From: Azolla caroliniana
Taxonomy: Eukaryota; Plantae; Polypodiophyta
Length of the DNA stretch: 64,000 bases
NCBI GenBank assembly: GCA_043228905.1
Contig: JBHGNT010000008.1
Coordinates: forward strand, 1,364,001-1,428,000
Direction of reading: 5' to 3'
The notes beneath the pieces are model-generated. The model searched no databases and had not been told where the DNA came from. It saw only the letters and a program-made list of their open reading frames with translations. Both the position numbers and the translations under genes were made by a program. Below, one piece after another: positions 1 to 64,000 of this stretch (position 1 is its first letter; every line of letters starts with the position of its first letter).

Positions 1-1356
1 CTTCAACAACAACTTGCATCCGGTTGGTATTATCAACCACACGTCTCCTATGCCGATAATTCGGCATGTCCCTTCATTCCCCATCCGGACACAACTGTGA
101 TCACCGGTTGTGTAGGATGAGAAGCATTTCCGGTCCGGGGTCAGGTGGAGCAACGCTCCGGAATCGACAACCCACATTGTCTCGTCACTGGCAAGGTTCA
201 ACTCACACTCCTCGGTGATGAGCATCAACTCCTCTTCACTTGCTGCGATTGCTGTCGTTCCCTTCCGGTCCGGTCCCCTCTGGTCTTTACCGTTGCGGTC
301 CGGTGACCGCTTCAAATCGGTACTGTCGGTTTCCTTGTCTTTCTGGAAATGCTGACAGTTCTTCTGGAAGTGTCCAAGCTTCCCACAATAGAAGGAAGTG
401 GGCATTCCCCTTGACTTTGACCGTGTCCCCGACTTTTCCCGGTTCTGGGGACTCTGGTTCCTTTGTCTTCCGCGTTCTGATTCGATAAGGAGCTCTTTGG
501 AGTCAAAGCTCGTATCCTTGTCTTTCCGATGTGCCTCCTCATCTAGCAAGCTCAACTTGACTCTTGCTAGGGATAACTATTTTCCTTCTGGCCCGGCGTT
601 GCCCAAAGTGACAACTAACATCTCCCAGCTATCTGGGAGGGAACCGAGTAGGAGCAATGCTAGTACCTCATCGGCGAGAGGTACTTCCAATGATGTTGCC
701 TGGTGAATCAGCCCCTGGAAGGCATTCATGTGCTCCGCCATGCTGGAGCCATCTTGGTACCGGAGCCTCACTAGCTTCCGAAATACCGAAATCCGATTAA
801 CAACATTTTTGTTATGAAACATAATGCCGATCTTCTCCTAGAGTTCCTGAGCCTTACTGTCCTCATTGAAGTTGTTGTACAGGCTCATGTCGATGAAGCA
901 CCGGATGTATGCCGTCGTCTTCATGTGCATCACCTCCCACACCGTGGCATCGATATTGTCCGGTCTCTTGTCCCCGAACTGGACCGGAAACCAAAGATCT
1001 TTAACCACGAGCATGTCCCTCATCTTCGACTTCCATGTGAGTAGATGGAGCCGGTGAGCTTGAACATGCCGCCAAATGAATCTTCCATTTTCTGTGTCAT
1101 TTCGCTCTGATACCAGATTATAAAGAATATGCGGAATAATGCTCAGCCACAACCGAGTCTTCAATCACTTCGTTGAGAATTACAAACACAGAAATGGGAA
1201 TGTGGAGATAGATGCACGTATACACAAAACACTCTAAACAATAGAGTACACAAGATGTTAACATGGAAAACCCTGAGTGAGAAAAACCACGGGAGCCCAC
1301 AAACTCCAAACTGTTACTATGTCTAAACTTATAGACCTCGTGCTCACTCTCTTTGC
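1..1356 (-). mobile_element. Ty1/copia LTR retrotransposon, 5' fragment (truncated LTR, PBS, degenerate gag, zinc knuckle, protease)
   Basis: PBS for initiator tRNA-Met (gctctgatacca on +) at 1104-1115. Gag-like peptides WKSKMRDMLVVKDLW and LLLGSLPDSWEMLVVTL. Knuckle CPL/FYCGKLGHFQKNC region near 340-405. Protease VVDSGA near 155-175. Broken by stops and frameshifts; the LTR from ~1119 is cut off by LINE sequence at ~1357. Confidence 0.88.
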
Positions 1357-2276
1357 ATTGTGGGTCTATGCCTTCTATGTGGAGGGCAATTAGTAACACA
1401 AGCTTCGGCTGATGATTCTTTCATGTTTCTACAAGCCTCACGAGAGAATCTTGAGAAGGGGATGCTTGTATGGAACCAATTTGCATTGGCTTCCGGTTTA
1501 CATATTAATTGGAGGAATTCTAGTCTCATATCATGTACGGAAAGGGATTTGGATTGTTTAGGATGGCAAGGATCCGTGGTGAAGAAAGGCTCTATTTTTC
1601 GACACTTGGGCTATCCATCAGGAATGAATGTTACAAATGGTTAATTGATTGAATAGATGTCTAGTATGTTGAGAGATAAGTTCATGTATTGGACGTCACA
1701 ATCTTGACTATTTCATGTACGCATGAAGGTTGTGCAATGTATTTTGAAACCCATGATATTATATTACTTGTCATTATTGCCATGGACAAAGAAGGCTTTG
1801 CATTCTGTTTTGCAACCTCTTCGATATTTGTTTTGGAAGAAGAGGGATAAGATGGGAATCACATGGGTTGCATGGAATCATCTAGCAATCCCTAAGCGTT
1901 TGGGGGGAGTTGGAATATTGAACTTATCTATACATATGATGGCTCATAGATTTTCATTAACACGTTCGCATTCACAAGTGGAAGGATTGTGCATAAATGG
2001 AAGGATAAGGAATATTTTGATTGATTTTAGTATATTTTCAATGATTTTACAAAACACATTGATACTAGTATCATTCATGTTCAAATATACTATGAAAAAG
2101 GTTAAAAATCCACTATTTTCGTGATTTAGAAATAAAATAAAAAGAGGGATTTCAAAAAGTTACATTCTCAATTTATATCACAAACTTTACAACCAATGTT
2201 ATTTGATAAGAAACGATTTGTTACAAGCGGAATATAGTTACACTTAATAGCCAAAAATACATTCATGATCACTCCT

Positions 2277-4370
2277 TTATGGAGAATCACTACTATAACT
2301 AATATACAATGACGATTCCTCCTCGTCATCCTCGGATGTACCAATCAATGCATTATCTTCGTCATAAACCAAATGGTTTGACTCTAGATTATATGTAGCA
2401 GGTCTCATTTGCCTTTGACTTGAGCCACCTTGTAGACCTGGTAATTTTTCTTTTATTATATCTATTGTTGACTTCCTTAATCGTCTGACTTTTGTAAGCG
2501 TGAAGTTGTACACGATGATATCCACATTAGAGATATCAAGGGTTGAGGTGTTACGAATGTTTCGCTTCCTCTTCCTACCTCCCCTTGCCGTTGGGCATTC
2601 AATCATCTCCAATGTATACTTACCCGTAAAAGCATTTGCACTTCTAGTGTTGTACCAATGAACGTTTATAGACCTGATCGTGTTTTCTATTTCATGCATT
2701 AGCACTTCTAGAATTTTACCAACCCAAAATTGGTGGCCATGTGAATTCTCATCAACCGGCATTGCAATCAACATCCCCGTCGTGAGCTCTTGCAAATTGC
2801 CTTGCCATCTAGATCCGACTGCATTGGTCATCCTTGGTCCACATAAATGTCTCTTTGTTGTGGATGAACCAAACTATCATTAATCGCATTTGCTGGTTGC
2901 TCCAGAGTTTTATTTACACGATCATGTTGTAGCGACCATGTGAATGGCGTTTCCAAATTCCAATTATCACCAAATACACAATTGTATATAATTCCTTTCT
3001 GATCACTAAAAAATACATTATCACCATGACATGTCTTGTTGTGCGACATATTTCTTTGTGACCTCAATATGCTTTCTTTTTTCTTCTAAGGCTTGGAGCC
3101 ATAATTGTTTTTGTTCCAATACCAAGTCATTATGCAACTGTCCTTTCTTCTCAATTGGCATTTGTTTAGCTCCATGGAAAATTGTACTCCGCATACAAAG
3201 TAATAATTGCCAACCACCTTTAGGTTCCCATGTTGTAGAAGATGAATATTGTTTAACATACAAAAGCGTAGAACCACATATTTCCTTTTTCTTTATCATA
3301 AAAATGTGATTGAAGCTTATATTGTTTAATTGGGCAAGCACTTTAACATTCCCAACACCCCCATCTGATATATATCTCTTAATGTCATATACCTCATTCA
3401 AGTGTAACACTTTTGGGCGTGGTGTATGTCCATCACAAATGACATCAAATAGTTTTGGTAATGTGAAAGCATCATGGAGAGACAACTATCTGGAGAATGT
3501 GCTAAACATCTTATCTATATGATCATGTGTGTGGCCAAGCATCCCAGTTAGATAGCTAAACATAGTTGAATTTTTGTTCTCTCTAGCAGTATTGTCCAAT
3601 TGAATGTATAGAACATGGGGGAACGGTTGGCCCCAAGACATCAAAACTCGGTGAATCACTGTAACTGTTAGGTTAGGGTCATTGTGAACATTGGGGTATG
3701 TAATGAAGACGTGAGGTCCAACAGACCTATTATAAGCCAAGCATCCCACCAAGTGCATTTGAACAAGGCACTCATCATTGATGTCTTTGGGGAGCCTCCA
3801 CATATGTGGCAAGCACGTCTTCTTCTGGTCCATGCCATCTATCATTAAGCACATGTATTGTTTGGGCCTCTTCAAACACTTCTCTCTATGATGCATCGCC
3901 TTCTTTCGTTCTAACAATTGTGCCTCACGATGCTCCTGTAGTAACTTCTTACTCATATCCTTTTCCATTGATGTCTTTGCACCTGTAGCCAAACTTTTAA
4001 GATTTGCACAAATGGAGCAATACCCCATGCGTACTTTACGCGGAATGATAACATTTGAAAACCGAGCTCTCCATAATCTTGTGAATTGGCTATATGTGAC
4101 AGATTTATTACGTGAGCCCACCATATCTGATCGATAGACATCATAAACTTCCCGACGTGTGTAATTATCAGAGAGGTGCATCCTACCTATAGTGGGCATT
4201 ACTTCACAATTTAACTTAAAGTAACTTTTCATCCAACCAATAACATGTCTTCCAATTGCACCTTTTATACTTGGAACCTCTTTACAATTGAGCATCTGAT
4301 CCCCGCTAAGTAGACATTGTTGTACTCTATGTAGTCGCGTGTTACTCTCTATGTTGCTTTGAGTATTCAA
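2277..4370 (-). pseudogene. DDD/E transposase (Sola-like), disrupted
   Basis: CSIC zinc motif followed by MCLMIDGMDQKKT, YIQLDNTARENKN and GHTHDHIDKMFS (three candidate catalytic Asp) in ORF 3486-4370. Continues through a stop and frameshifts into ORFs 3021-3485, 2828-3067 and 2277-2831. True start not resolved. Confidence 0.8.
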
Positions 4371-4689
4371 TCATTGGTTCATTCATGAACCTCTATCATT
4401 GTTTTATTTATGACCTTCAAAGGCATTGTATGTTAGTTTGAGTATAAAATAATCATTAATATGTTAGTTTGAGTATTTAATCATTGATTCATTCATAAGC
4501 ATCCTTTAATTCAAATCCATTAAAGAGTCATTGGCACATTCAAGATTATGTACTAAATAGTGTACTAAGGTCTAAGAAAAAAGTGTCCTACGGTCAAAGA
4601 AACTCTTTCTTAGGTCTAACTAACTAACCTTAAGCTTACCAACCATGGTTAAAGTAATTGTGGTTACTTTAACCACAATGGTCAATCCC

Positions 4690-4697
4690 TATAAATA
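4690..4697 (+). promoter_or_regulatory. TATA box of the transposon's + strand gene (putative)
   Basis: TATAAATA lies just upstream of a candidate first exon (4723-4854) that ends in a consensus donor CAG|GTAAGT. Confidence 0.5.
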
Positions 4698-4948
4698 GGA
4701 AGACCTCATTTCGCAATCACTCATGCGCAGAACAGAGCACACGAGCACACAAAGCACAAACAACCCATAACACGCAGCACCAAATCAACATCTCCCCATT
4801 AGCATCGACAACGAGAATCATGTCTTTGAAGAATATCGAGCGCCAAGAATCCAGGTAAGTGCCTGGCAGTACGAACATTTTTGTAAATATGTTTTAGCAC
4901 TCAAGAACTCGATACGGCGTATCGAGTTCTTGTATAAAACACAAGCTT

Positions 4949-7900
4949 TGATGAGAAAACGTTGCGGAATATAAATCACAGTGAACAGATTGCACGCTGA
5001 AATACGAATTGCAGAAATACAGAAAGACAAGATGAACAGAAGTATACACAGAGATTTACGTGGAAACCCTAAAACGGGAAAAACCACGGGAACAGATTTT
5101 TCACTATACAAAATAGTGGATATACAATAGCGAGAAGATTACAACACTCTCTCACGAGTGCATTAGTCGCACAGGGCTCTTCGTGTCTGCTGTTACACAC
5201 ACAGCTATGGCGCGGCTCTACCTTCCTCTCACACACTCTCTCAATCTATTCTTACTCTAACTCCTCATAAGCTAAAAGTTTCCCTAGTTGCATATATACT
5301 TACACAACTTTCTGGTTATTTACATACATGGCCCTCATGGGGCGCACACTTAGACTATTTACACAAAAAATAGTTCCTCATCAATGCGGCTCCCGTCTTC
5401 CAACTCTTCAACTATCGGCTTTCCGAACAGTCAGATCATCCTCCCACTAGAGGGACATATTCCCAACAAACTCCCCCTTCACTCCTGTGGGAGGAAATCT
5501 GTCAGTCCTGTATTTTGTCGACAGACTCTGAGTCTATCCATAGGTAGGTTCTTCGTCAGCATGTCAGATCCATTGTCGTGAGTATGGATCTTTACAAGAG
5601 CAAACTCTCCATCTTCGACTCTCTCCCGCAACCAGTGATACCTTCTCTGTATGTGCTTCGTCTGGGAGTGGTATGCTGCATTCTTGGTTAGGTGTAGGAC
5701 ACTTTGGTTGTCACAGTGAAGCAAGAACTCCTTTTGCTTCATGTCTAGTTCGGTGAGAAAATTTCTCATCTAGATCAGCTCTTTTCTGGCCTCTACCGCT
5801 GCCATATACTCTGCCTTGTTGGGAGACAGGTCCCTCCAGATGGGAAGGGAGAAGAACAGTGCTGATAGGCTAAGGCCGAAACCGGATGAGGAGTACCCGG
5901 CTACGGAGAGCCGGATGGTGCAGACCCGGTGAGAACCGGATGAGGAGTACCCGGCTACGGATGACCCGGTGAGAACCAGATGATGAAGACCAGGTGAGAA
6001 CTGGATGAGGAGTACCCGGCTACGGATGACCCAGTGAGAACCGGATGATGAGTGCCCGGCAAGCGCCGGATGATGCAGGCCCGGTGAAGAGTGATCACCG
6101 GATGAAGGGACATATTTGTAAATATGTTTCTGAGAGTCCATCAGGGCTATATTTGTAAATAGATGAAAATTCATATTAGTATAAATATGACTTAGGGCAA
6201 ACAGAGAATATAGTGTTGTTGTCATTCTTGTTGGTGCAAGACTTGAGAGCGTGTAACAGTGTATAGAGAGAGAGAGAGAGAGGAAGAGGTCGCTACCTCT
6301 GTTGTAACCACCGCCTATGGCGAAGATCGTGAGCACGAGGTCGTTGCCTCCGTGAGCTCACTATTGTACATTCTGATATAGTGATAGTTTGCAGTCTGTG
6401 GGCTGTCGTGGTTTTTCCCTAGTTTGGGATTTTCCATGCTAACATCCTGTGTACTCCTCTCTCCATTGTGTCGTGCTTTCATTTCCCGTTTTTTGTGTAT
6501 GATTCTAAGCTCGGTTGTGGCCGAGCGTTGCGCATAAGGAGCGTCTAGTTCCCGTCATGCCTCTGTAGTCGACAAGGTTATAGACTTCTGCAGTCATGAC
6601 TGCCACGACATTGCTCCCCCTGCATAGGTCATCACATACCCTGACGTGGATCGACTCGAGTCGACATCTCCTGACATGTCCAAATCGGTAAAACCTTCCA
6701 CCACAGGTTTTCCGACACCATACCTTAGGCACACCACCGAGGTGCCTTTCAGGTACCTGAGTATCCACTTCACTATTGCCCAGTGTTCTCTCCCTGAATT
6801 ACTCATATATCGGCTTACTGCTCCCACAACAAATGCTATGTCCGGTCTCGTACAGACCATAGCGTACATTAGACTGCCGATGGCCGAGGCATTTGGTACC
6901 TTCTTCATCTCAGCCTTTTCCTTCTGCCCTTTCGGACACTACTTTGCATTCAATCTGCAATTTGTCGGCAACACGGAGCCGACCGGCTTTGCGTTCGACA
7001 TGTTGAACCTCTCTAGGATCTTCGTCACATACTTTTGTTGTGACAACTATAGCACCTTCCGAGCTCTATCTCGGTTTATGTGCATTCCTAGGATTTGCTT
7101 TGCCGGTCCAAGGTCTTTCATGGCAAATGATTTTCCGAGGGCTTTCTTCAAGCTTCCAATCTTCCTTGCATCTTGGCCGATATCAACATATCATCAACAT
7201 ATAGCAAGAGAATCAAGAAATCTCCTTCCTCATACCTTTTGACGAACACACAATGATCAGCCTGTGTTTTCTAGAACCGATGTTCCACCATGAAGGACTC
7301 GAATTTCTTGTACCATTGGTGTGGAGCTTGTTTCAGGCCGTACAAGCTTTTCCTCAGTCGACACACCAGATTCTCTTTCCCTTTCTCCTCAAAGCCTTCG
7401 GGTTGATACATGTAGATTTCTTCATCCAACTCCTCGTGCAGAAATGCGGTTTTGACATCCAACTGTTCGATCTCCAGGTCCATGCTAGCCGTTATGCTCA
7501 AAACAGTTCGTATCGATGTCATCTTCACGACTGGTGCGAATATTTCGTCAATGTCGACACCCTTCTTCTGTTGGAAACCCTTCACTACTATGCGGGCTTT
7601 ATACCTGGGCTCGTTGTCGACTTCTCCAGTCTTAACCTTGTCGACCCATTTATTCCTGAGTGCTCTCTTACCTTTCGGCAGCTCTACTAGGTCGTAGGTG
7701 TAATTCACATGCAAGGATTCTATCTCCTTTTGCATCGTGTTCAGCCATTTTCTCTGCTCTCGTCGGCAATGGCTTCTTTATAGCACTCCGGTTCACCCTC
7801 ATCAGTCAAGAGGATGTATTGCCTAGCATATGTAGTCGATGCTTTCCTTTCTCTGAGTGGGTACCTTCGTCCACTCGTTGTTGGCTCTTTTCCGAATGTC

Positions 7901-10750
7901 TCTGCCAACTCTTCTCTTTGCTTGGGATTCTGCTCATCAATCGGCATCTCCAGGTTCGAGTCATGGCGTCGAGTCATACCTGGTGTTGGCGCGTTCACTA
8001 CAAGAGTTGACCCGCCACAAGAGCAGAGTCTTGATGTAGTCAAAAAGATGATCCAATGAGGGTAGCTAGGCCTCTTATTTATAGCGATACCCAAGGGCCC
8101 CAGGCAAGTTCACACTTGACCTAATGGGTTGTCTCAATCCCAAGGATTAAAAGTAATCCTCCCCTTCTTTACACTCTCGTTTAACCCTCACACTTATCCA
8201 CGTGTATAGAATACTACGGTAAATTCTCACCACGGGATATTAAATGGTCATGCCTGTAACAACATCCTTCCCTATGCACACCCTTTGTGGGACATCACCC
8301 TTTAATGGCACTGAGGGAGACCTGTTGATCAGATAAACAGTTGTGTACAATGCCTCAACCCAATAGGATTTCGACAGTTTCGCATGAGAGAGCATGCTCC
8401 TTACTCTCTATGATCGTTCGATTCATCCTCTCTACAAGCCCGTTCAACTCTGGGGTCTTTGGTACTGTGTATTCAATTCGAATACCTTGGCACTTGCAGT
8501 ATTCTTCGAACTTCCCTTTGTATTCGGACAACCTTCAGTTTCCGACCCGACTCTCTTTCAGTTCTTGCTTGGAACTCCTCGAAAACCAACAGTATTTGAT
8601 ACTTCGACTTCAGTACGAAGGCCCATGTTTTCCGACTGTACTCGTCAATAAACGTTACAAAGTACTGTCCTCCTCGATGCGATGGAGCATCCACATAGCA
8701 CACATCCGTGTGCACTAGTTCCAGTGTAGCTTCTCTTCTCCTCGGTGGTCTCGAGTGGAATGCTGCCCTTGACACACTTCTCTAGGTGCACTCCCTTGAC
8801 TTCTGGCAGAAGTTTCTGGTCAGCTAATAGGTGCATTCCCTTCTCACTCATGTGGCCTAGCCTCTTATGCCATATGTCCCCTGCCGAGTCGGCTGCCACG
8901 TTTACTTCCGATTTGCACAATCGGGCATGCATCGTATACAATGTGCCTTCTTTCTGTGCTCGGGCCACTATAAGATTTCCTCGGCAGAACTTCCACTTGC
9001 CATTCTAAAAACTACCACTGTAGCCTTCGTCGTCAAGCCTTCCAAGCGATATCAGATTCAATCTGATATCGGGGACGTGTCGAACATCCTTCAACGTCAG
9101 TCGACACCCTGTCGATGTCGTCAAGCAGACACTTCCAACTCCGGTTATCTTGCACTCTCCACTATCACCCATCTTTACATAACCATGATCCCCGGCTATG
9201 TAAGTCGAGAAATACTCTCTCGACGGAGTAATATGGAAGGATGCGCCGGAATCGATCACCCAAGTGCATTCTTCACTCGCAAGATTTGCACTTGTCTGCT
9301 CACAAATGAACAGGAGTTCTTCATTGCTCTTAGCAATGGCCGAAATGTTCTTATCATCCGGAATTTTCCGGGGTTCGACATTATTTCCGACACTCTTGTC
9401 TTTTCTCATGTGTCGGCAGTCCTTTTGGAAGTGTCCAGGTTTCCCGCAATAGAAGCACACAGGCTTACCTCTGGACTTCGATCTAGCGTGGGATTTGTCC
9501 GTTCGCTGTGGACTTCTTCTTCGCCGGTCTCTTCCTCTGTCAAGATGTTGAGTCAGATTCGACTCCGTTTGGGACAGGACTCCTTTGTCTTTCCTCCTTG
9601 CCTCCTCGTTTAGGATGCTTGTCTTCACCATCTGTAAAGACAAGTTCTCTTCTTGACAGGAGGTGCTGAGAGTAACCACCAGGTTCTCCCATTTCGGCAG
9701 TGTGCACATCAGCAGGATGGCCTGCATTGTATCATCTAGGGGGAACTTGGTCGCAACAAGTTGATTTACATACCCCATAAACGTGTTGATGTGTTCGACG
9801 ATGCTCTCACTGTCTCTGTATTTCAATCGTACAATTTTTCTCATTTGCGAGGTTTTGTTTAGCACGTTCTTCCTCTCATACAGACCCGACAACTTTTGGC
9901 ACATCTCGTGGGCATTCGTGTCGTTCGCCACATGCTGAAGGACACTTACATCGACACATTGTCGGATTATGGCCACCGCCTTCCTATTCAAAAGCTTCTA
10001 GTCCGACTCCAATACCCCCCTGGGTATTTCTGCTTTGTCAACTGGCTCGTACAGGTCTTTTACTATGAGAAGGTCTTCCATCTTTATCTTCTAGTCTGCA
10101 TAGTTCTGAGAGTTTAGAACTATCATACCTGGGAATCCACTCACGCCTCCTTCCATGCTTGCACCTCAAGCTCTGATACCAGTATGATGAGAAAACGTTG
10201 CGGAATATAAATCATAGTGAACAGATTATGTGCTAAAATACGAATTGCAGAAATACAGAAAGACAAGATGAACAGAAGTATACACAGAGATTTATGTGGA
10301 AACCCTAAAACGGGAAAAACCACGGGAACAAATTCTTCACTATACAAAATAGTGGATATACAATAGTGAGAAGATTACAACACTCTCTCACGAGTGCATC
10401 AACCACACAGGGCTCTTCGCATCTATTGTTACACACACAGCTATGGCGCAGCTCTACCTTCCTCTCACACACTCTCTCAATCTATCTCACTCTAACTCCT
10501 CATAAGCTAAAATTTTTCCCTAGTTGCATATATACTTACGCAACTTTCTGATTATTTACATATGTGGCCCTCATGGGGGGCACACTTAGACTATTTACAA
10601 AAAATACTCTCCCCAGTTGGCTATTTACACGATTCCGGTTTCGGCCTCGGCCGAGTTCCTCATCAACTCGGCTCTTGTCTTCCGACTCTTCGACTGTCAG
10701 CTTTCCGAACAATCGGATCATCCTTCCACTGGAGGGACATATTCCCAACA
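4949..10750 (-). mobile_element. Ty1/copia LTR retrotransposon, degenerate, nested in the DNA transposon
   Basis: LTRs 4949-5468 and 10185-10750 (TG..CA), TSD AGCTT (4944-4948 and 10751-10755), PBS at 10170-10181, PPT at 5469-5479. Gag/knuckle/protease ORF 9005-9991; integrase, RT (EQLDVKTAFLH) and RNaseH fragments. Confidence 0.95.
5817..6557 (+). mobile_element. Copia solo LTR inserted in the RNaseH region of the 4949-10750 element
   Basis: TGTTGGGA..CCCGTCA with TSD TGCCT (5812-5816 and 6558-6562). Its start and internal ccggatgag repeats resemble the LTRs of the 58062-63624 element. Confidence 0.9.
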
Positions 10751-10759
10751 AGCTTTAGA

Positions 10760-11098
10760 GTTCCTGTATAAAATTTGTGTTTTATACAGGAACTCGATAC
10801 GCCGTATCGAGTTCCTTTTTAAAGTTTGTGTTTTATACAGGAACTCGATACGCCGTATCGAGTTCTTGTTTAAAGTTTGTGTTTTATACAAAATCTCGAT
10901 ACGACGTATCGAGTTCTTGTTTAAAGTTTGTGTTACATACAAGAACTCGATACCTCGTATCGAGTTCTTGTGTAAAGTATGTGTTTTATATAGAAACTCG
11001 ATACGTCGTATCCAGTTCCTGTGTAAAGTTTGTATTACATACAGGAACTCGATACGCGCCGTATCGAGTTACTGTATAAAACACAAACTTTAAACAAG
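10760..11098. repeat. Tandem array of ~51-bp units, each with a ~27-bp palindrome
   Basis: Six units built on GGAACTCGATACG-N-CGTATCGAGTTCC. A seventh copy at ~4903-4931 was separated from the array by the copia insertion. Confidence 0.92.
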
Positions 11099-11712
11099 AA
11101 TATTGTATCTTTGGGGGAACAATTTGGTATATGTGTAAAAAGATACCAATTTTATGTCCAATTCAGACTTTTTAAGTGATATTTGCTACATTTTGTAACT
11201 TTTAGTGCCCTTATTGAAAAAGGTTTTATGACCTATAATAGCTTAAAATAATAGAAAATGACCCACGAATTACCTTTATCATACGAAATTCAAGTCTATC
11301 GTATTGAAATTCTCAACAATATGGGATATGGAATCAATATAAGTCATACCTACCCTCCAATATGATACATATCCGTATATAATTCGCCGTATCGAGTTCC
11401 TGTATGTAACACAAACTTTAAACAGGATTATTGTGTCTTTGGGGGAACAATTTGGTATATGTGTGAAAAGATACCAATTTTATGTCCAATTAAGACTTTT
11501 TAAGTGACATTTGCTACATTTTGTAACTTTTAGTGCCCTTATTGAAAAAGGTTTTATGACCTATAATAGCTTAAAATAATAGAAAATAACCCATGAATTA
11601 CCTTTATGATACCAAATTCAAGTCTATAGTATTGAAATTCTCAACAATATGGGATATGGAATCAATATAAGCCATACCTACCCTCCAATATGATACATAT
11701 CCTTGTATAATT
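11057..11712. repeat. Tandem duplication, period ~328 bp
   Basis: cgccgtatcgagtt..tttgggggaacaatttgg..ccctccaatatgatacatatcc occurs twice, starting near 11057 and 11385. Confidence 0.9.
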
Positions 11713-14700
11713 ATTAAGATATATAATATTCGATTTAAATTCACAATAAAGGTCTATCATGTTCATAGAAAGTATGATTGATATTTAGAGTTTAGCACAA
11801 ATCGCTTGCTAGTTTTTGTCTTGGTCTACTTATGTATATTTTAATATGCAACCTTAATCTAGGAAACCAACTAACTTATATTTTCGCACGTCCTTTTTGT
11901 TTCAGAACTTGTTGGACTGACCTGTGAAGAAAATAAAGCTCTGAATTCAGGGCTCTCCAATTGAGACCCAGAAACAAATAGTTCCTCAGAACATGAAGAG
12001 AGGAAAAAAGCTTCTCTTCAATGAGAAGACAAAATCTCAACCATCCGATGATGTTAGCCAAAAGAAAATGTTAGTTGCTACTGGTGGTGAGGATCTTCAT
12101 GACCGTGATCTAACGGACAAGGAATGGTGTATGTAGTACGTTGACTCCAAGAAAAAAGTCATGTTGTATATGGCAAAGAAGAAGGGTGACGATCAGCTTG
12201 AAAATGACACCGCATTTATGTATGGCCGTATTCTACGATTTGACTACGAAGATTTAGATTCAGCCAACACTCTTGTAAATTGTAATGATAGAGTGCTCGA
12301 AGGGGGTACGTAAAGTGTACCTTTCTGAAGATCGACTAGTAAAGGAATCTTGTGGGCCAGAATCTTTTAAAAAAGATCTACAAAGCTCACAAAACCTTAT
12401 TATCACCTTGAGGCCTTATATACAAGGCCATGTAACTCTAAGGGAGCCCTTTCCCTCCCTAGTGAAGGCCCCGAAAAGGGCATCTAAAGTGCAATCAAGA
12501 CCAGCAAAAAAGAAGACCACTAAAATGTCAAACTCCAACTCATCAAGCTCAACCGAAGAGGAGGACACTAGGGGGATGCCAGGTGCTGAGTTGGCTTTTG
12601 GTGTGTTGTCATCCAAGCAAAATAAGATACGGAGAGAGTTAATGCAGTGTAAACTAGTGAGAAAAGGGCAAGTGTTTAATTTGCCTATAACACACATCCA
12701 TCGGCCCCCAGTAGATGTAAAAACAGGACAAAAACCACTTGAGATCAGAGAGCCACACCGAATGCATGTTCAGAATCTCAAGAAAAAAATGAAAATAAAT
12801 CTGCATGCTACAGTTATGCCTTTCATTGTGATGGTAGATCTCGAAGAATGTTCCACAACTGAGGACTTCGACGTGAGAAAGCATGATCAATAAAATTACT
12901 TTGTAATTGGTGCATCACATTCGGCTGAAGCACGCCGGCAACTTGTTAGAGAGCACCCAACGACTTTCTTCTTCAAGTATGCCGAGTGCAAAATATACGT
13001 GGGCCTCACAACTGAAGAGGCAAAGCTTTTGGCATGGGACCACAACAACGACAATGACTATAGGGAAAAAATGTCATCTATTGAATGGATAAGGTTCTTC
13101 CACCATGAATACCTGGACGTCAAACAAAAGTTTGGTGTGAAGCTACACCCTGGCCTACGACGTCAATGCCTTCATGAGGTCGACATTGTGGTGGATGATA
13201 ATGTTAAGTCAGATGGTCTTCAGAAATATGAGTCCTGGTTTCAACTTGCCTTTAGAGATGGAGAAGTATGGGACCTACAAGATCAAATCTTCTCAATGTG
13301 GGAGAATAAGGAGGTCAAGGGTCAACGACAAAAGAAATGTAACGTTGACCCTCAACTAGAATGAAAGTCACAAGTGGCCAAGAAAATTGATTTGACAATT
13401 GAAGAAGTGGTTGACGACATGAAGCTGTCTCTGTGGAGAGCGATGCAAGGTATTAAGGACGAGCAACTTCTTGTGTCTGTTTTGTCAAGGGTTGTGGCAA
13501 AAGATTTAAGCCTTGAAGAAATGGTCACTGAGTTCAATAAGTAAGTCTTTCAAATAGTGATATTGAATTCAATATGGTGCAATTGAAAGTTCTAATCTCA
13601 TTTTCTAATTTCACAGTCATAAGGTGTGCATGAAGATCCAAGAAGTTATGATGAAACAACTTGGATGTATAACTTGGGAACAAGTGACCGAGGAAAATCC
13701 TCTAACGTCTTCATATAAGGCGGTATCCGAGTATTTTATTGCATTCAAGGATTGGGTTAGTATTGGTGTTTTTCATTAAGTTTTCCTCATATGTAGAGGT
13801 TGTGCAATAATACTTGATGTCTTATTGCTTCTATTAGAAACCATGTCGTGACAAGAAACAAGGAGAAGTTAAGGATATACATGATTTCCCGACATCCTTG
13901 CACATCTCGAGAGAGCCAAAAAAGAAAAGGATCGTCGTTTAGTCAAGGCGTACGAAATTGAGGAAGATGGCTCCTTCAAAAAGTTTAGCCATAAAAAGGA
14001 CATTACGAGAGATCTTTACTACAACATGATTTGCGGCGATGTCGTTGACATGATCCAAAAAGTGCCAAAGAAGGAATATACGCTAATGATTGTTGATATT
14101 CCATACGGATTTCAAATGGTAGGGTCATCATACGACGATGAACCTTTTAGGTTCAAACAGTTAGAGAAGATGGTCAAGGATTTTGCTAAGCTAACGACTG
14201 CATCCTTGTGGAGGATAATTGTCTTTCATAGTATGGACCAAGGGTACTCGGTAGCTCAAGCTTTGAGATCTCGTTGCCATGGCATCGAGAACCTTGCATG
14301 GTAAGGATTATTTATAAGTCTCATTCACTATATTGCCTTTCTTAAGATTGTTCAATCTATTCTTAACTCGATGCAATATTTGTTATAGGATAAAAACCAA
14401 TGTCAATAGAGGGCCAACCTTTTGGTTCATAAATGCCATTGAATATATTATGGTTGGCTACTTCGATGAAATAAAGAAACAAAGAATCAAGGAGCATTCT
14501 AATGAAGTCGGAGGTTCAAATCTGCTGGTATATCCAGCAGTGACACGGAAATTGCCACATGTCACCACGACGGAACGGGGACTTGTCAACCCATACCAAA
14601 AACCTCAACGACTTATGATGCGCTTGATCAAGATGTTTTCTATTGAAGGAGATTGGATATTAGACCTCTTTTCTAGCACAGGTATTCCACGAACTAGGTT

Positions 14701-15591
14701 AACGATCTTGAGATAACCAGTACTGATTCTTTTTTGTTTGAAAACTAATTCTTCTTGTTGCTTTCTTCACAGGGACAACGTCTGCATGTGCATTGAAGCT
14801 CTTCAGAAACACAATTGCATTGGAGAAGGACGAGGAGCAAGTTATATTTATAAACATGAGGATTAAGGGTTTGTGGGAGTGCCCAGACCAGGATGAGGAG
14901 TTCGGAGCAAAGAACCTCGCTGATACCGAAAGGTTTCAACCTGCTTCGCGAGAGCCTATTCGTCCGTTAGCTGGGGAACCAGGGGAGCTAATAGAGCTTA
15001 TAGAAGATATTTCGTTGGCTCGGCTAACATGGGAAGACAATGCACGTATAGCCGAAGAGACTTCTATAAGAGATGAAGAAGAAAATGACATTGACGATTT
15101 GATTGCTATGGAATAGACTCTTTTGTTCATGAAATGTATTGTTTGGAATTCACATTACTAATACAAAATTTGGGTTTTACTTGGTGTATTCCATTCTTTA
15201 TAATCTTCTATATGTTTCAATTTTATTTCTATATACTTGGTTTTTTGACTTATGACATTGGTTTCACCTCGTGCATTGTTGATTACCAATATGGAGAAAC
15301 ATGAATTAGTTTAAATTAAGGTTGATTTTGGTCAAACTTTACCTTAACATAACATGTCGTAGAATTGTTGCCATGACTGTCCATGTTGTTATTTGCGATC
15401 AATTGTTGAGATTGTCATTCCATGTCTAATATATACCAGTCCATATATTATGGATCTTTGTCTTCTATTGTTAAAACTATTATGTTTCTCTTCCATTGCT
15501 GCTTAGATTGTGTAGTGTGTTGATAACGGTTCCACTAGCGTTATCCGCATGTTTTTATACGCTTGTAGTTCCACTAGCATTATCATTCTGA

Positions 15592-15868
15592 GTTTGATCC
15601 TGTGTGAATCACCTAAGGAATAGATTAGATCAATTTTAAATACAAGTGTTGAAAGCCTTAATAGGTTTGCTATTTCCATCACATTATCCTAAAGTTCATT
15701 GTCTTACATTGTCCACAATTATATACATATGGTTTGATCCCATGCGAACAAACTGAGGAATAGATTAGATCAACTTTAAATACAAGTATTAAATACCTTA
15801 ATAAGTTTGTTATTCCAATCACATTATCCTAAAGTTCACTATCCTACATTGTCCACAATTATATACAT
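15592..15868. repeat. Tandem duplication, period 140 bp, in the transposon's right arm
   Basis: gtttgatcc..ggaatagattagatcaa..gtccacaattatatacat starts at 15592 and again at 15732. Confidence 0.85.
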
Positions 15869-18800
15869 GTGAGTATGGGTCAAAGTATAAATTATAATTC
15901 ATTTTATTAATATGGTTACAAGTACACCTCATATTTTTGTAAAACTTACCAAATTAATATAAGTCTTTAACTTAGTGTTTCCCATGTCGCACATTAGTGA
16001 GATATTGAGCCATTGTTGAACTTTATTATGCCTACATTAACTTATCAACACATCCAAACTTATTTGAATTTCTAATGATCTCCACTCATAGACCTATCAT
16101 ATATTTTTATATTTGCAAATTCTAATCAAGTTGTGGAACATGTGATACTAGTGCATCCAATTTTTGTAGAGAGGGTATATTTGGATATTTTCAAGAAGAT
16201 TCTACAAGTGGAATGTGCGATACTTCCACTTGTGAACGCAAACGTGTTCATTATTACAAGACATGTGTTCAAACTCACAACCATGGATATCTATTGTTCA
16301 ATATTTCATTGAGAACAAGGGTTTAACACATAGGAGGACAACGATTAAGGCTTCATGGTGGCAATTACTGAATGGATGTATTTCACTTAGGATTTTAGGC
16401 TCTTCATGGGTTCAACACTTGGTTACCTCATGACAAGAAGCACTCTTGTTATGTGTATGGAAACTACCATCTAGTACAGAGCATTGTAATTCTTTACAAA
16501 AAGAGTTACTTGTGTTTTCTCGGTTATTATGTTGGCCAAGAAAGGAGAGATTGCACTCTCAATTTAATCGTTTGTTTCATTTGGGGGTCAAAGAGGTGGG
16601 AGATATAGTTGAGGCTCCATCTCGATGAAATTTAGAGTTTGTTGAAGCGCGACAATTATTACGCATCCCACCTAATTATGGGTTTATCTAGAAACAACTA
16701 CAAAATATTGCATTGATCCAAGGTTTCTTACCTCTGCAAACAGGAGAACAATCGTGGATTGATTGGTCTTTACGAGGTCAAACATCGTTGTTACAAGTGT
16801 CTACTAATCTTTTGTATCATTGTTGTGTTGAGTCTCTTGAATGGCTATCATCTAAGGTTGAAGAAGATTGGAAAATACACAAATGTGATCATGGGTGGTG
16901 GCAGATCTTATAACGTCGTTGTCATTCTAAATTACCACTTGTCGCAAAGGTCTTCATTTGGAGAGTTTTGATTGGGGGATTGCATTAGGGATTAGCTCTA
17001 AAGCGTCGTGGACTAGCAACGGGTAATTGCTTGTTTTGCATTGTTCAAAGATAGTACTCATCAATTTATACAATGTTCGATTGCTTGTTAGATTTGGAGT
17101 TACATTTCTCAAATTTGGCAAGTTTTATCAAGGTGTTATTTGACACGTAGACAATGGGTGATTGCACAATTTACACAGCTTGACCCAAAATCAAGGATGG
17201 AGATCGTTTTCCTATTTCTGAGATATTGGGGATTGCATCATAATTGGAACATGCGCAACGCTTTTGTATTCGATGGTACACATGGAGTGAAAGAATATCT
17301 ACGAAAGTTGAAGGGAGTACTAATGTGGCAATTTTCATTATTGGAGCACGTGGAAATTATTTCCTCGGTGAAGTGATCATCTTGCCTATTGGCAATTCAA
17401 CATGTTCCACTACCCATGTAGTGTAGTTAGTGGGTGACCATACTCCATTGCCACACCCATTTTAAGTAGTGTTTTTCACACACATTTATTAATATAATTG
17501 TGTCACGTTTTCACCCAAAAAAAAAAAAAAAAATACAAAATGTGTTTAGAAACATTAACAACAAAATGCTAGCTTTAATGTTAGACATGACATGAAAGGT
17601 TGTTGGAAGGAAAGACCATGAATCTGTGTATGTACGATGGGGAGAGAGAGAGAGAGAGAGAGAATTAGTTATTATTATAATCCTCAAAGGTCAAATATGA
17701 CCTATGGAACCATGATCTATGCTTCTAAAGGTAAAATTATATTGATTATGAGTCTACAACTATAAATATGAAAACAAGGTTAGATCCAATTGCGGTACAT
17801 GGCATTGACCTGCGAAAATGTAAACTCGTAATTGGGATAAGGCATTCTTTACTAGTATTTAATTCTAATGAAGACTTCATCAGTAAGACTTTGATAAAGG
17901 GTGAGTTGCATTTTCCTCACCTTCTAATGGCTTCTTGTCCGTATAATAGATTGAATTCGTGCACATGCATTATTCTATTTTGACTTACATGAATGGAAAA
18001 AGAACATTGCATTTTAGTGGATCCACCCCTATTTTTTTAAATGATTTTTTTACATTGAATATCTTTCTACATTCAATTTTTTCATTATCTTCCTAAAATC
18101 TAAGCTACAAAACTCATAATATAGCTTGGATACATTATTTGAAGGAGCCATAGAGGCCAAGATATATTAGATGGTGTTGTCGAGATGAACTAAGTAAGTT
18201 GTCAAAAGTAAAATATCATAACACATTGATGATTAATTGAATAGACAATGGTTATTGTGACATTGGGGCCGCGTTTTAGCACATGTATGGTACATCTATG
18301 TCTTCCACATCCTAAGAACTTGGATACTTACTATCAATATTTTTTGAAGTCATTCACAAGCTAGTATACACCTAATGTAGCCTAAGAGGCACCGCCATAT
18401 TGACATTCTCGTACATTGATGTCTGCTCCACAACCAAACACATTTAGACAATATGTCATCCAACAAATCACTTTTTAACACATTAATGACATCAATCAAG
18501 CCCGCCATCGAACTTACTAAAGAGGAACCGACATGCTTGAAGTCTTCCATTGTTTTATATCTTCTCCACCATCGAGTATATACCACTTAGGTTGTTTAGA
18601 TGTTCCTTTATCGGTCAATCCTATTTGATACATTGTATGATTTAAACATAGCGTAAGAGGCGTTACCACAATGTGAGTTGTTGAAGTACCTCATTTTATG
18701 AATTATGTGCAATAATGACCTACCAATTGATTCTCCAATTTAGCACTAATTTGTTCTCAAGTCAATCATTTTTCGCTACATGGATGTTGCAACCCCTTTC

Positions 18801-19815
18801 TAAAGTTAATCGTAACAACTCATTTGGTTAATATAGCATCAAAGGGAGACATCTGTACACCTATATCACGGATAAAAATATAGATAAAGAGAAACATGAC
18901 AAACTGCTTTTTAATTTATTTATGTTAGAAATTTTGAATAAATTAAAACATTGTCTCACCCATAAGACTTGTTATAATCGAAAGTGATTACAATTTGAAA
19001 CCTAGGATGATGTATAAGGACATCATGAGCATAAGCAATCTAGAAACTCTCGTTCCTAGGCCAAACGTCATGATCACCTATTTAAATGTATTTCTCTCTT
19101 CATTTTTGTAGCATTTGTGAGTTGTTCCCAAGGAACGTTTCTTTAATAACCGACGAGCTTTGCACGAAACTACTACAAGACAACACCACGATGCCGTAGG
19201 ACCTCCAAATAGAAATATCATATGATTTCTATCCGATACACAATATTCCATCAAACTGATGAGTTAAGAAATGCCACCATTCATAGTGAAGTAATGTTGA
19301 CGGCATATTTTTCCCCGAACATGCATGTGTAGCCGAATTCGAAAGATCGAACTACTAGTTCGGTGGGAATTTGGCACATTTTAGTAGGCACATAGATTTT
19401 TCTTTTCATTGGGAATAAAATATACTCTTAAAACAACCTCAAAGTGAAAGGTGGCTTCCATTACATTTAGCAAGAAAATAAAAAAAACAAATAAATAACT
19501 AAATAAAAGCATAAAATGCTTTGTCTTGAGAAATTAGACCATTGAATCGATTAATAATCCAAATATCCAATAATAATTTGACAAATAAATAGATATAAAA
19601 AAAATATGAAACCCATGATTAATTTGTACCTAATAAGTCAAAATATTGTTTGTCATGATTATTATTATTTGTTTAATAATTTCAAGGTAAGATGTATACA
19701 TATGTATAAGAAGCCACTGCTTTTAAAGGCAAATTTGGGTGTCCCCCTAATTACTCCATTAAATTCCAGATTTGATGATTAGAGCTAATTAAAGAGGGAG
19801 AAGGAGAAGGAGAAA

Positions 19816-20541
19816 ATGAAGAGAGATAGAGCACCCATTGTGACTAGGGTGGTGGAGGTTCAAGCCCCTATCCTCATCCATGCACACCCCTCCAATTTCC
19901 AGCTAATTGTGCAGCAATTGACAGGCAATAGTAGCACTGATTCACCCTCTTCCATCCATTCATCCTCATCACCACCACCAGCTACCATTAATCCAAACTC
20001 TACACCAATCAATCCCACAGTTAACATCTATTCTAATTCTACTAATTCTACCATCCCATCATTCATGTCACTCCAATATAATTGTCATTATAACATTTGT
20101 GATGATAATGATCATGATGATGATCATCATCATCATCATCATGTTGGGTTGTGTAACCACAATTATACTCTTAGCCCCCAACATAATCATCAAGATCTTG
20201 TAGCTGATGATCATGTCTACTCTACCAATAACAATTCAAATTTTATACCTTATGATATTCATCACCAACTTCATGAGGATAATCTTGACCATACATTCTA
20301 TCATTGTGAATCTCATGATCACATGGATCCTCCTCTCATGGGTAATGTCCTACCTCAAGGTACTTCTGATTCTTCTTCTTCTTTGATGACTCATTTGTAT
20401 GCCATCCCTCGGGACAATGTTTCGACTAGTTGTTCCCCATGTATTTCTCCTCATTTTATCTCGGATCGTGACCTTCATTCCTACTTCACGGATCAACTTG
20501 ATCAAGACTTCGACCTGGCGAATCCCTTTAATGATCATTAA
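19816..20541 (+). CDS. VQ motif-containing protein
   Basis: Intronless 241-aa ORF containing HPSNFQLIVQQLTG (FxxxVQxLTG consensus) near the N-terminus, followed by a low-complexity Ser/His-rich tail. Confidence 0.85.
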   Translation: MKRDRAPIVTRVVEVQAPILIHAHPSNFQLIVQQLTGNSSTDSPSSIHSSSSPPPATINPNSTPINPTVNIYSNSTNSTIPSFMSLQYNCHYNICDDNDHDDDHHHHHHVGLCNHNYTLSPQHNHQDLVADDHVYSTNNNSNFIPYDIHHQLHEDNLDHTFYHCESHDHMDPPLMGNVLPQGTSDSSSSLMTHLYAIPRDNVSTSCSPCISPHFISDRDLHSYFTDQLDQDFDLANPFNDH

Positions 20542-22084
20542 CATTGAACAAGTGAAATATCGATTCAGATTGTGACTCCGACGTCGCATCTATATCTCTA
20601 GTACTTCTTCGACGATCAGGGTGCCACAATGCCATCACTTGGGGTAATTTCACATTTCCACTAGTACTTGGCCATGTAATTCTCCCACTCATGAAGCTAG
20701 CCCCTGCTGATTTTACAAATGGAGTTGGTTAAAACTTAAGACATTGTCCAAGCAATGGCCCCATTTAAGAAACAATATTGAACATCAAATAACCTCCTAT
20801 GGTGGATCACAAGTTATGTTGTTTCATAAAACCATGTCTCCATCAAGAGATGCGGACTCGTCCACTTTGTTATTAATTTGACAATCTTAATGTCTCTTTG
20901 TCAAACAATATTCAATTTATATTAGATTTTTCTCAACAGGTAAACATGGCTTGCATTAACCATTGTACACTTGAAATAATAATTATGGTCCTTATATGTC
21001 ATTGTATCAAGTGTAAGAGATTTTGGTTGAATCCATTACTTTGGAGCCTTGTGAGATTTAATCATTCTTTGAATGTCATGTTTCCAAATTGTTTCTACTT
21101 GCTAATACTTTGAACTAACATGTAAACCATGGCACATTCACAGGTATATGATGCAATTGTATGGAACCAAACAACAGAGATCAAAGTATCCATGGAAATT
21201 TGGGGGCTTTCTATGGATAACCTAAAATGACATGTATTAAAATTTAGCATCGCCATGACTACAAGCCTGAATGTGAATTCAAAGCAGGGATCCAGAGAAT
21301 AGATAACTTTAGCAAGCTAAACTGTAACAATGTACCTTTAAAAAGGATAAAACTTTGAGGGGAGGTAAACATTATGGGTGTGTCGCGGATTATTGTAATG
21401 CACGATAATGATTTTTCGAAACATTTACTAGTGAGATCACAATTGTTTTTCTGCCTCTATTTACAAGTCACCAAACTTGGAAGGTTGGATTTGTGTTGAA
21501 GTTCGATACGATTATTGTTACTAGAGCGTTTCGCCATGGATGATTAGATAGTCATAACTATTATATTTGAATGTCTGGACACAGACACACACACATGTCA
21601 GTTGAAGGGCAAGACACATTATACACATTGAGCACATACACCTATCATTCTGGAAAAATTACTGTGCCAAGTAACAACTCCAGGAATTGAGACATTTAAA
21701 TTACCTAGTTGTGTCACTAAGAAAATTGAACTTTGTTACTTAGAAAATTGCTACAAAGCAACAACTCAAAAAATTGAGGCTACCCAAATAGGCTTGCCCA
21801 TTCAAAAGACCTATATTACACAAAGGCTACAGGTTTTTGCAACCATAGGCTACCTCATAAGAATAGATATGAGCCATAGTTATTAGTGAGATTCTACTAG
21901 TCTGATGGTATGTTGTGCTTGGTTATGTGCATATCCATATTCAATAAGCCCCAATGTATCACCGTTCCAAACATTAGCATCTTTGCTTGTCCTCGACTAA
22001 TTGTGTTTTAAAGCACAAAACAAATCAATACTAACACATATATATGGTAGGATTACCCCTATACTATGCATCATTGTATTGTGC

Positions 22085-22279
22085 ACAAGTTTTAACACCT
22101 AGGATACGACAAGCTCTACCTACGCAACCCATCATTAGATCATAGCCACCGATTATACCTTACGACAATCCCCAATTATACCTTACAACAAGTGTTTAAC
22201 ACCTAGGATACGACAAGCTCTACCTACGCAACCCATCATTAGATCGTAGCCACCGATTATACCTTACGACAATCCCCAA
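22085..22279. repeat. Tandem duplication, period ~104 bp
   Basis: tttaacacctaggatacgacaagc..cttacgacaatccccaa starts at 22091 and again at 22195. Confidence 0.85.
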
Positions 22280-22316
22280 ACATTGGCATGTGCTCAACTT
22301 GGCATATTGTTGGTAT

Positions 22317-22484
22317 GCAATGGAAATTAACACACTAAGTGGACATTTAATGGTGTGTCAATGATGGAATGGCAATGGAAGTTAACACACTAAGTGGACA
22401 TTTAATGTGTGTCAATGATGGAATGGCAATGGAAGTTAACACACTAAGTGAACATTTAATGGTGTGGCAATGATCGAATGGCAA
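22317..22484. repeat. Minisatellite, 3 x ~55 bp
   Basis: gcaatggaa(a/g)ttaacacactaagtg..gaatg units start at 22317, 22372 and 22426. Confidence 0.88.
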
Positions 22485-24220
22485 CTCCGCGCATATCCAT
22501 TTGCATGCTATTGCATGCTAGATCCAACATGCTGGGTATACAAATCCTTCGATCTTAAAAAGGTAACCAATTGTAGCCATTTTAATATTTAATGGATGTT
22601 GCTTACTACATTCACAAGAGGTGGTGATTACATCCTTTTTAGTAAATACATTTGTAGCCCTATAATGCCACTTAATTGTTGTCAAGCTTGTGGATTTTGT
22701 TTACTAATCATCTTTTGCCCTAATCAAAAGTTGATTGAATGTATAAAGTGGACGAGAGATTCTATGACACCCTTGCATGTCATTATCAATGTTTGAAGAG
22801 TAGTTGAAGATTCACATGGGCCATACCACTTAGTATGTAACTCGAAGTGCACGTGTAATTTAATCCACGAGATTCTCTTACGATGAAAATCTCTTTACCA
22901 ACAATTATAACAATGGGACTTATCCCAACAAAAATATGAAATCTTCAAATCCATGAACAAAGAGGTCGATACAATGAAAAACACATAATGTGACAAATGA
23001 TCGACGAGGCCACAATTGGGAGGAACTTGTGCTACCTATTTATGAAAACGGCCCCCATTTATAAAGAAAGACAACTGGTCACATTCATACCAAATGGCAA
23101 ACGTATATCTACCTAACGCCACACTCAAAACAAAAGGCTATCGAGGATATCTCTCTTAACAGCACTTTGATTTTGATATTTCTAGCCACAAATCCACAAC
23201 AAGACAAACAAGTTAATAGAAACGCATGTCTACTTGAAATTTAAACATTAGGGGCATTGGGATTTGAAAAAAATCATTCAATAAAAAAATGGATGCATTT
23301 AAAACACACTAACCTTTTGTTTCTATCGTATAGTGTCCAAGGTATAAACTTTGTCATCTTCCAATGCCTATTTTGATATTATACTCGGTCACATGAAATC
23401 TTAGGAAATCAAACCAATGATGTCATGGTTCCCACAATGTCGAACAATCACCCAAAAGAAAAAATTGTTTGATTCTCTCTTTAGGTTGTGTGTCTCTCTA
23501 ACTTTCATGTTCTCCTTGTAGGTTAACAACCATTTAAGTTCGTTCATAGATATCTAATACAAATACGGACCCTACAGAAAGTTCCCAACCGTGGGAGCTT
23601 AGAGACCCCTTTGAGGAACATGAAGATTAGTTAGACTGGGAGACCTTCCCAGAAAAAACAACCAAGGAATTATCTGCCGTTTTGGCCTCTAACTCCATTC
23701 ATGGAAACGTTTCAATACTATTGGATAATTTTTAATAGACCTAATGCATGGATCCTATTTAGAGAAGGGAATTTCTTTGCCTTCAACAAGGCAAATGCAA
23801 ATGAGAGATGTACTAATCCATTATTTGAAGAGATTCTCAAATTACATAAATAATATATTCTTTTTCTCCTTCGTCAAAAACGGACTAGATGTGTGGATAC
23901 TTTGTAGGGAAAGCTCTGATATCCTTAATAGTTTTCTTGCAAATGTTCATTCACACTTTTTTTCCCAATGTATATGTGGGATAAAGGCAAGAGGCTATTG
24001 GGACTTGGAGGTCAAAACAATGTTGGGGAGGACTAGCAGAGGGGAGGCGGGGTAAAGTGATGCATGATAACAAGGATAGAACGTGGGTTATGATAGAGGA
24101 CCTAACAATATTAAGTAGAGATTAATTACTTTTGATACCTCACAAATAGTTATTTTAAGGCTCGTTTGATCTCATCACCTTCTAATATATTTTAGCATTG
24201 TACCCAAAGACCCAAAAACA

Positions 24221-24767
24221 AACATGAGAAGTCAACACCTTTTAAATGCCCCAATAGTTGTTATCATGTTTTGGCACCTTAGTATCCCCTATAACTTCAA
24301 TACTCACTCTAAAGAAGAGCTACAATAAATAGATAGATGTAAGTTCAACTTAAATCAAACATGAGAAGACAACACCTTTTCAATGCCCCAATAGCTGTTA
24401 TCATGTTTTGGCACCTTAGTATCCCCTATAACCTCAATACTCTAAAGAAGGGCTACAACTAATAGATAGGCGTAAGTTTCTACTTAAACCAAACATGAGA
24501 AGTCAACACCTTTTCAATGCCCCAATAGCTGTTATCATGTTTTGGCACCTTAGTATCCCCTATAACCTCAATACTCACTCTAAAGAAGGGCTACAACTAA
24601 TAGATAGGTGTAAGTTTCTACTTAAATCAAACATTAGAAGTCAACACCTTTTCAATGCCCCAAATAGCTGTTATCATGTTTTGGCACCTTAGTATCCCCT
24701 ATAACTTCAATACTCACTCTAAAGAAGAGCTACAACAAATAGATAGATGTAGGTTTCCACTTCAAAC
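24221..24767. repeat. Tandem repeat, 4 x ~135-138 bp, downstream of the Fes1-like gene
   Basis: aaacatgagaagtcaacacc..ttggcaccttagtatcccctataac units start near 24221, 24357, 24491 and 24629. Confidence 0.9.
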
Positions 24768-25169
24768 TAAATTAAAAATTCAAACCTCACCTACCAAATA
24801 TATAGACGATGTAAGGGCTTCAGAATCTCAACTTCTTTTCTTATCAACACACCAAATTTAAGCCTTCATGCAAACAAAAATCCGATATGAAGACAACATT
24901 TCAATTTAACAGTCATAACCTTTCACAAATTGACTTTCAAATTCACTTGGGTGATTTTAAACCAACTATATCATTTGGTTATAAACCGTAACCATATTTA
25001 CTACATGAAGAGTATAATACTGCTTTGCAAGGGTAACAAAAACACTTTTAGCTCATAAATAACAATTACAAAGTGTGATATACATCCATTACATAATATG
25101 TTAGAGAAGTATATGGAAGCTACTCTCGCTGCCTACAATTTCCTCCTTATATAATCAGATCAGCTAAAG

Positions 25170-28100
25170 TTAACCACCTAGAAGCAGAGGAGGCTTCGTT
25201 GCCATGGACGTGGCCGTTTCCTCCTGATTCTGTGAGCCCATCGTTTGTCTCGGTGCTGCCCAAGCTCTCAAAGCAGGTTCAAACAATTTACTTGTAACAT
25301 CTGGAGGTGGAGGTTCTTCGTCACTCGGCAAAACCACAAACCCACCCTCACGCAGTAGAGAAGGCTCATGAAAACACATCTCCCACAGGGAATCAATCAA
25401 AGCTCGTTCCTCCTTGACCACGCTGAGCTCTTCTGGATCCATACTACGAATCTGCTCAATCCTTGACTCTAAAGCTCTCCGTAGGTTCATCGTGTTCTCT
25501 TTCTCCTCGGCATGGTCATTGAATTTCTCATTTCGTGCCATTTCGACAAGATTGCGCAATGCAGTTTGTCGAATGTCAACATCATCGGCAACTACAAGAC
25601 TTACAAGGGGTTTGCTGAATCCAAGGTCCGCCGCAATGCTATTATCATTGGGATTCTCATGTAAGAGGTAATGCAACACTTGCAAACCTTTCCTGAGCCA
25701 ATAATAAATATAGATACATCAGCCAATCATTATATAAAAAAGACTTATTGAAATAGAAAATTACTAAACTGTTCTACTAAAGTCTAGTGTCTTGACTCTT
25801 AAATACCATAAATTTACAATATAAAAAGAGCAAAATGATATAAAGTCTCATTTTCTACATAAGTTTTTAGGAGGAATCAAGTCCCACTTTCTACCTATAT
25901 ATGTGCCCTTTAAGGTTCCAAGAGTTATTGAATACACATGTTAAAAACTTCTAACAAACTCCACAATATTTGGTGAATGAAAAAAGAGGGACAATTCAAA
26001 AATGACACTCTCGACCTTTCCTTCCTCTTTTGGGGGGGCGGGGGGAGTGTGATTGTCATTCACCCAAGGTTGGAGTGGGAATTAAAATCCCAACCTACAG
26101 CTTTAATGTCAAAGACCAAAACCACTGTTTCCCAATAGTTATTTTTCTTCCAAATGGAGGGTCTATCGCTCCCAACAGTATTGAACATATAAATTTGTTC
26201 ATCTACTTTAGGAAGCCCTTAGAGTTCATGCATCATATGGCAGTTAGCCATAAGAGTTATCTTTTTATGTGGGAGCTTTTCTAGAGGCCAAATTTTGGTT
26301 TGAGAAAGTTAACCTCAGAAGATTGCCAAGATCTCCTTGTGAAGGAAAATATAACTTATGAAAACCAACATAATGGTGCCATTCATCCATCTTGTGCATA
26401 TGTAGTTTGACAAAATCTTCTCATGAAGGAAAATATAACTTATGGAAACCAATGTAATGGTGCCATTCATCCATCTCGTGCATGAAGGGAAATATAACTT
26501 ATGAAAACGAACACCATAGTGGCACTCATCCATGTCATGTCATGATGGGAAATATAACTTATGAAACCAATATAATAGTGGCATCCATCCATCTTGTGCA
26601 TATGTACACACACAGAAACAAATATATATGTGTGTGTGTACATATAATGTATGTACTTGCATATGTATACATGAATCTAAGTGAAATGCTCAGTTCTGAG
26701 ATCGTCTCAATTCATCATCCACACAAAAGAAACAAATCCACATAAATAATCTGTACCTCTGAAATTTTGGATTATCAGAAGTTAATGCAGCTTTGAGTCC
26801 CATATAGCCATTACCCAGACGAAACGCTGTAACACCAGGCTTGTTGTTCCTTATTAAAGCTGACAACATTCAAATTTTCCTGAATGAAAACCTTGAGCAG
26901 AAGAAAAATAATAATAGTACACAAGCATCTATATGTCTAGTAAATATACAAAGCCTTCTGTGTTAGTACAAGTAAAGACATGACGACTTTCTTCTGTTAT
27001 GTTTTCTTACATGATATGGCACCCAAAGACTTTGCTCGTACTGTCGAATCTGGATCTGACATGAAATTGAGGAGCAAGAATTCCAGCCCATTGGCATCCA
27101 TAACAATCTCCTGACATTTTGGATTATTTTGAACCATGGTGCTCACAACCTCGGAAGCTCTAGCTCTGATGGATGCATTAGGGTTCTTCAAATAATTCAG
27201 AAGAGGAGATAAACCTCCTATTGCATGCAAATCTGCAGAAATATTTTGGACATTGATACTTTCACAGGTTCAAGTGAAAATACGTACTCAAACCTGATTT
27301 TAGAAAAAAGATTATGAGAATTTTTTCAAAGTTTGTGGTTTATAAATTACCATTTGCCATGTCAATGGATTCCACATGCATTTGGAGCTCCTCCAACATT
27401 CCTGAAAATTAAAGTAGGATAAAGTAAATGCACCATATGGCTTAGCAAGAACCTCACATTTTTGCAGCACATAAGTGCAGAAAATCTGGAGACTATCAAT
27501 CATAATGACATTTGATAAGCATGGAAATAGTTCAACTTTTCGTGAGCTTACAATACCACCTATTGCAAACAAAGATGTATGATAGATCACTGGTGATATA
27601 ATGACATTTTCAAGCCTAATGAGACACTCATATGCACCAGAAACAAGTAATCAGCACATAGATATTGCTAAAATTCAAGCAAGAAATGAAAGACTCGCAC
27701 TTGAAGAGCTATAAGATTCAAGCAAGAAATAAAATATCCGCTCGAAGAGCTCCATGATGATGAATTCTATTCTAAACAAGGCAAACTTATCCAAATCAAT
27801 GTCAGCTACACATTTACAATGTGACTTATCCTGAAGATAATCAATATTTTCATTAAAATGGGGTACAATAAATGAGAACCTATATTTCCCTTTAAATCCA
27901 TAAATCCAGGTTCATTCCTACCTAACTAAACTACTCCAGATAAAACCTGAATGGATACTAATAAAAACCACAGTATACACGCCAACACTCCAAAACCCAG
28001 TTTCCCTAACTATCATGGCATGTCATATTCTAGGCTAATATTCATACATTTAGTCTCCCACACTCCTGACACAATGACAAATGTAGATAATACCAAAACG

Positions 28101-28600
28101 AGGTTGTCATATGTTAACTATGTAATAATGGAATGCTGCACATTGTCTCTTTGACCATACCGCAGAATCTCTACACAACATGAATGGGTATCCATCCAAA
28201 ACAAGTAGATTGAAACTCTACACAATAAAAGCATGCCCTGTTTTTCTGCAATTGGTGAGTTTAAAAACACTAGAGAAAAATTCAAATCCAACAAATTCAT
28301 ACACATCCGATACATGAGAAAAGGATGCGGGGACGGCAAAACATAGCAAACCAAGGTACTCGCTGGGCTTAGTTGTTAAGGGAATTAAGATGCCAACCTT
28401 CCAAATCTTCAATCGTGACTCCCTGAGACAGAAGCGACTCTAAAGGAATGTTCATCACTGTCGATATTTCCTTCATTCGTCGAATCACATCCACGGTCTG
28501 CTCTTGCATTGCTTCCATAAACCATTTCCTCTCCTCGTCACTGCGAGGGGATGAAACACCTCTTATCTCTCGTAGAAATAATGCTATTTCATTTCGTGGG

Positions 28601-28641
<41 letters not shown>

Positions 28642-28774
28642 CGAATGAGACCAAAAAGAAGAAAAGACGGGAATACCTGAGGCGCCGAGGAGGAGCAGTG
28701 CCATCGGAATGAGCTAGGCTCCACTTCAGTAGGCCCTGCCAATCAGGTCCACCAGGAACACCTCCGTCCGCCAT
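25170..28774 (-). CDS. FES1: Hsp70 nucleotide exchange factor, Fes1/HspBP1 family (379 aa, 6 exons)
   Basis: Exons 28774-28677, 28540-28398, 27401-27351, 27232-27011, 26859-26757 and 25692-25170 join GT-AG into 1140 nt. Motifs PDWQGLLKWSLAHSDG, EERKWFMEAM, VESIDMANDLHAIGG, VQNNPKCQ and C-terminal PPLLLG. Confidence 0.93.
26335..26601. repeat. Degenerate tandem repeat in the last Fes1 intron
   Basis: Four copies of ggaaa(a)tataacttatg..ccat(t)catccatct. Confidence 0.75.
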
Positions 28775-28874
28775 AGCCAGAAACAGATGATCTACGGAAT
28801 GAAAGAAGAAGAAGAAGAAGAGTCCAAATGAAGAAGAAGAAGAAGAAGAAACAGAGAGGGTTCAATCATAACCT

Positions 28875-28889
28875 AGAAGGTTCTAGAAA
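28875..28889. promoter_or_regulatory. Heat-shock element
   Basis: aGAAggTTCtaGAAa is a perfect nGAAnnTTCnnGAAn, ~100 bp upstream of the ATG of an Hsp70 co-chaperone gene. Confidence 0.75.
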
Positions 28890-29846
28890 GGGCATTTTCC
28901 TTTATTTCCCGAAATGCCCCTGAACTTTTCGCTATTTCCCCAGAATACCCTTTCATATATACCAATCTGGAACAGAAATTATACTATCTCTTTGGGTAAA
29001 CACCCCATTTTTTGTCGTAAACTGATTGTCTAATGGCCCAATTTTGGTCTTAGAAGACAATAATGAAACTTTCTTTTTTTCTGGCTAACTAATAGGATAA
29101 TTTTGGTCTTAGAAGACATTAATATAACTTTCTTTCTTTCTGGCTGAGTAATTCTGAGGCCAGTTTGATCGTTGCATGCCTCTCTCACCACATTGATCAA
29201 TCCGACGGACGAAAACTAATGAAAATAAAGTAGGGGCAATTGTAGAAGTAATAAAAAAAAAACGCTCTAACAACTTCTTGGAGTAGACCTCTCTCTTCTC
29301 TTGTATGATCTTGGTCCTCAGTCCTCATTAGAGGTATTAGATACATTTGCTTATATGTCCATATCTTCGGGCATTTTCACCATTCTAATAATGTAAGTTA
29401 TATATAGTACATGTTAAATTAGATTAGAAGACAATGGCATTGATCACCCTTCATCTATCTAAGACATTATGTAAGTTTTATGTTCATCCATCTAATCATA
29501 TGTAAGTTAAAATCAAACTATGAATCAAAGATGGGACGTCGTAAGAACAAATTTGGGTGTTAAAACCACAAACCATGGGATGCTTCACAATCTTTGGACA
29601 ACACAAACATATTTAGGGAACTTTCCATAAATGAATCAACAATTGAAATTGGGCCCAATCAATCTACGTGGGGACATGGATGTTGGTGGTGTACATTGAG
29701 CTTGATGTGGTACGTGGGACTAGCTTTTGTATTCATATTATTGGTGCATTTCTTAGCAAAATTCAAAGAGATGATTATTGCATTATCACACAACAAATTG
29801 GAGTTTCCAAACTTATTCTTGAAGTTTTCCATTTTCGAGTTTGGAT

Positions 29847-30241
29847 TGTTTAAGGTCCGCCTTGGACAAAAGGTTATGTGAAAGGGAGGCAACAAATATC
29901 AGCACAAGAAGAGGGAAACAAAAACAATGGCCAAGAAATAAGCGAATGAGAGCAAATTATTTGAACCATGGATTTTGTAATTTGTGTTGTTTACCTTGAT
30001 TATAATCAAGGAGAGCAGACACATTTATACAAGGTTGGGGAAGCATGCACAAAGAAAGTTTTAGAGATGTGCATGTTCTAGTGGATTCTAGAATATACAA
30101 GAACAACCATCTAATATAATGTGTTAGGTTTCTTGAACATATAATGACAAGGAAAGAGAATAGCCAAGTGGTTAAGGCTATTCATTACTTGGGGAAAGAT
30201 TCAAGTTTGAACCTTGATTGTGATATATGGAGGAGACGACA
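29847..30241 (-). mobile_element. Probable gypsy-type solo LTR, boundaries uncertain
   Basis: Shares the block tgtgttgt..accttgatta..atcaagg..atttatacaag and a tRNA-like segment with the LTRs at 31835 and 37829. No clean TSD found. Confidence 0.55.
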
Positions 30242-30339
30242 CCATTTTCGAGCAACTCTAGGTGAATTTGCAATGTTGTGAAAATCCATCACTAAGTATG
30301 GATCATGAGGCACAACCACCAAGATTTAGGGCTCACATG

Positions 30340-31215
30340 CCCAACATGAACGCAAAGGAGGAAGGCTTACACACACAAGGCACAAAAGGTTCAAACGCCT
30401 TTGTAAAAAGGAGAGGGGCATGGGCAAGCCCACATCAACCCCTCATCACAAGACGAACGAATGCATGAGAAGAAGGCTTACACACACAAGGCACGAAAGT
30501 TTGGATGCCTTTGTGAATGGGAGAGGTGTATGGTTTCGTGAAACCTTCCCCATCACAAGACATACAAACGCACAAACAAGAGGCAAGACCACACACATGA
30601 ATGCCCGAACGCATTTATGACGAGGATAAGTGCATGGTTTCTCGAAACCTTCCCTGTCACAAGACACACAAACAAGAGACAAGAACACGTACACGAAAGT
30701 CAGAACACCTTCATGAGGAGGAGAGGTGCATGGTTTCCCAAAACCTTCCCCATCACAAGACACATGAACACACAAGCAAGAGATGTCAAGAACATGCACA
30801 GGATCTACCTGAACGCCTTTATGACGAGGAGAGGTGCATAATTTCCTGAAACCTTCCCCGTCACAAGACGCACAAACACACAAGGAAGAGACAAGAACAG
30901 CACACGAATGCCCGAATGCCTTTATGACAAGGAGAGGTGCATAGTTTCCTAAAACCTTCCCTGTCACAAGTTGCACAAACACACAAGGAAGAAACAAGAA
31001 CACGCACATAGATGCCCTAACGCTTTTATGAGGAGGAGAGGTGCTTGGTTTCATGAAACTTTACCCGTCACAAGATGCATGAACACACAAAAGGAAGGTT
31101 TACATATGAGACACAAAAGTTTGAATGCCTATGTGAAAGGAGAGGTATATATACACATAAAAAACAATCCCCAATCACAAGACACATGAACACACAAGCG
31201 GAAGGTTTACACAAA
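30340..31215. repeat. Degenerate tandem array, ~7 units of ~100-110 bp
   Basis: Recurrent gaggagaggtgcatggtttc..aaaccttccccatcacaagacaca core. Confidence 0.85.
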
Positions 31216-31834
31216 ATACACGTAGGTGAAAGGAAACATTACTTGATTACAAAATAAGAGCGTCTTTTATAAAATAAGAATCAAGTTATAAAAGGTTTTG
31301 TCATAAGGAATATAGTTTATCAAGGAAGGGGGGGGAGAGATGGAGAAAAGAAGTGAATGAAGTATAGAAGAGGAAGATCCTTGATTGATGTTGCCTCTTG
31401 ATATTAATGATCCCTCTTCTTCGCCTTCCAATTTTGTAGAGTTTTCGTATCTCTTCTTCTCTTTCCCCCCTTCTACTTAAGAGTAAGCTCTTATTTATAG
31501 GTTTTCTATTGCTTGTTTTTTTCCCTAAAAAAAGCTTGTTTATGTGAGAGATGTTTTTATTTTCATCACTATTTCTCTTGTGTAACCTTAAATTTGGCAT
31601 GCAAGATATTTTTGGAAACCTCTTACTGTTTGCTTTCTTATGAATATTTTCTTTTATGAGCTTTTATATCTAACTATCTCTTCATATCCACACCTTGTTT
31701 TACTCGCTTTTTTCTTCTTTTTAAAACCGTCTCTAACTTTATATCCTTCATCATTTATTACAAGATTTAATCCCTTGACCTTTCATCCATAAGGCATGCT
31801 CTTTGAAAAATGAAAATGTATTTTTGTTACTAAC

Positions 31835-32232
31835 TGTCACGGTCAAGTATAATAGAGTAGAACGAAGATAAGACTGGAGAACAAGAGATAGGAAAAGAAC
31901 AAGAACTCAACTTATAGAATTCGTAACTTGTGTTGTTCACCTTGATTAGAATCAAGGTGCACATGAGTATTTATACAAGAGGGTAGGGCTATGTAAGCTA
32001 GTTAGAAATAGAGTGCATGAGGATGCATGCAATAGAGAATGCATGAGGATGCATGCAAGCTAGAGAATGAGAATGCATTTAAGCTAGGAACTTCCAATGT
32101 TCAATCTAGACTATATGAAGTTGAATTAAATATAAGGATACATATGTAGCTCAAGTGGTAGGGTTTGCCCAATACAAACCATGAGGTCTTGGGTTCAATC
32201 GCTATCTTCCTCTGTGGCATATGTTTATGACA
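31835..32232 (-). mobile_element. Gypsy-type solo LTR
   Basis: TGTCA..TGACA ends, TSD CTAAC/CTAAA (4/5). Same TATA-containing block as the 37829-38225 LTR. Confidence 0.8.
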
Positions 32233-32346
32233 CTAAAAAAGTTGACTTCACAATACTACTATTTTATTTCTTTTCAAGTGGGGTTTCACACTACGTGTTG
32301 AAGAAATCACGATAACATTAGAATTTTGCAAACCCCAAGAAGAATT

Positions 32347-35300
32347 TGTTAGGAATATGTCCCTCCTATGGGAGAAGCCTACAATCGAAGACGTGGTGTA
32401 GCTGACTAGTTGGGCCAAGAACTGATAGTCGATGACAAGGGGGAGTCGTCATGGAGGGTTGACAATATAAAAAGGTGATCCAAGTTGAGGACACGACTGA
32501 CTAGTCGGGCCAACCAGATGGTCGAAGACAAGGCCGACTAGTCGGGCCGACTAGATAGTCGACATAAGAGTTGGATAGTCAAATCGACTAATCGACCAGT
32601 CGACTGATAACTATTAGTGTTAGTCAGTATAATAATAAGAATGATAGTAGTAGTGGCTACAATTGTAAATAGACCATACAATGTATAAGTATAAATACAC
32701 TTAGGGCAAATGTAGAATACGGGTAGTTGAATAGTGATTCTGTAATAGTGATAGAGAAGAGACAATGCATGAGTGAGAGTGGCAACAGAGTTTGGGGAAC
32801 CTACTAAAAACCCTAAGTGGTTATCCTCTAAGCATCAGAGAAGATCTGTAACTATTTTCGGCACTCTCTTGTATAGTGTATCTTTGTCCCCGTGGTTTTC
32901 CCCATTTAGGGTTTCCACGTAAAACTGTGTATTGTGCATTTGTTGTTTTCTATTTTTGGCATTGTTTGGGGCATTTCCTAGTCGGTCCTTCTCACGAATC
33001 ATAGGGATTGAATCCCATCAAAGTGGTATCAGAGCTTGAGGTGTAAGCATGGAAGGAGCTGTGAGCGGCTTCCCAGGTATGATAGTTCTAAACTCACAAA
33101 ACTATGTAGACTGGAAGATAAAGATGGAAGATCTTGTCATAGTGAATGACCTGTACGAGCCCATCGACAGAGTAGAAATACCCACAGGGGTATTAAAGTC
33201 TAAATGGAAACTTCTAAACAGAAAGGCGGGGGCCACCATTAGACAATGCATTGATGTGAGTGTCCTTCATCATGTAGCGAATGACACAAATGCCTACGAG
33301 ATGTGGTAGACACTATCAAGTCTATATGAGAGGAAGAATGCCCTCAACAAAACATCCTTGATGAGACAGATCATGGGGCTAAAATACAAGGACGGAGAAA
33401 GCATAGTGGAGCATGTAAGCACAGTCATGGGGTATGTGAACCAACTTGCTGCAACCAAGTTTCCCCTTGAAGATGCAATGCAGGCCATCCTGCTACTGTG
33501 TACCCTATCGGGCAGCTGGGAGAATTTGGTGGTAACTCTCAACACGTCATGTCAAGTCAGGTTCGAGTCCAGAGGTAAGCTAACATGCTTCTATTGTGGA
33601 AAGGCTGGACACTTTCAGAAGGACCATCGACACATGAGGAAGGACAAAGGTGTCGGTAATGATGTCAAACCTAGGAAGATTCCTCATGAAAAGGGCACAT
33701 CGGTCGTAGGTATGAGTGTAGAGTAGATCTTGTTCTTTTGTGAGTAGGCAAGCACAAATCTTGCAAGTGAAGAGTGCACTTGAGTAATTGACTCGGGCGC
33801 ATCTTTCCATATAAGTCCGTCGAGAGAGTGCTTCTCGATTTACATAGCCCGGGATCATGGCTATGTAAAGATGGGAGATAATGGTGAGTGCAAGACAGCC
33901 GGCATAGGAAGTGTATGCTTGATGATGTCGACAGGTTGTCGACTGACTCTGAGGGGAGTTCAACATGTCCTCGATATCAGATTAAACCTGATATCGATAG
34001 GACGGTTGGATGATGAAGGCTATAGTGGTAGCTTTCGAACCGACAAGTGGAAGTTCTGTCAAGGAAACCTCATAGTGGCCCGAGTACAGAAAGAGGGCAC
34101 ATTGTATATGATGCATGCCCGACTGTGCAAGTAGGAAGTGAATGTGGCAACCAACGCGAGTGGAGAGTTATGGCATAAGAGGCTCAGCCACATGAGTGAA
34201 AGAGGAATGCACATCCTGGCCGACCAGGAACTTCTCCCAGAAGTGAAAGGAGTACACTTGGAGAAGTGTGTCGACTGCTTAGTCAGAAAGCAAAACAGAG
34301 CCGCATTCCACACAAGACCACCAAGAAGAAGAGAAGTTGCACTGGAACTAGTACACATGAATGTGTGCTATGTAGATGCTTCATCACATCGAAGTGGACA
34401 GTACTTTGTAGCGTTTATTGACGACTATAGTCAGAAGAAATGGGCCTTCATGTTGAAGTCGAAGGACCAAGTACTGTCATTCTTCAAGGAGTTCCAGGCA
34501 AGGGTTGAAAGAGAGTCGGGTTAGAAGTTGAAAGTTGTCTAAACCAACAATGGTGGCGAATATAAAGGACAATTTGAGGAATACTGCAAGGCCCAAGGTA
34601 TTCAAATCAAATACACAGTACCGAAGACCCCTGAATTGAACGAGCTTGTAGAGAGGATGAATCAAACGATCATGGAGAGAATAAGGAGCATGTTGTCGCA
34701 TGCTAAGCTGCCGAAATCTTATTGGGCTGAGGTGATGTATACGGCTGTTTATATGATCAACAAGTCTCCCTTAGTACCATTGAAAGGTGATCAACAAGTC
34801 TCCCTTAGTACCATTGAGAGGGTGTGGACAGGAAAGGATGTCTCCTACCAACAACTGAGGGTGTTCGGATGCCTTGTGTATATGCATGTAGCTAAGGATA
34901 AGAGGTCGAAGCTCGACAACAAGACGAAACCATGCATATTTATGGGTTACTCGGAGGATGAGTTCGACTATAGGGGGACTACACGCTTGGGACCTAGTCG
35001 ATAAGAAAGTACTGAGGAGTTGAGATGTAGTCTTCTTGGAGGACAAGACGATGGAGGACTGGGAGCAACAGAAGTTGGGATCGACCTCCTAGTCAACTCC
35101 CACTACTACCGACTTAAGACCAAGTGAACTGAGTTGTTCGGAGACAACCAGTCAGCATAGCCGAATTCGAGTCGGTCGACTTGGAACAACCAACCAACAC
35201 AGATGAGTCAGAGTCGGTGGACTTATTGAAGTTGATCGGGGAATACGAGTCGGAATCAACTAACCCTCAACTATCGATCGACACATATGAACCCGAACCA

Positions 35301-37255
35301 AGAGTAGAGTTGGCAGAGACATCCAGACTAGAGCCGACAACGAGTGGAAGGAGATACCCACTTAGAGAAAGGAGAGCACCGACAACATATGCCAGTCAAT
35401 ACATCCTCTTGACTGATGAAGGCGAGCCTGAGTGCTATGATGAAGCCATTGCTGAAGAGCACAAGGAGAAATGGCAGAGTGTGATGCAAGACGAGATGGA
35501 CTCCTTGCACGAAAAGTATACTTACGACTTGGTGGAGCTACCAAAAGGTAAGAGAGCACTCAGAAATAAGTGGGTCTACAAGGTGAAGACTGGAGAAGGC
35601 GACAACATACCCAAATATAAAGCTCGTATCATAGTGAAGGGTTTTCAGCAAAAAAAGGGTGCGACTTGTATTGTAAAGAGGTATGATGAAGGTGACTTCT
35701 TAATTCTCTTACTATATGTGGATGACATGTTGATAGTCAGTCAAGACACGAAGAGGACCGTGAGCTTGAAGAAAGCATTAGGCAAGTCATTTGCCATAAA
35801 AGATCTTGGACCGGTGACGCAGATCTAAGGGATGCACATAGTTCGGGACAGAACGAAGAAAGTGTTGTGGTTGTCACAAGAGAAATATGTGACAAAGATC
35901 CTAGAGAGATTCAACCTGTCGGAAGCAAAGCCGGTCGGCTCTGTATTGCCGACGAATTGTAAGTTGAATGCAAAGCAATGCCCAAGGAGCGAGAAAGAAA
36001 AGGCTGAGATGAGGAAAGTACCATATGCCTCGGCGATTTGTAGTTTAATATATGTTATGGTCTATATGAGACCAGACATAACATTTGTTGTGGGAGCAGC
36101 AAGCTGATATATGAGTAATCTAGGACGAGAACACTGGGCAGCCGTCAAATGAATAGTCAGGTACTTGAAAGGCACCTCGAGAGTATGCCTAAGGTATGGT
36201 GTCGGAAAACCCATGCTTGAAGGGTTTATCGATTCAGACATGTTAGGGGAGCTGTGTCATGGCAGTCACAACTTTAGAAATCAGTGGCCTTGTCGACCAT
36301 AGAGGCAGAGTGCATGGCAGTGGTCGAGGCCGGAAAGGAGCTGATCTGGATGAGAAATTTTCTCAGTGAGCTAGGAATGAAGCATAAGGAGTTCTTGCGT
36401 CATTACGACAACCACAGTGCCATACCTCTAGCCAAGAAAGTTGTGTACCACTGCCGAACCAAGCACATACAAAGGAGGTATCACTGGTCGCGGGAGAAAG
36501 TGGAGGAAGAAGAGTTTACCCTCGTGAAGATCCATACTGACGACAATGGATCTGACATGCTAATAAAGAACCTGCCGATGGACAGGAATAACCAACTCCA
36601 CCCATAGGATTGAAGGGGAAGTTTGTTAGGACTATGTCCCTCCTATGGGAGGAGCCGACTAGTCGGGCCGAGAGTCAACAGTCGAAGACATGCTGTAGTC
36701 GACAGTTGATGACAAGGGGGAGTTGACATGGAGGGTCGACAATATAAAAAGGTGATCCAAGTGGAGGACACGACTGACTAGTCGACCAGATGGTTGAAGA
36801 CAAGGCCGACTAGACAATCGACATAAGAGTTGGATAGTCAAATCGACTAATCCACCAGTCGACTGATAACTATTAGTGTTAGTCAGTATAATAATAGGAA
36901 TGATAGTAGCAGTGGCTACAACTGTAAATAGCCCATACAATGTCCAAGTATAAATACACTTAGGGCAAATGTAGAATACTGGTAGCTGAATAATGATTCT
37001 ATAATAGTGATAGAGAAGAGAGAGTGCATGAGTGAGAGCGGCAACAGAGTTTGGTGAACCTGCTAAGAACCCTAAGTGGTTATCCTCTAAGCATCAGAGA
37101 ATAACTATAACTGTTTTCTGTACTCTCTTGTATAGTGTATCTTTGTCCCCGTGGTTTTCCCCGTTTAGGGTTTCCACGAAAAACTATGTATTGTGCTTTG
37201 TTATTTTCTATTTCCTGCAGTCCTTCTCACTAATCATAGGGATGGAATCCCATCA
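32347..37255 (+). mobile_element. Ty1/copia LTR retrotransposon, degenerate, internally deleted
   Basis: LTRs 32347-33020 and 36624-37255, PBS tggtatcagagc at 33024-33035, PPT at 36613-36623, TSD GAATT/TAATT. Gag, integrase, RT (LYVDDML) and RNaseH fragments. Internal region is close to the 4949-10750 element. Confidence 0.95.
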
Positions 37256-37828
37256 TAATTCAATATTATGCATCCATCATGACATCTACCAGTCTAGAGT
37301 TGTTTGCATATTCATTGCATCCATAAAGATCATTTATGGTGAAGCAAGTTATTTAATGGACTCCACTTGATTGTAATCAAACTTATACCTCGCGTTTCAT
37401 ATAAAAACCATATTCGTGTGGTTGTCCTTGCAAAAATGGACATCACACTCCTCTTGAGTCTTTGAGAAGATTAACATGTCATCTAGATAAGAAATCATAA
37501 TGGCATCCAAGAAGCTTAAAAAATATCATTTGTCATATGTTAAAACATTGTTGGCGCAGTCGTGAGACCAAAAGACATCAAAATGACCAGCTTGAGTGCA
37601 AAATGTGTTCTTCCACTCATCACTTAGAAGATCTCGAAAACAAGATTGTAAGCAATACGAAAGTCTAGCTTCATGAAATATTTTCCTAGAGTCAAGTGCT
37701 CCTCAAGATTTGACAACAAAGTATATTGCAAGAATACATGTTGCGAATAATGACTTGTTTATCCCTCAATAATTGACTATTAGTGAGGTAACCATATTTT
37801 TTCTTTAAATCATTATCGGGCCACCAAC
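37256..37828 (-). mobile_element. Old Ty3/gypsy RT remnant
   Basis: Decayed RT-like peptides on the - strand (AYNL, DEWKN, FGLT.AP, SYLDDML). Confidence 0.55.
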
Positions 37829-40800
37829 TGTTAAGGATAAAAGAATCGGAGCTACAAGGATACTACAAGGATGCGATCGACAAGCCTAAAAGCACTACAA
37901 AGACACGATTGACAAGCTAAAGGCAAGTATCATTAACTGGTGTTGTCCACCTAGAATTCATTCAAGGTGAACTCAAATATTTATACTAAGTGGCATGCAT
38001 GCCTGTTGCGTGCATGTGATACACTAGAGCATGTATGTACGAATGCATGTGCCAAGTGTGAATAATAAAATGGAGCAATTATGCTCATGATGCTAGCTTA
38101 AAGCTACAACGAACAACTATACATATGATTGTATATTGGACATGTTGGTTAACACATAACACTCGATTATAATACAAGAGGTCACGAGTTCGGATCTTGT
38201 CATGACCATTGTCATGTCCGTGACATTATCCCCCCTTGTTTAGTGTTGACTTCTAGGCGGCGCAAGCTTGTGTGGATAACAAAGATGGAAATCATCAACT
38301 GCCTCGGTTGGTTGCATTCGTCAAATGGTGGTGAGGTTCCCAAGTAGTTTCAGATATCAGGTATCCTTTCCATCATACCAAGTAATAGAGTTTTCAACGT
38401 AGAAGCTTGGAGTCGAGGATTTCTTAACTTCATACTCATTGCCAGACTCCAACTCGATCGGCGGTGGTTGAGGGAGTTGTCGCTCGGGAAGTACAAAGGG
38501 ATGGTAAACCTCCAAGAGAGATACATGAAAAACGTCATGGATGCGATAGTGGGGAGGAAGGTCAAGCCGATAGGACACATGATTGATACACTCATAGATG
38601 CGGAAGGGGCCCAATTTTGTGTAATCTAGCTTGGCACATGGACAAGTGGTCGTAATATTGCGCCGTAGCAGCCAAACCATGTCACCTATTTGAAAGTTGG
38701 GCACCAAAGCCCATAGATGGTTTATCATTGCCTTTTGTCAGTCTTGTGCATTAATGAGCTCAAGGGTTAGATCTTGGTGGATTTCTTTTGGATGACGCAC
38801 CCGCTCTTTAGTCGAGGGGTTCATCGAACTAGAGGGAAGGGATATGTTGAGGCAAGGTTGGAAACTAAAGTTGGCAAAGAATGGGGAGGTGCCGATCGAT
38901 GAATGAAGGATGTTATTATAAGCGAATTCAGCCACTGGGAGGAACGTAGTCCAATCATCTTGCTAGTAACTCACCACACATAGAAGATATTGCTCTAGTA
39001 CCTGATTTACACATTCCGTCTTCCCACCTATTTGTGGATGGAATGTCGTCCATAACTTGGTGGTGGTGCCCAGAATATGGAAGAGATGTTTCCAAAAATG
39101 GGAAATAAATGGGGCACCACGATCGGAGATGATGTCATCAGGCAACCCATGGAGGTGCACAACATTCGCCAAGATTAGATTTGTTGTCTCTAAGCCTGAG
39201 ATGGCTTTGGAACATGGTATAAAATGCATCATTTTGGTAAATCGGTCCACGATTACAAAGATGGAGTCATGTCCCTTAGAGAGTGGCAAGTCGGTGATGA
39301 AGTTCATAGAAATGGATGACCACAGTCGATCCAGTAGTGGGAGAGGTCAAAGCAGTTCATACGGGCGATGATGGGTTGTTTTAGATTGAGCATAGATGTC
39401 ACAAGTCTTAATGAAGTCTTTCACTAGCTTCCACATTTGGGGCCACCAATAGGTTCGAGAGATCAACTCTAAAGTTTTGGCGACCCCAAAATGGCCCGCA
39501 AGCAAACCATCGTGGCATTCAGTTAGAATGTGAACTCGGCATGGCCCTTCCAGGAGGTAGACTAGATTGTTCCTCAAGAGTACCCCATCTCAAAAGGAGA
39601 ATTTTTCAAGGTCATATCGTTGTGATCGATGAGTTGGGTCCTTGAAACATGCTTTGATTTCCTAAGCAAAGTGATCGGTTGTAGTGGTTGTGGTGATGTC
39701 AGCAAGGAGGGTCTCTTCTTGGAGGACATAGGTTACGAAGATTTGAACTTGATCAAGTGTCAACAAACATTGGGATTGTTGATCATATGCCTTATCCCCG
39801 GGGTCGGGTGCTAGCTCTGGCCCCCTAGAAAGAGCATCAGCTTTGCTATGTTGCTGTCCTAGACGAAACGCAATGTCAAAGTCATAGTCGGCAAGGAAAA
39901 TTGACCATCGAGCTTGTTGACGATTCAAGGTGCGCGTAGAAGAAAAATAGAGAAGGTTTTTGTGGTCGGTTATGACCTAAACATAGTGTTGGGCCCCAGC
40001 TAGGTAAGGCCTCCATTCTTCAAACGCAGAGATAATGGTTGCAAGTTCCTTGTCATAGATCGGGTAGTTTATCTCCGGAGTTGTGAATTTATGCGAGTAG
40101 TAAGCTATTGGATGGTGTACCCCATTGTTGTCGGGTTGTGAGAGGATAACGCCGATAGTAAAGACTGATGCATCTGTTTCCACTATGAATGACTTTCTTG
40201 GGTCGGGGTGAAGGAGTACTGGGGCGGTCATAAAGGCAGATTTAAATGCCATGAATGTAGATTGTTCTGCCGATGTCCAACAAAAGGGTCGGTCCTTACG
40301 GGTGAGTGCTACCAATGGTTGCACAATTTTGGAGAACCCTTTAATAAACAGACAATAGAAATTTGCAAAGCCACGAAAGGATTGAACGTCTCTTAACTGG
40401 GTAGGAGGTTGCCATTCTTGAATTGCGGCCACTTTCTGTTGATCCATGGAAATACCATCGGGACAGATGATGTAGCCCAGAAATTCTACAAAAGACTGCT
40501 CGAATGCGCATTTCTCATATTTGGCGTAAAGACCATGTTCCTGAAGTCTTGACATCATTAGGCGAACATGCTGCTCATGGGTATCAAGATCCAGTGAGTA
40601 GATGAGAATGTCATCTAGATAGACCACCATGAATTGGTCGAGATAGTCTCAGAAGATATCATTTATCACGTGTTGGAATATGGCAGGGGCGTTGGTTAGC
40701 CCAAATGGCATGACACAAGACTCGAACAACCCGTATCGGGTTCAGAATGTCGTGTTCAATTTGTCTCCCGGACGGATATGCACTAGGTTGTAAGCCCCTC

Positions 40801-41700
40801 GTAGATCAATTTTCGAGAACACTCATCCGAGCCGAAGGTGATCCAAAAGCTCTGGAATCAAAGGTAGTGGGTAGCAATTGCGGATTGTTACCTTGTTAAG
40901 TCCTCGATAGTCGATACATAGACACAAGGAGCCATCTTTTTTCTTGACAAATAGGATTGGTGCCCTGACTGGAATTTTTGAGTGACGAATGAACCCTTTC
41001 GCCAAGTTTTCTTCAATGTATGCACAGAGGGCATCCAACTCTGGCTCAAATAACCCGTAGATGGGACCGAAGGGAGGACAAGCACCGTCCTGGATGTCGA
41101 TTGGACAATCGTATGGCCGATGCTCTAGCAGTCGATCCACATTCCATTTCTCAAAGACATCAAAGAACTCCCGATATTTTGAAAGAATTAAGGTTGAATG
41201 TTCGACCGTAGTAGCAACTTGAGCAGGATGGTCATCCTCAGGCTTCACCTGACCGGGCGAAGTGCCGATGTTGTGAACAACTTTGCAGTTATCGTTAGCT
41301 TTGCCAATCCGAGTTGTGAAGTCGAGAGATTGCCTAAGTCAATCCACAATGGTATTGTGCGTCACGAACCAGGACAACCCTAGAATGACAGGATGCCGAG
41401 GGGAAGAAATTAGATCGAACGCGATCATTTCCGGATGAGATCCCATAATGAGCTCTAGTGGAATCGTTTCTTCTATGATGGCACCCAATAGGAGCAGTCG
41501 TCCATCAATAACCTCGACCGGAATAAGCTTTGTTTTGATGACCTAAGGGATGGAGTGTCTATGGCCAAAGAGCATGTCCATAAAACATGTCGTGGCTCCA
41601 GAATCAAGTAGGGTGGTGGTGCATATCATTTGAGTCCCGATCTGCAAGCTCTCCAGTACCGTAAAACCATTTCGAGCTGGCGCCACATGAATAGGTAGAG
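37829..41700 (-). mobile_element. Chromodomain-bearing Ty3/gypsy retrotransposon (chromovirus), degenerate, 5' end not resolved
   Basis: 3' LTR 37829-38225 with adjacent PPT (ttatccccccttg on +). Domain order protease (LLDSGAT, ~41600), RT (VVYLDDILIYS), RNaseH (ETDAS, YDKEL), integrase (ISDRG, GPF), chromodomain (EYEVK..ILDSKL..WKGY..TWEP, ~38330-38440). Confidence 0.9.
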
Positions 41701-43079
41701 CTGATCATCTTACTGATGGAGCCCAGTTGCATAACTCTTACTATACATGGGCTCTCCCATTTCCTGATATGCGACTACGTTTCACCGAGCAAGAGGCAGC
41801 AAGATGTTTGGACACGCCATAGTAGAAACACAAGTTGTCTCGTTGATGTTGTTGTTGTGCATTGGACAACGATCGGGGCCCCACTTTATCCACCTCCATC
41901 TTCTATAGTCTAAGAGGACTCATGTACCATTGAACTTTTTTGGCAAATTGATCTTTGATTATTTGGGGGAAGTTTGTTGTGTTGAAGCTTGTTGTTGCAA
42001 ATATTGCAATGTTTCGTCAAGTTGATCAACTTAGTTTGAAAGTGTGTCATGTTGTTGGACTTTTTTGGCACTTTTCATAGATCTCCCAGTAATCTTAGTT
42101 TGTGAGGCAGTCTAAGTCAGAGAGAATAGATACGTACTCCTACCTGCTAACAACTTCCATGATTATGGAGTCACTCAATAAGATTACCAAAAAGAAAGAA
42201 AGAAAGGTTTTGGATTCAACTTTTCTAGGTCAACGCAAAATTATATTGAATTAGAAAAGAGAGTGAGAGGAAAAAGAAAAAAAAGAGAAATAGAATTTGT
42301 ACTATCAAGTCTCAACAACAAGAAGATTTGTAGGGGCTATGTGCATTGAAGACTAGCATTGTTGAACTAGAATGGTTTTGATAAGAGAACCCCTTCTCTC
42401 TTTATATAGTACATCATTATGTCATGCATGATCACAACTATAGCCTATAGGTAATGCATGGCTACCACTTGGTTGGCTATCACTCATTCATGCATGCTTA
42501 CCATTTAGCAATCATGCATAGCTAACAATATCAAAGTAACAATAGCCTAAGATGTTACAATACAAGAATTTATGGAATAGTTTTTATCCTATAAAATGTC
42601 ACGTGAAATGATAACATATCAATTATGACTTAGATTTGTCAAAGGAGAAAAATCTTGCTTATGTAAATAATAAAGAAGTGAGAAATGTCATGAAATTGAC
42701 TTTCGTAGTTTTTTAAAAATTCCCTAATGTCTTTCCACATATGGCTCAACAATGTTCTCTCACTTCAAAGATATATCTTATTTCCTACACAATTACATGA
42801 AGTGTTTTTTTCTTGGCATGTACCAAAGCTAAATTCTAATGAAGAGGCATGGGAAGTGTAATATTTGGCTAGTACTTAAGAATAGACAAGAGAGAAATGG
42901 GATAATATAGATTAATGATGCAAACTAGACCATGGATTAATAATACAAGATTACTAAGAAAAACTAGACCATGATTAGTACTTAAGAACAAACAAGAGAG
43001 AGATGGGATAATATAGATTAATGATAGATTCATGTCTTGGGAATGGTGTTGATATACTTAAGATTAACTAGGGAGGAAA

Positions 43080-43760
43080 ACCCAAGTTTTTTAGATTGTT
43101 TACATGTGAGCATGAAGAATGCTTTAATCCAAAAAGTCTTCTCTCATAGCAATACGATCTTCGTGGCATATGCGATGGTTGCTAACAAGGGACAATGAGG
43201 AATTACATTCAATCACCTTTCATTAAGGTAAATTTGAAACCACAAAAAGTCAATTATAATATCCATGACAAAGAACTTTTGATCATTGTGGAGTTTTTTG
43301 AGTACTAATGCTAGTTCTTGTAGGTTACTCCCCCACCAAATCATTATCTATACAAATCACAAGAACCTCACATTTTTTAGAATGCTCAAATTCTAAATCA
43401 ACAAAAATTTTATTGGGTACAACTTCTCATGCGTTAAAATTTGCTAATAATACATGCCTAGGGTTATAACAAGGAAAATTAGAAAATACTCTAGCATGCC
43501 ACCAAGACCAAGGTTCCTTGGGTCACAATTGCTTATAAGTGATGACTAATAATGTCTTTGTAGCCTTCACATGTTCAAGTATTCTTGATTCCATCCATAT
43601 AGATGCTCTTACGAATGCTTTTGCAACAAACATCTTGGACTAGAGCATGGTTCTTTCTTGAGGTTTAAGAATTCTTGTATGGATTATGAGTAGTGTGAAT
43701 AACAAGATGGATTGCCCTTTTGTAACAATCATTTGTATGTTTGTAATGACCAAGTCTATG
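43080..43760 (+). mobile_element. Old Ty3/gypsy RNaseH remnant
   Basis: NYNIHDKELLIIVE at ~43253 and IIIYTNHKNL at ~43340; heavily decayed. Confidence 0.6.
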
Positions 43761-45148
43761 CATTTTGGATTCCAAATATTCTTGTATGGATTAATTGTAT
43801 TTCAATTGACTAGATAGTTTATTTTTGAAACAACCATCTATACATTATTGTGAATCTCACACTTCACGAGTTGAAATTGGTGGAATTTCGAAATTGATAG
43901 TTAGGCTTATTGATAAGGGGCTTACTAGAGCGAACAAAGTATTAGTTCCATTTTGAATGTAAGGGCCATATTGTAAATTAAAGAAATGATTGGTCTAAAA
44001 GCAAGACCAAACATTTTTATAATTATGAATTAAATAGGCCCAAGGTCATATGTGTAATTTTGGGGAGCAATTAACCTAAAATTCAACATGGCCATTTTTA
44101 TAATTATTGAAAGAAGTTTCTAGAAACTTCCAAAGAAGTTGAGATTAAAGATTGCAACCACCCTAATGAGGGTGGTGAGTAGTAGGGATCGGTTTAGGCT
44201 CAACTAATTTGGTCTTATCCGAGCCAAACCAGCCAGCTATGCCTAAACTGGTTTGGGGATTCTCAAACCTTGACCAAACCAAACCAAACCAATCCCTAAA
44301 CCGGTTAAGCCTAAACCAATTTGACCCAAACTTCCATTAAATGCCGGTTTCCTTTTTCTCTTCTTTCTCCTTCTTTTTGTTTTCTTTTTATTTTTTATTT
44401 TTTTCTCATCCCTTCACGTCCTGTCAGATTATTAATTAAACAAATATGAGTTAATTAATCGATATACATATTTATTTGTTTTTTAGGCTGGTTTAAATTC
44501 CTCAGATTTTGCCCCAACTTCCCTCTACTTCACACATGTACATAGATACATATATTTGTTTTAAATAATGATTAATTAATCTTCCTCATAATTCTAAACC
44601 TGTAATCTCTAATCTTCTTTTGATCCTCGTTACTAAGCATTTATCTGTTAAAATTTCACTTAGACAAATTCCGATATTAAACTTAGACACAAACAGAAAA
44701 ATGAAGAAGAGCACACGATTTACGTGGAAAACCCTGATTTCAGGGAAAAACCATGGAACAAAGATTTCCACTATAATAGAGCACAAAATACAACCATAGA
44801 ATGAAAGCCCTTGACCTGATCTAAATTCTCTGAAACCACAATTTCTGATGAGCATTCCAAACCCTAACACGTAGATGTCTATTCCCCTTTGAAGCTTCCA
44901 AAGCTTTTCTATCTTTCTTTCTATTTCTCTTTGTTTCACTCTTCTTTCTTCTCTCACTTAGCTTCTGAGTATTCTCTCTTGCCCAACAACCACTACTATG
45001 TATATACTCAGTCGTTCTCACATATATATGTCTCTCACTTACTCACATACGTTATGTATGTTTTTCCCCCTTTATCCCACTGTTTACTTCTAGTGAGTTA
45101 TCCCACATACAAACCACTACTAGGCCTGCTAGTATATATATACTAAGT

Positions 45149-45238
45149 CATTTCATTGAGAACCGACAAGAAGTTCCTTTAATAACTGGTTGTTTCGACT
45201 CGTTGGAACAGGTTGATGCGTTTACTAAACCATTTTAG
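45149..45238 (+). pseudogene. psbE: Plastid-derived psbE 3' fragment (NUPT)
   Basis: Translates as [29 protein letters not shown], matching the cytochrome b559 alpha C-terminus. Followed by GGAGG and psbF in plastid operon order. Confidence 0.88.
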
Positions 45239-45247
45239 GAGGCACCA

Positions 45248-45367
45248 ATGGCTCTAGATAAAACTCATCCAATTTTCACTATTACATGGTTAGCTGTGCA
45301 TGGATTAGCGGTACCTACGGTTTTATTCCCAGGTTCTATATCAGCAATGCAATTCATTCAGAGATAG
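45248..45367 (+). pseudogene. psbF: Plastid-derived psbF copy (NUPT), cytochrome b559 beta
   Basis: Translates as [39 protein letters not shown] (39 aa). Confidence 0.92.
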
Positions 45368-45391
45368 TTTTTACATGAGTTATAAGAAGAT

Positions 45392-45830
45392 TGTTGAGAT
45401 ATCAAGCTCAACTAGTTTAATCTAGTTAGTCAACACATGTAACTTAGTAGTTACCTAGATCGAATCTAGTTAATGTGTTGACCTTAAGCCTTTAAATAGG
45501 ACCTTGTACTTAAGTATGATATTCTAGATCCTCCACTCCTTAGTACATTTAATGTAGGACTTACACATAAGTACCTATGTTCTACCCACACATGTGCACC
45601 TTTGCACATGGGTTGTATATATACCTCATTGTGGGTATTTTTGTATGTTGATGACACTTTTCAATATACTCAATCATCCCCCATTTATCTTTGTGTTCAA
45701 GTGTAACTTCCTCTCTCTCTCTCTTCCTCTCACACACTCTCACCCGCATATCATACTAATCTTTCGCTGCTTAACGTAACCATATAATTAGTCTCTAATT
45801 AACCCTAGTTAATTACCTAATTACTTAACA
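45392..45830 (+). mobile_element. Copia solo LTR, same family as the 54607-55039 LTR
   Basis: TGTTGAGATATCAAGCTC..TTAACA, TSD AAGAT/AAGAC (4/5). Colinear with 54607-55039. Confidence 0.88.
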
Positions 45831-45835
45831 AAGAC

Positions 45836-45867
<32 letters not shown>

Positions 45868-47775
45868 CTAAACTCCTATTTGACTTAGTTCGAATTCGGT
45901 TCTTCGGCAATCCGACTATTCTTTTTGCTCTCCGACCGATTTCGGCCAAATTCGGTCAGCTGACTCTTTTCGGCTTTTCAGCCGACTCTTAAGTCAACTT
46001 TTCGGCCGACTCCCCAAGGAGGGACGCCTTTACATAACATTATCTTCTTGAAATTATCATCCCTAATCAGTAATCTCGATGCATTGTGCAGGCTCCAACT
46101 CTTTCTTTCACTCCATCTCCCTTTGTCCCCTCTCTCTCTGATGTCTGTGTCGACTCTCGTCTCTCGTCTTCCAACTTCTAGTAAAAATTGACCTAATTAT
46201 TAAACGAACACTAGTAAAAAGTTCAAATGACCTAACCGGTTTGAGCCAGTTTGGCAGGGCTCAAGCCGAACCGAACCGAGCCTCTAAATCGATTTAACGG
46301 CTCGTTGTCGATTCCTAGTTAGTAGCCTATACAAAGGGGTCGGAATCAATGACGAAATCAATTAAGGGGTGATGTGAAGAAGTAGGCAACAACATTAGGA
46401 AGCAAGAGTGTAAAGTGAGAAGAATTGTGATCAAAGCGAATAAGACCGGGAAAAGGAACATATTGCAGGAGATTTTGCCCCATCGAGCAACAATGCAAAG
46501 TTCTCCCTCAATACACACATATGAGTAGTGTAACCGAAGTCATCTTACATTCTCAAGATGATTAAAGTGTTACCTTTTAAGTGATGTAACTATATATATA
46601 TATTCAAGTAATAAAAGTATTCAGTTTTTGCGTTATCCTCTTCGGCATCAAATCCACATAATCCTGTGCTCTTCCCCCAACCGTCTTGTTAGTTCTACAA
46701 TCTCCCCTTTTTAAAATCCCAATGATTTAACACAACTACGAATCAAGAAACAAAGATTTCTAGTGTGGATTATAGGTATTTCGAATGACTAGATGGTTTT
46801 CTCTTTTGAAACAACCTTTTATATGTTCCTAATGTCCCTTCTCATTGTTGAATATTCTGGTAGAGCCATGACACATGTATCACTGGACATTTTGGTGTCC
46901 AAAAGACTCTCATGCTTTGGAACTCATATGAATATTGTTGATGTCGTAACTCTATAGAAGAGTTCCATTATTCAAGTCTTTATAAGGAAATATCTAAATT
47001 GGGAAGTTCTATCGCCATAAAATCATTTTAGTTCAACACTAGTCTGTGGCAAACACATTCCAACGTGCTCTTGTACTTCTTCTATATAAATAAATATCCC
47101 TTTCTTTCTTTTCTGATTTATTATTGTTTTTGGCTCCTACCTTTAAAGCGAAGATCTCCATACGTACGTTGTTAAGTCTTAAGATATTTGAGGTCACTTT
47201 TGTAGGCAATCTTTCAAATAGTAAAGAATAACATACCACTTTATCGACATCAACATCAACATCCCACCGCCATGAGAACTTATGGGAACCATTTTTCTCA
47301 ACCAATATTCAAAACATTTGGTTGTTCGGATCATGCCATTAGTTTATATTACTTCGAACGTTTTTTATTCTATACACTTCACAAAATGTAGTATGTAGAT
47401 TTCGATAAAGAAGTTTTGGAAATGCCAAATTTTCATGTTCTAGTTACCAAAAATTTGCAAAATAAAGCCTTAGATGCAAAGGACGGTATAATATTGTTTT
47501 TATTGGTTTATTAGGTATGTAAATATATATATATATATGTATATATACAAAAAGCCGGAGGCAAAACACTACATGATACATCATGACCAAACCACAATAT
47601 GCACCACTTCTTACCACCTCTATGAATGCTATACAAGAGGGAGGGTGTAGAGGGCCATGTGATAGCATAACAATGTGAATAATAATATATGATGTTATGT
47701 AGTAGGTGTACGTATGAGAAGGGATACTATTACTAATGGATCTTTGGTTGCAAATTAAGTAGCTCGATAATTAGT

Positions 47776-49812
47776 TTAGCACGAAGACTTTGTGGAGCAT
47801 GATAAGGGCCCTGCGGAGGAAGTCATGGAAGCGACATACTTGGTTGAGACACCAAGGCCGTATTGGCTCGTGTCGGCGTTCGCCGGACCAGATTGACGGA
47901 AAAAAGCTCCATTCTCAAATGTGTCATCCACTGACTTCCAAACCCATGACTTCCATCTTTTTGTACGCTCTCTTTTGGTCACCTTTATAAGATTGCACAT
48001 ATAATTTGTCAATGAATATCATTGGGAATATTTAAAACTACATACTTGGAGTTATTTGAACCATAAGAATATCTAACCTCCTTATTTCTGGTGGAAGGAG
48101 CCACGAATCGATTGCCCGCACTAATAATGGTCGGATGGAGACTACCCCCAATTGCATACTCCTGCCATCCGTCGTAGTCATTATGGGCGATATGGACAAC
48201 ACCAAAGCGGCATCTACCAGAACCCCAACATTAAAAGTATAGTTAGAGCTTCAAAATCCACACATCCTTGTTCATGAGTACGACAGTTAACATATAATGA
48301 TCTAATGACTAGAAGTCGTATATCATATTGGAATCCCTCCATGGGAAAATTAGAGTGGGTCCTAGACCTAGGCTACTCTTATATGCAATATTGCACCAAG
48401 TCTAAGTGGGAACGAGGGACTTAGTCTATGTAGACAGACGTAGTGCTTCTAGTATGTGAACACTATAGGAGGGACTTAGTCCTTATAGACCAAGTGCTAC
48501 TAGTATATGAACACTATAGGGAAAACACAAGTGATTGTCAACTAAATATGGCCAATACTGAGTTATGCCCCATTTACCACACTTACCTCATAATGTTTCA
48601 AGCATTGTGGCCACAATGTGTACCTAGGGGGTTACCATTGTGTACCTTGGGGGGGTTAATATACAAAGTTTAGATCACCTGGGCATGCGTTTGACGAGAC
48701 CGGCACCGAAGTGGTTGAAAGCGATGGACACTTTCATCTTCTTGTCGGCCGTGTAGGTGTCACTATGGCCCAACAACATGACCTTGTCATGGTGGCTGAA
48801 GTAGTTGTTGGATATGGTGATGGCGGTGGAGGCGCGGATGATATCGATGAGGCCATCGGTGCATGAGGACAAGGAGTTGTGGTCGATCCATATCGTGTTG
48901 GAGCCGAAGATGCTGATGGCATCACCATCAGAGCCTCTCCGGTAGCCAATGTGGGCAGTGGAGCTCCGGACGCGGCCGGCCTTGCCGGGGGTACAATGGT
49001 GGATGTTAATACCATGGATGATGACATTGGAGACATACTGTAGGGTGAGGCAAGGCCCGTAGGCGATCTCGACATTGGCGCCGCGGCCATCGATGGTTTT
49101 GTCACTAGTAAAGATGAGCTCATTCTTGAGGACAATCCGCATGTCCTTGGCGAAGTAGATCCAAAGGGGCCGGAGCTGGATCACGCCATAGCGGAGGGTT
49201 CCGGGGGCCGGGTTTTGGGCATCATCGGAATTGTCGGTGACCACGTAGTATTGGCCGCCTTTCCCGCCCGTTGCGCCGCCACCGAACCCGATGCCGCAAT
49301 TGGCGAGGGCCATCCGGTTGGCAGCCCAATTCGCGTTGCCACGCCAGCACGCATCGATCGTGTTCATGCCGGTTGTCGACACCGCCTCCGCCACGCCTCG
49401 TGTCAGCTCATCCCACAGGAGATGGTCTCCATTCACATTCACATTCCTGGGGAAAATTATATATATGGAAAAAAACAAAAACAAACAAACATTCAGAAAT
49501 TCATGCTTTTAATTGGCAACATGATTATCATACATACACATATACATTTTTATAGCATCCATACACTATCATCAAATTCACATGCTACTAAGCACAGAAG
49601 AATTTAAAGCAATCATTTAATTCCATGCTTTCTCATGGAAAATGATTCCCTACATTTACTTGACCTGATTGCTCTAGTGGGACTAAGAAATGGGTGTACC
49701 TGCTAGCATTTTGAGCATGGATGCACGGGATTAGTGATCCCATGATCATAACTAGGACGGGGATCAGGAGTAATGCAATGGATGAATCGATGACCTGCAT
49801 AGGATTGGCCAT
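47776..49812 (-). CDS. Pectate lyase (polysaccharide lyase family 1), secreted, 407 aa, 4 exons
   Basis: Exons 49812-49700, 49446-48679, 48213-48078 and 47982-47776 join GT-AG in phase (1224 nt). Hydrophobic signal peptide; motifs [47 protein letters not shown] and RMPR|CRFG. Confidence 0.94.
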
Positions 49813-49974
49813 TGGTTAAAAGGAATTTGCCTTTCTATGCAGGTCACCTTAATCTCTCTGAGGAAATTAAGATAGAATGTTAGGCTTTGAATCTGATTAA
49901 TACATGAATTGCTCATCCATACCTCTTACTTATATATAACCATATATATATGCATATGCATATCAATTATAAAA

Positions 49975-50380
49975 TCTATGTGTGTATGTATGCATGCATT
50001 AATGAATGAATGAATGTAATGTATGTATGTATGTATGTATGTATGTATGGTATATATGTATATTACTAGCATTGCTAAAGATGTGTGTATACATTATGAG
50101 ATTATATTTGCTTGCATGAGTATGTGCATTATTCATGTACTATCTTGAAATTCTAGTACGAGCATGCATATGTTTACGTGCATGTATGTGTCTGTGTATG
50201 TGCTACAAGTTATGTGTATGTGTACATATGTGTATGGGTGTGTGTGTTATAACTTATAAGGTATCTGCATGTGATATAAGTTATGTGTATGTGTTATAAC
50301 TTATAAGTTATGTCTATGTGTATGTGTTATAAGTTATGTGCATGTGTATGTATTATATGTATGTGTATGTGTTATGTGCA
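49975..50380. repeat. TATG/TG-rich simple-repeat tract upstream of the pectate lyase
   Basis: (TATG)n at ~50020-50049 and repeated gttatgtgtatgtg motifs. Confidence 0.75.
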
Positions 50381-53300
50381 TTTGACCCCCATATAATTCA
50401 CTTTCAATTGAGATCGTGCACTCCAATAGACTAAAGGGTGGCGTTGATTGAGGGAGGGGGGGTGAGAGAAAAGTACATAATACTCTCCATCTATAGTATC
50501 CATCACTCACCACAAGACAAAGTTACTTGGATCATGGTCGCCCTTTCTCGACAAAGTTTTTAAGACACCCCTCTCGAGGGGGGGGGGGGAGGGAGGGCCG
50601 GCAACGACCACCACCACACCACACTAGACCACACCACACCGTCTCCTCCTAATTAATATTTTGCTAATATTGCTCCTCCACGAGATCGAGGTCAAGTCAT
50701 TACGCTTTCACGTAAAGATCGAGGTTATAAACATGGAATTTATTAACTTATTCATCATCGAGGGGCCCTACACCCACTAGTGTGAATCCAAAATTCTTTG
50801 AATCTCACGCAATTCAAGAGGAGAGTCAGCTCCCATGAATATATATGCTACTTTGTTTTACGAAAGATTGAGTGTAGCAGAGAACACTTGGAATCATGCT
50901 TTTCTTTTTAAATTCTGAACGAAACTGGAACCACGCCTTCTTTATTCTAAACACTCCATTACATACATTGTATCATCTCCTATGTTTTTCTCATAATCTT
51001 TACTTTTTCTCCGGTATTCCTATGTTTAATGTCTCGGTCGAGTCTCCTATGTTTAATGTCCCATAGTCGTGCCATGTCTTATAGTCATCAAATTACCGTA
51101 ATTTGTGCACAAATATATGGCCAATGAACCATTTTAATTCTCAATTATGCAAGCAACACAAAAATTCTAGAGAGGTGTACGATATAAGCAATATGATGTT
51201 TGACAATGCATCCAAATGCATACACCTATAAATACATCAATTTTAATGAGGAGTTTAATTTCACCAAAGGGTTGGACTTAATGCGTAATTGCTGTGTTTA
51301 AAAGCAAACAAGGTGGCCCTATTCTTAAGTTAGTTGTCATAGTTAAGCAAGCAAGTCGAAGGCCTTGAATATGTTTACTAAATGTGATTTAGTGTCTACT
51401 ATTGCGGGAAAAATGTATGCATACCGTTAAGAAATAGAAAACGACATTTTAAAGATAGCATAGGGAGTCAACATTTGGATTGTGGGGGCGGCATTGCATG
51501 ATGTTTGATTGAATATTATAAGCTAATGTTTCTCAAAGGTTCACCAAATCATATTAGTGAGATGGTCTCATAGCACAATGATAATATAACAACTTCGAGC
51601 AAAGTCGGTATATTTTTAATAAGCATGAAAACTTGGATCTAATTCCTTTCTCGTACCCATTTACTTATGAGAATGTTTACAATAGAAGGGATTTGAAGGC
51701 TTTACAATTATCTTATAATTGGGTTCCCATCAAGATATGAATCATAAGGTTCCTAGATTTTGTTCTTTGAGAGGTCTATCACACAATAACAAAGAAGTGC
51801 AAATTTCTTCTAATAAATTACTATCATTTATTAGATCAATTCTCCATAATGAAATTAACACTATTTCCAAAATAAGGCACAATGCACGATGAGTGTCACC
51901 CAGCATAATAGAAATCTATTACCTTGTATTGGTTCAATGTGAATGTAACATTATCACATTATTCAATGTAAAAACCAAGTTGATCCTACATGAGAAACGA
52001 AGACGAAGAGAAAAAAGAATTATTATTAAATACCTAGAAGAGGTTAAGAATGATCTTCCATTTTACTTGAAATGTATTAAATTAAGAAAAGTTGCAACCT
52101 TTTAGTTATGGTGAGCAAAGTAGCACTGTTCTACAATTCTTTCTCGATTAAAAATTCAACATGTGCAGTTAGATCTTATATGAAGGCTTTAGAAGAAAAT
52201 ACAACATTATATATATATATATATATAGTCTATAGTATATACAAACATTTGTTGAGGATCATGATAAGATATCAATTAGAACATGCACTTTTCTCGTTTG
52301 ACATAATTGAAACATTAAAAGACCCATTTCCTAACAAAGAGCCACATGTTCCCTTTTGTGTGATGAAAGAATGCATTGAAGAGGATATCAAACAATGTGT
52401 TGTATGCTTAGACAAACTAACTCCAAAAGTTTCGCTTCTTTGGAATGATTTAGAATGAGAGTCAACCACCCATTTTAATGTTCCACCATCAAAACGTAAG
52501 ATGATGTGCATGTTCTATGGTCTCTACGCTAGTAATTCCTTTCAAGCACACTACCTTCATAACCATATGAAGCAAATACCAAAGCAATACATGGTAAAGG
52601 GTAATCACCTTGCTAAGAGATTAGATGACATGTGGAATTCGAGTTTTTAAAGTTATAATCTTACAAAACTTGCCATGTGCATACACAAATTTCAATTTCA
52701 TCATGGCTTGGCAAGTATTGCCTCACAAAGCCAACTAACATGATGTTTTGAAACAATTTAAAAAAGATGCAAACTAGTCCCTTATAAATATAATTGCCAT
52801 AATATGCACATGATCCTTGTCATATTGTAAATACACATGCACTATTTTTGTCACAATTCTCATGTTTAATTCTATTTGGACTATATTAGTCCACCATACC
52901 CACTAATTATAATACATCATTGAGCTTATGAATCCCCAAAAAAGATTATCGATTCTCAACCATATAAACGATAATGTATCTAGGCCAAAGTTATTAAATG
53001 TCTTAGAGACATCAATTAGGTCAAATTATATTGAATCTATTTCATTTTATGGATTTCTATCATTGAAGCAAAGAAACATTAGGCTTGCTCACAAACACCG
53101 ACAACTAAAATAAATATGCTATCACCATTGCAGGGTAAGGGCCCCAATATATGTTTCTTGAAAAAGCACAAATCACATTTCCCATCATGGCCCTATGCAA
53201 ACGTAGCTAATCATATATGTATATTATATATATATATAGACAATATTGATAGTGTATACGCATATTGTGGTCATTCATGGAAATATCATTGGCATTGCAA

Positions 53301-56205
53301 TAAGTAGACGACATGCATAGTCATCCTATATGCCCTTTGCTTAGTAAAGAAAATATCCAAAGTTGTCAATCCAACAATGTACCATTCATTAATAGGCAGA
53401 GAGCATTTCTTATAAAAAAAAGCCTAGTAAAGCTTTATATTTTTGACATACTTAAGAGAGAAAATGACATGATGGAATGTGAAACTCACCCCCATTATAA
53501 CGTAAACAAAGTCATGGGCACATATGCCTCATTGTTCAAGGAGCCTTGCTAATCAATATAGTTGAAAGAACATTCCCATCTTTAGTAGTAACAACATCTT
53601 ATTCATGCCCTTTACTATGTGTTTGTGCCCTCTCCTACAATGCTTGTTCTTGATTTTTTGGCATTGGGAATATACTTGAGTGATAAACCATATTTTTATT
53701 AACATTTGCATCAAGTTTCTCTTAGGGTATGTACCATAAAGGTAATCCATGTTTGTGTAAACCCATGCATTTGGATTCACATCTCAGAACGATAAGACTA
53801 TGGAAAGTTAGACTATGGAAAGTCAATATAGCTAACCCTTGGACCATTGTGATTAATAATATTTACGAAAATATATACACAATATGATATACTTACAAAT
53901 GTAAAAATGATTTTTGCATGAAGTGATGCTATATCCTCTCACACATCAATGCAACCACCATTCCTTGTCAAGAGATAGAATTGCTTTAAACCAAACGTTG
54001 TGGGTTCAAATCTTACTTTACATGAGCCAAATGTGTTCTATTTCTCACACATACATCCCCTCAAATGTGCATAAACCATTAGTTCTCTCTCTGATATAAA
54101 TCTTTCCTCTTAAATGAGTTCAATGCATTCCATCTATCACATAAAAATTACACTCTATTCAACAAAAACATTTGGAAGTTGTATATATACAACTTAGGTG
54201 TAACTTAACTCTTTTGGTTATTTATATATATAGCCATTACCAGACACACACATTATAAATTAACTCTCCCTTGTAATGGGCATATACAAATTAACTGACT
54301 TAGCTAGTCAATATTGGAAAAAATGTCAAGCACATTTCAGTGGACAAAGATAAGAATCGATTTGTTAGACGCTTTTTGGTCATGACATCAGATACATTAT
54401 CGAGATTTGGAATCTTGTTGATGACGCATTCTTAGGAAAGATGATGGACTAAATCTTTGCCAAAAAGATAACACCCTACCTATTACTTTATAAGGTTGTA
54501 CTTGAGTTCGTGTCAACTAATTTAGTAAGCCATAGTGCTTCCTTAGCTTCTTTGGATTTAGCTACATATTTTGATTCGGTTATGGATGTTGCCATGCATT
54601 CCTAATTGTTGAGATATCAAGCTCAACTATGTTTAGTTATTTAGTCAACCATGTAACTTCGTAGTTACCTAGATAGAATCTAGTTAGAAGTGTTGACGAT
54701 AAATCCTTAAATAGGACCTTGTACTTAAGTGGGATATTCTAGATCCTCCACTCCAAAGTACTTTTAATATAGCACTTACACCTTTGTACCTAGATTCTCC
54801 TCACACATGTGCACCCTCGCACATGAGATGTATATATACCTCATTGTGGGTATTTTTGTATTTGATGATGCTTTTTAATATAGTTAATCATTCCCCATCT
54901 TGTCTCGTTGTTCATAGTGTTAACTTCCTCTCTCTCTTCCTCTCACACACATACACACACATATCACTTAATCTTCCGCTTAAATTAATCACATAATTAG
55001 CTACTAATTAACCCGTAGTTAATTACCTAATTATTAACATGGTATCAGAGCGTGTGGTTTAGAAAATCCACTAAGCCCACCCGATTCCGTGCTTGTGTGT
55101 TTGAAACGGCAACGACAAATTCCGGCTATCGGCTACCGTAGTGCCGCAACGTAGCACGTGTACGAGATCGAAGGAAGAAAAGCAAAAGAAGAGAAGACAC
55201 TAATCAACATGAATACACAAATGGGTAGCTCGCTCCCTAGTGAAAAGCTAGACCGGAGCAATTATTCATCTTGGGAGTACAAGATGAACCAATACCTTGT
55301 CGGCCAAGGGTCTTGGAGCTACATCAACGGCGCACTCGAAACCAAACCCGACATCACAAACGCCAACTACCCAACGTGAGAGCAAGGAGTGAGTCCAGTA
55401 ATGTATTGCTTGGCAACATGTGTCCACGATCACATGCTTAGCCACATTTGAGACGCCAAGACGCTTAAAGAGGCATGGGAGAACTTGAAGAAGATCTTCG
55501 CCGCCAACACAACGGCCCGAAAGCTTCAACTCCAACAAGAGTTGAACAACATTCAACAAAACAATATGTCTGTGCCGGACTACACCACCAAGATCAAGAG
55601 CATTTGCGACTCGCTTGGCTCCATCAACATAAACATCGACAAAGACGAGATGGTTCAAGTATGCTTGGGCAGCCTCGCACAACGATTCGACTCGTTGAGG
55701 ACGACAATCTTGGCAAGGGAAAACCTTCCTTCATTCTTTGACCTCCAATCAATGGTATTGGTCGAAGAGAACCACGTCCGAACCAAAATCAAGACGTCGG
55801 AAGGAAAAATGTTCTTCTCGAATTCGGATGGTGGCCGAGGACGAGGTCCAGGCGGTAGAAGAGGTCGATTTGACCCATCGAACGAAGGGAACTCAAACCT
55901 TCGGCAACAAGACATAAGCCATCAAGGAAACTTCGGAAGAAGGGGGAGCTTCCATGCCAAACAAGGTCGGCAAATGTGGCCCCTCACTTGCAATTATTGC
56001 GACAAAATTGGCCACCGCAAAGAGGAGTGTTGGAAAAAGAGAAGTGCGGCTTCGACAAGCAGACAACTCACAAACTACACCAACAACTCCGAATATGACG
56101 ACTTGAGACATAGAGAGAACTCTATGTTGGTCTTTGACTCCACAAGCACCTCCAACTTGGAAGATGTGTGGTTTGTCAACTCCGGTGCATCACATCATAT
56201 GAAGT

Positions 56206-56978
56206 TGTCGTAGTGTATTTCGTACACTACGTGAAAAACGTATAAAGTACCTGATTTAATAAATATGAAGAAAACGAAGAAAATATGAGAATACATGTTA
56301 CATGGATAGGGCAAGATTCAAACCTTGTACCTCAATGTTAATAATTTGAAAGCTTACCATTACACGAACACATCATAAATGATAAAAAAGTAGATATTCC
56401 ACATAGAAAGGTTACTTCACGCATAGTTTCTAGGAAAAAGCTTTACTTAGAAGAAAAATGCATGATAAAAAAAGCTACACATGCACATCTAGTGTGCATA
56501 AACACTATAGTCGATAAAAAGCGCATGAGGTTAGAAAAAGCATGTTACATAAAGCATATAGTCTATAGATAGAGAAAGCATGGAGTCCATAGTTAGAGAA
56601 AAAGCATGGATTGCTAAGACTCTCTCATCACTATATAAGGATGGGGAGCACAATGTAATAGGGGAGTGTGAAAACTTTGGAAATTGGATATTTCTAAAAA
56701 CACCAATTAATAAATTATATTCGTGGGATTCACGAAATAAACTATACTCGTGGGATTCACGAGGTTTCTATATCTCTCTCTTTCAATCCAAATTCATATT
56801 CTTATCTTAATATTGATTGAATAAAATACATTATACTCGTGGGATTCATGAGGTTTTTAGATCTCTTTCTTAAAATCTATTCATAACTAGATTCGTCTCA
56901 AATTCTTCCTCCTCCTAGTCCAAAACCTAGTGGTTCTCACCCGACTCGCGCAACGATCCAACGCTGAAAGGCACGACA
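56206..56978 (+). mobile_element. Solo LTR (probably gypsy) inserted in the copia protease
   Basis: TGTCGT..ACGACA inverted ends, apparent 4-bp TSD AAGT/ACGT. Removal restores HHMTSHQ. Three internal (c/t)tcgtgggattca repeats; TATA-like tatataag at ~56632. Confidence 0.85.
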
Positions 56979-58536
56979 ACGTCACACCAATAGTGGTTTC
57001 ATGGCTTACGAACACCGGATGGACCTGGCTTCATAGAGACGGGAGACGACACCACGCATCCCATTCGGCACATCGACAATGTCCCATTCCGGAAAGAAGG
57101 TGAACAAACTTGCATCAAGAATGTCTTGCATGTGCCCACAATAATAAAGAATTTGGTCTCGGTAGGCCAAATTGTGGAGCAAGGCATGCAAGTTCATTTC
57201 AACAACGAATGATGCTTCATCGAGAAAGATGGCCGACTAATAGCTAAGGGGCGGAGAGACGACTGAATGTTCATCCTCGATTTGAATGAGGTAAAATCGG
57301 CCATGTATGCTAAAGGTGTCAATACCGAGATGAGCATCGAGTTGTGGCACAAAAGAATCGGCCAGATAAACCTCCAACGGCTTCAAGCAATGCAATCAAA
57401 GGGAGTCGTCATCGGACTTCCGGCCTTAGAGTCAAAACGAGTCGACCGAGTGTGCAAAGCATGCCAACTCGGCAAACAACATCGAGTCCCATTCCTGAAG
57501 GAGAGCTACGCGAGCAAAGGCCTCCTCGACATCATACACTTGGATGTATGGGGATCGACTCAAACGCTGACGATTGGCGGATGCCGATACTACATCACCT
57601 TCATCGACGATTATTCCCGCTACACGTGGATCTTTCCGATGAAGGAGAAGAGCGAATTGCTCTCCCACTTCCAAAAGCTCAAGGGCCAAGTGGAGAAAGA
57701 AACCAGTCGGCACATTCGATCCCTAAGATTGGATGGAGGCAAGGAGTACTTCTACGACAAATTCATCTCCTACCTCCAAGGTGAAGGCATTTAGAAAGAA
57801 TTCTCGTGCCAACACACACCCCAACAAAATGGAGTTGCCGAAAGAAAGAATCGGCAAATACTCGAGGTAACACGTGCCATCATGCATGAGAAGCACATGC
57901 ATAACTTCTATTGGGCCGAAGCGGCATCCACGATCGTCTATCACATGAACTGGTGCACCACTAATGGAGTAAATGAGCTAACTCCACACGAGCTCCTTGT
58001 CGGAAGGAAGCCGATCCTGTCGCACCTCAAGGTGTTCAGAAGCATTGCGAATGTGCGCATCTGTCGAAATTCCGTGCTCGGCCACAACCGAGGAACAGGA
58101 TCGATTCACAGAAAACGGGAAATACAACAATGCACGAAAAACAATAGAGAGAAGGGCACACTGGATGTTTCACGTGGAAAACCCTAAATGGGAAAAACCA
58201 CGGGAGTGCAAGACTCCAACTATCACTATACGCGGGAATGTACAATGGCGAGCTGCAAGGCGACGACCTTGAGCTCGCTGTCCTCGCCACAGGCGGCGGT
58301 ATTACACAGAGGCGTCGACCTCTTCCTTCCTCCTTCTCTCTCACACTCTCTCGGCTGCTCTCACTTCGCTCCCTCTTCGTGAAAACAGAAAATGAGCAAC
58401 AACAACATAAAACTGTTTGCCCTAAGTCATATTTATACACATATGACTTTCGGGCTATTTACAAATATAGCCTCAAGGGCTCTTGGCAAACATATTCACA
58501 AATATGTCCCCGGAGCCGGATCTCTCTCCGGGTACA

Positions 58537-58690
58537 CTCATCATCCGGCTCCGTAGCCGGGGTCTTCATCATCCGGCTCCGTAGCCGGGTCTTCGTCATC
58601 CGGCTCCGTAGCCGGGTCTTCGTCATCCGGCTCCGTAACCGGGTCTTCGTCATCCGGCTCTGTAACCGGGGTCTCTTCATCCGGCTTCAT
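58537..58690. repeat. 27-bp tandem repeat in the LTR U3 (also at ~63376-63529)
   Basis: About five copies of gggtcttcgtcatccggctccgta(g/a)cc. Confidence 0.9.
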
Positions 58691-58795
58691 GCCGGGTACT
58701 ATTCATCATCCGGTTCCGTAATCGCAACCGGGCTTGCCGTCATTCATCTCCGGACATCCCATCCGGAGGGACCGAAATCCCAACAAACTCCCCCT

Positions 58796-61700
58796 TCACT
58801 TCGGCATGGGATGTCTCTCCAATCCGATCCTCTTCCGGCATGCTTCTAGCTTGTCGGGTGTGAGCACTTTGGTCAGCATATCTGACCCGTTCTCGTCCGT
58901 GTGGATCTTCGTCAACACGAACTCCTGGTCTTCTATCCTTTCCCGGATCCAGTGATATCTTCGTTGGATGTGCTTCGTCCGGGAGTGATAGGCCGCGTTC
59001 TTCGCAAGGTGGATGGCACTCTGACTGTCGCAGTAGAGTCGGTACTCCTCCTGCCGGATACCGAGCTCTCTAATGAAGTCCTTCATCCATATTATTTCCT
59101 TGCCGGCTTCAACAACCGCCATGTACTCCGCCTCCGTGGTTGACAACGCAACCGTCTTCTGCAGCCTCGACTGCCACGAAACAGCTCCCCCTGCATACGT
59201 CATCACATACCCTGATGTGGACCGGCTGGTATCTGCATCAGCCGACATATCCGAATCGGTAAATCCATCGAGTTCGGGCTTACCGGAGCCGAATCGGAGG
59301 CACACGTTTGCCGTGCCCTTCAGGTATCGGAGTGTCCATTTGACCGCGTTCCAGTGCTCCTTGCCGGGGTTGCTCATGTACCGGCTCACCACTCCGACTG
59401 CATATCCTATGTCCGGTCTTGTACACACCATTGCGTAGATCAAGCTTCCGACGGCAGAGGCATATGGTACTTTCATCATGTCCTCCTTCTCAGCCTTTGT
59501 CTTGGGACTTTGCTTGCCGGATAACTTGCAGTTTGTCGGGAGGGTTGATCCGACCGGTCTTGCTTCCGACATGTTGAACCGTTGAAGCACCTTTGTCACG
59601 TACTTCTCCTGTGACAGCCACAACTGCTTCTTCTTCCGGTCCCGGATGATGTGCATCCCTAGTATTTGCCTCGCCGGACCCAGGTCCTTCATTGAGAAGG
59701 TTCGGTGAAGAGCCTTCTTCAGCATCCGTATCTTGACCTGGTCTCGTCCGACGATCAACATGTCGTCCACGTACAGGAGGAGTATTAGAAAGTCTCCTCC
59801 TTCGAACTTCTTCACAAACACGCAGTGATCGGACTGCGTTTTGTGGTACCCTTCGTCTGTCATGAATGAGTCGAACTTCCGGTACCATTGCCGGGGAGCC
59901 TGCTTCAGACCGTAAAGGCTCTTCTTCAACCGGCATACCAGGTGCTCCTTCCCTTTCTCCTCGAATCCTTCCGGTTGCTGCATGTAGATCTCTTCTTCGA
60001 GGTCACCGTGAAGGAATGCCGTCTTCACGTCCATCTGTTCTACCTCGAGGTCCATGCTTGCCGCTATGCTCAGCACCGTCCGGATGGAGGTCATCTTCAC
60101 TACCGGGGCAAATATCTCGTCGAAGTCGACGCCCTTCTTCTGCTGAAACCCCTTCACCACGATCCTGGCTTTGTATCTCGGGGGGTTTCCGGCATCTCCC
60201 GGTTTCAGCTTGAACACCCACTTGTTTCGGAGTGCTCGCTTTCCTTTCGGCAACTCCACTAGTTCATATGTGTGGTTCTCATGCAGGGAATCCATCTCGT
60301 CCTGCATGGCACTCAACCACCTGCGGCTCTGGGTGTCGTGCTTTGCTTCTTCAAAGCTCTCCGGCTCCCCCTCGTCGGTTAGCAGCACGTGCTCTGGTTC
60401 CGGAAATCTCCGGGGGGCCCTTCTCTCCCTTAGAGGATATCTCCGTTCCGGAGCTTCGGTAACCGGCTCCTCCGTTTCCTCTTCATCCGAATCCATTTCG
60501 GGATCGGGGCCGGTTCCGGTATCAGTTTCATCTTCCTCGGCCGGTTCTGTTTCTTCACCGTCTTCGGCCGGATCCTCGAGTGCTAACCGGTCCCTTGCCG
60601 GTCGGGACTGCTCTTCGTAGAGTTGATTCTCACCGGTCGACTTTGAGCTCTTCATCTTCTTCTCCGACTCCCAGTCGGCGAGTGTCTTGTCCTCCATGAA
60701 GATGATATCACGACTCCTGAATATCTTCTTGTCGACCGGGTCCCATACTCGGTAGCCGAACTCGTCGTTGCCGTAACCGAGGAATATGCATGGCCGGGTC
60801 TTTGGATCTAGCTTTCCTCTCCGGTCCTTTGCCACATGCACGTATGCGAGACACCCGAACACCTTCAGATGCCGGTAGGATACTTCCCTACCGGTCCACA
60901 CTGTCTGCGGCGTGTCTCCGTCCAAAGGTACTGAGGGTGATCTGTTTATCACGTATGTCGCCGTCGACATTGCCTCAGCCCAAAACCCCTTGGGTAATTT
61001 CGCATGCGCCAGCATACTCCGGACCCTCTCCATTATGGTCCGGTTCATCCTCTCGGCCAGCCCGTTCAGTTCCGGCGTCTTCGGCACAGTAAACTCGAGC
61101 CGGATTCCCTTCGAGCGACAGTACTCCTGGAACTGCCCCCGGTATTCCCCTCCGTTATCCGCTCGTATCGCTTTCAGCTTCTTGCCGGATTCCCTTTCCA
61201 CTCTCGCGTGGAGTTCTTTGAAGACGGACAATACTTGGTCCTTTGTCTTCAACGGTGCCGTCCACAGCTTCCGGCTGTGATCATCAATGAATGTTACGAA
61301 GTACTGGGCTCCGCCATGTGACTTCGTTTCTACCTGACACACATCAGTGTGCACCAACTCCAATGGTGCACTACGTCTCGTCGGTGGCCTTGAGTGGAAG
61401 GAGGTCCGGTTTTGCTTACCGGCCAGACAGTCGGTACACTTCTCCAGGTGCACATGCTTCACTGGAGTGAGGTTGTCTTCTGCAAGCCTCTTCATCCCCT
61501 TCTCACTCATGTGGCACAGTCTCTTGTGCCATAGCTCACCGGCAGTGTCAGCTGCCACGTTCAGCTCCTCCGGACATAGCCGGGAATTCATCAGGTACAG
61601 TGTGTTGATCTTCCGGGCCCGAGCCACTATCAGGCTCCCTTTGCTGAACTTCATGACACCGTTCCGGATGCTACCCGTGTAGCCTTCATCATCTAGCCTC

Positions 61701-62869
61701 CCGGCTGAGATTAGGTTCAATCGGACCTCCGGAACGTGTCGAACATCCTTCAGCAGCATCTTGCATCCGGTTGATGTCATCAGCCACACGTCTCCTATGC
61801 CGGCAATCCGGCATGTACCTTCATTTCCCATCCGGACACAGCCGTGCTCACCGGATGTGTAGGATGAGAAGTATTTCTTCTCCGGGGTCAGGTGGAACGA
61901 CGCTCCGGAATCGACCACCCAGGTCATCTCTTCACCGGCAAGGTTCAGCTCCCTCTCTTCGGTAATGAGCATTATCTCTTCTTCACTTGCCGCGAGTGCC
62001 GTCGTTCCTTTCCGGTCCTGCCCTCGCCGATCCGGACCTCTCCGGTCCGTGGCTCCCCGGTATGCACCGTTTCTCTCCGGTGACTTCTTCGAATCGGTGT
62101 CGTCGGCTCCGTTGTCCTTACGGTAATGCCGACAATTCTTCCGGAAGTGCCCCGGCTTCCCACAGTGGAAGCATGTGGGTCTTCCTCTTGACTGCGACCG
62201 GGTCCCCGACTTCTCCCGTCTTTGCGGACTCCGGTTCCATTGTCTTCCCCGATCCGATTCGGTAAGCAGCGCCTTCGGGTCGGAGGCCGGTTCTTTATCT
62301 CTCCGACGCGCTTCTTCGTTCAAAATACTTGTCTTTACCGTTTGTAGAGACAAGTTATCTTCGGTGCAGGAGGTGCTGAGAGTCACCACCAAGTTCTCCC
62401 AGCTGTCCGGCAATGTACACATCAGGATGATGGCTTGCATTGCATCCTCCAACGGGAACTTGATCGCCGCAAGCTGGTTCACGAATCCCATGAACGTGCT
62501 TACGTGTTCCACCATACTCTCGCCGTCCCGGTACTTGAGGTTCACTATCTTTCTCATCAGGGAGGTCCGGTTCAACGCATTCTTCCTCTCGTAGAGGCCC
62601 GACAGCTTCCTCCACATCTCATATGCGTTGGTGTCGTTCGCCACGTGTTGTAGAACGCTCACGTCGACGTATTGCCGAATGGTTGCAACGGCTTTCCGGT
62701 TCAGAAGCCTCCACTCCGTCTCAAGTACCCCCTTGGGTATTTCCGACCTGTCGATCGGTTCATACAGGTCCCGAACAATGAGCAGATCCTCCATCTTTAT
62801 CTTCCAGTCGGCGTAGTTCTGCGCATTTAGCACCATCATCCCCGGCTGCCCGCTGCTGCCGCCTTCCAT
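58796..62869 (-). CDS. Copia Gag-Pol polyprotein (1357 aa from the ATG after the PBS)
   Basis: CFHCGKPGHFRKNC knuckle, VVDSGAS protease, HHCC plus VHTDV/RADNGGE/NGLAER integrase, QMDVKTAFL and LYVDDML RT, FTDSD/STTEAEY/CDSQSA RNaseH. Confidence 0.97.
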   Translation of the reverse strand: MEGGSSGQPGMMVLNAQNYADWKIKMEDLLIVRDLYEPIDRSEIPKGVLETEWRLLNRKAVATIRQYVDVSVLQHVANDTNAYEMWRKLSGLYERKNALNRTSLMRKIVNLKYRDGESMVEHVSTFMGFVNQLAAIKFPLEDAMQAIILMCTLPDSWENLVVTLSTSCTEDNLSLQTVKTSILNEEARRRDKEPASDPKALLTESDRGRQWNRSPQRREKSGTRSQSRGRPTCFHCGKPGHFRKNCRHYRKDNGADDTDSKKSPERNGAYRGATDRRGPDRRGQDRKGTTALAASEEEIMLITEERELNLAGEEMTWVVDSGASFHLTPEKKYFSSYTSGEHGCVRMGNEGTCRIAGIGDVWLMTSTGCKMLLKDVRHVPEVRLNLISAGRLDDEGYTGSIRNGVMKFSKGSLIVARARKINTLYLMNSRLCPEELNVAADTAGELWHKRLCHMSEKGMKRLAEDNLTPVKHVHLEKCTDCLAGKQNRTSFHSRPPTRRSAPLELVHTDVCQVETKSHGGAQYFVTFIDDHSRKLWTAPLKTKDQVLSVFKELHARVERESGKKLKAIRADNGGEYRGQFQEYCRSKGIRLEFTVPKTPELNGLAERMNRTIMERVRSMLAHAKLPKGFWAEAMSTATYVINRSPSVPLDGDTPQTVWTGREVSYRHLKVFGCLAYVHVAKDRRGKLDPKTRPCIFLGYGNDEFGYRVWDPVDKKIFRSRDIIFMEDKTLADWESEKKMKSSKSTGENQLYEEQSRPARDRLALEDPAEDGEETEPAEEDETDTGTGPDPEMDSDEEETEEPVTEAPERRYPLRERRAPRRFPEPEHVLLTDEGEPESFEEAKHDTQSRRWLSAMQDEMDSLHENHTYELVELPKGKRALRNKWVFKLKPGDAGNPPRYKARIVVKGFQQKKGVDFDEIFAPVVKMTSIRTVLSIAASMDLEVEQMDVKTAFLHGDLEEEIYMQQPEGFEEKGKEHLVCRLKKSLYGLKQAPRQWYRKFDSFMTDEGYHKTQSDHCVFVKKFEGGDFLILLLYVDDMLIVGRDQVKIRMLKKALHRTFSMKDLGPARQILGMHIIRDRKKKQLWLSQEKYVTKVLQRFNMSEARPVGSTLPTNCKLSGKQSPKTKAEKEDMMKVPYASAVGSLIYAMVCTRPDIGYAVGVVSRYMSNPGKEHWNAVKWTLRYLKGTANVCLRFGSGKPELDGFTDSDMSADADTSRSTSGYVMTYAGGAVSWQSRLQKTVALSTTEAEYMAVVEAGKEIIWMKDFIRELGIRQEEYRLYCDSQSAIHLAKNAAYHSRTKHIQRRYHWIRERIEDQEFVLTKIHTDENGSDMLTKVLTPDKLEACRKRIGLERHPMPK

Positions 62870-64000
62870 TTTCTGTGTTACCGTCGCTCTGATACCAGTT
62901 TGTCGAAATTCCGTGCTCGGCCACAACCGAGGAACAGGATCGATTCACAGAAAACGGGAAATACAACAATGCACGAAAAACAATAGAGAGAAGGGCACAC
63001 TGGATGTTTCACGTGGAAAACCCTAAATGGGAAAAACCACGGGAGTGCAAGACTCCAACTATCACTATACGCGGGAATGTACAATGGCGAGCTGCAAGGC
63101 GACGACCTTGAGCTCGCTGTCCTCGCCACAGGCGGCGGTATTACACAGAGGCGTCGACCTCTTCCTTCCTCCTTCTCTCTCACACTCTCTCGGCTGCTCT
63201 CACTTCGCTCCCTCTTCGTGAAAACAGAAAATGAGCAACAACAACATAAAACTGTTTGCCCTAAGTCATATTTATACACATATGACTTTCGGGCTATTTA
63301 CAAATATAGCCTCAAGGGCTCTTGGCAAACATATTCACAAATATGTCCCCGGAGCCGGATCTCTCTCCGGGTACACTCATCATCCGGCTCCGTAGCCGGG
63401 GTCTTCATCATCCGGCTCCGTAGCCGGGTCTTCGTCATCCGGCTCCGTAGCCGGGTCTTCGTCATCCGGCTCCGTAACCGGGTCTTCGTCATCCGGCTCC
63501 GTAACCGGGGTCTCTTCATCCGGCTTCATGCCGGGTACTATTCATCATCCGGTTCCGTAATCGCAACCGGGCTTGCCGTCATTCATCTCCGGACATCCCA
63601 TCCGGAGGGACCGAAATCCCAACAGCATCCTTAATGAAAATCGACAAAAGCCTGGCGTGAAGTTGGAGAAATGTATCCTCGTAGGATACTCGTCTGAGAA
63701 GAAGGCATACACGTGCTTTAACCCCTCGACCCAAGCGGTTTGGGTGAGTCGAGATGTAGTCTTCGACGAATCGACATCTTGGTATAAGCCCAATTCGGCT
63801 ACGTCCTACTCGACCAAGGAAGAGTTGAACATAAACTCGGAGGACGATATTCGGACAAGTCCTCTACCAAAGGACAATCCAAGCCCATCCGAGCCTTCAA
63901 GCATTCTAAGCACGTTGTGGCCAAGTTCACACTTGGACAAAGACAAAGGTAAGATGCCCGAATATGAAGTCGATCACCCCGATGACAATGATTCGGTGTG

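What the first reader, a model, noticed from the sequence alone, without database searches (positions are those of the whole stretch)
1960..16247. Candidate new system: plant DNA transposon carrying its own ParB-fused bacterial-type DNA amino-methyltransferase
Seen: 25-bp TIRs and a direct repeat bound a unit whose removal restores the host LINE frame. Inside are a transposase (-) and a divergent spliced gene (+) with ParB-like and methyltransferase motifs, plus a palindrome array between the coding regions. The native size is ~8.5 kb without the nested copia. Established: beta-class N6A/N4C methylases and ParB-methylase fusions are typical of bacteria and phages, and eukaryotic cases such as bdelloid N4CMT and Marchantia DN4MT1 are rare horizontal acquisitions. 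Inference: the methylase is a standing second gene of this element and may write 6mA or 4mC on the element to regulate transposition or evade host 5mC silencing. I am not aware of this architecture being described in a land-plant transposon, but I cannot check the literature.
Basis: partly seen in the sequence, partly recalled or inferred. Interest (0 to 1): 0.93.

Follow-up and report, generated by a model that had tools for sequence, protein, structure and literature searches.

The report
Plant transposon carrying a DNA methylase
This is a broken copy of a many-copy cut-and-paste transposon family that, in ferns and a liverwort, carries a conserved second gene for a bacterial-style DNA methylase fused to a ParB-fold domain, which likely binds a conserved palindrome in its own first intron and likely marks the element's DNA to keep it from host silencing; the same design was noted, untested, in a brown alga in 2025.

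Summary
Confirmed, with corrections. The element runs 1959-16248 (TIRs begin AACACG; 4-bp TSD CATT), is 8,483 bp without the nested copia, and fits the Sola superfamily (DUF7869 transposase, 4-bp TSD). Both genes are broken in this copy. The methylase gene has six exons; the palindrome array and the copia lie in its first intron. It is a standing cargo: three other contigs hold both genes head-to-head, four distant ones tail-to-tail, and homologues sit within two locus tags of DUF7869 genes in Riccia (4 of 8) and Adiantum (1 of 4). Both domains are under strong purifying selection (median dN/dS 0.03 and 0.07). The palindrome half-site is conserved between distant lineages, and its CpGs escaped the decay seen elsewhere in this copy (0 of 30 vs 19 of 57). 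Binding, the mark written (6mA more likely than 4mC) and an anti-silencing role are inferred, not shown. The design is in print for Ectocarpus Sola1-1_Ec32 (2025); I found no land-plant report in 10 library searches. This scan had noted the family twice on other pieces of the same genome.

The parts
1955..1958 (+). left 4-bp target-site duplication (CATT)
   Evidence: matches 16249-16252; 4-bp TSD also in L036
1959..1987 (+). left terminal inverted repeat, begins AACACG
   Evidence: 26 of 29 match to right end
2277..4370 (-). Sola-type (DUF7869) transposase pseudogene; lacks about 200 N-terminal codons present in L038, has a 15-codon deletion before GHTH, a stop at Q429 and frameshifts
   Evidence: Pfam DUF7869 8e-21; comparison with intact relatives
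4690..4699 (+). TATA-like box upstream of methylase exon 1
   Evidence: sequence; similar box in L038; function inferred
4820..4854 (+). methylase gene exon 1 (ATG, 35 nt, GT donor), predicted
   Evidence: same 35-nt exon in L038 gives an intact 976-codon model
4906..4928 (.). first palindrome unit (CGATAC-n3-GTATCG core), intron 1
4949..10750 (-). nested copia LTR retrotransposon in intron 1; LTRs 4949-5468 and 10185-10750, 7.9% diverged; TSD AGCTT at 4944-48 and 10751-55
10791..11070 (.). array of six further palindrome units at 51-bp spacing, intron 1; a half unit at 11388-11398
11906..13540 (+). methylase gene exon 2 (acceptor uncertain): variable N-terminus, ParB/Srx-fold region about 12654-13066, helical region; premature stops including 12891 and 13362, and frameshifts
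13617..13755 (+). methylase gene exon 3
   Evidence: GT-AG, projected from L038
13838..14300 (+). methylase gene exon 4 with motif IV DIPY at 14095-14106; 4-bp deletion near 13894 relative to other copies
14389..14681 (+). methylase gene exon 5 with NPYQKP and the first part of SAM-binding motif I (DLFSS here, DLFSG in L038)
   Evidence: Pfam N6_N4_Mtase 5.5e-7
14773..15116 (+). methylase gene exon 6 (GTT, LEKDE, acidic tail, stop)
16220..16248 (-). right terminal inverted repeat, ends CGTGTT
16249..16252 (+). right 4-bp target-site duplication (CATT)

Best explanation
This is a dead copy of a Sola-type DNA transposon family whose second gene, a ParB-fold plus beta-class amino-methyltransferase fusion, is a long-conserved part of the element; its product likely binds the palindrome array between the two divergent genes and likely methylates nearby DNA (adenine more likely than cytosine), which would keep the shared promoter region free of host 5mC silencing. 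Shown: element ends, TSD, many insertion sites, linkage of the two genes in several lineages, purifying selection on both domains, conserved palindrome, spared CpGs in the array. Inferred: that the protein binds the palindrome, that it is catalytically active, which base it marks, and that the effect is anti-silencing.
For: Linkage: of 79 contigs fetched with the methylase, 9 hold a DUF7869 transposase. L008, L036 and L038 are head-to-head like the window, with open transposase frames of 829-888 codons. L001, L003, L004 and L068, a distant lineage, are tail-to-tail. Riccia sorocarpa: 4 of 8 methylase-family genes looked up lie within two locus tags of one of 41 listed DUF7869 genes (chance about 1e-7). 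Adiantum nelumboides: L7F22_049838 beside L7F22_049839. Mobility: 23 right ends with 23 different flanks. Selection: median dN/dS 0.027 (ParB) and 0.071 (methylase), maximum 0.10, over 16-17 unsaturated pairs; transposase core 0.02-0.07. Motif IV is DIPY in 57, DVPY in 3 and DIPH in 2 of 65 loci, and was not a search pattern. Fold of homologue P0041: CcrM Z 22.9 (rmsd 3.2, 219 aligned); N-terminal part PadC Z 9.7, KorB 8.9, pNOB8 ParB 8.5, sulfiredoxin 7.7. Palindrome: CGATRC-n3-GYATCG in 26 loci, 91 of 105 sites upstream of exon 2; CGAKAC-n2 version in 5 of 6 contigs of the distant lineage. CpG decay: 0 of 30 slots in the array vs 19 of 57 in exons (p 2e-4) and 11 of 44 in the LTR pair (p 0.002); of 11 LTR CpG losses, 9 are in the copy farther from a palindrome (one-sided p 0.03).
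Against: No binding, activity or base-modification data. Motif IV is DIPY, not canonical DPPY, and the window copy has lost glycines in the ParB and SAM motifs. The ParB Z-scores (8-10) are moderate, come from a homologue's model, and neither Pfam nor a PDB profile search found ParB. N4-cytosine enzymes match nearly as well (PvuII and N4CMT Z 19.3). Array units are not independent, so gene conversion or an ordinarily unmethylated promoter could also spare the CpGs; the 300 bp around exon 1 is CpG-rich too (o/e 1.0). L039 has 4.7 kb and L055 3.6 kb upstream of a truncated methylase without a transposase. 70 of 79 contigs show no transposase, mostly because they end at the array. L008's two flanks do not form a TSD. 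37 of the 41 listed Riccia transposases had no methylase neighbour among the 8 genes I looked up, and no Chara transposase was among the 120 listed. Contigs may be collapsed from several copies and were picked by conserved motifs, which lowers dN/dS; the pairs are not independent.
Confidence: 0.5

Rival explanations
1. The enzyme writes 4mC on the cytosine of the conserved CpG in each half-site, directly occupying the base that the host would 5-methylate.
For: The outer CpG is the most constant part of the half-site (202 of 222 slots CG across loci; partly built into the search pattern) and none decayed in the window array. PvuII and bdelloid N4CMT match at Z 19.3.
Against: Motif IV starts with D, not the S of SPPY that marks most N4C enzymes (PMC8885841). 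The top sequence and fold matches are N6A enzymes.
Confidence: 0.17
2. The mark or the binding represses or times the element (negative autoregulation, as with Dam methylation of bacterial IS promoters, recalled) rather than shielding it from the host.
For: The array is in the gene's own first intron, next to both promoters, a typical place for feedback repression. Self-restraint would also produce purifying selection.
Against: It does not by itself predict spared CpGs around the array.
Confidence: 0.15
3. The ParB and helical part does the work by binding (a scaffold for the transpososome or a 5mC-excluding binder), and the methylase domain is inactive or acts on RNA or single-stranded DNA.
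For: Non-canonical DIPY. DIRS-borne adenine methylase domains are thought inactive, and several eukaryotic ones moved to RNA (PMC4738411). dN/dS is lowest in the ParB part.
Against: The methylase domain keeps motif IV, motif I and the fold, with dN/dS 0.07.
Confidence: 0.15
4. The methylase is a one-off captured host or foreign gene drifting as a passenger.
For: It is broken in this copy (4 stops).
Against: Linkage in three lineages and two named genomes, 29 stop-free near-full copies, dN/dS at most 0.10 in both domains.
Confidence: 0.02

Closest known systems
Sola1-1_Ec32 of Ectocarpus (PMC12477816; passages and supplement row seen)
   Same: Sola element, 4-bp TSD, termini starting AAC (AACCG there, AACAC here), accessory gene on the strand opposite the transposase encoding ParB-like plus N4/N6 methyltransferase; same proposed role.
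   Different: Brown alga, 21.5 kb with 282-bp TIRs, one family. Here about 8 kb, short TIRs, many subfamilies in land plants. The word palindrome is absent from that paper's main text, and the passages seen report no selection test. Homology of the two proteins could not be tested (FASTA supplements unreadable).
Plavaka accessory genes PAG2 and PAG3 of Bostrychia (bioRxiv 10.1101/2025.02.11.637652; passages seen)
   Same: Transposon-borne PF01555 methylase; ParB-like protein next to arrays of inverted repeats, proposed to bind and modify its own element.
   Different: EnSpm/Plavaka transposase; the methylase is fused to SET and ParB to a 2OG-oxygenase, in separate genes; red algae.
Bacterial beta-class amino-methyltransferases (CcrM, M.BceJIV, MboIIA, DpnA-like M1.HpyAVI, RsrI)
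   Same: Fold and motif order.
   Different: 23-29% identity over the methylase domain only; no phage, plasmid or prokaryote record covered the whole fusion; motif DIPY; gene has spliceosomal introns.
Marchantia DN4MT1 and bdelloid N4CMT (passages seen)
   Same: Eukaryotic beta-class amino-methyltransferases of bacterial origin.
   Different: Host genes with SPPY that make 4mC; no ParB domain is mentioned in the passages seen.
VANC anti-silencing proteins of Arabidopsis VANDAL transposons (recalled, no call)
   Same: Element-encoded protein acting through arrayed short motifs in non-coding DNA to counter 5mC; a functional analogy only.
   Different: Mutator superfamily, unrelated protein, no methyltransferase domain.

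Membership tests
Sola superfamily DNA transposons | 4-bp TSD (PMC10741241) | tested here: met
   CATT in the window, TGTT in L036; L008 mismatched; 6-bp and 8-bp readings rejected on 23 flanks
Sola superfamily DNA transposons | Terminal inverted repeats with varied flanks | tested here: met
   26 of 29 match; 23 distinct right flanks
Sola superfamily DNA transposons | DDD transposase homologous to named Sola transposases | tested here: inconclusive
   Conserved acidic motifs DGMDQ, QLDN and GHTHDxID in DUF7869; no named Sola reference was available; that DUF7869 is the Sola core is recalled and was also stated by earlier notes
Sola1 group | AWWT target preference (PMC3845634) | tested here: not met
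   1 of 23 flanks starts with AWWT; termini do resemble Sola1-1_Ec32
Sola1 group | Best match to Repbase Sola1 transposases | not testable with these tools
   Repbase not held
Beta-class DNA amino-methyltransferases | Motif IV before motif I, PF01555 fold | tested here: met
   Pfam, PDB profile, fold Z 22.9 with CcrM
Beta-class DNA amino-methyltransferases | Canonical (D/N/S)PP(Y/F) motif | tested here: inconclusive
   DIPY, DVPY or DFPY instead; D, second P and Y kept; distant homologue P0173 has DPPY
Beta-class DNA amino-methyltransferases | SAM-dependent methylation of DNA | not testable with these tools
   needs an assay
ParB/sulfiredoxin superfamily | ParB/Srx fold | tested here: met
   model of homologue P0041: PadC Z 9.7 (rmsd 3.2, 100 aligned), KorB 8.9, pNOB8 ParB 8.5, Srx 7.7; no sequence-level hit
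ParB/sulfiredoxin superfamily | Nucleotide-binding box with arginines (GxRR or GxHR, recalled) | tested here: inconclusive
   GGSHS, GGNHS or GGGHS with invariant G and H but no following R; CTP binding untested
Sola1-1_Ec32-type ParB-methylase cargo | ParB-like plus N4/N6 methylase gene opposite to a Sola transposase | tested here: met
   window, L008, L036, L038; also opposite strands in L001, L003, L004, L068
Sola1-1_Ec32-type ParB-methylase cargo | Common descent with the Ectocarpus protein | not testable with these tools
   sequence files unreadable

The most novel reading that the evidence does not exclude
Seed-free plants, Ginkgo and charophytes harbour an ancient transposon-encoded read-write system. 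A ParB-like clamp loads on parS-like palindromes in the element, and its fused methylase deposits 6mA that keeps the bidirectional promoter out of reach of host 5mC silencing, in trans even on dead copies. This would be a site-specific source of adenine methylation in plant genomes and a new kind of anti-silencing.
Probability: 0.3. Interest if true: 0.9.

Novelty: new member of a known kind. Interest (0 to 1): 0.7.

Why it matters
Land plants were thought to have few adenine methylases (PMC4738411), and transposon-borne ParB-methylase genes were known only as untested remarks in algae. Here they are high-copy, conserved and tied to one transposase family in ferns and a liverwort, with homologues in Ginkgo and Chara. 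The conserved palindrome gives a concrete candidate target, and intact relatives exist (L038, L036), so the idea that a transposon writes its own non-5mC mark becomes directly testable with one enzyme assay and one long-read dataset.

Tried and rejected
No own genome was held, so the copy census rests on public contigs. No RNA holder listed. Folding the window's own ParB region without an alignment failed (pLDDT 30), so the fold comes from homologue P0041. Pfam and a PDB profile found no ParB; no solved relative for the transposase. No full-length prokaryotic or viral counterpart in IMG/VR, GTDB, phages or plasmids; these are limited-sensitivity searches. ESM Atlas gave fungal DUF3723 clusters for the N-terminal part (0.96) and phage-type PF01555 clusters for the methylase; leads only. 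The ratio of summed contig depth, methylase to transposase, was 0.74-0.97 in four runs, but the tool states this is no copy number and the runs were chosen with the methylase, so it is not used as evidence of 1:1 linkage. L028 and L016 (transposase downstream) were first read as tandem variants; L028 was then rejected as such because a right TIR lies between the genes, and L016 holds only a 27-codon fragment at the contig end. 6-bp and 8-bp TSD readings were rejected. Trees pair WIN with L038 and L036 with L008 and L028 for both genes, but deep branches are unresolved, so no claim of co-divergence or donor is made; the transposase tree is the quick version. Literature: 10 searches found no land-plant report. 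Iyer 2011, Bao 2009, the Cell version of the Marchantia paper, Repbase and bioRxiv supplements were not seen and could change this.
Full report
Observation. The window holds a TIR-bounded unit at 1959-16248. The ends match at 24 of 26 bases. A second complete element, L036, has TSD TGTT; a third, L008, has non-matching flanks and may be a chimeric assembly. A 6-bp TSD would need an A at the fifth flank position in every copy, but only 6 of 23 have it; all 23 flanks differ (these ends were hand-picked, and one more, L065, lacks the AA). Removing the unit leaves an open frame across the junction. The flank is a high-copy repeat; calling it a LINE rests on recalled motifs, since Pfam gave nothing. 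A copia element with LTRs 7.9% apart and TSD AGCTT occupies 4949-10750. Without it the element is 8,483 bp. No genome was held. The host is a land plant (VQ-motif gene nearby) and likely a fern, which is inferred, not shown.

Two genes, both broken here. The minus-strand gene is a DUF7869 transposase (E 8e-21). Against L038 it lacks roughly 200 N-terminal codons and has a 15-codon deletion, a stop and frameshifts. The plus-strand gene was modelled from L038, whose six exons give an intact 976-codon frame; all five introns project onto GT-AG sites in the window. Exon 1 is at 4820-4854, so the palindrome array and the copia both lie in intron 1. The window copy has four stops and frameshifts. 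Its private changes are 72 synonymous, 50 non-synonymous and 3 stops, against 83, 27 and 0 for its nearest relative L040.

What the second gene is. A profile of 20 homologues matches beta-class methylases MboIIA, M.BceJIV, M1.HpyAVI and CcrM. An AlphaFold model of homologue P0041 (mean pLDDT 75.9) aligns to CcrM at Z 22.9 and to N4-cytosine enzymes PvuII and N4CMT at 19.3. Its N-terminal part aligns to PadC (9.7), KorB (8.9), pNOB8 ParB (8.5, extending into the helical region), SerK (8.0) and sulfiredoxin (7.7). Sequence searches did not see ParB. Motif IV is DIPY in 57 of 65 loci that cover it. An aspartate there points to adenine rather than cytosine (PMC8885841, passages), but this is not decisive. 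Phage and plasmid methylases match only the C-terminal domain, at 23-29% in the rows listed; IMG/VR and GTDB pattern scans found no relative.

It is a standing cargo. Contigs from four public DNA runs of three organisms lay on both halves in large numbers: 2,527-7,539 on the methylase half and 1,505-5,122 on the transposase half. Contigs also run from the first palindrome into further units, as expected without the copia. A scan with the methylase returned 79 loci, of which 9 hold a DUF7869 transposase. L008, L036 and L038 repeat the head-to-head layout at 57-77% identity over the ParB-side query. L001, L003, L004 and L068, a distant lineage of unknown host, are tail-to-tail. In L028 a right TIR separates the genes, and L016 has only a fragment. 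Most other contigs stop at the array; L039 and L055 have 3.6-4.7 kb upstream of truncated genes without a transposase. Named homologues come from Chara braunii, Riccia sorocarpa, Ginkgo biloba and two Adiantum species (30 of 150 hits looked up; further Chara loci). In Riccia, 4 of 8 such genes lie within two locus tags of one of the 41 DUF7869 genes listed (010796/010795, 022317/022315, 015340/015338, 017506/017504); the chance expectation is about 1e-7. In Adiantum nelumboides 1 of 4 does (049838/049839). Only 120 of 214 transposase hits were listed, none from Chara, so linkage in Chara and Ginkgo is untested.

Selection. Among 29 near-full, stop-free loci, the 16-17 pairs with unsaturated dS give median dN/dS 0.027 for the ParB region, 0.045 for the helical middle, 0.071 for the methylase domain and 0.30 for the N-terminus; the transposase core gives 0.02-0.07 in four pairs. 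Most other pairs have saturated dS with dN under 0.3 in both domains. The pairs are not independent, contigs may merge copies, and the scan favoured conserved copies.

The palindrome. CGATRC-n3-GYATCG occurs 6 times in the 64-kb window, all in the element, and 105 times in 26 loci, 91 of them upstream of exon 2. The distant lineage has a related CGAKAC-n2-GTMTCG in 5 of 6 contigs. A half-site kept across such distance, with a changed spacer, suggests recognition by a dimeric element-encoded protein; ParB-family proteins bind palindromes (established knowledge; also argued for Bostrychia PAG3). In this dead copy 19 of 57 ancestral exon CpGs have become TG or CA, as have 11 of 44 CpG slots in the LTR pair, but 0 of 30 in the array (p 2e-4 and 0.002). 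Of the 11 LTR losses, 9 are in the LTR copy farther from a palindrome (one-sided p 0.03). This fits a local zone spared from 5mC even after the copy died, which would need protein supplied in trans. Gene conversion among units or an ordinary unmethylated promoter are not excluded.

Mechanism. Most likely (0.5) the fusion binds the array next to the two divergent promoters and methylates DNA there, probably adenine, keeping the region active. Rivals are a 4mC mark (0.17), self-repression (0.15) and binding without catalysis (0.15). The transposase could also be the palindrome binder; this was not tested.

What is known. The Ectocarpus TE paper describes Sola1-1_Ec32 with a ParB-like plus N4/N6 methyltransferase gene opposite the transposase and proposes self-modification (PMC12477816, passages). 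Its supplement lists AACCG termini, a 4-bp TSD and best match Sola1-1_PPa. I opened this paper after an earlier scan note named it. The Bostrychia preprint reports related cargo and inverted-repeat arrays in Plavaka elements (passages). Iyer 2016 says land plants have few adenine methylases (passages). Other papers seen as passages: the Marchantia preprint, PMC8885841, PMC12344493, PMC3627910 (methyltransferases in viral Mariner elements), PMC10741241 and PMC3845634. Ten searches found no land-plant description; Iyer 2011, Bao 2009, Repbase and unreadable supplements were not seen. The element meets the Sola TSD and TIR tests but not the AWWT preference of Sola1 (1 of 23).

Verdict. Real, and a new member of a barely described kind. 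The additions are the land-plant range, proof of long association and selection, a conserved candidate target site and a CpG-protection footprint. Interest 0.7.

Noticed in passing
window 58036-63634: Apparently intact, young copia element: one 1,382-codon ORF at 58796-62944 (minus) with near-identical LTR-region translations on both sides.
   Followed up: no
window 11057-11712 and 15592-15871: Tandem duplications of 328 bp (95%) and 140 bp (86%) inside the element's non-coding parts.
   Followed up: partly
window 1-1300: End of another copia element abuts the left flank; its LTR resembles those of the nested copia.
   Followed up: no
window 19789-20541, 25170-25718, 48675-49508: Host genes: VQ-motif protein (Pfam), an HSP70-binding-protein-like fragment and a pectate-lyase-like exon (labels for the last two recalled translations).
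   Followed up: partly
L012 4756-5650: A second palindrome array of another subfamily lies downstream of the methylase, suggesting a nested element.
   Followed up: no
L028 4040-6332: One element's right end is followed directly by another copy's transposase: nested insertion or chimeric contig.
   Followed up: partly
right flanks of 23 ends (L008-L075 and window): The base just past the TSD is a purine in 17 of 23, suggesting a target preference.
   Followed up: partly
L038 5140-6111: The ParB-like region resembles fungal DUF3723 clusters in the ESM Atlas (0.96); a lead that DUF3723 may be a ParB-fold cargo family.
   Followed up: no
P0132: A homologue of the helical region fused to a SAM (sterile alpha motif) domain without a methylase; possibly a domesticated copy.
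   Followed up: no
P0030 (Chara CBR_g41648): Gene model holds two ParB-methylase units in tandem.
   Followed up: no
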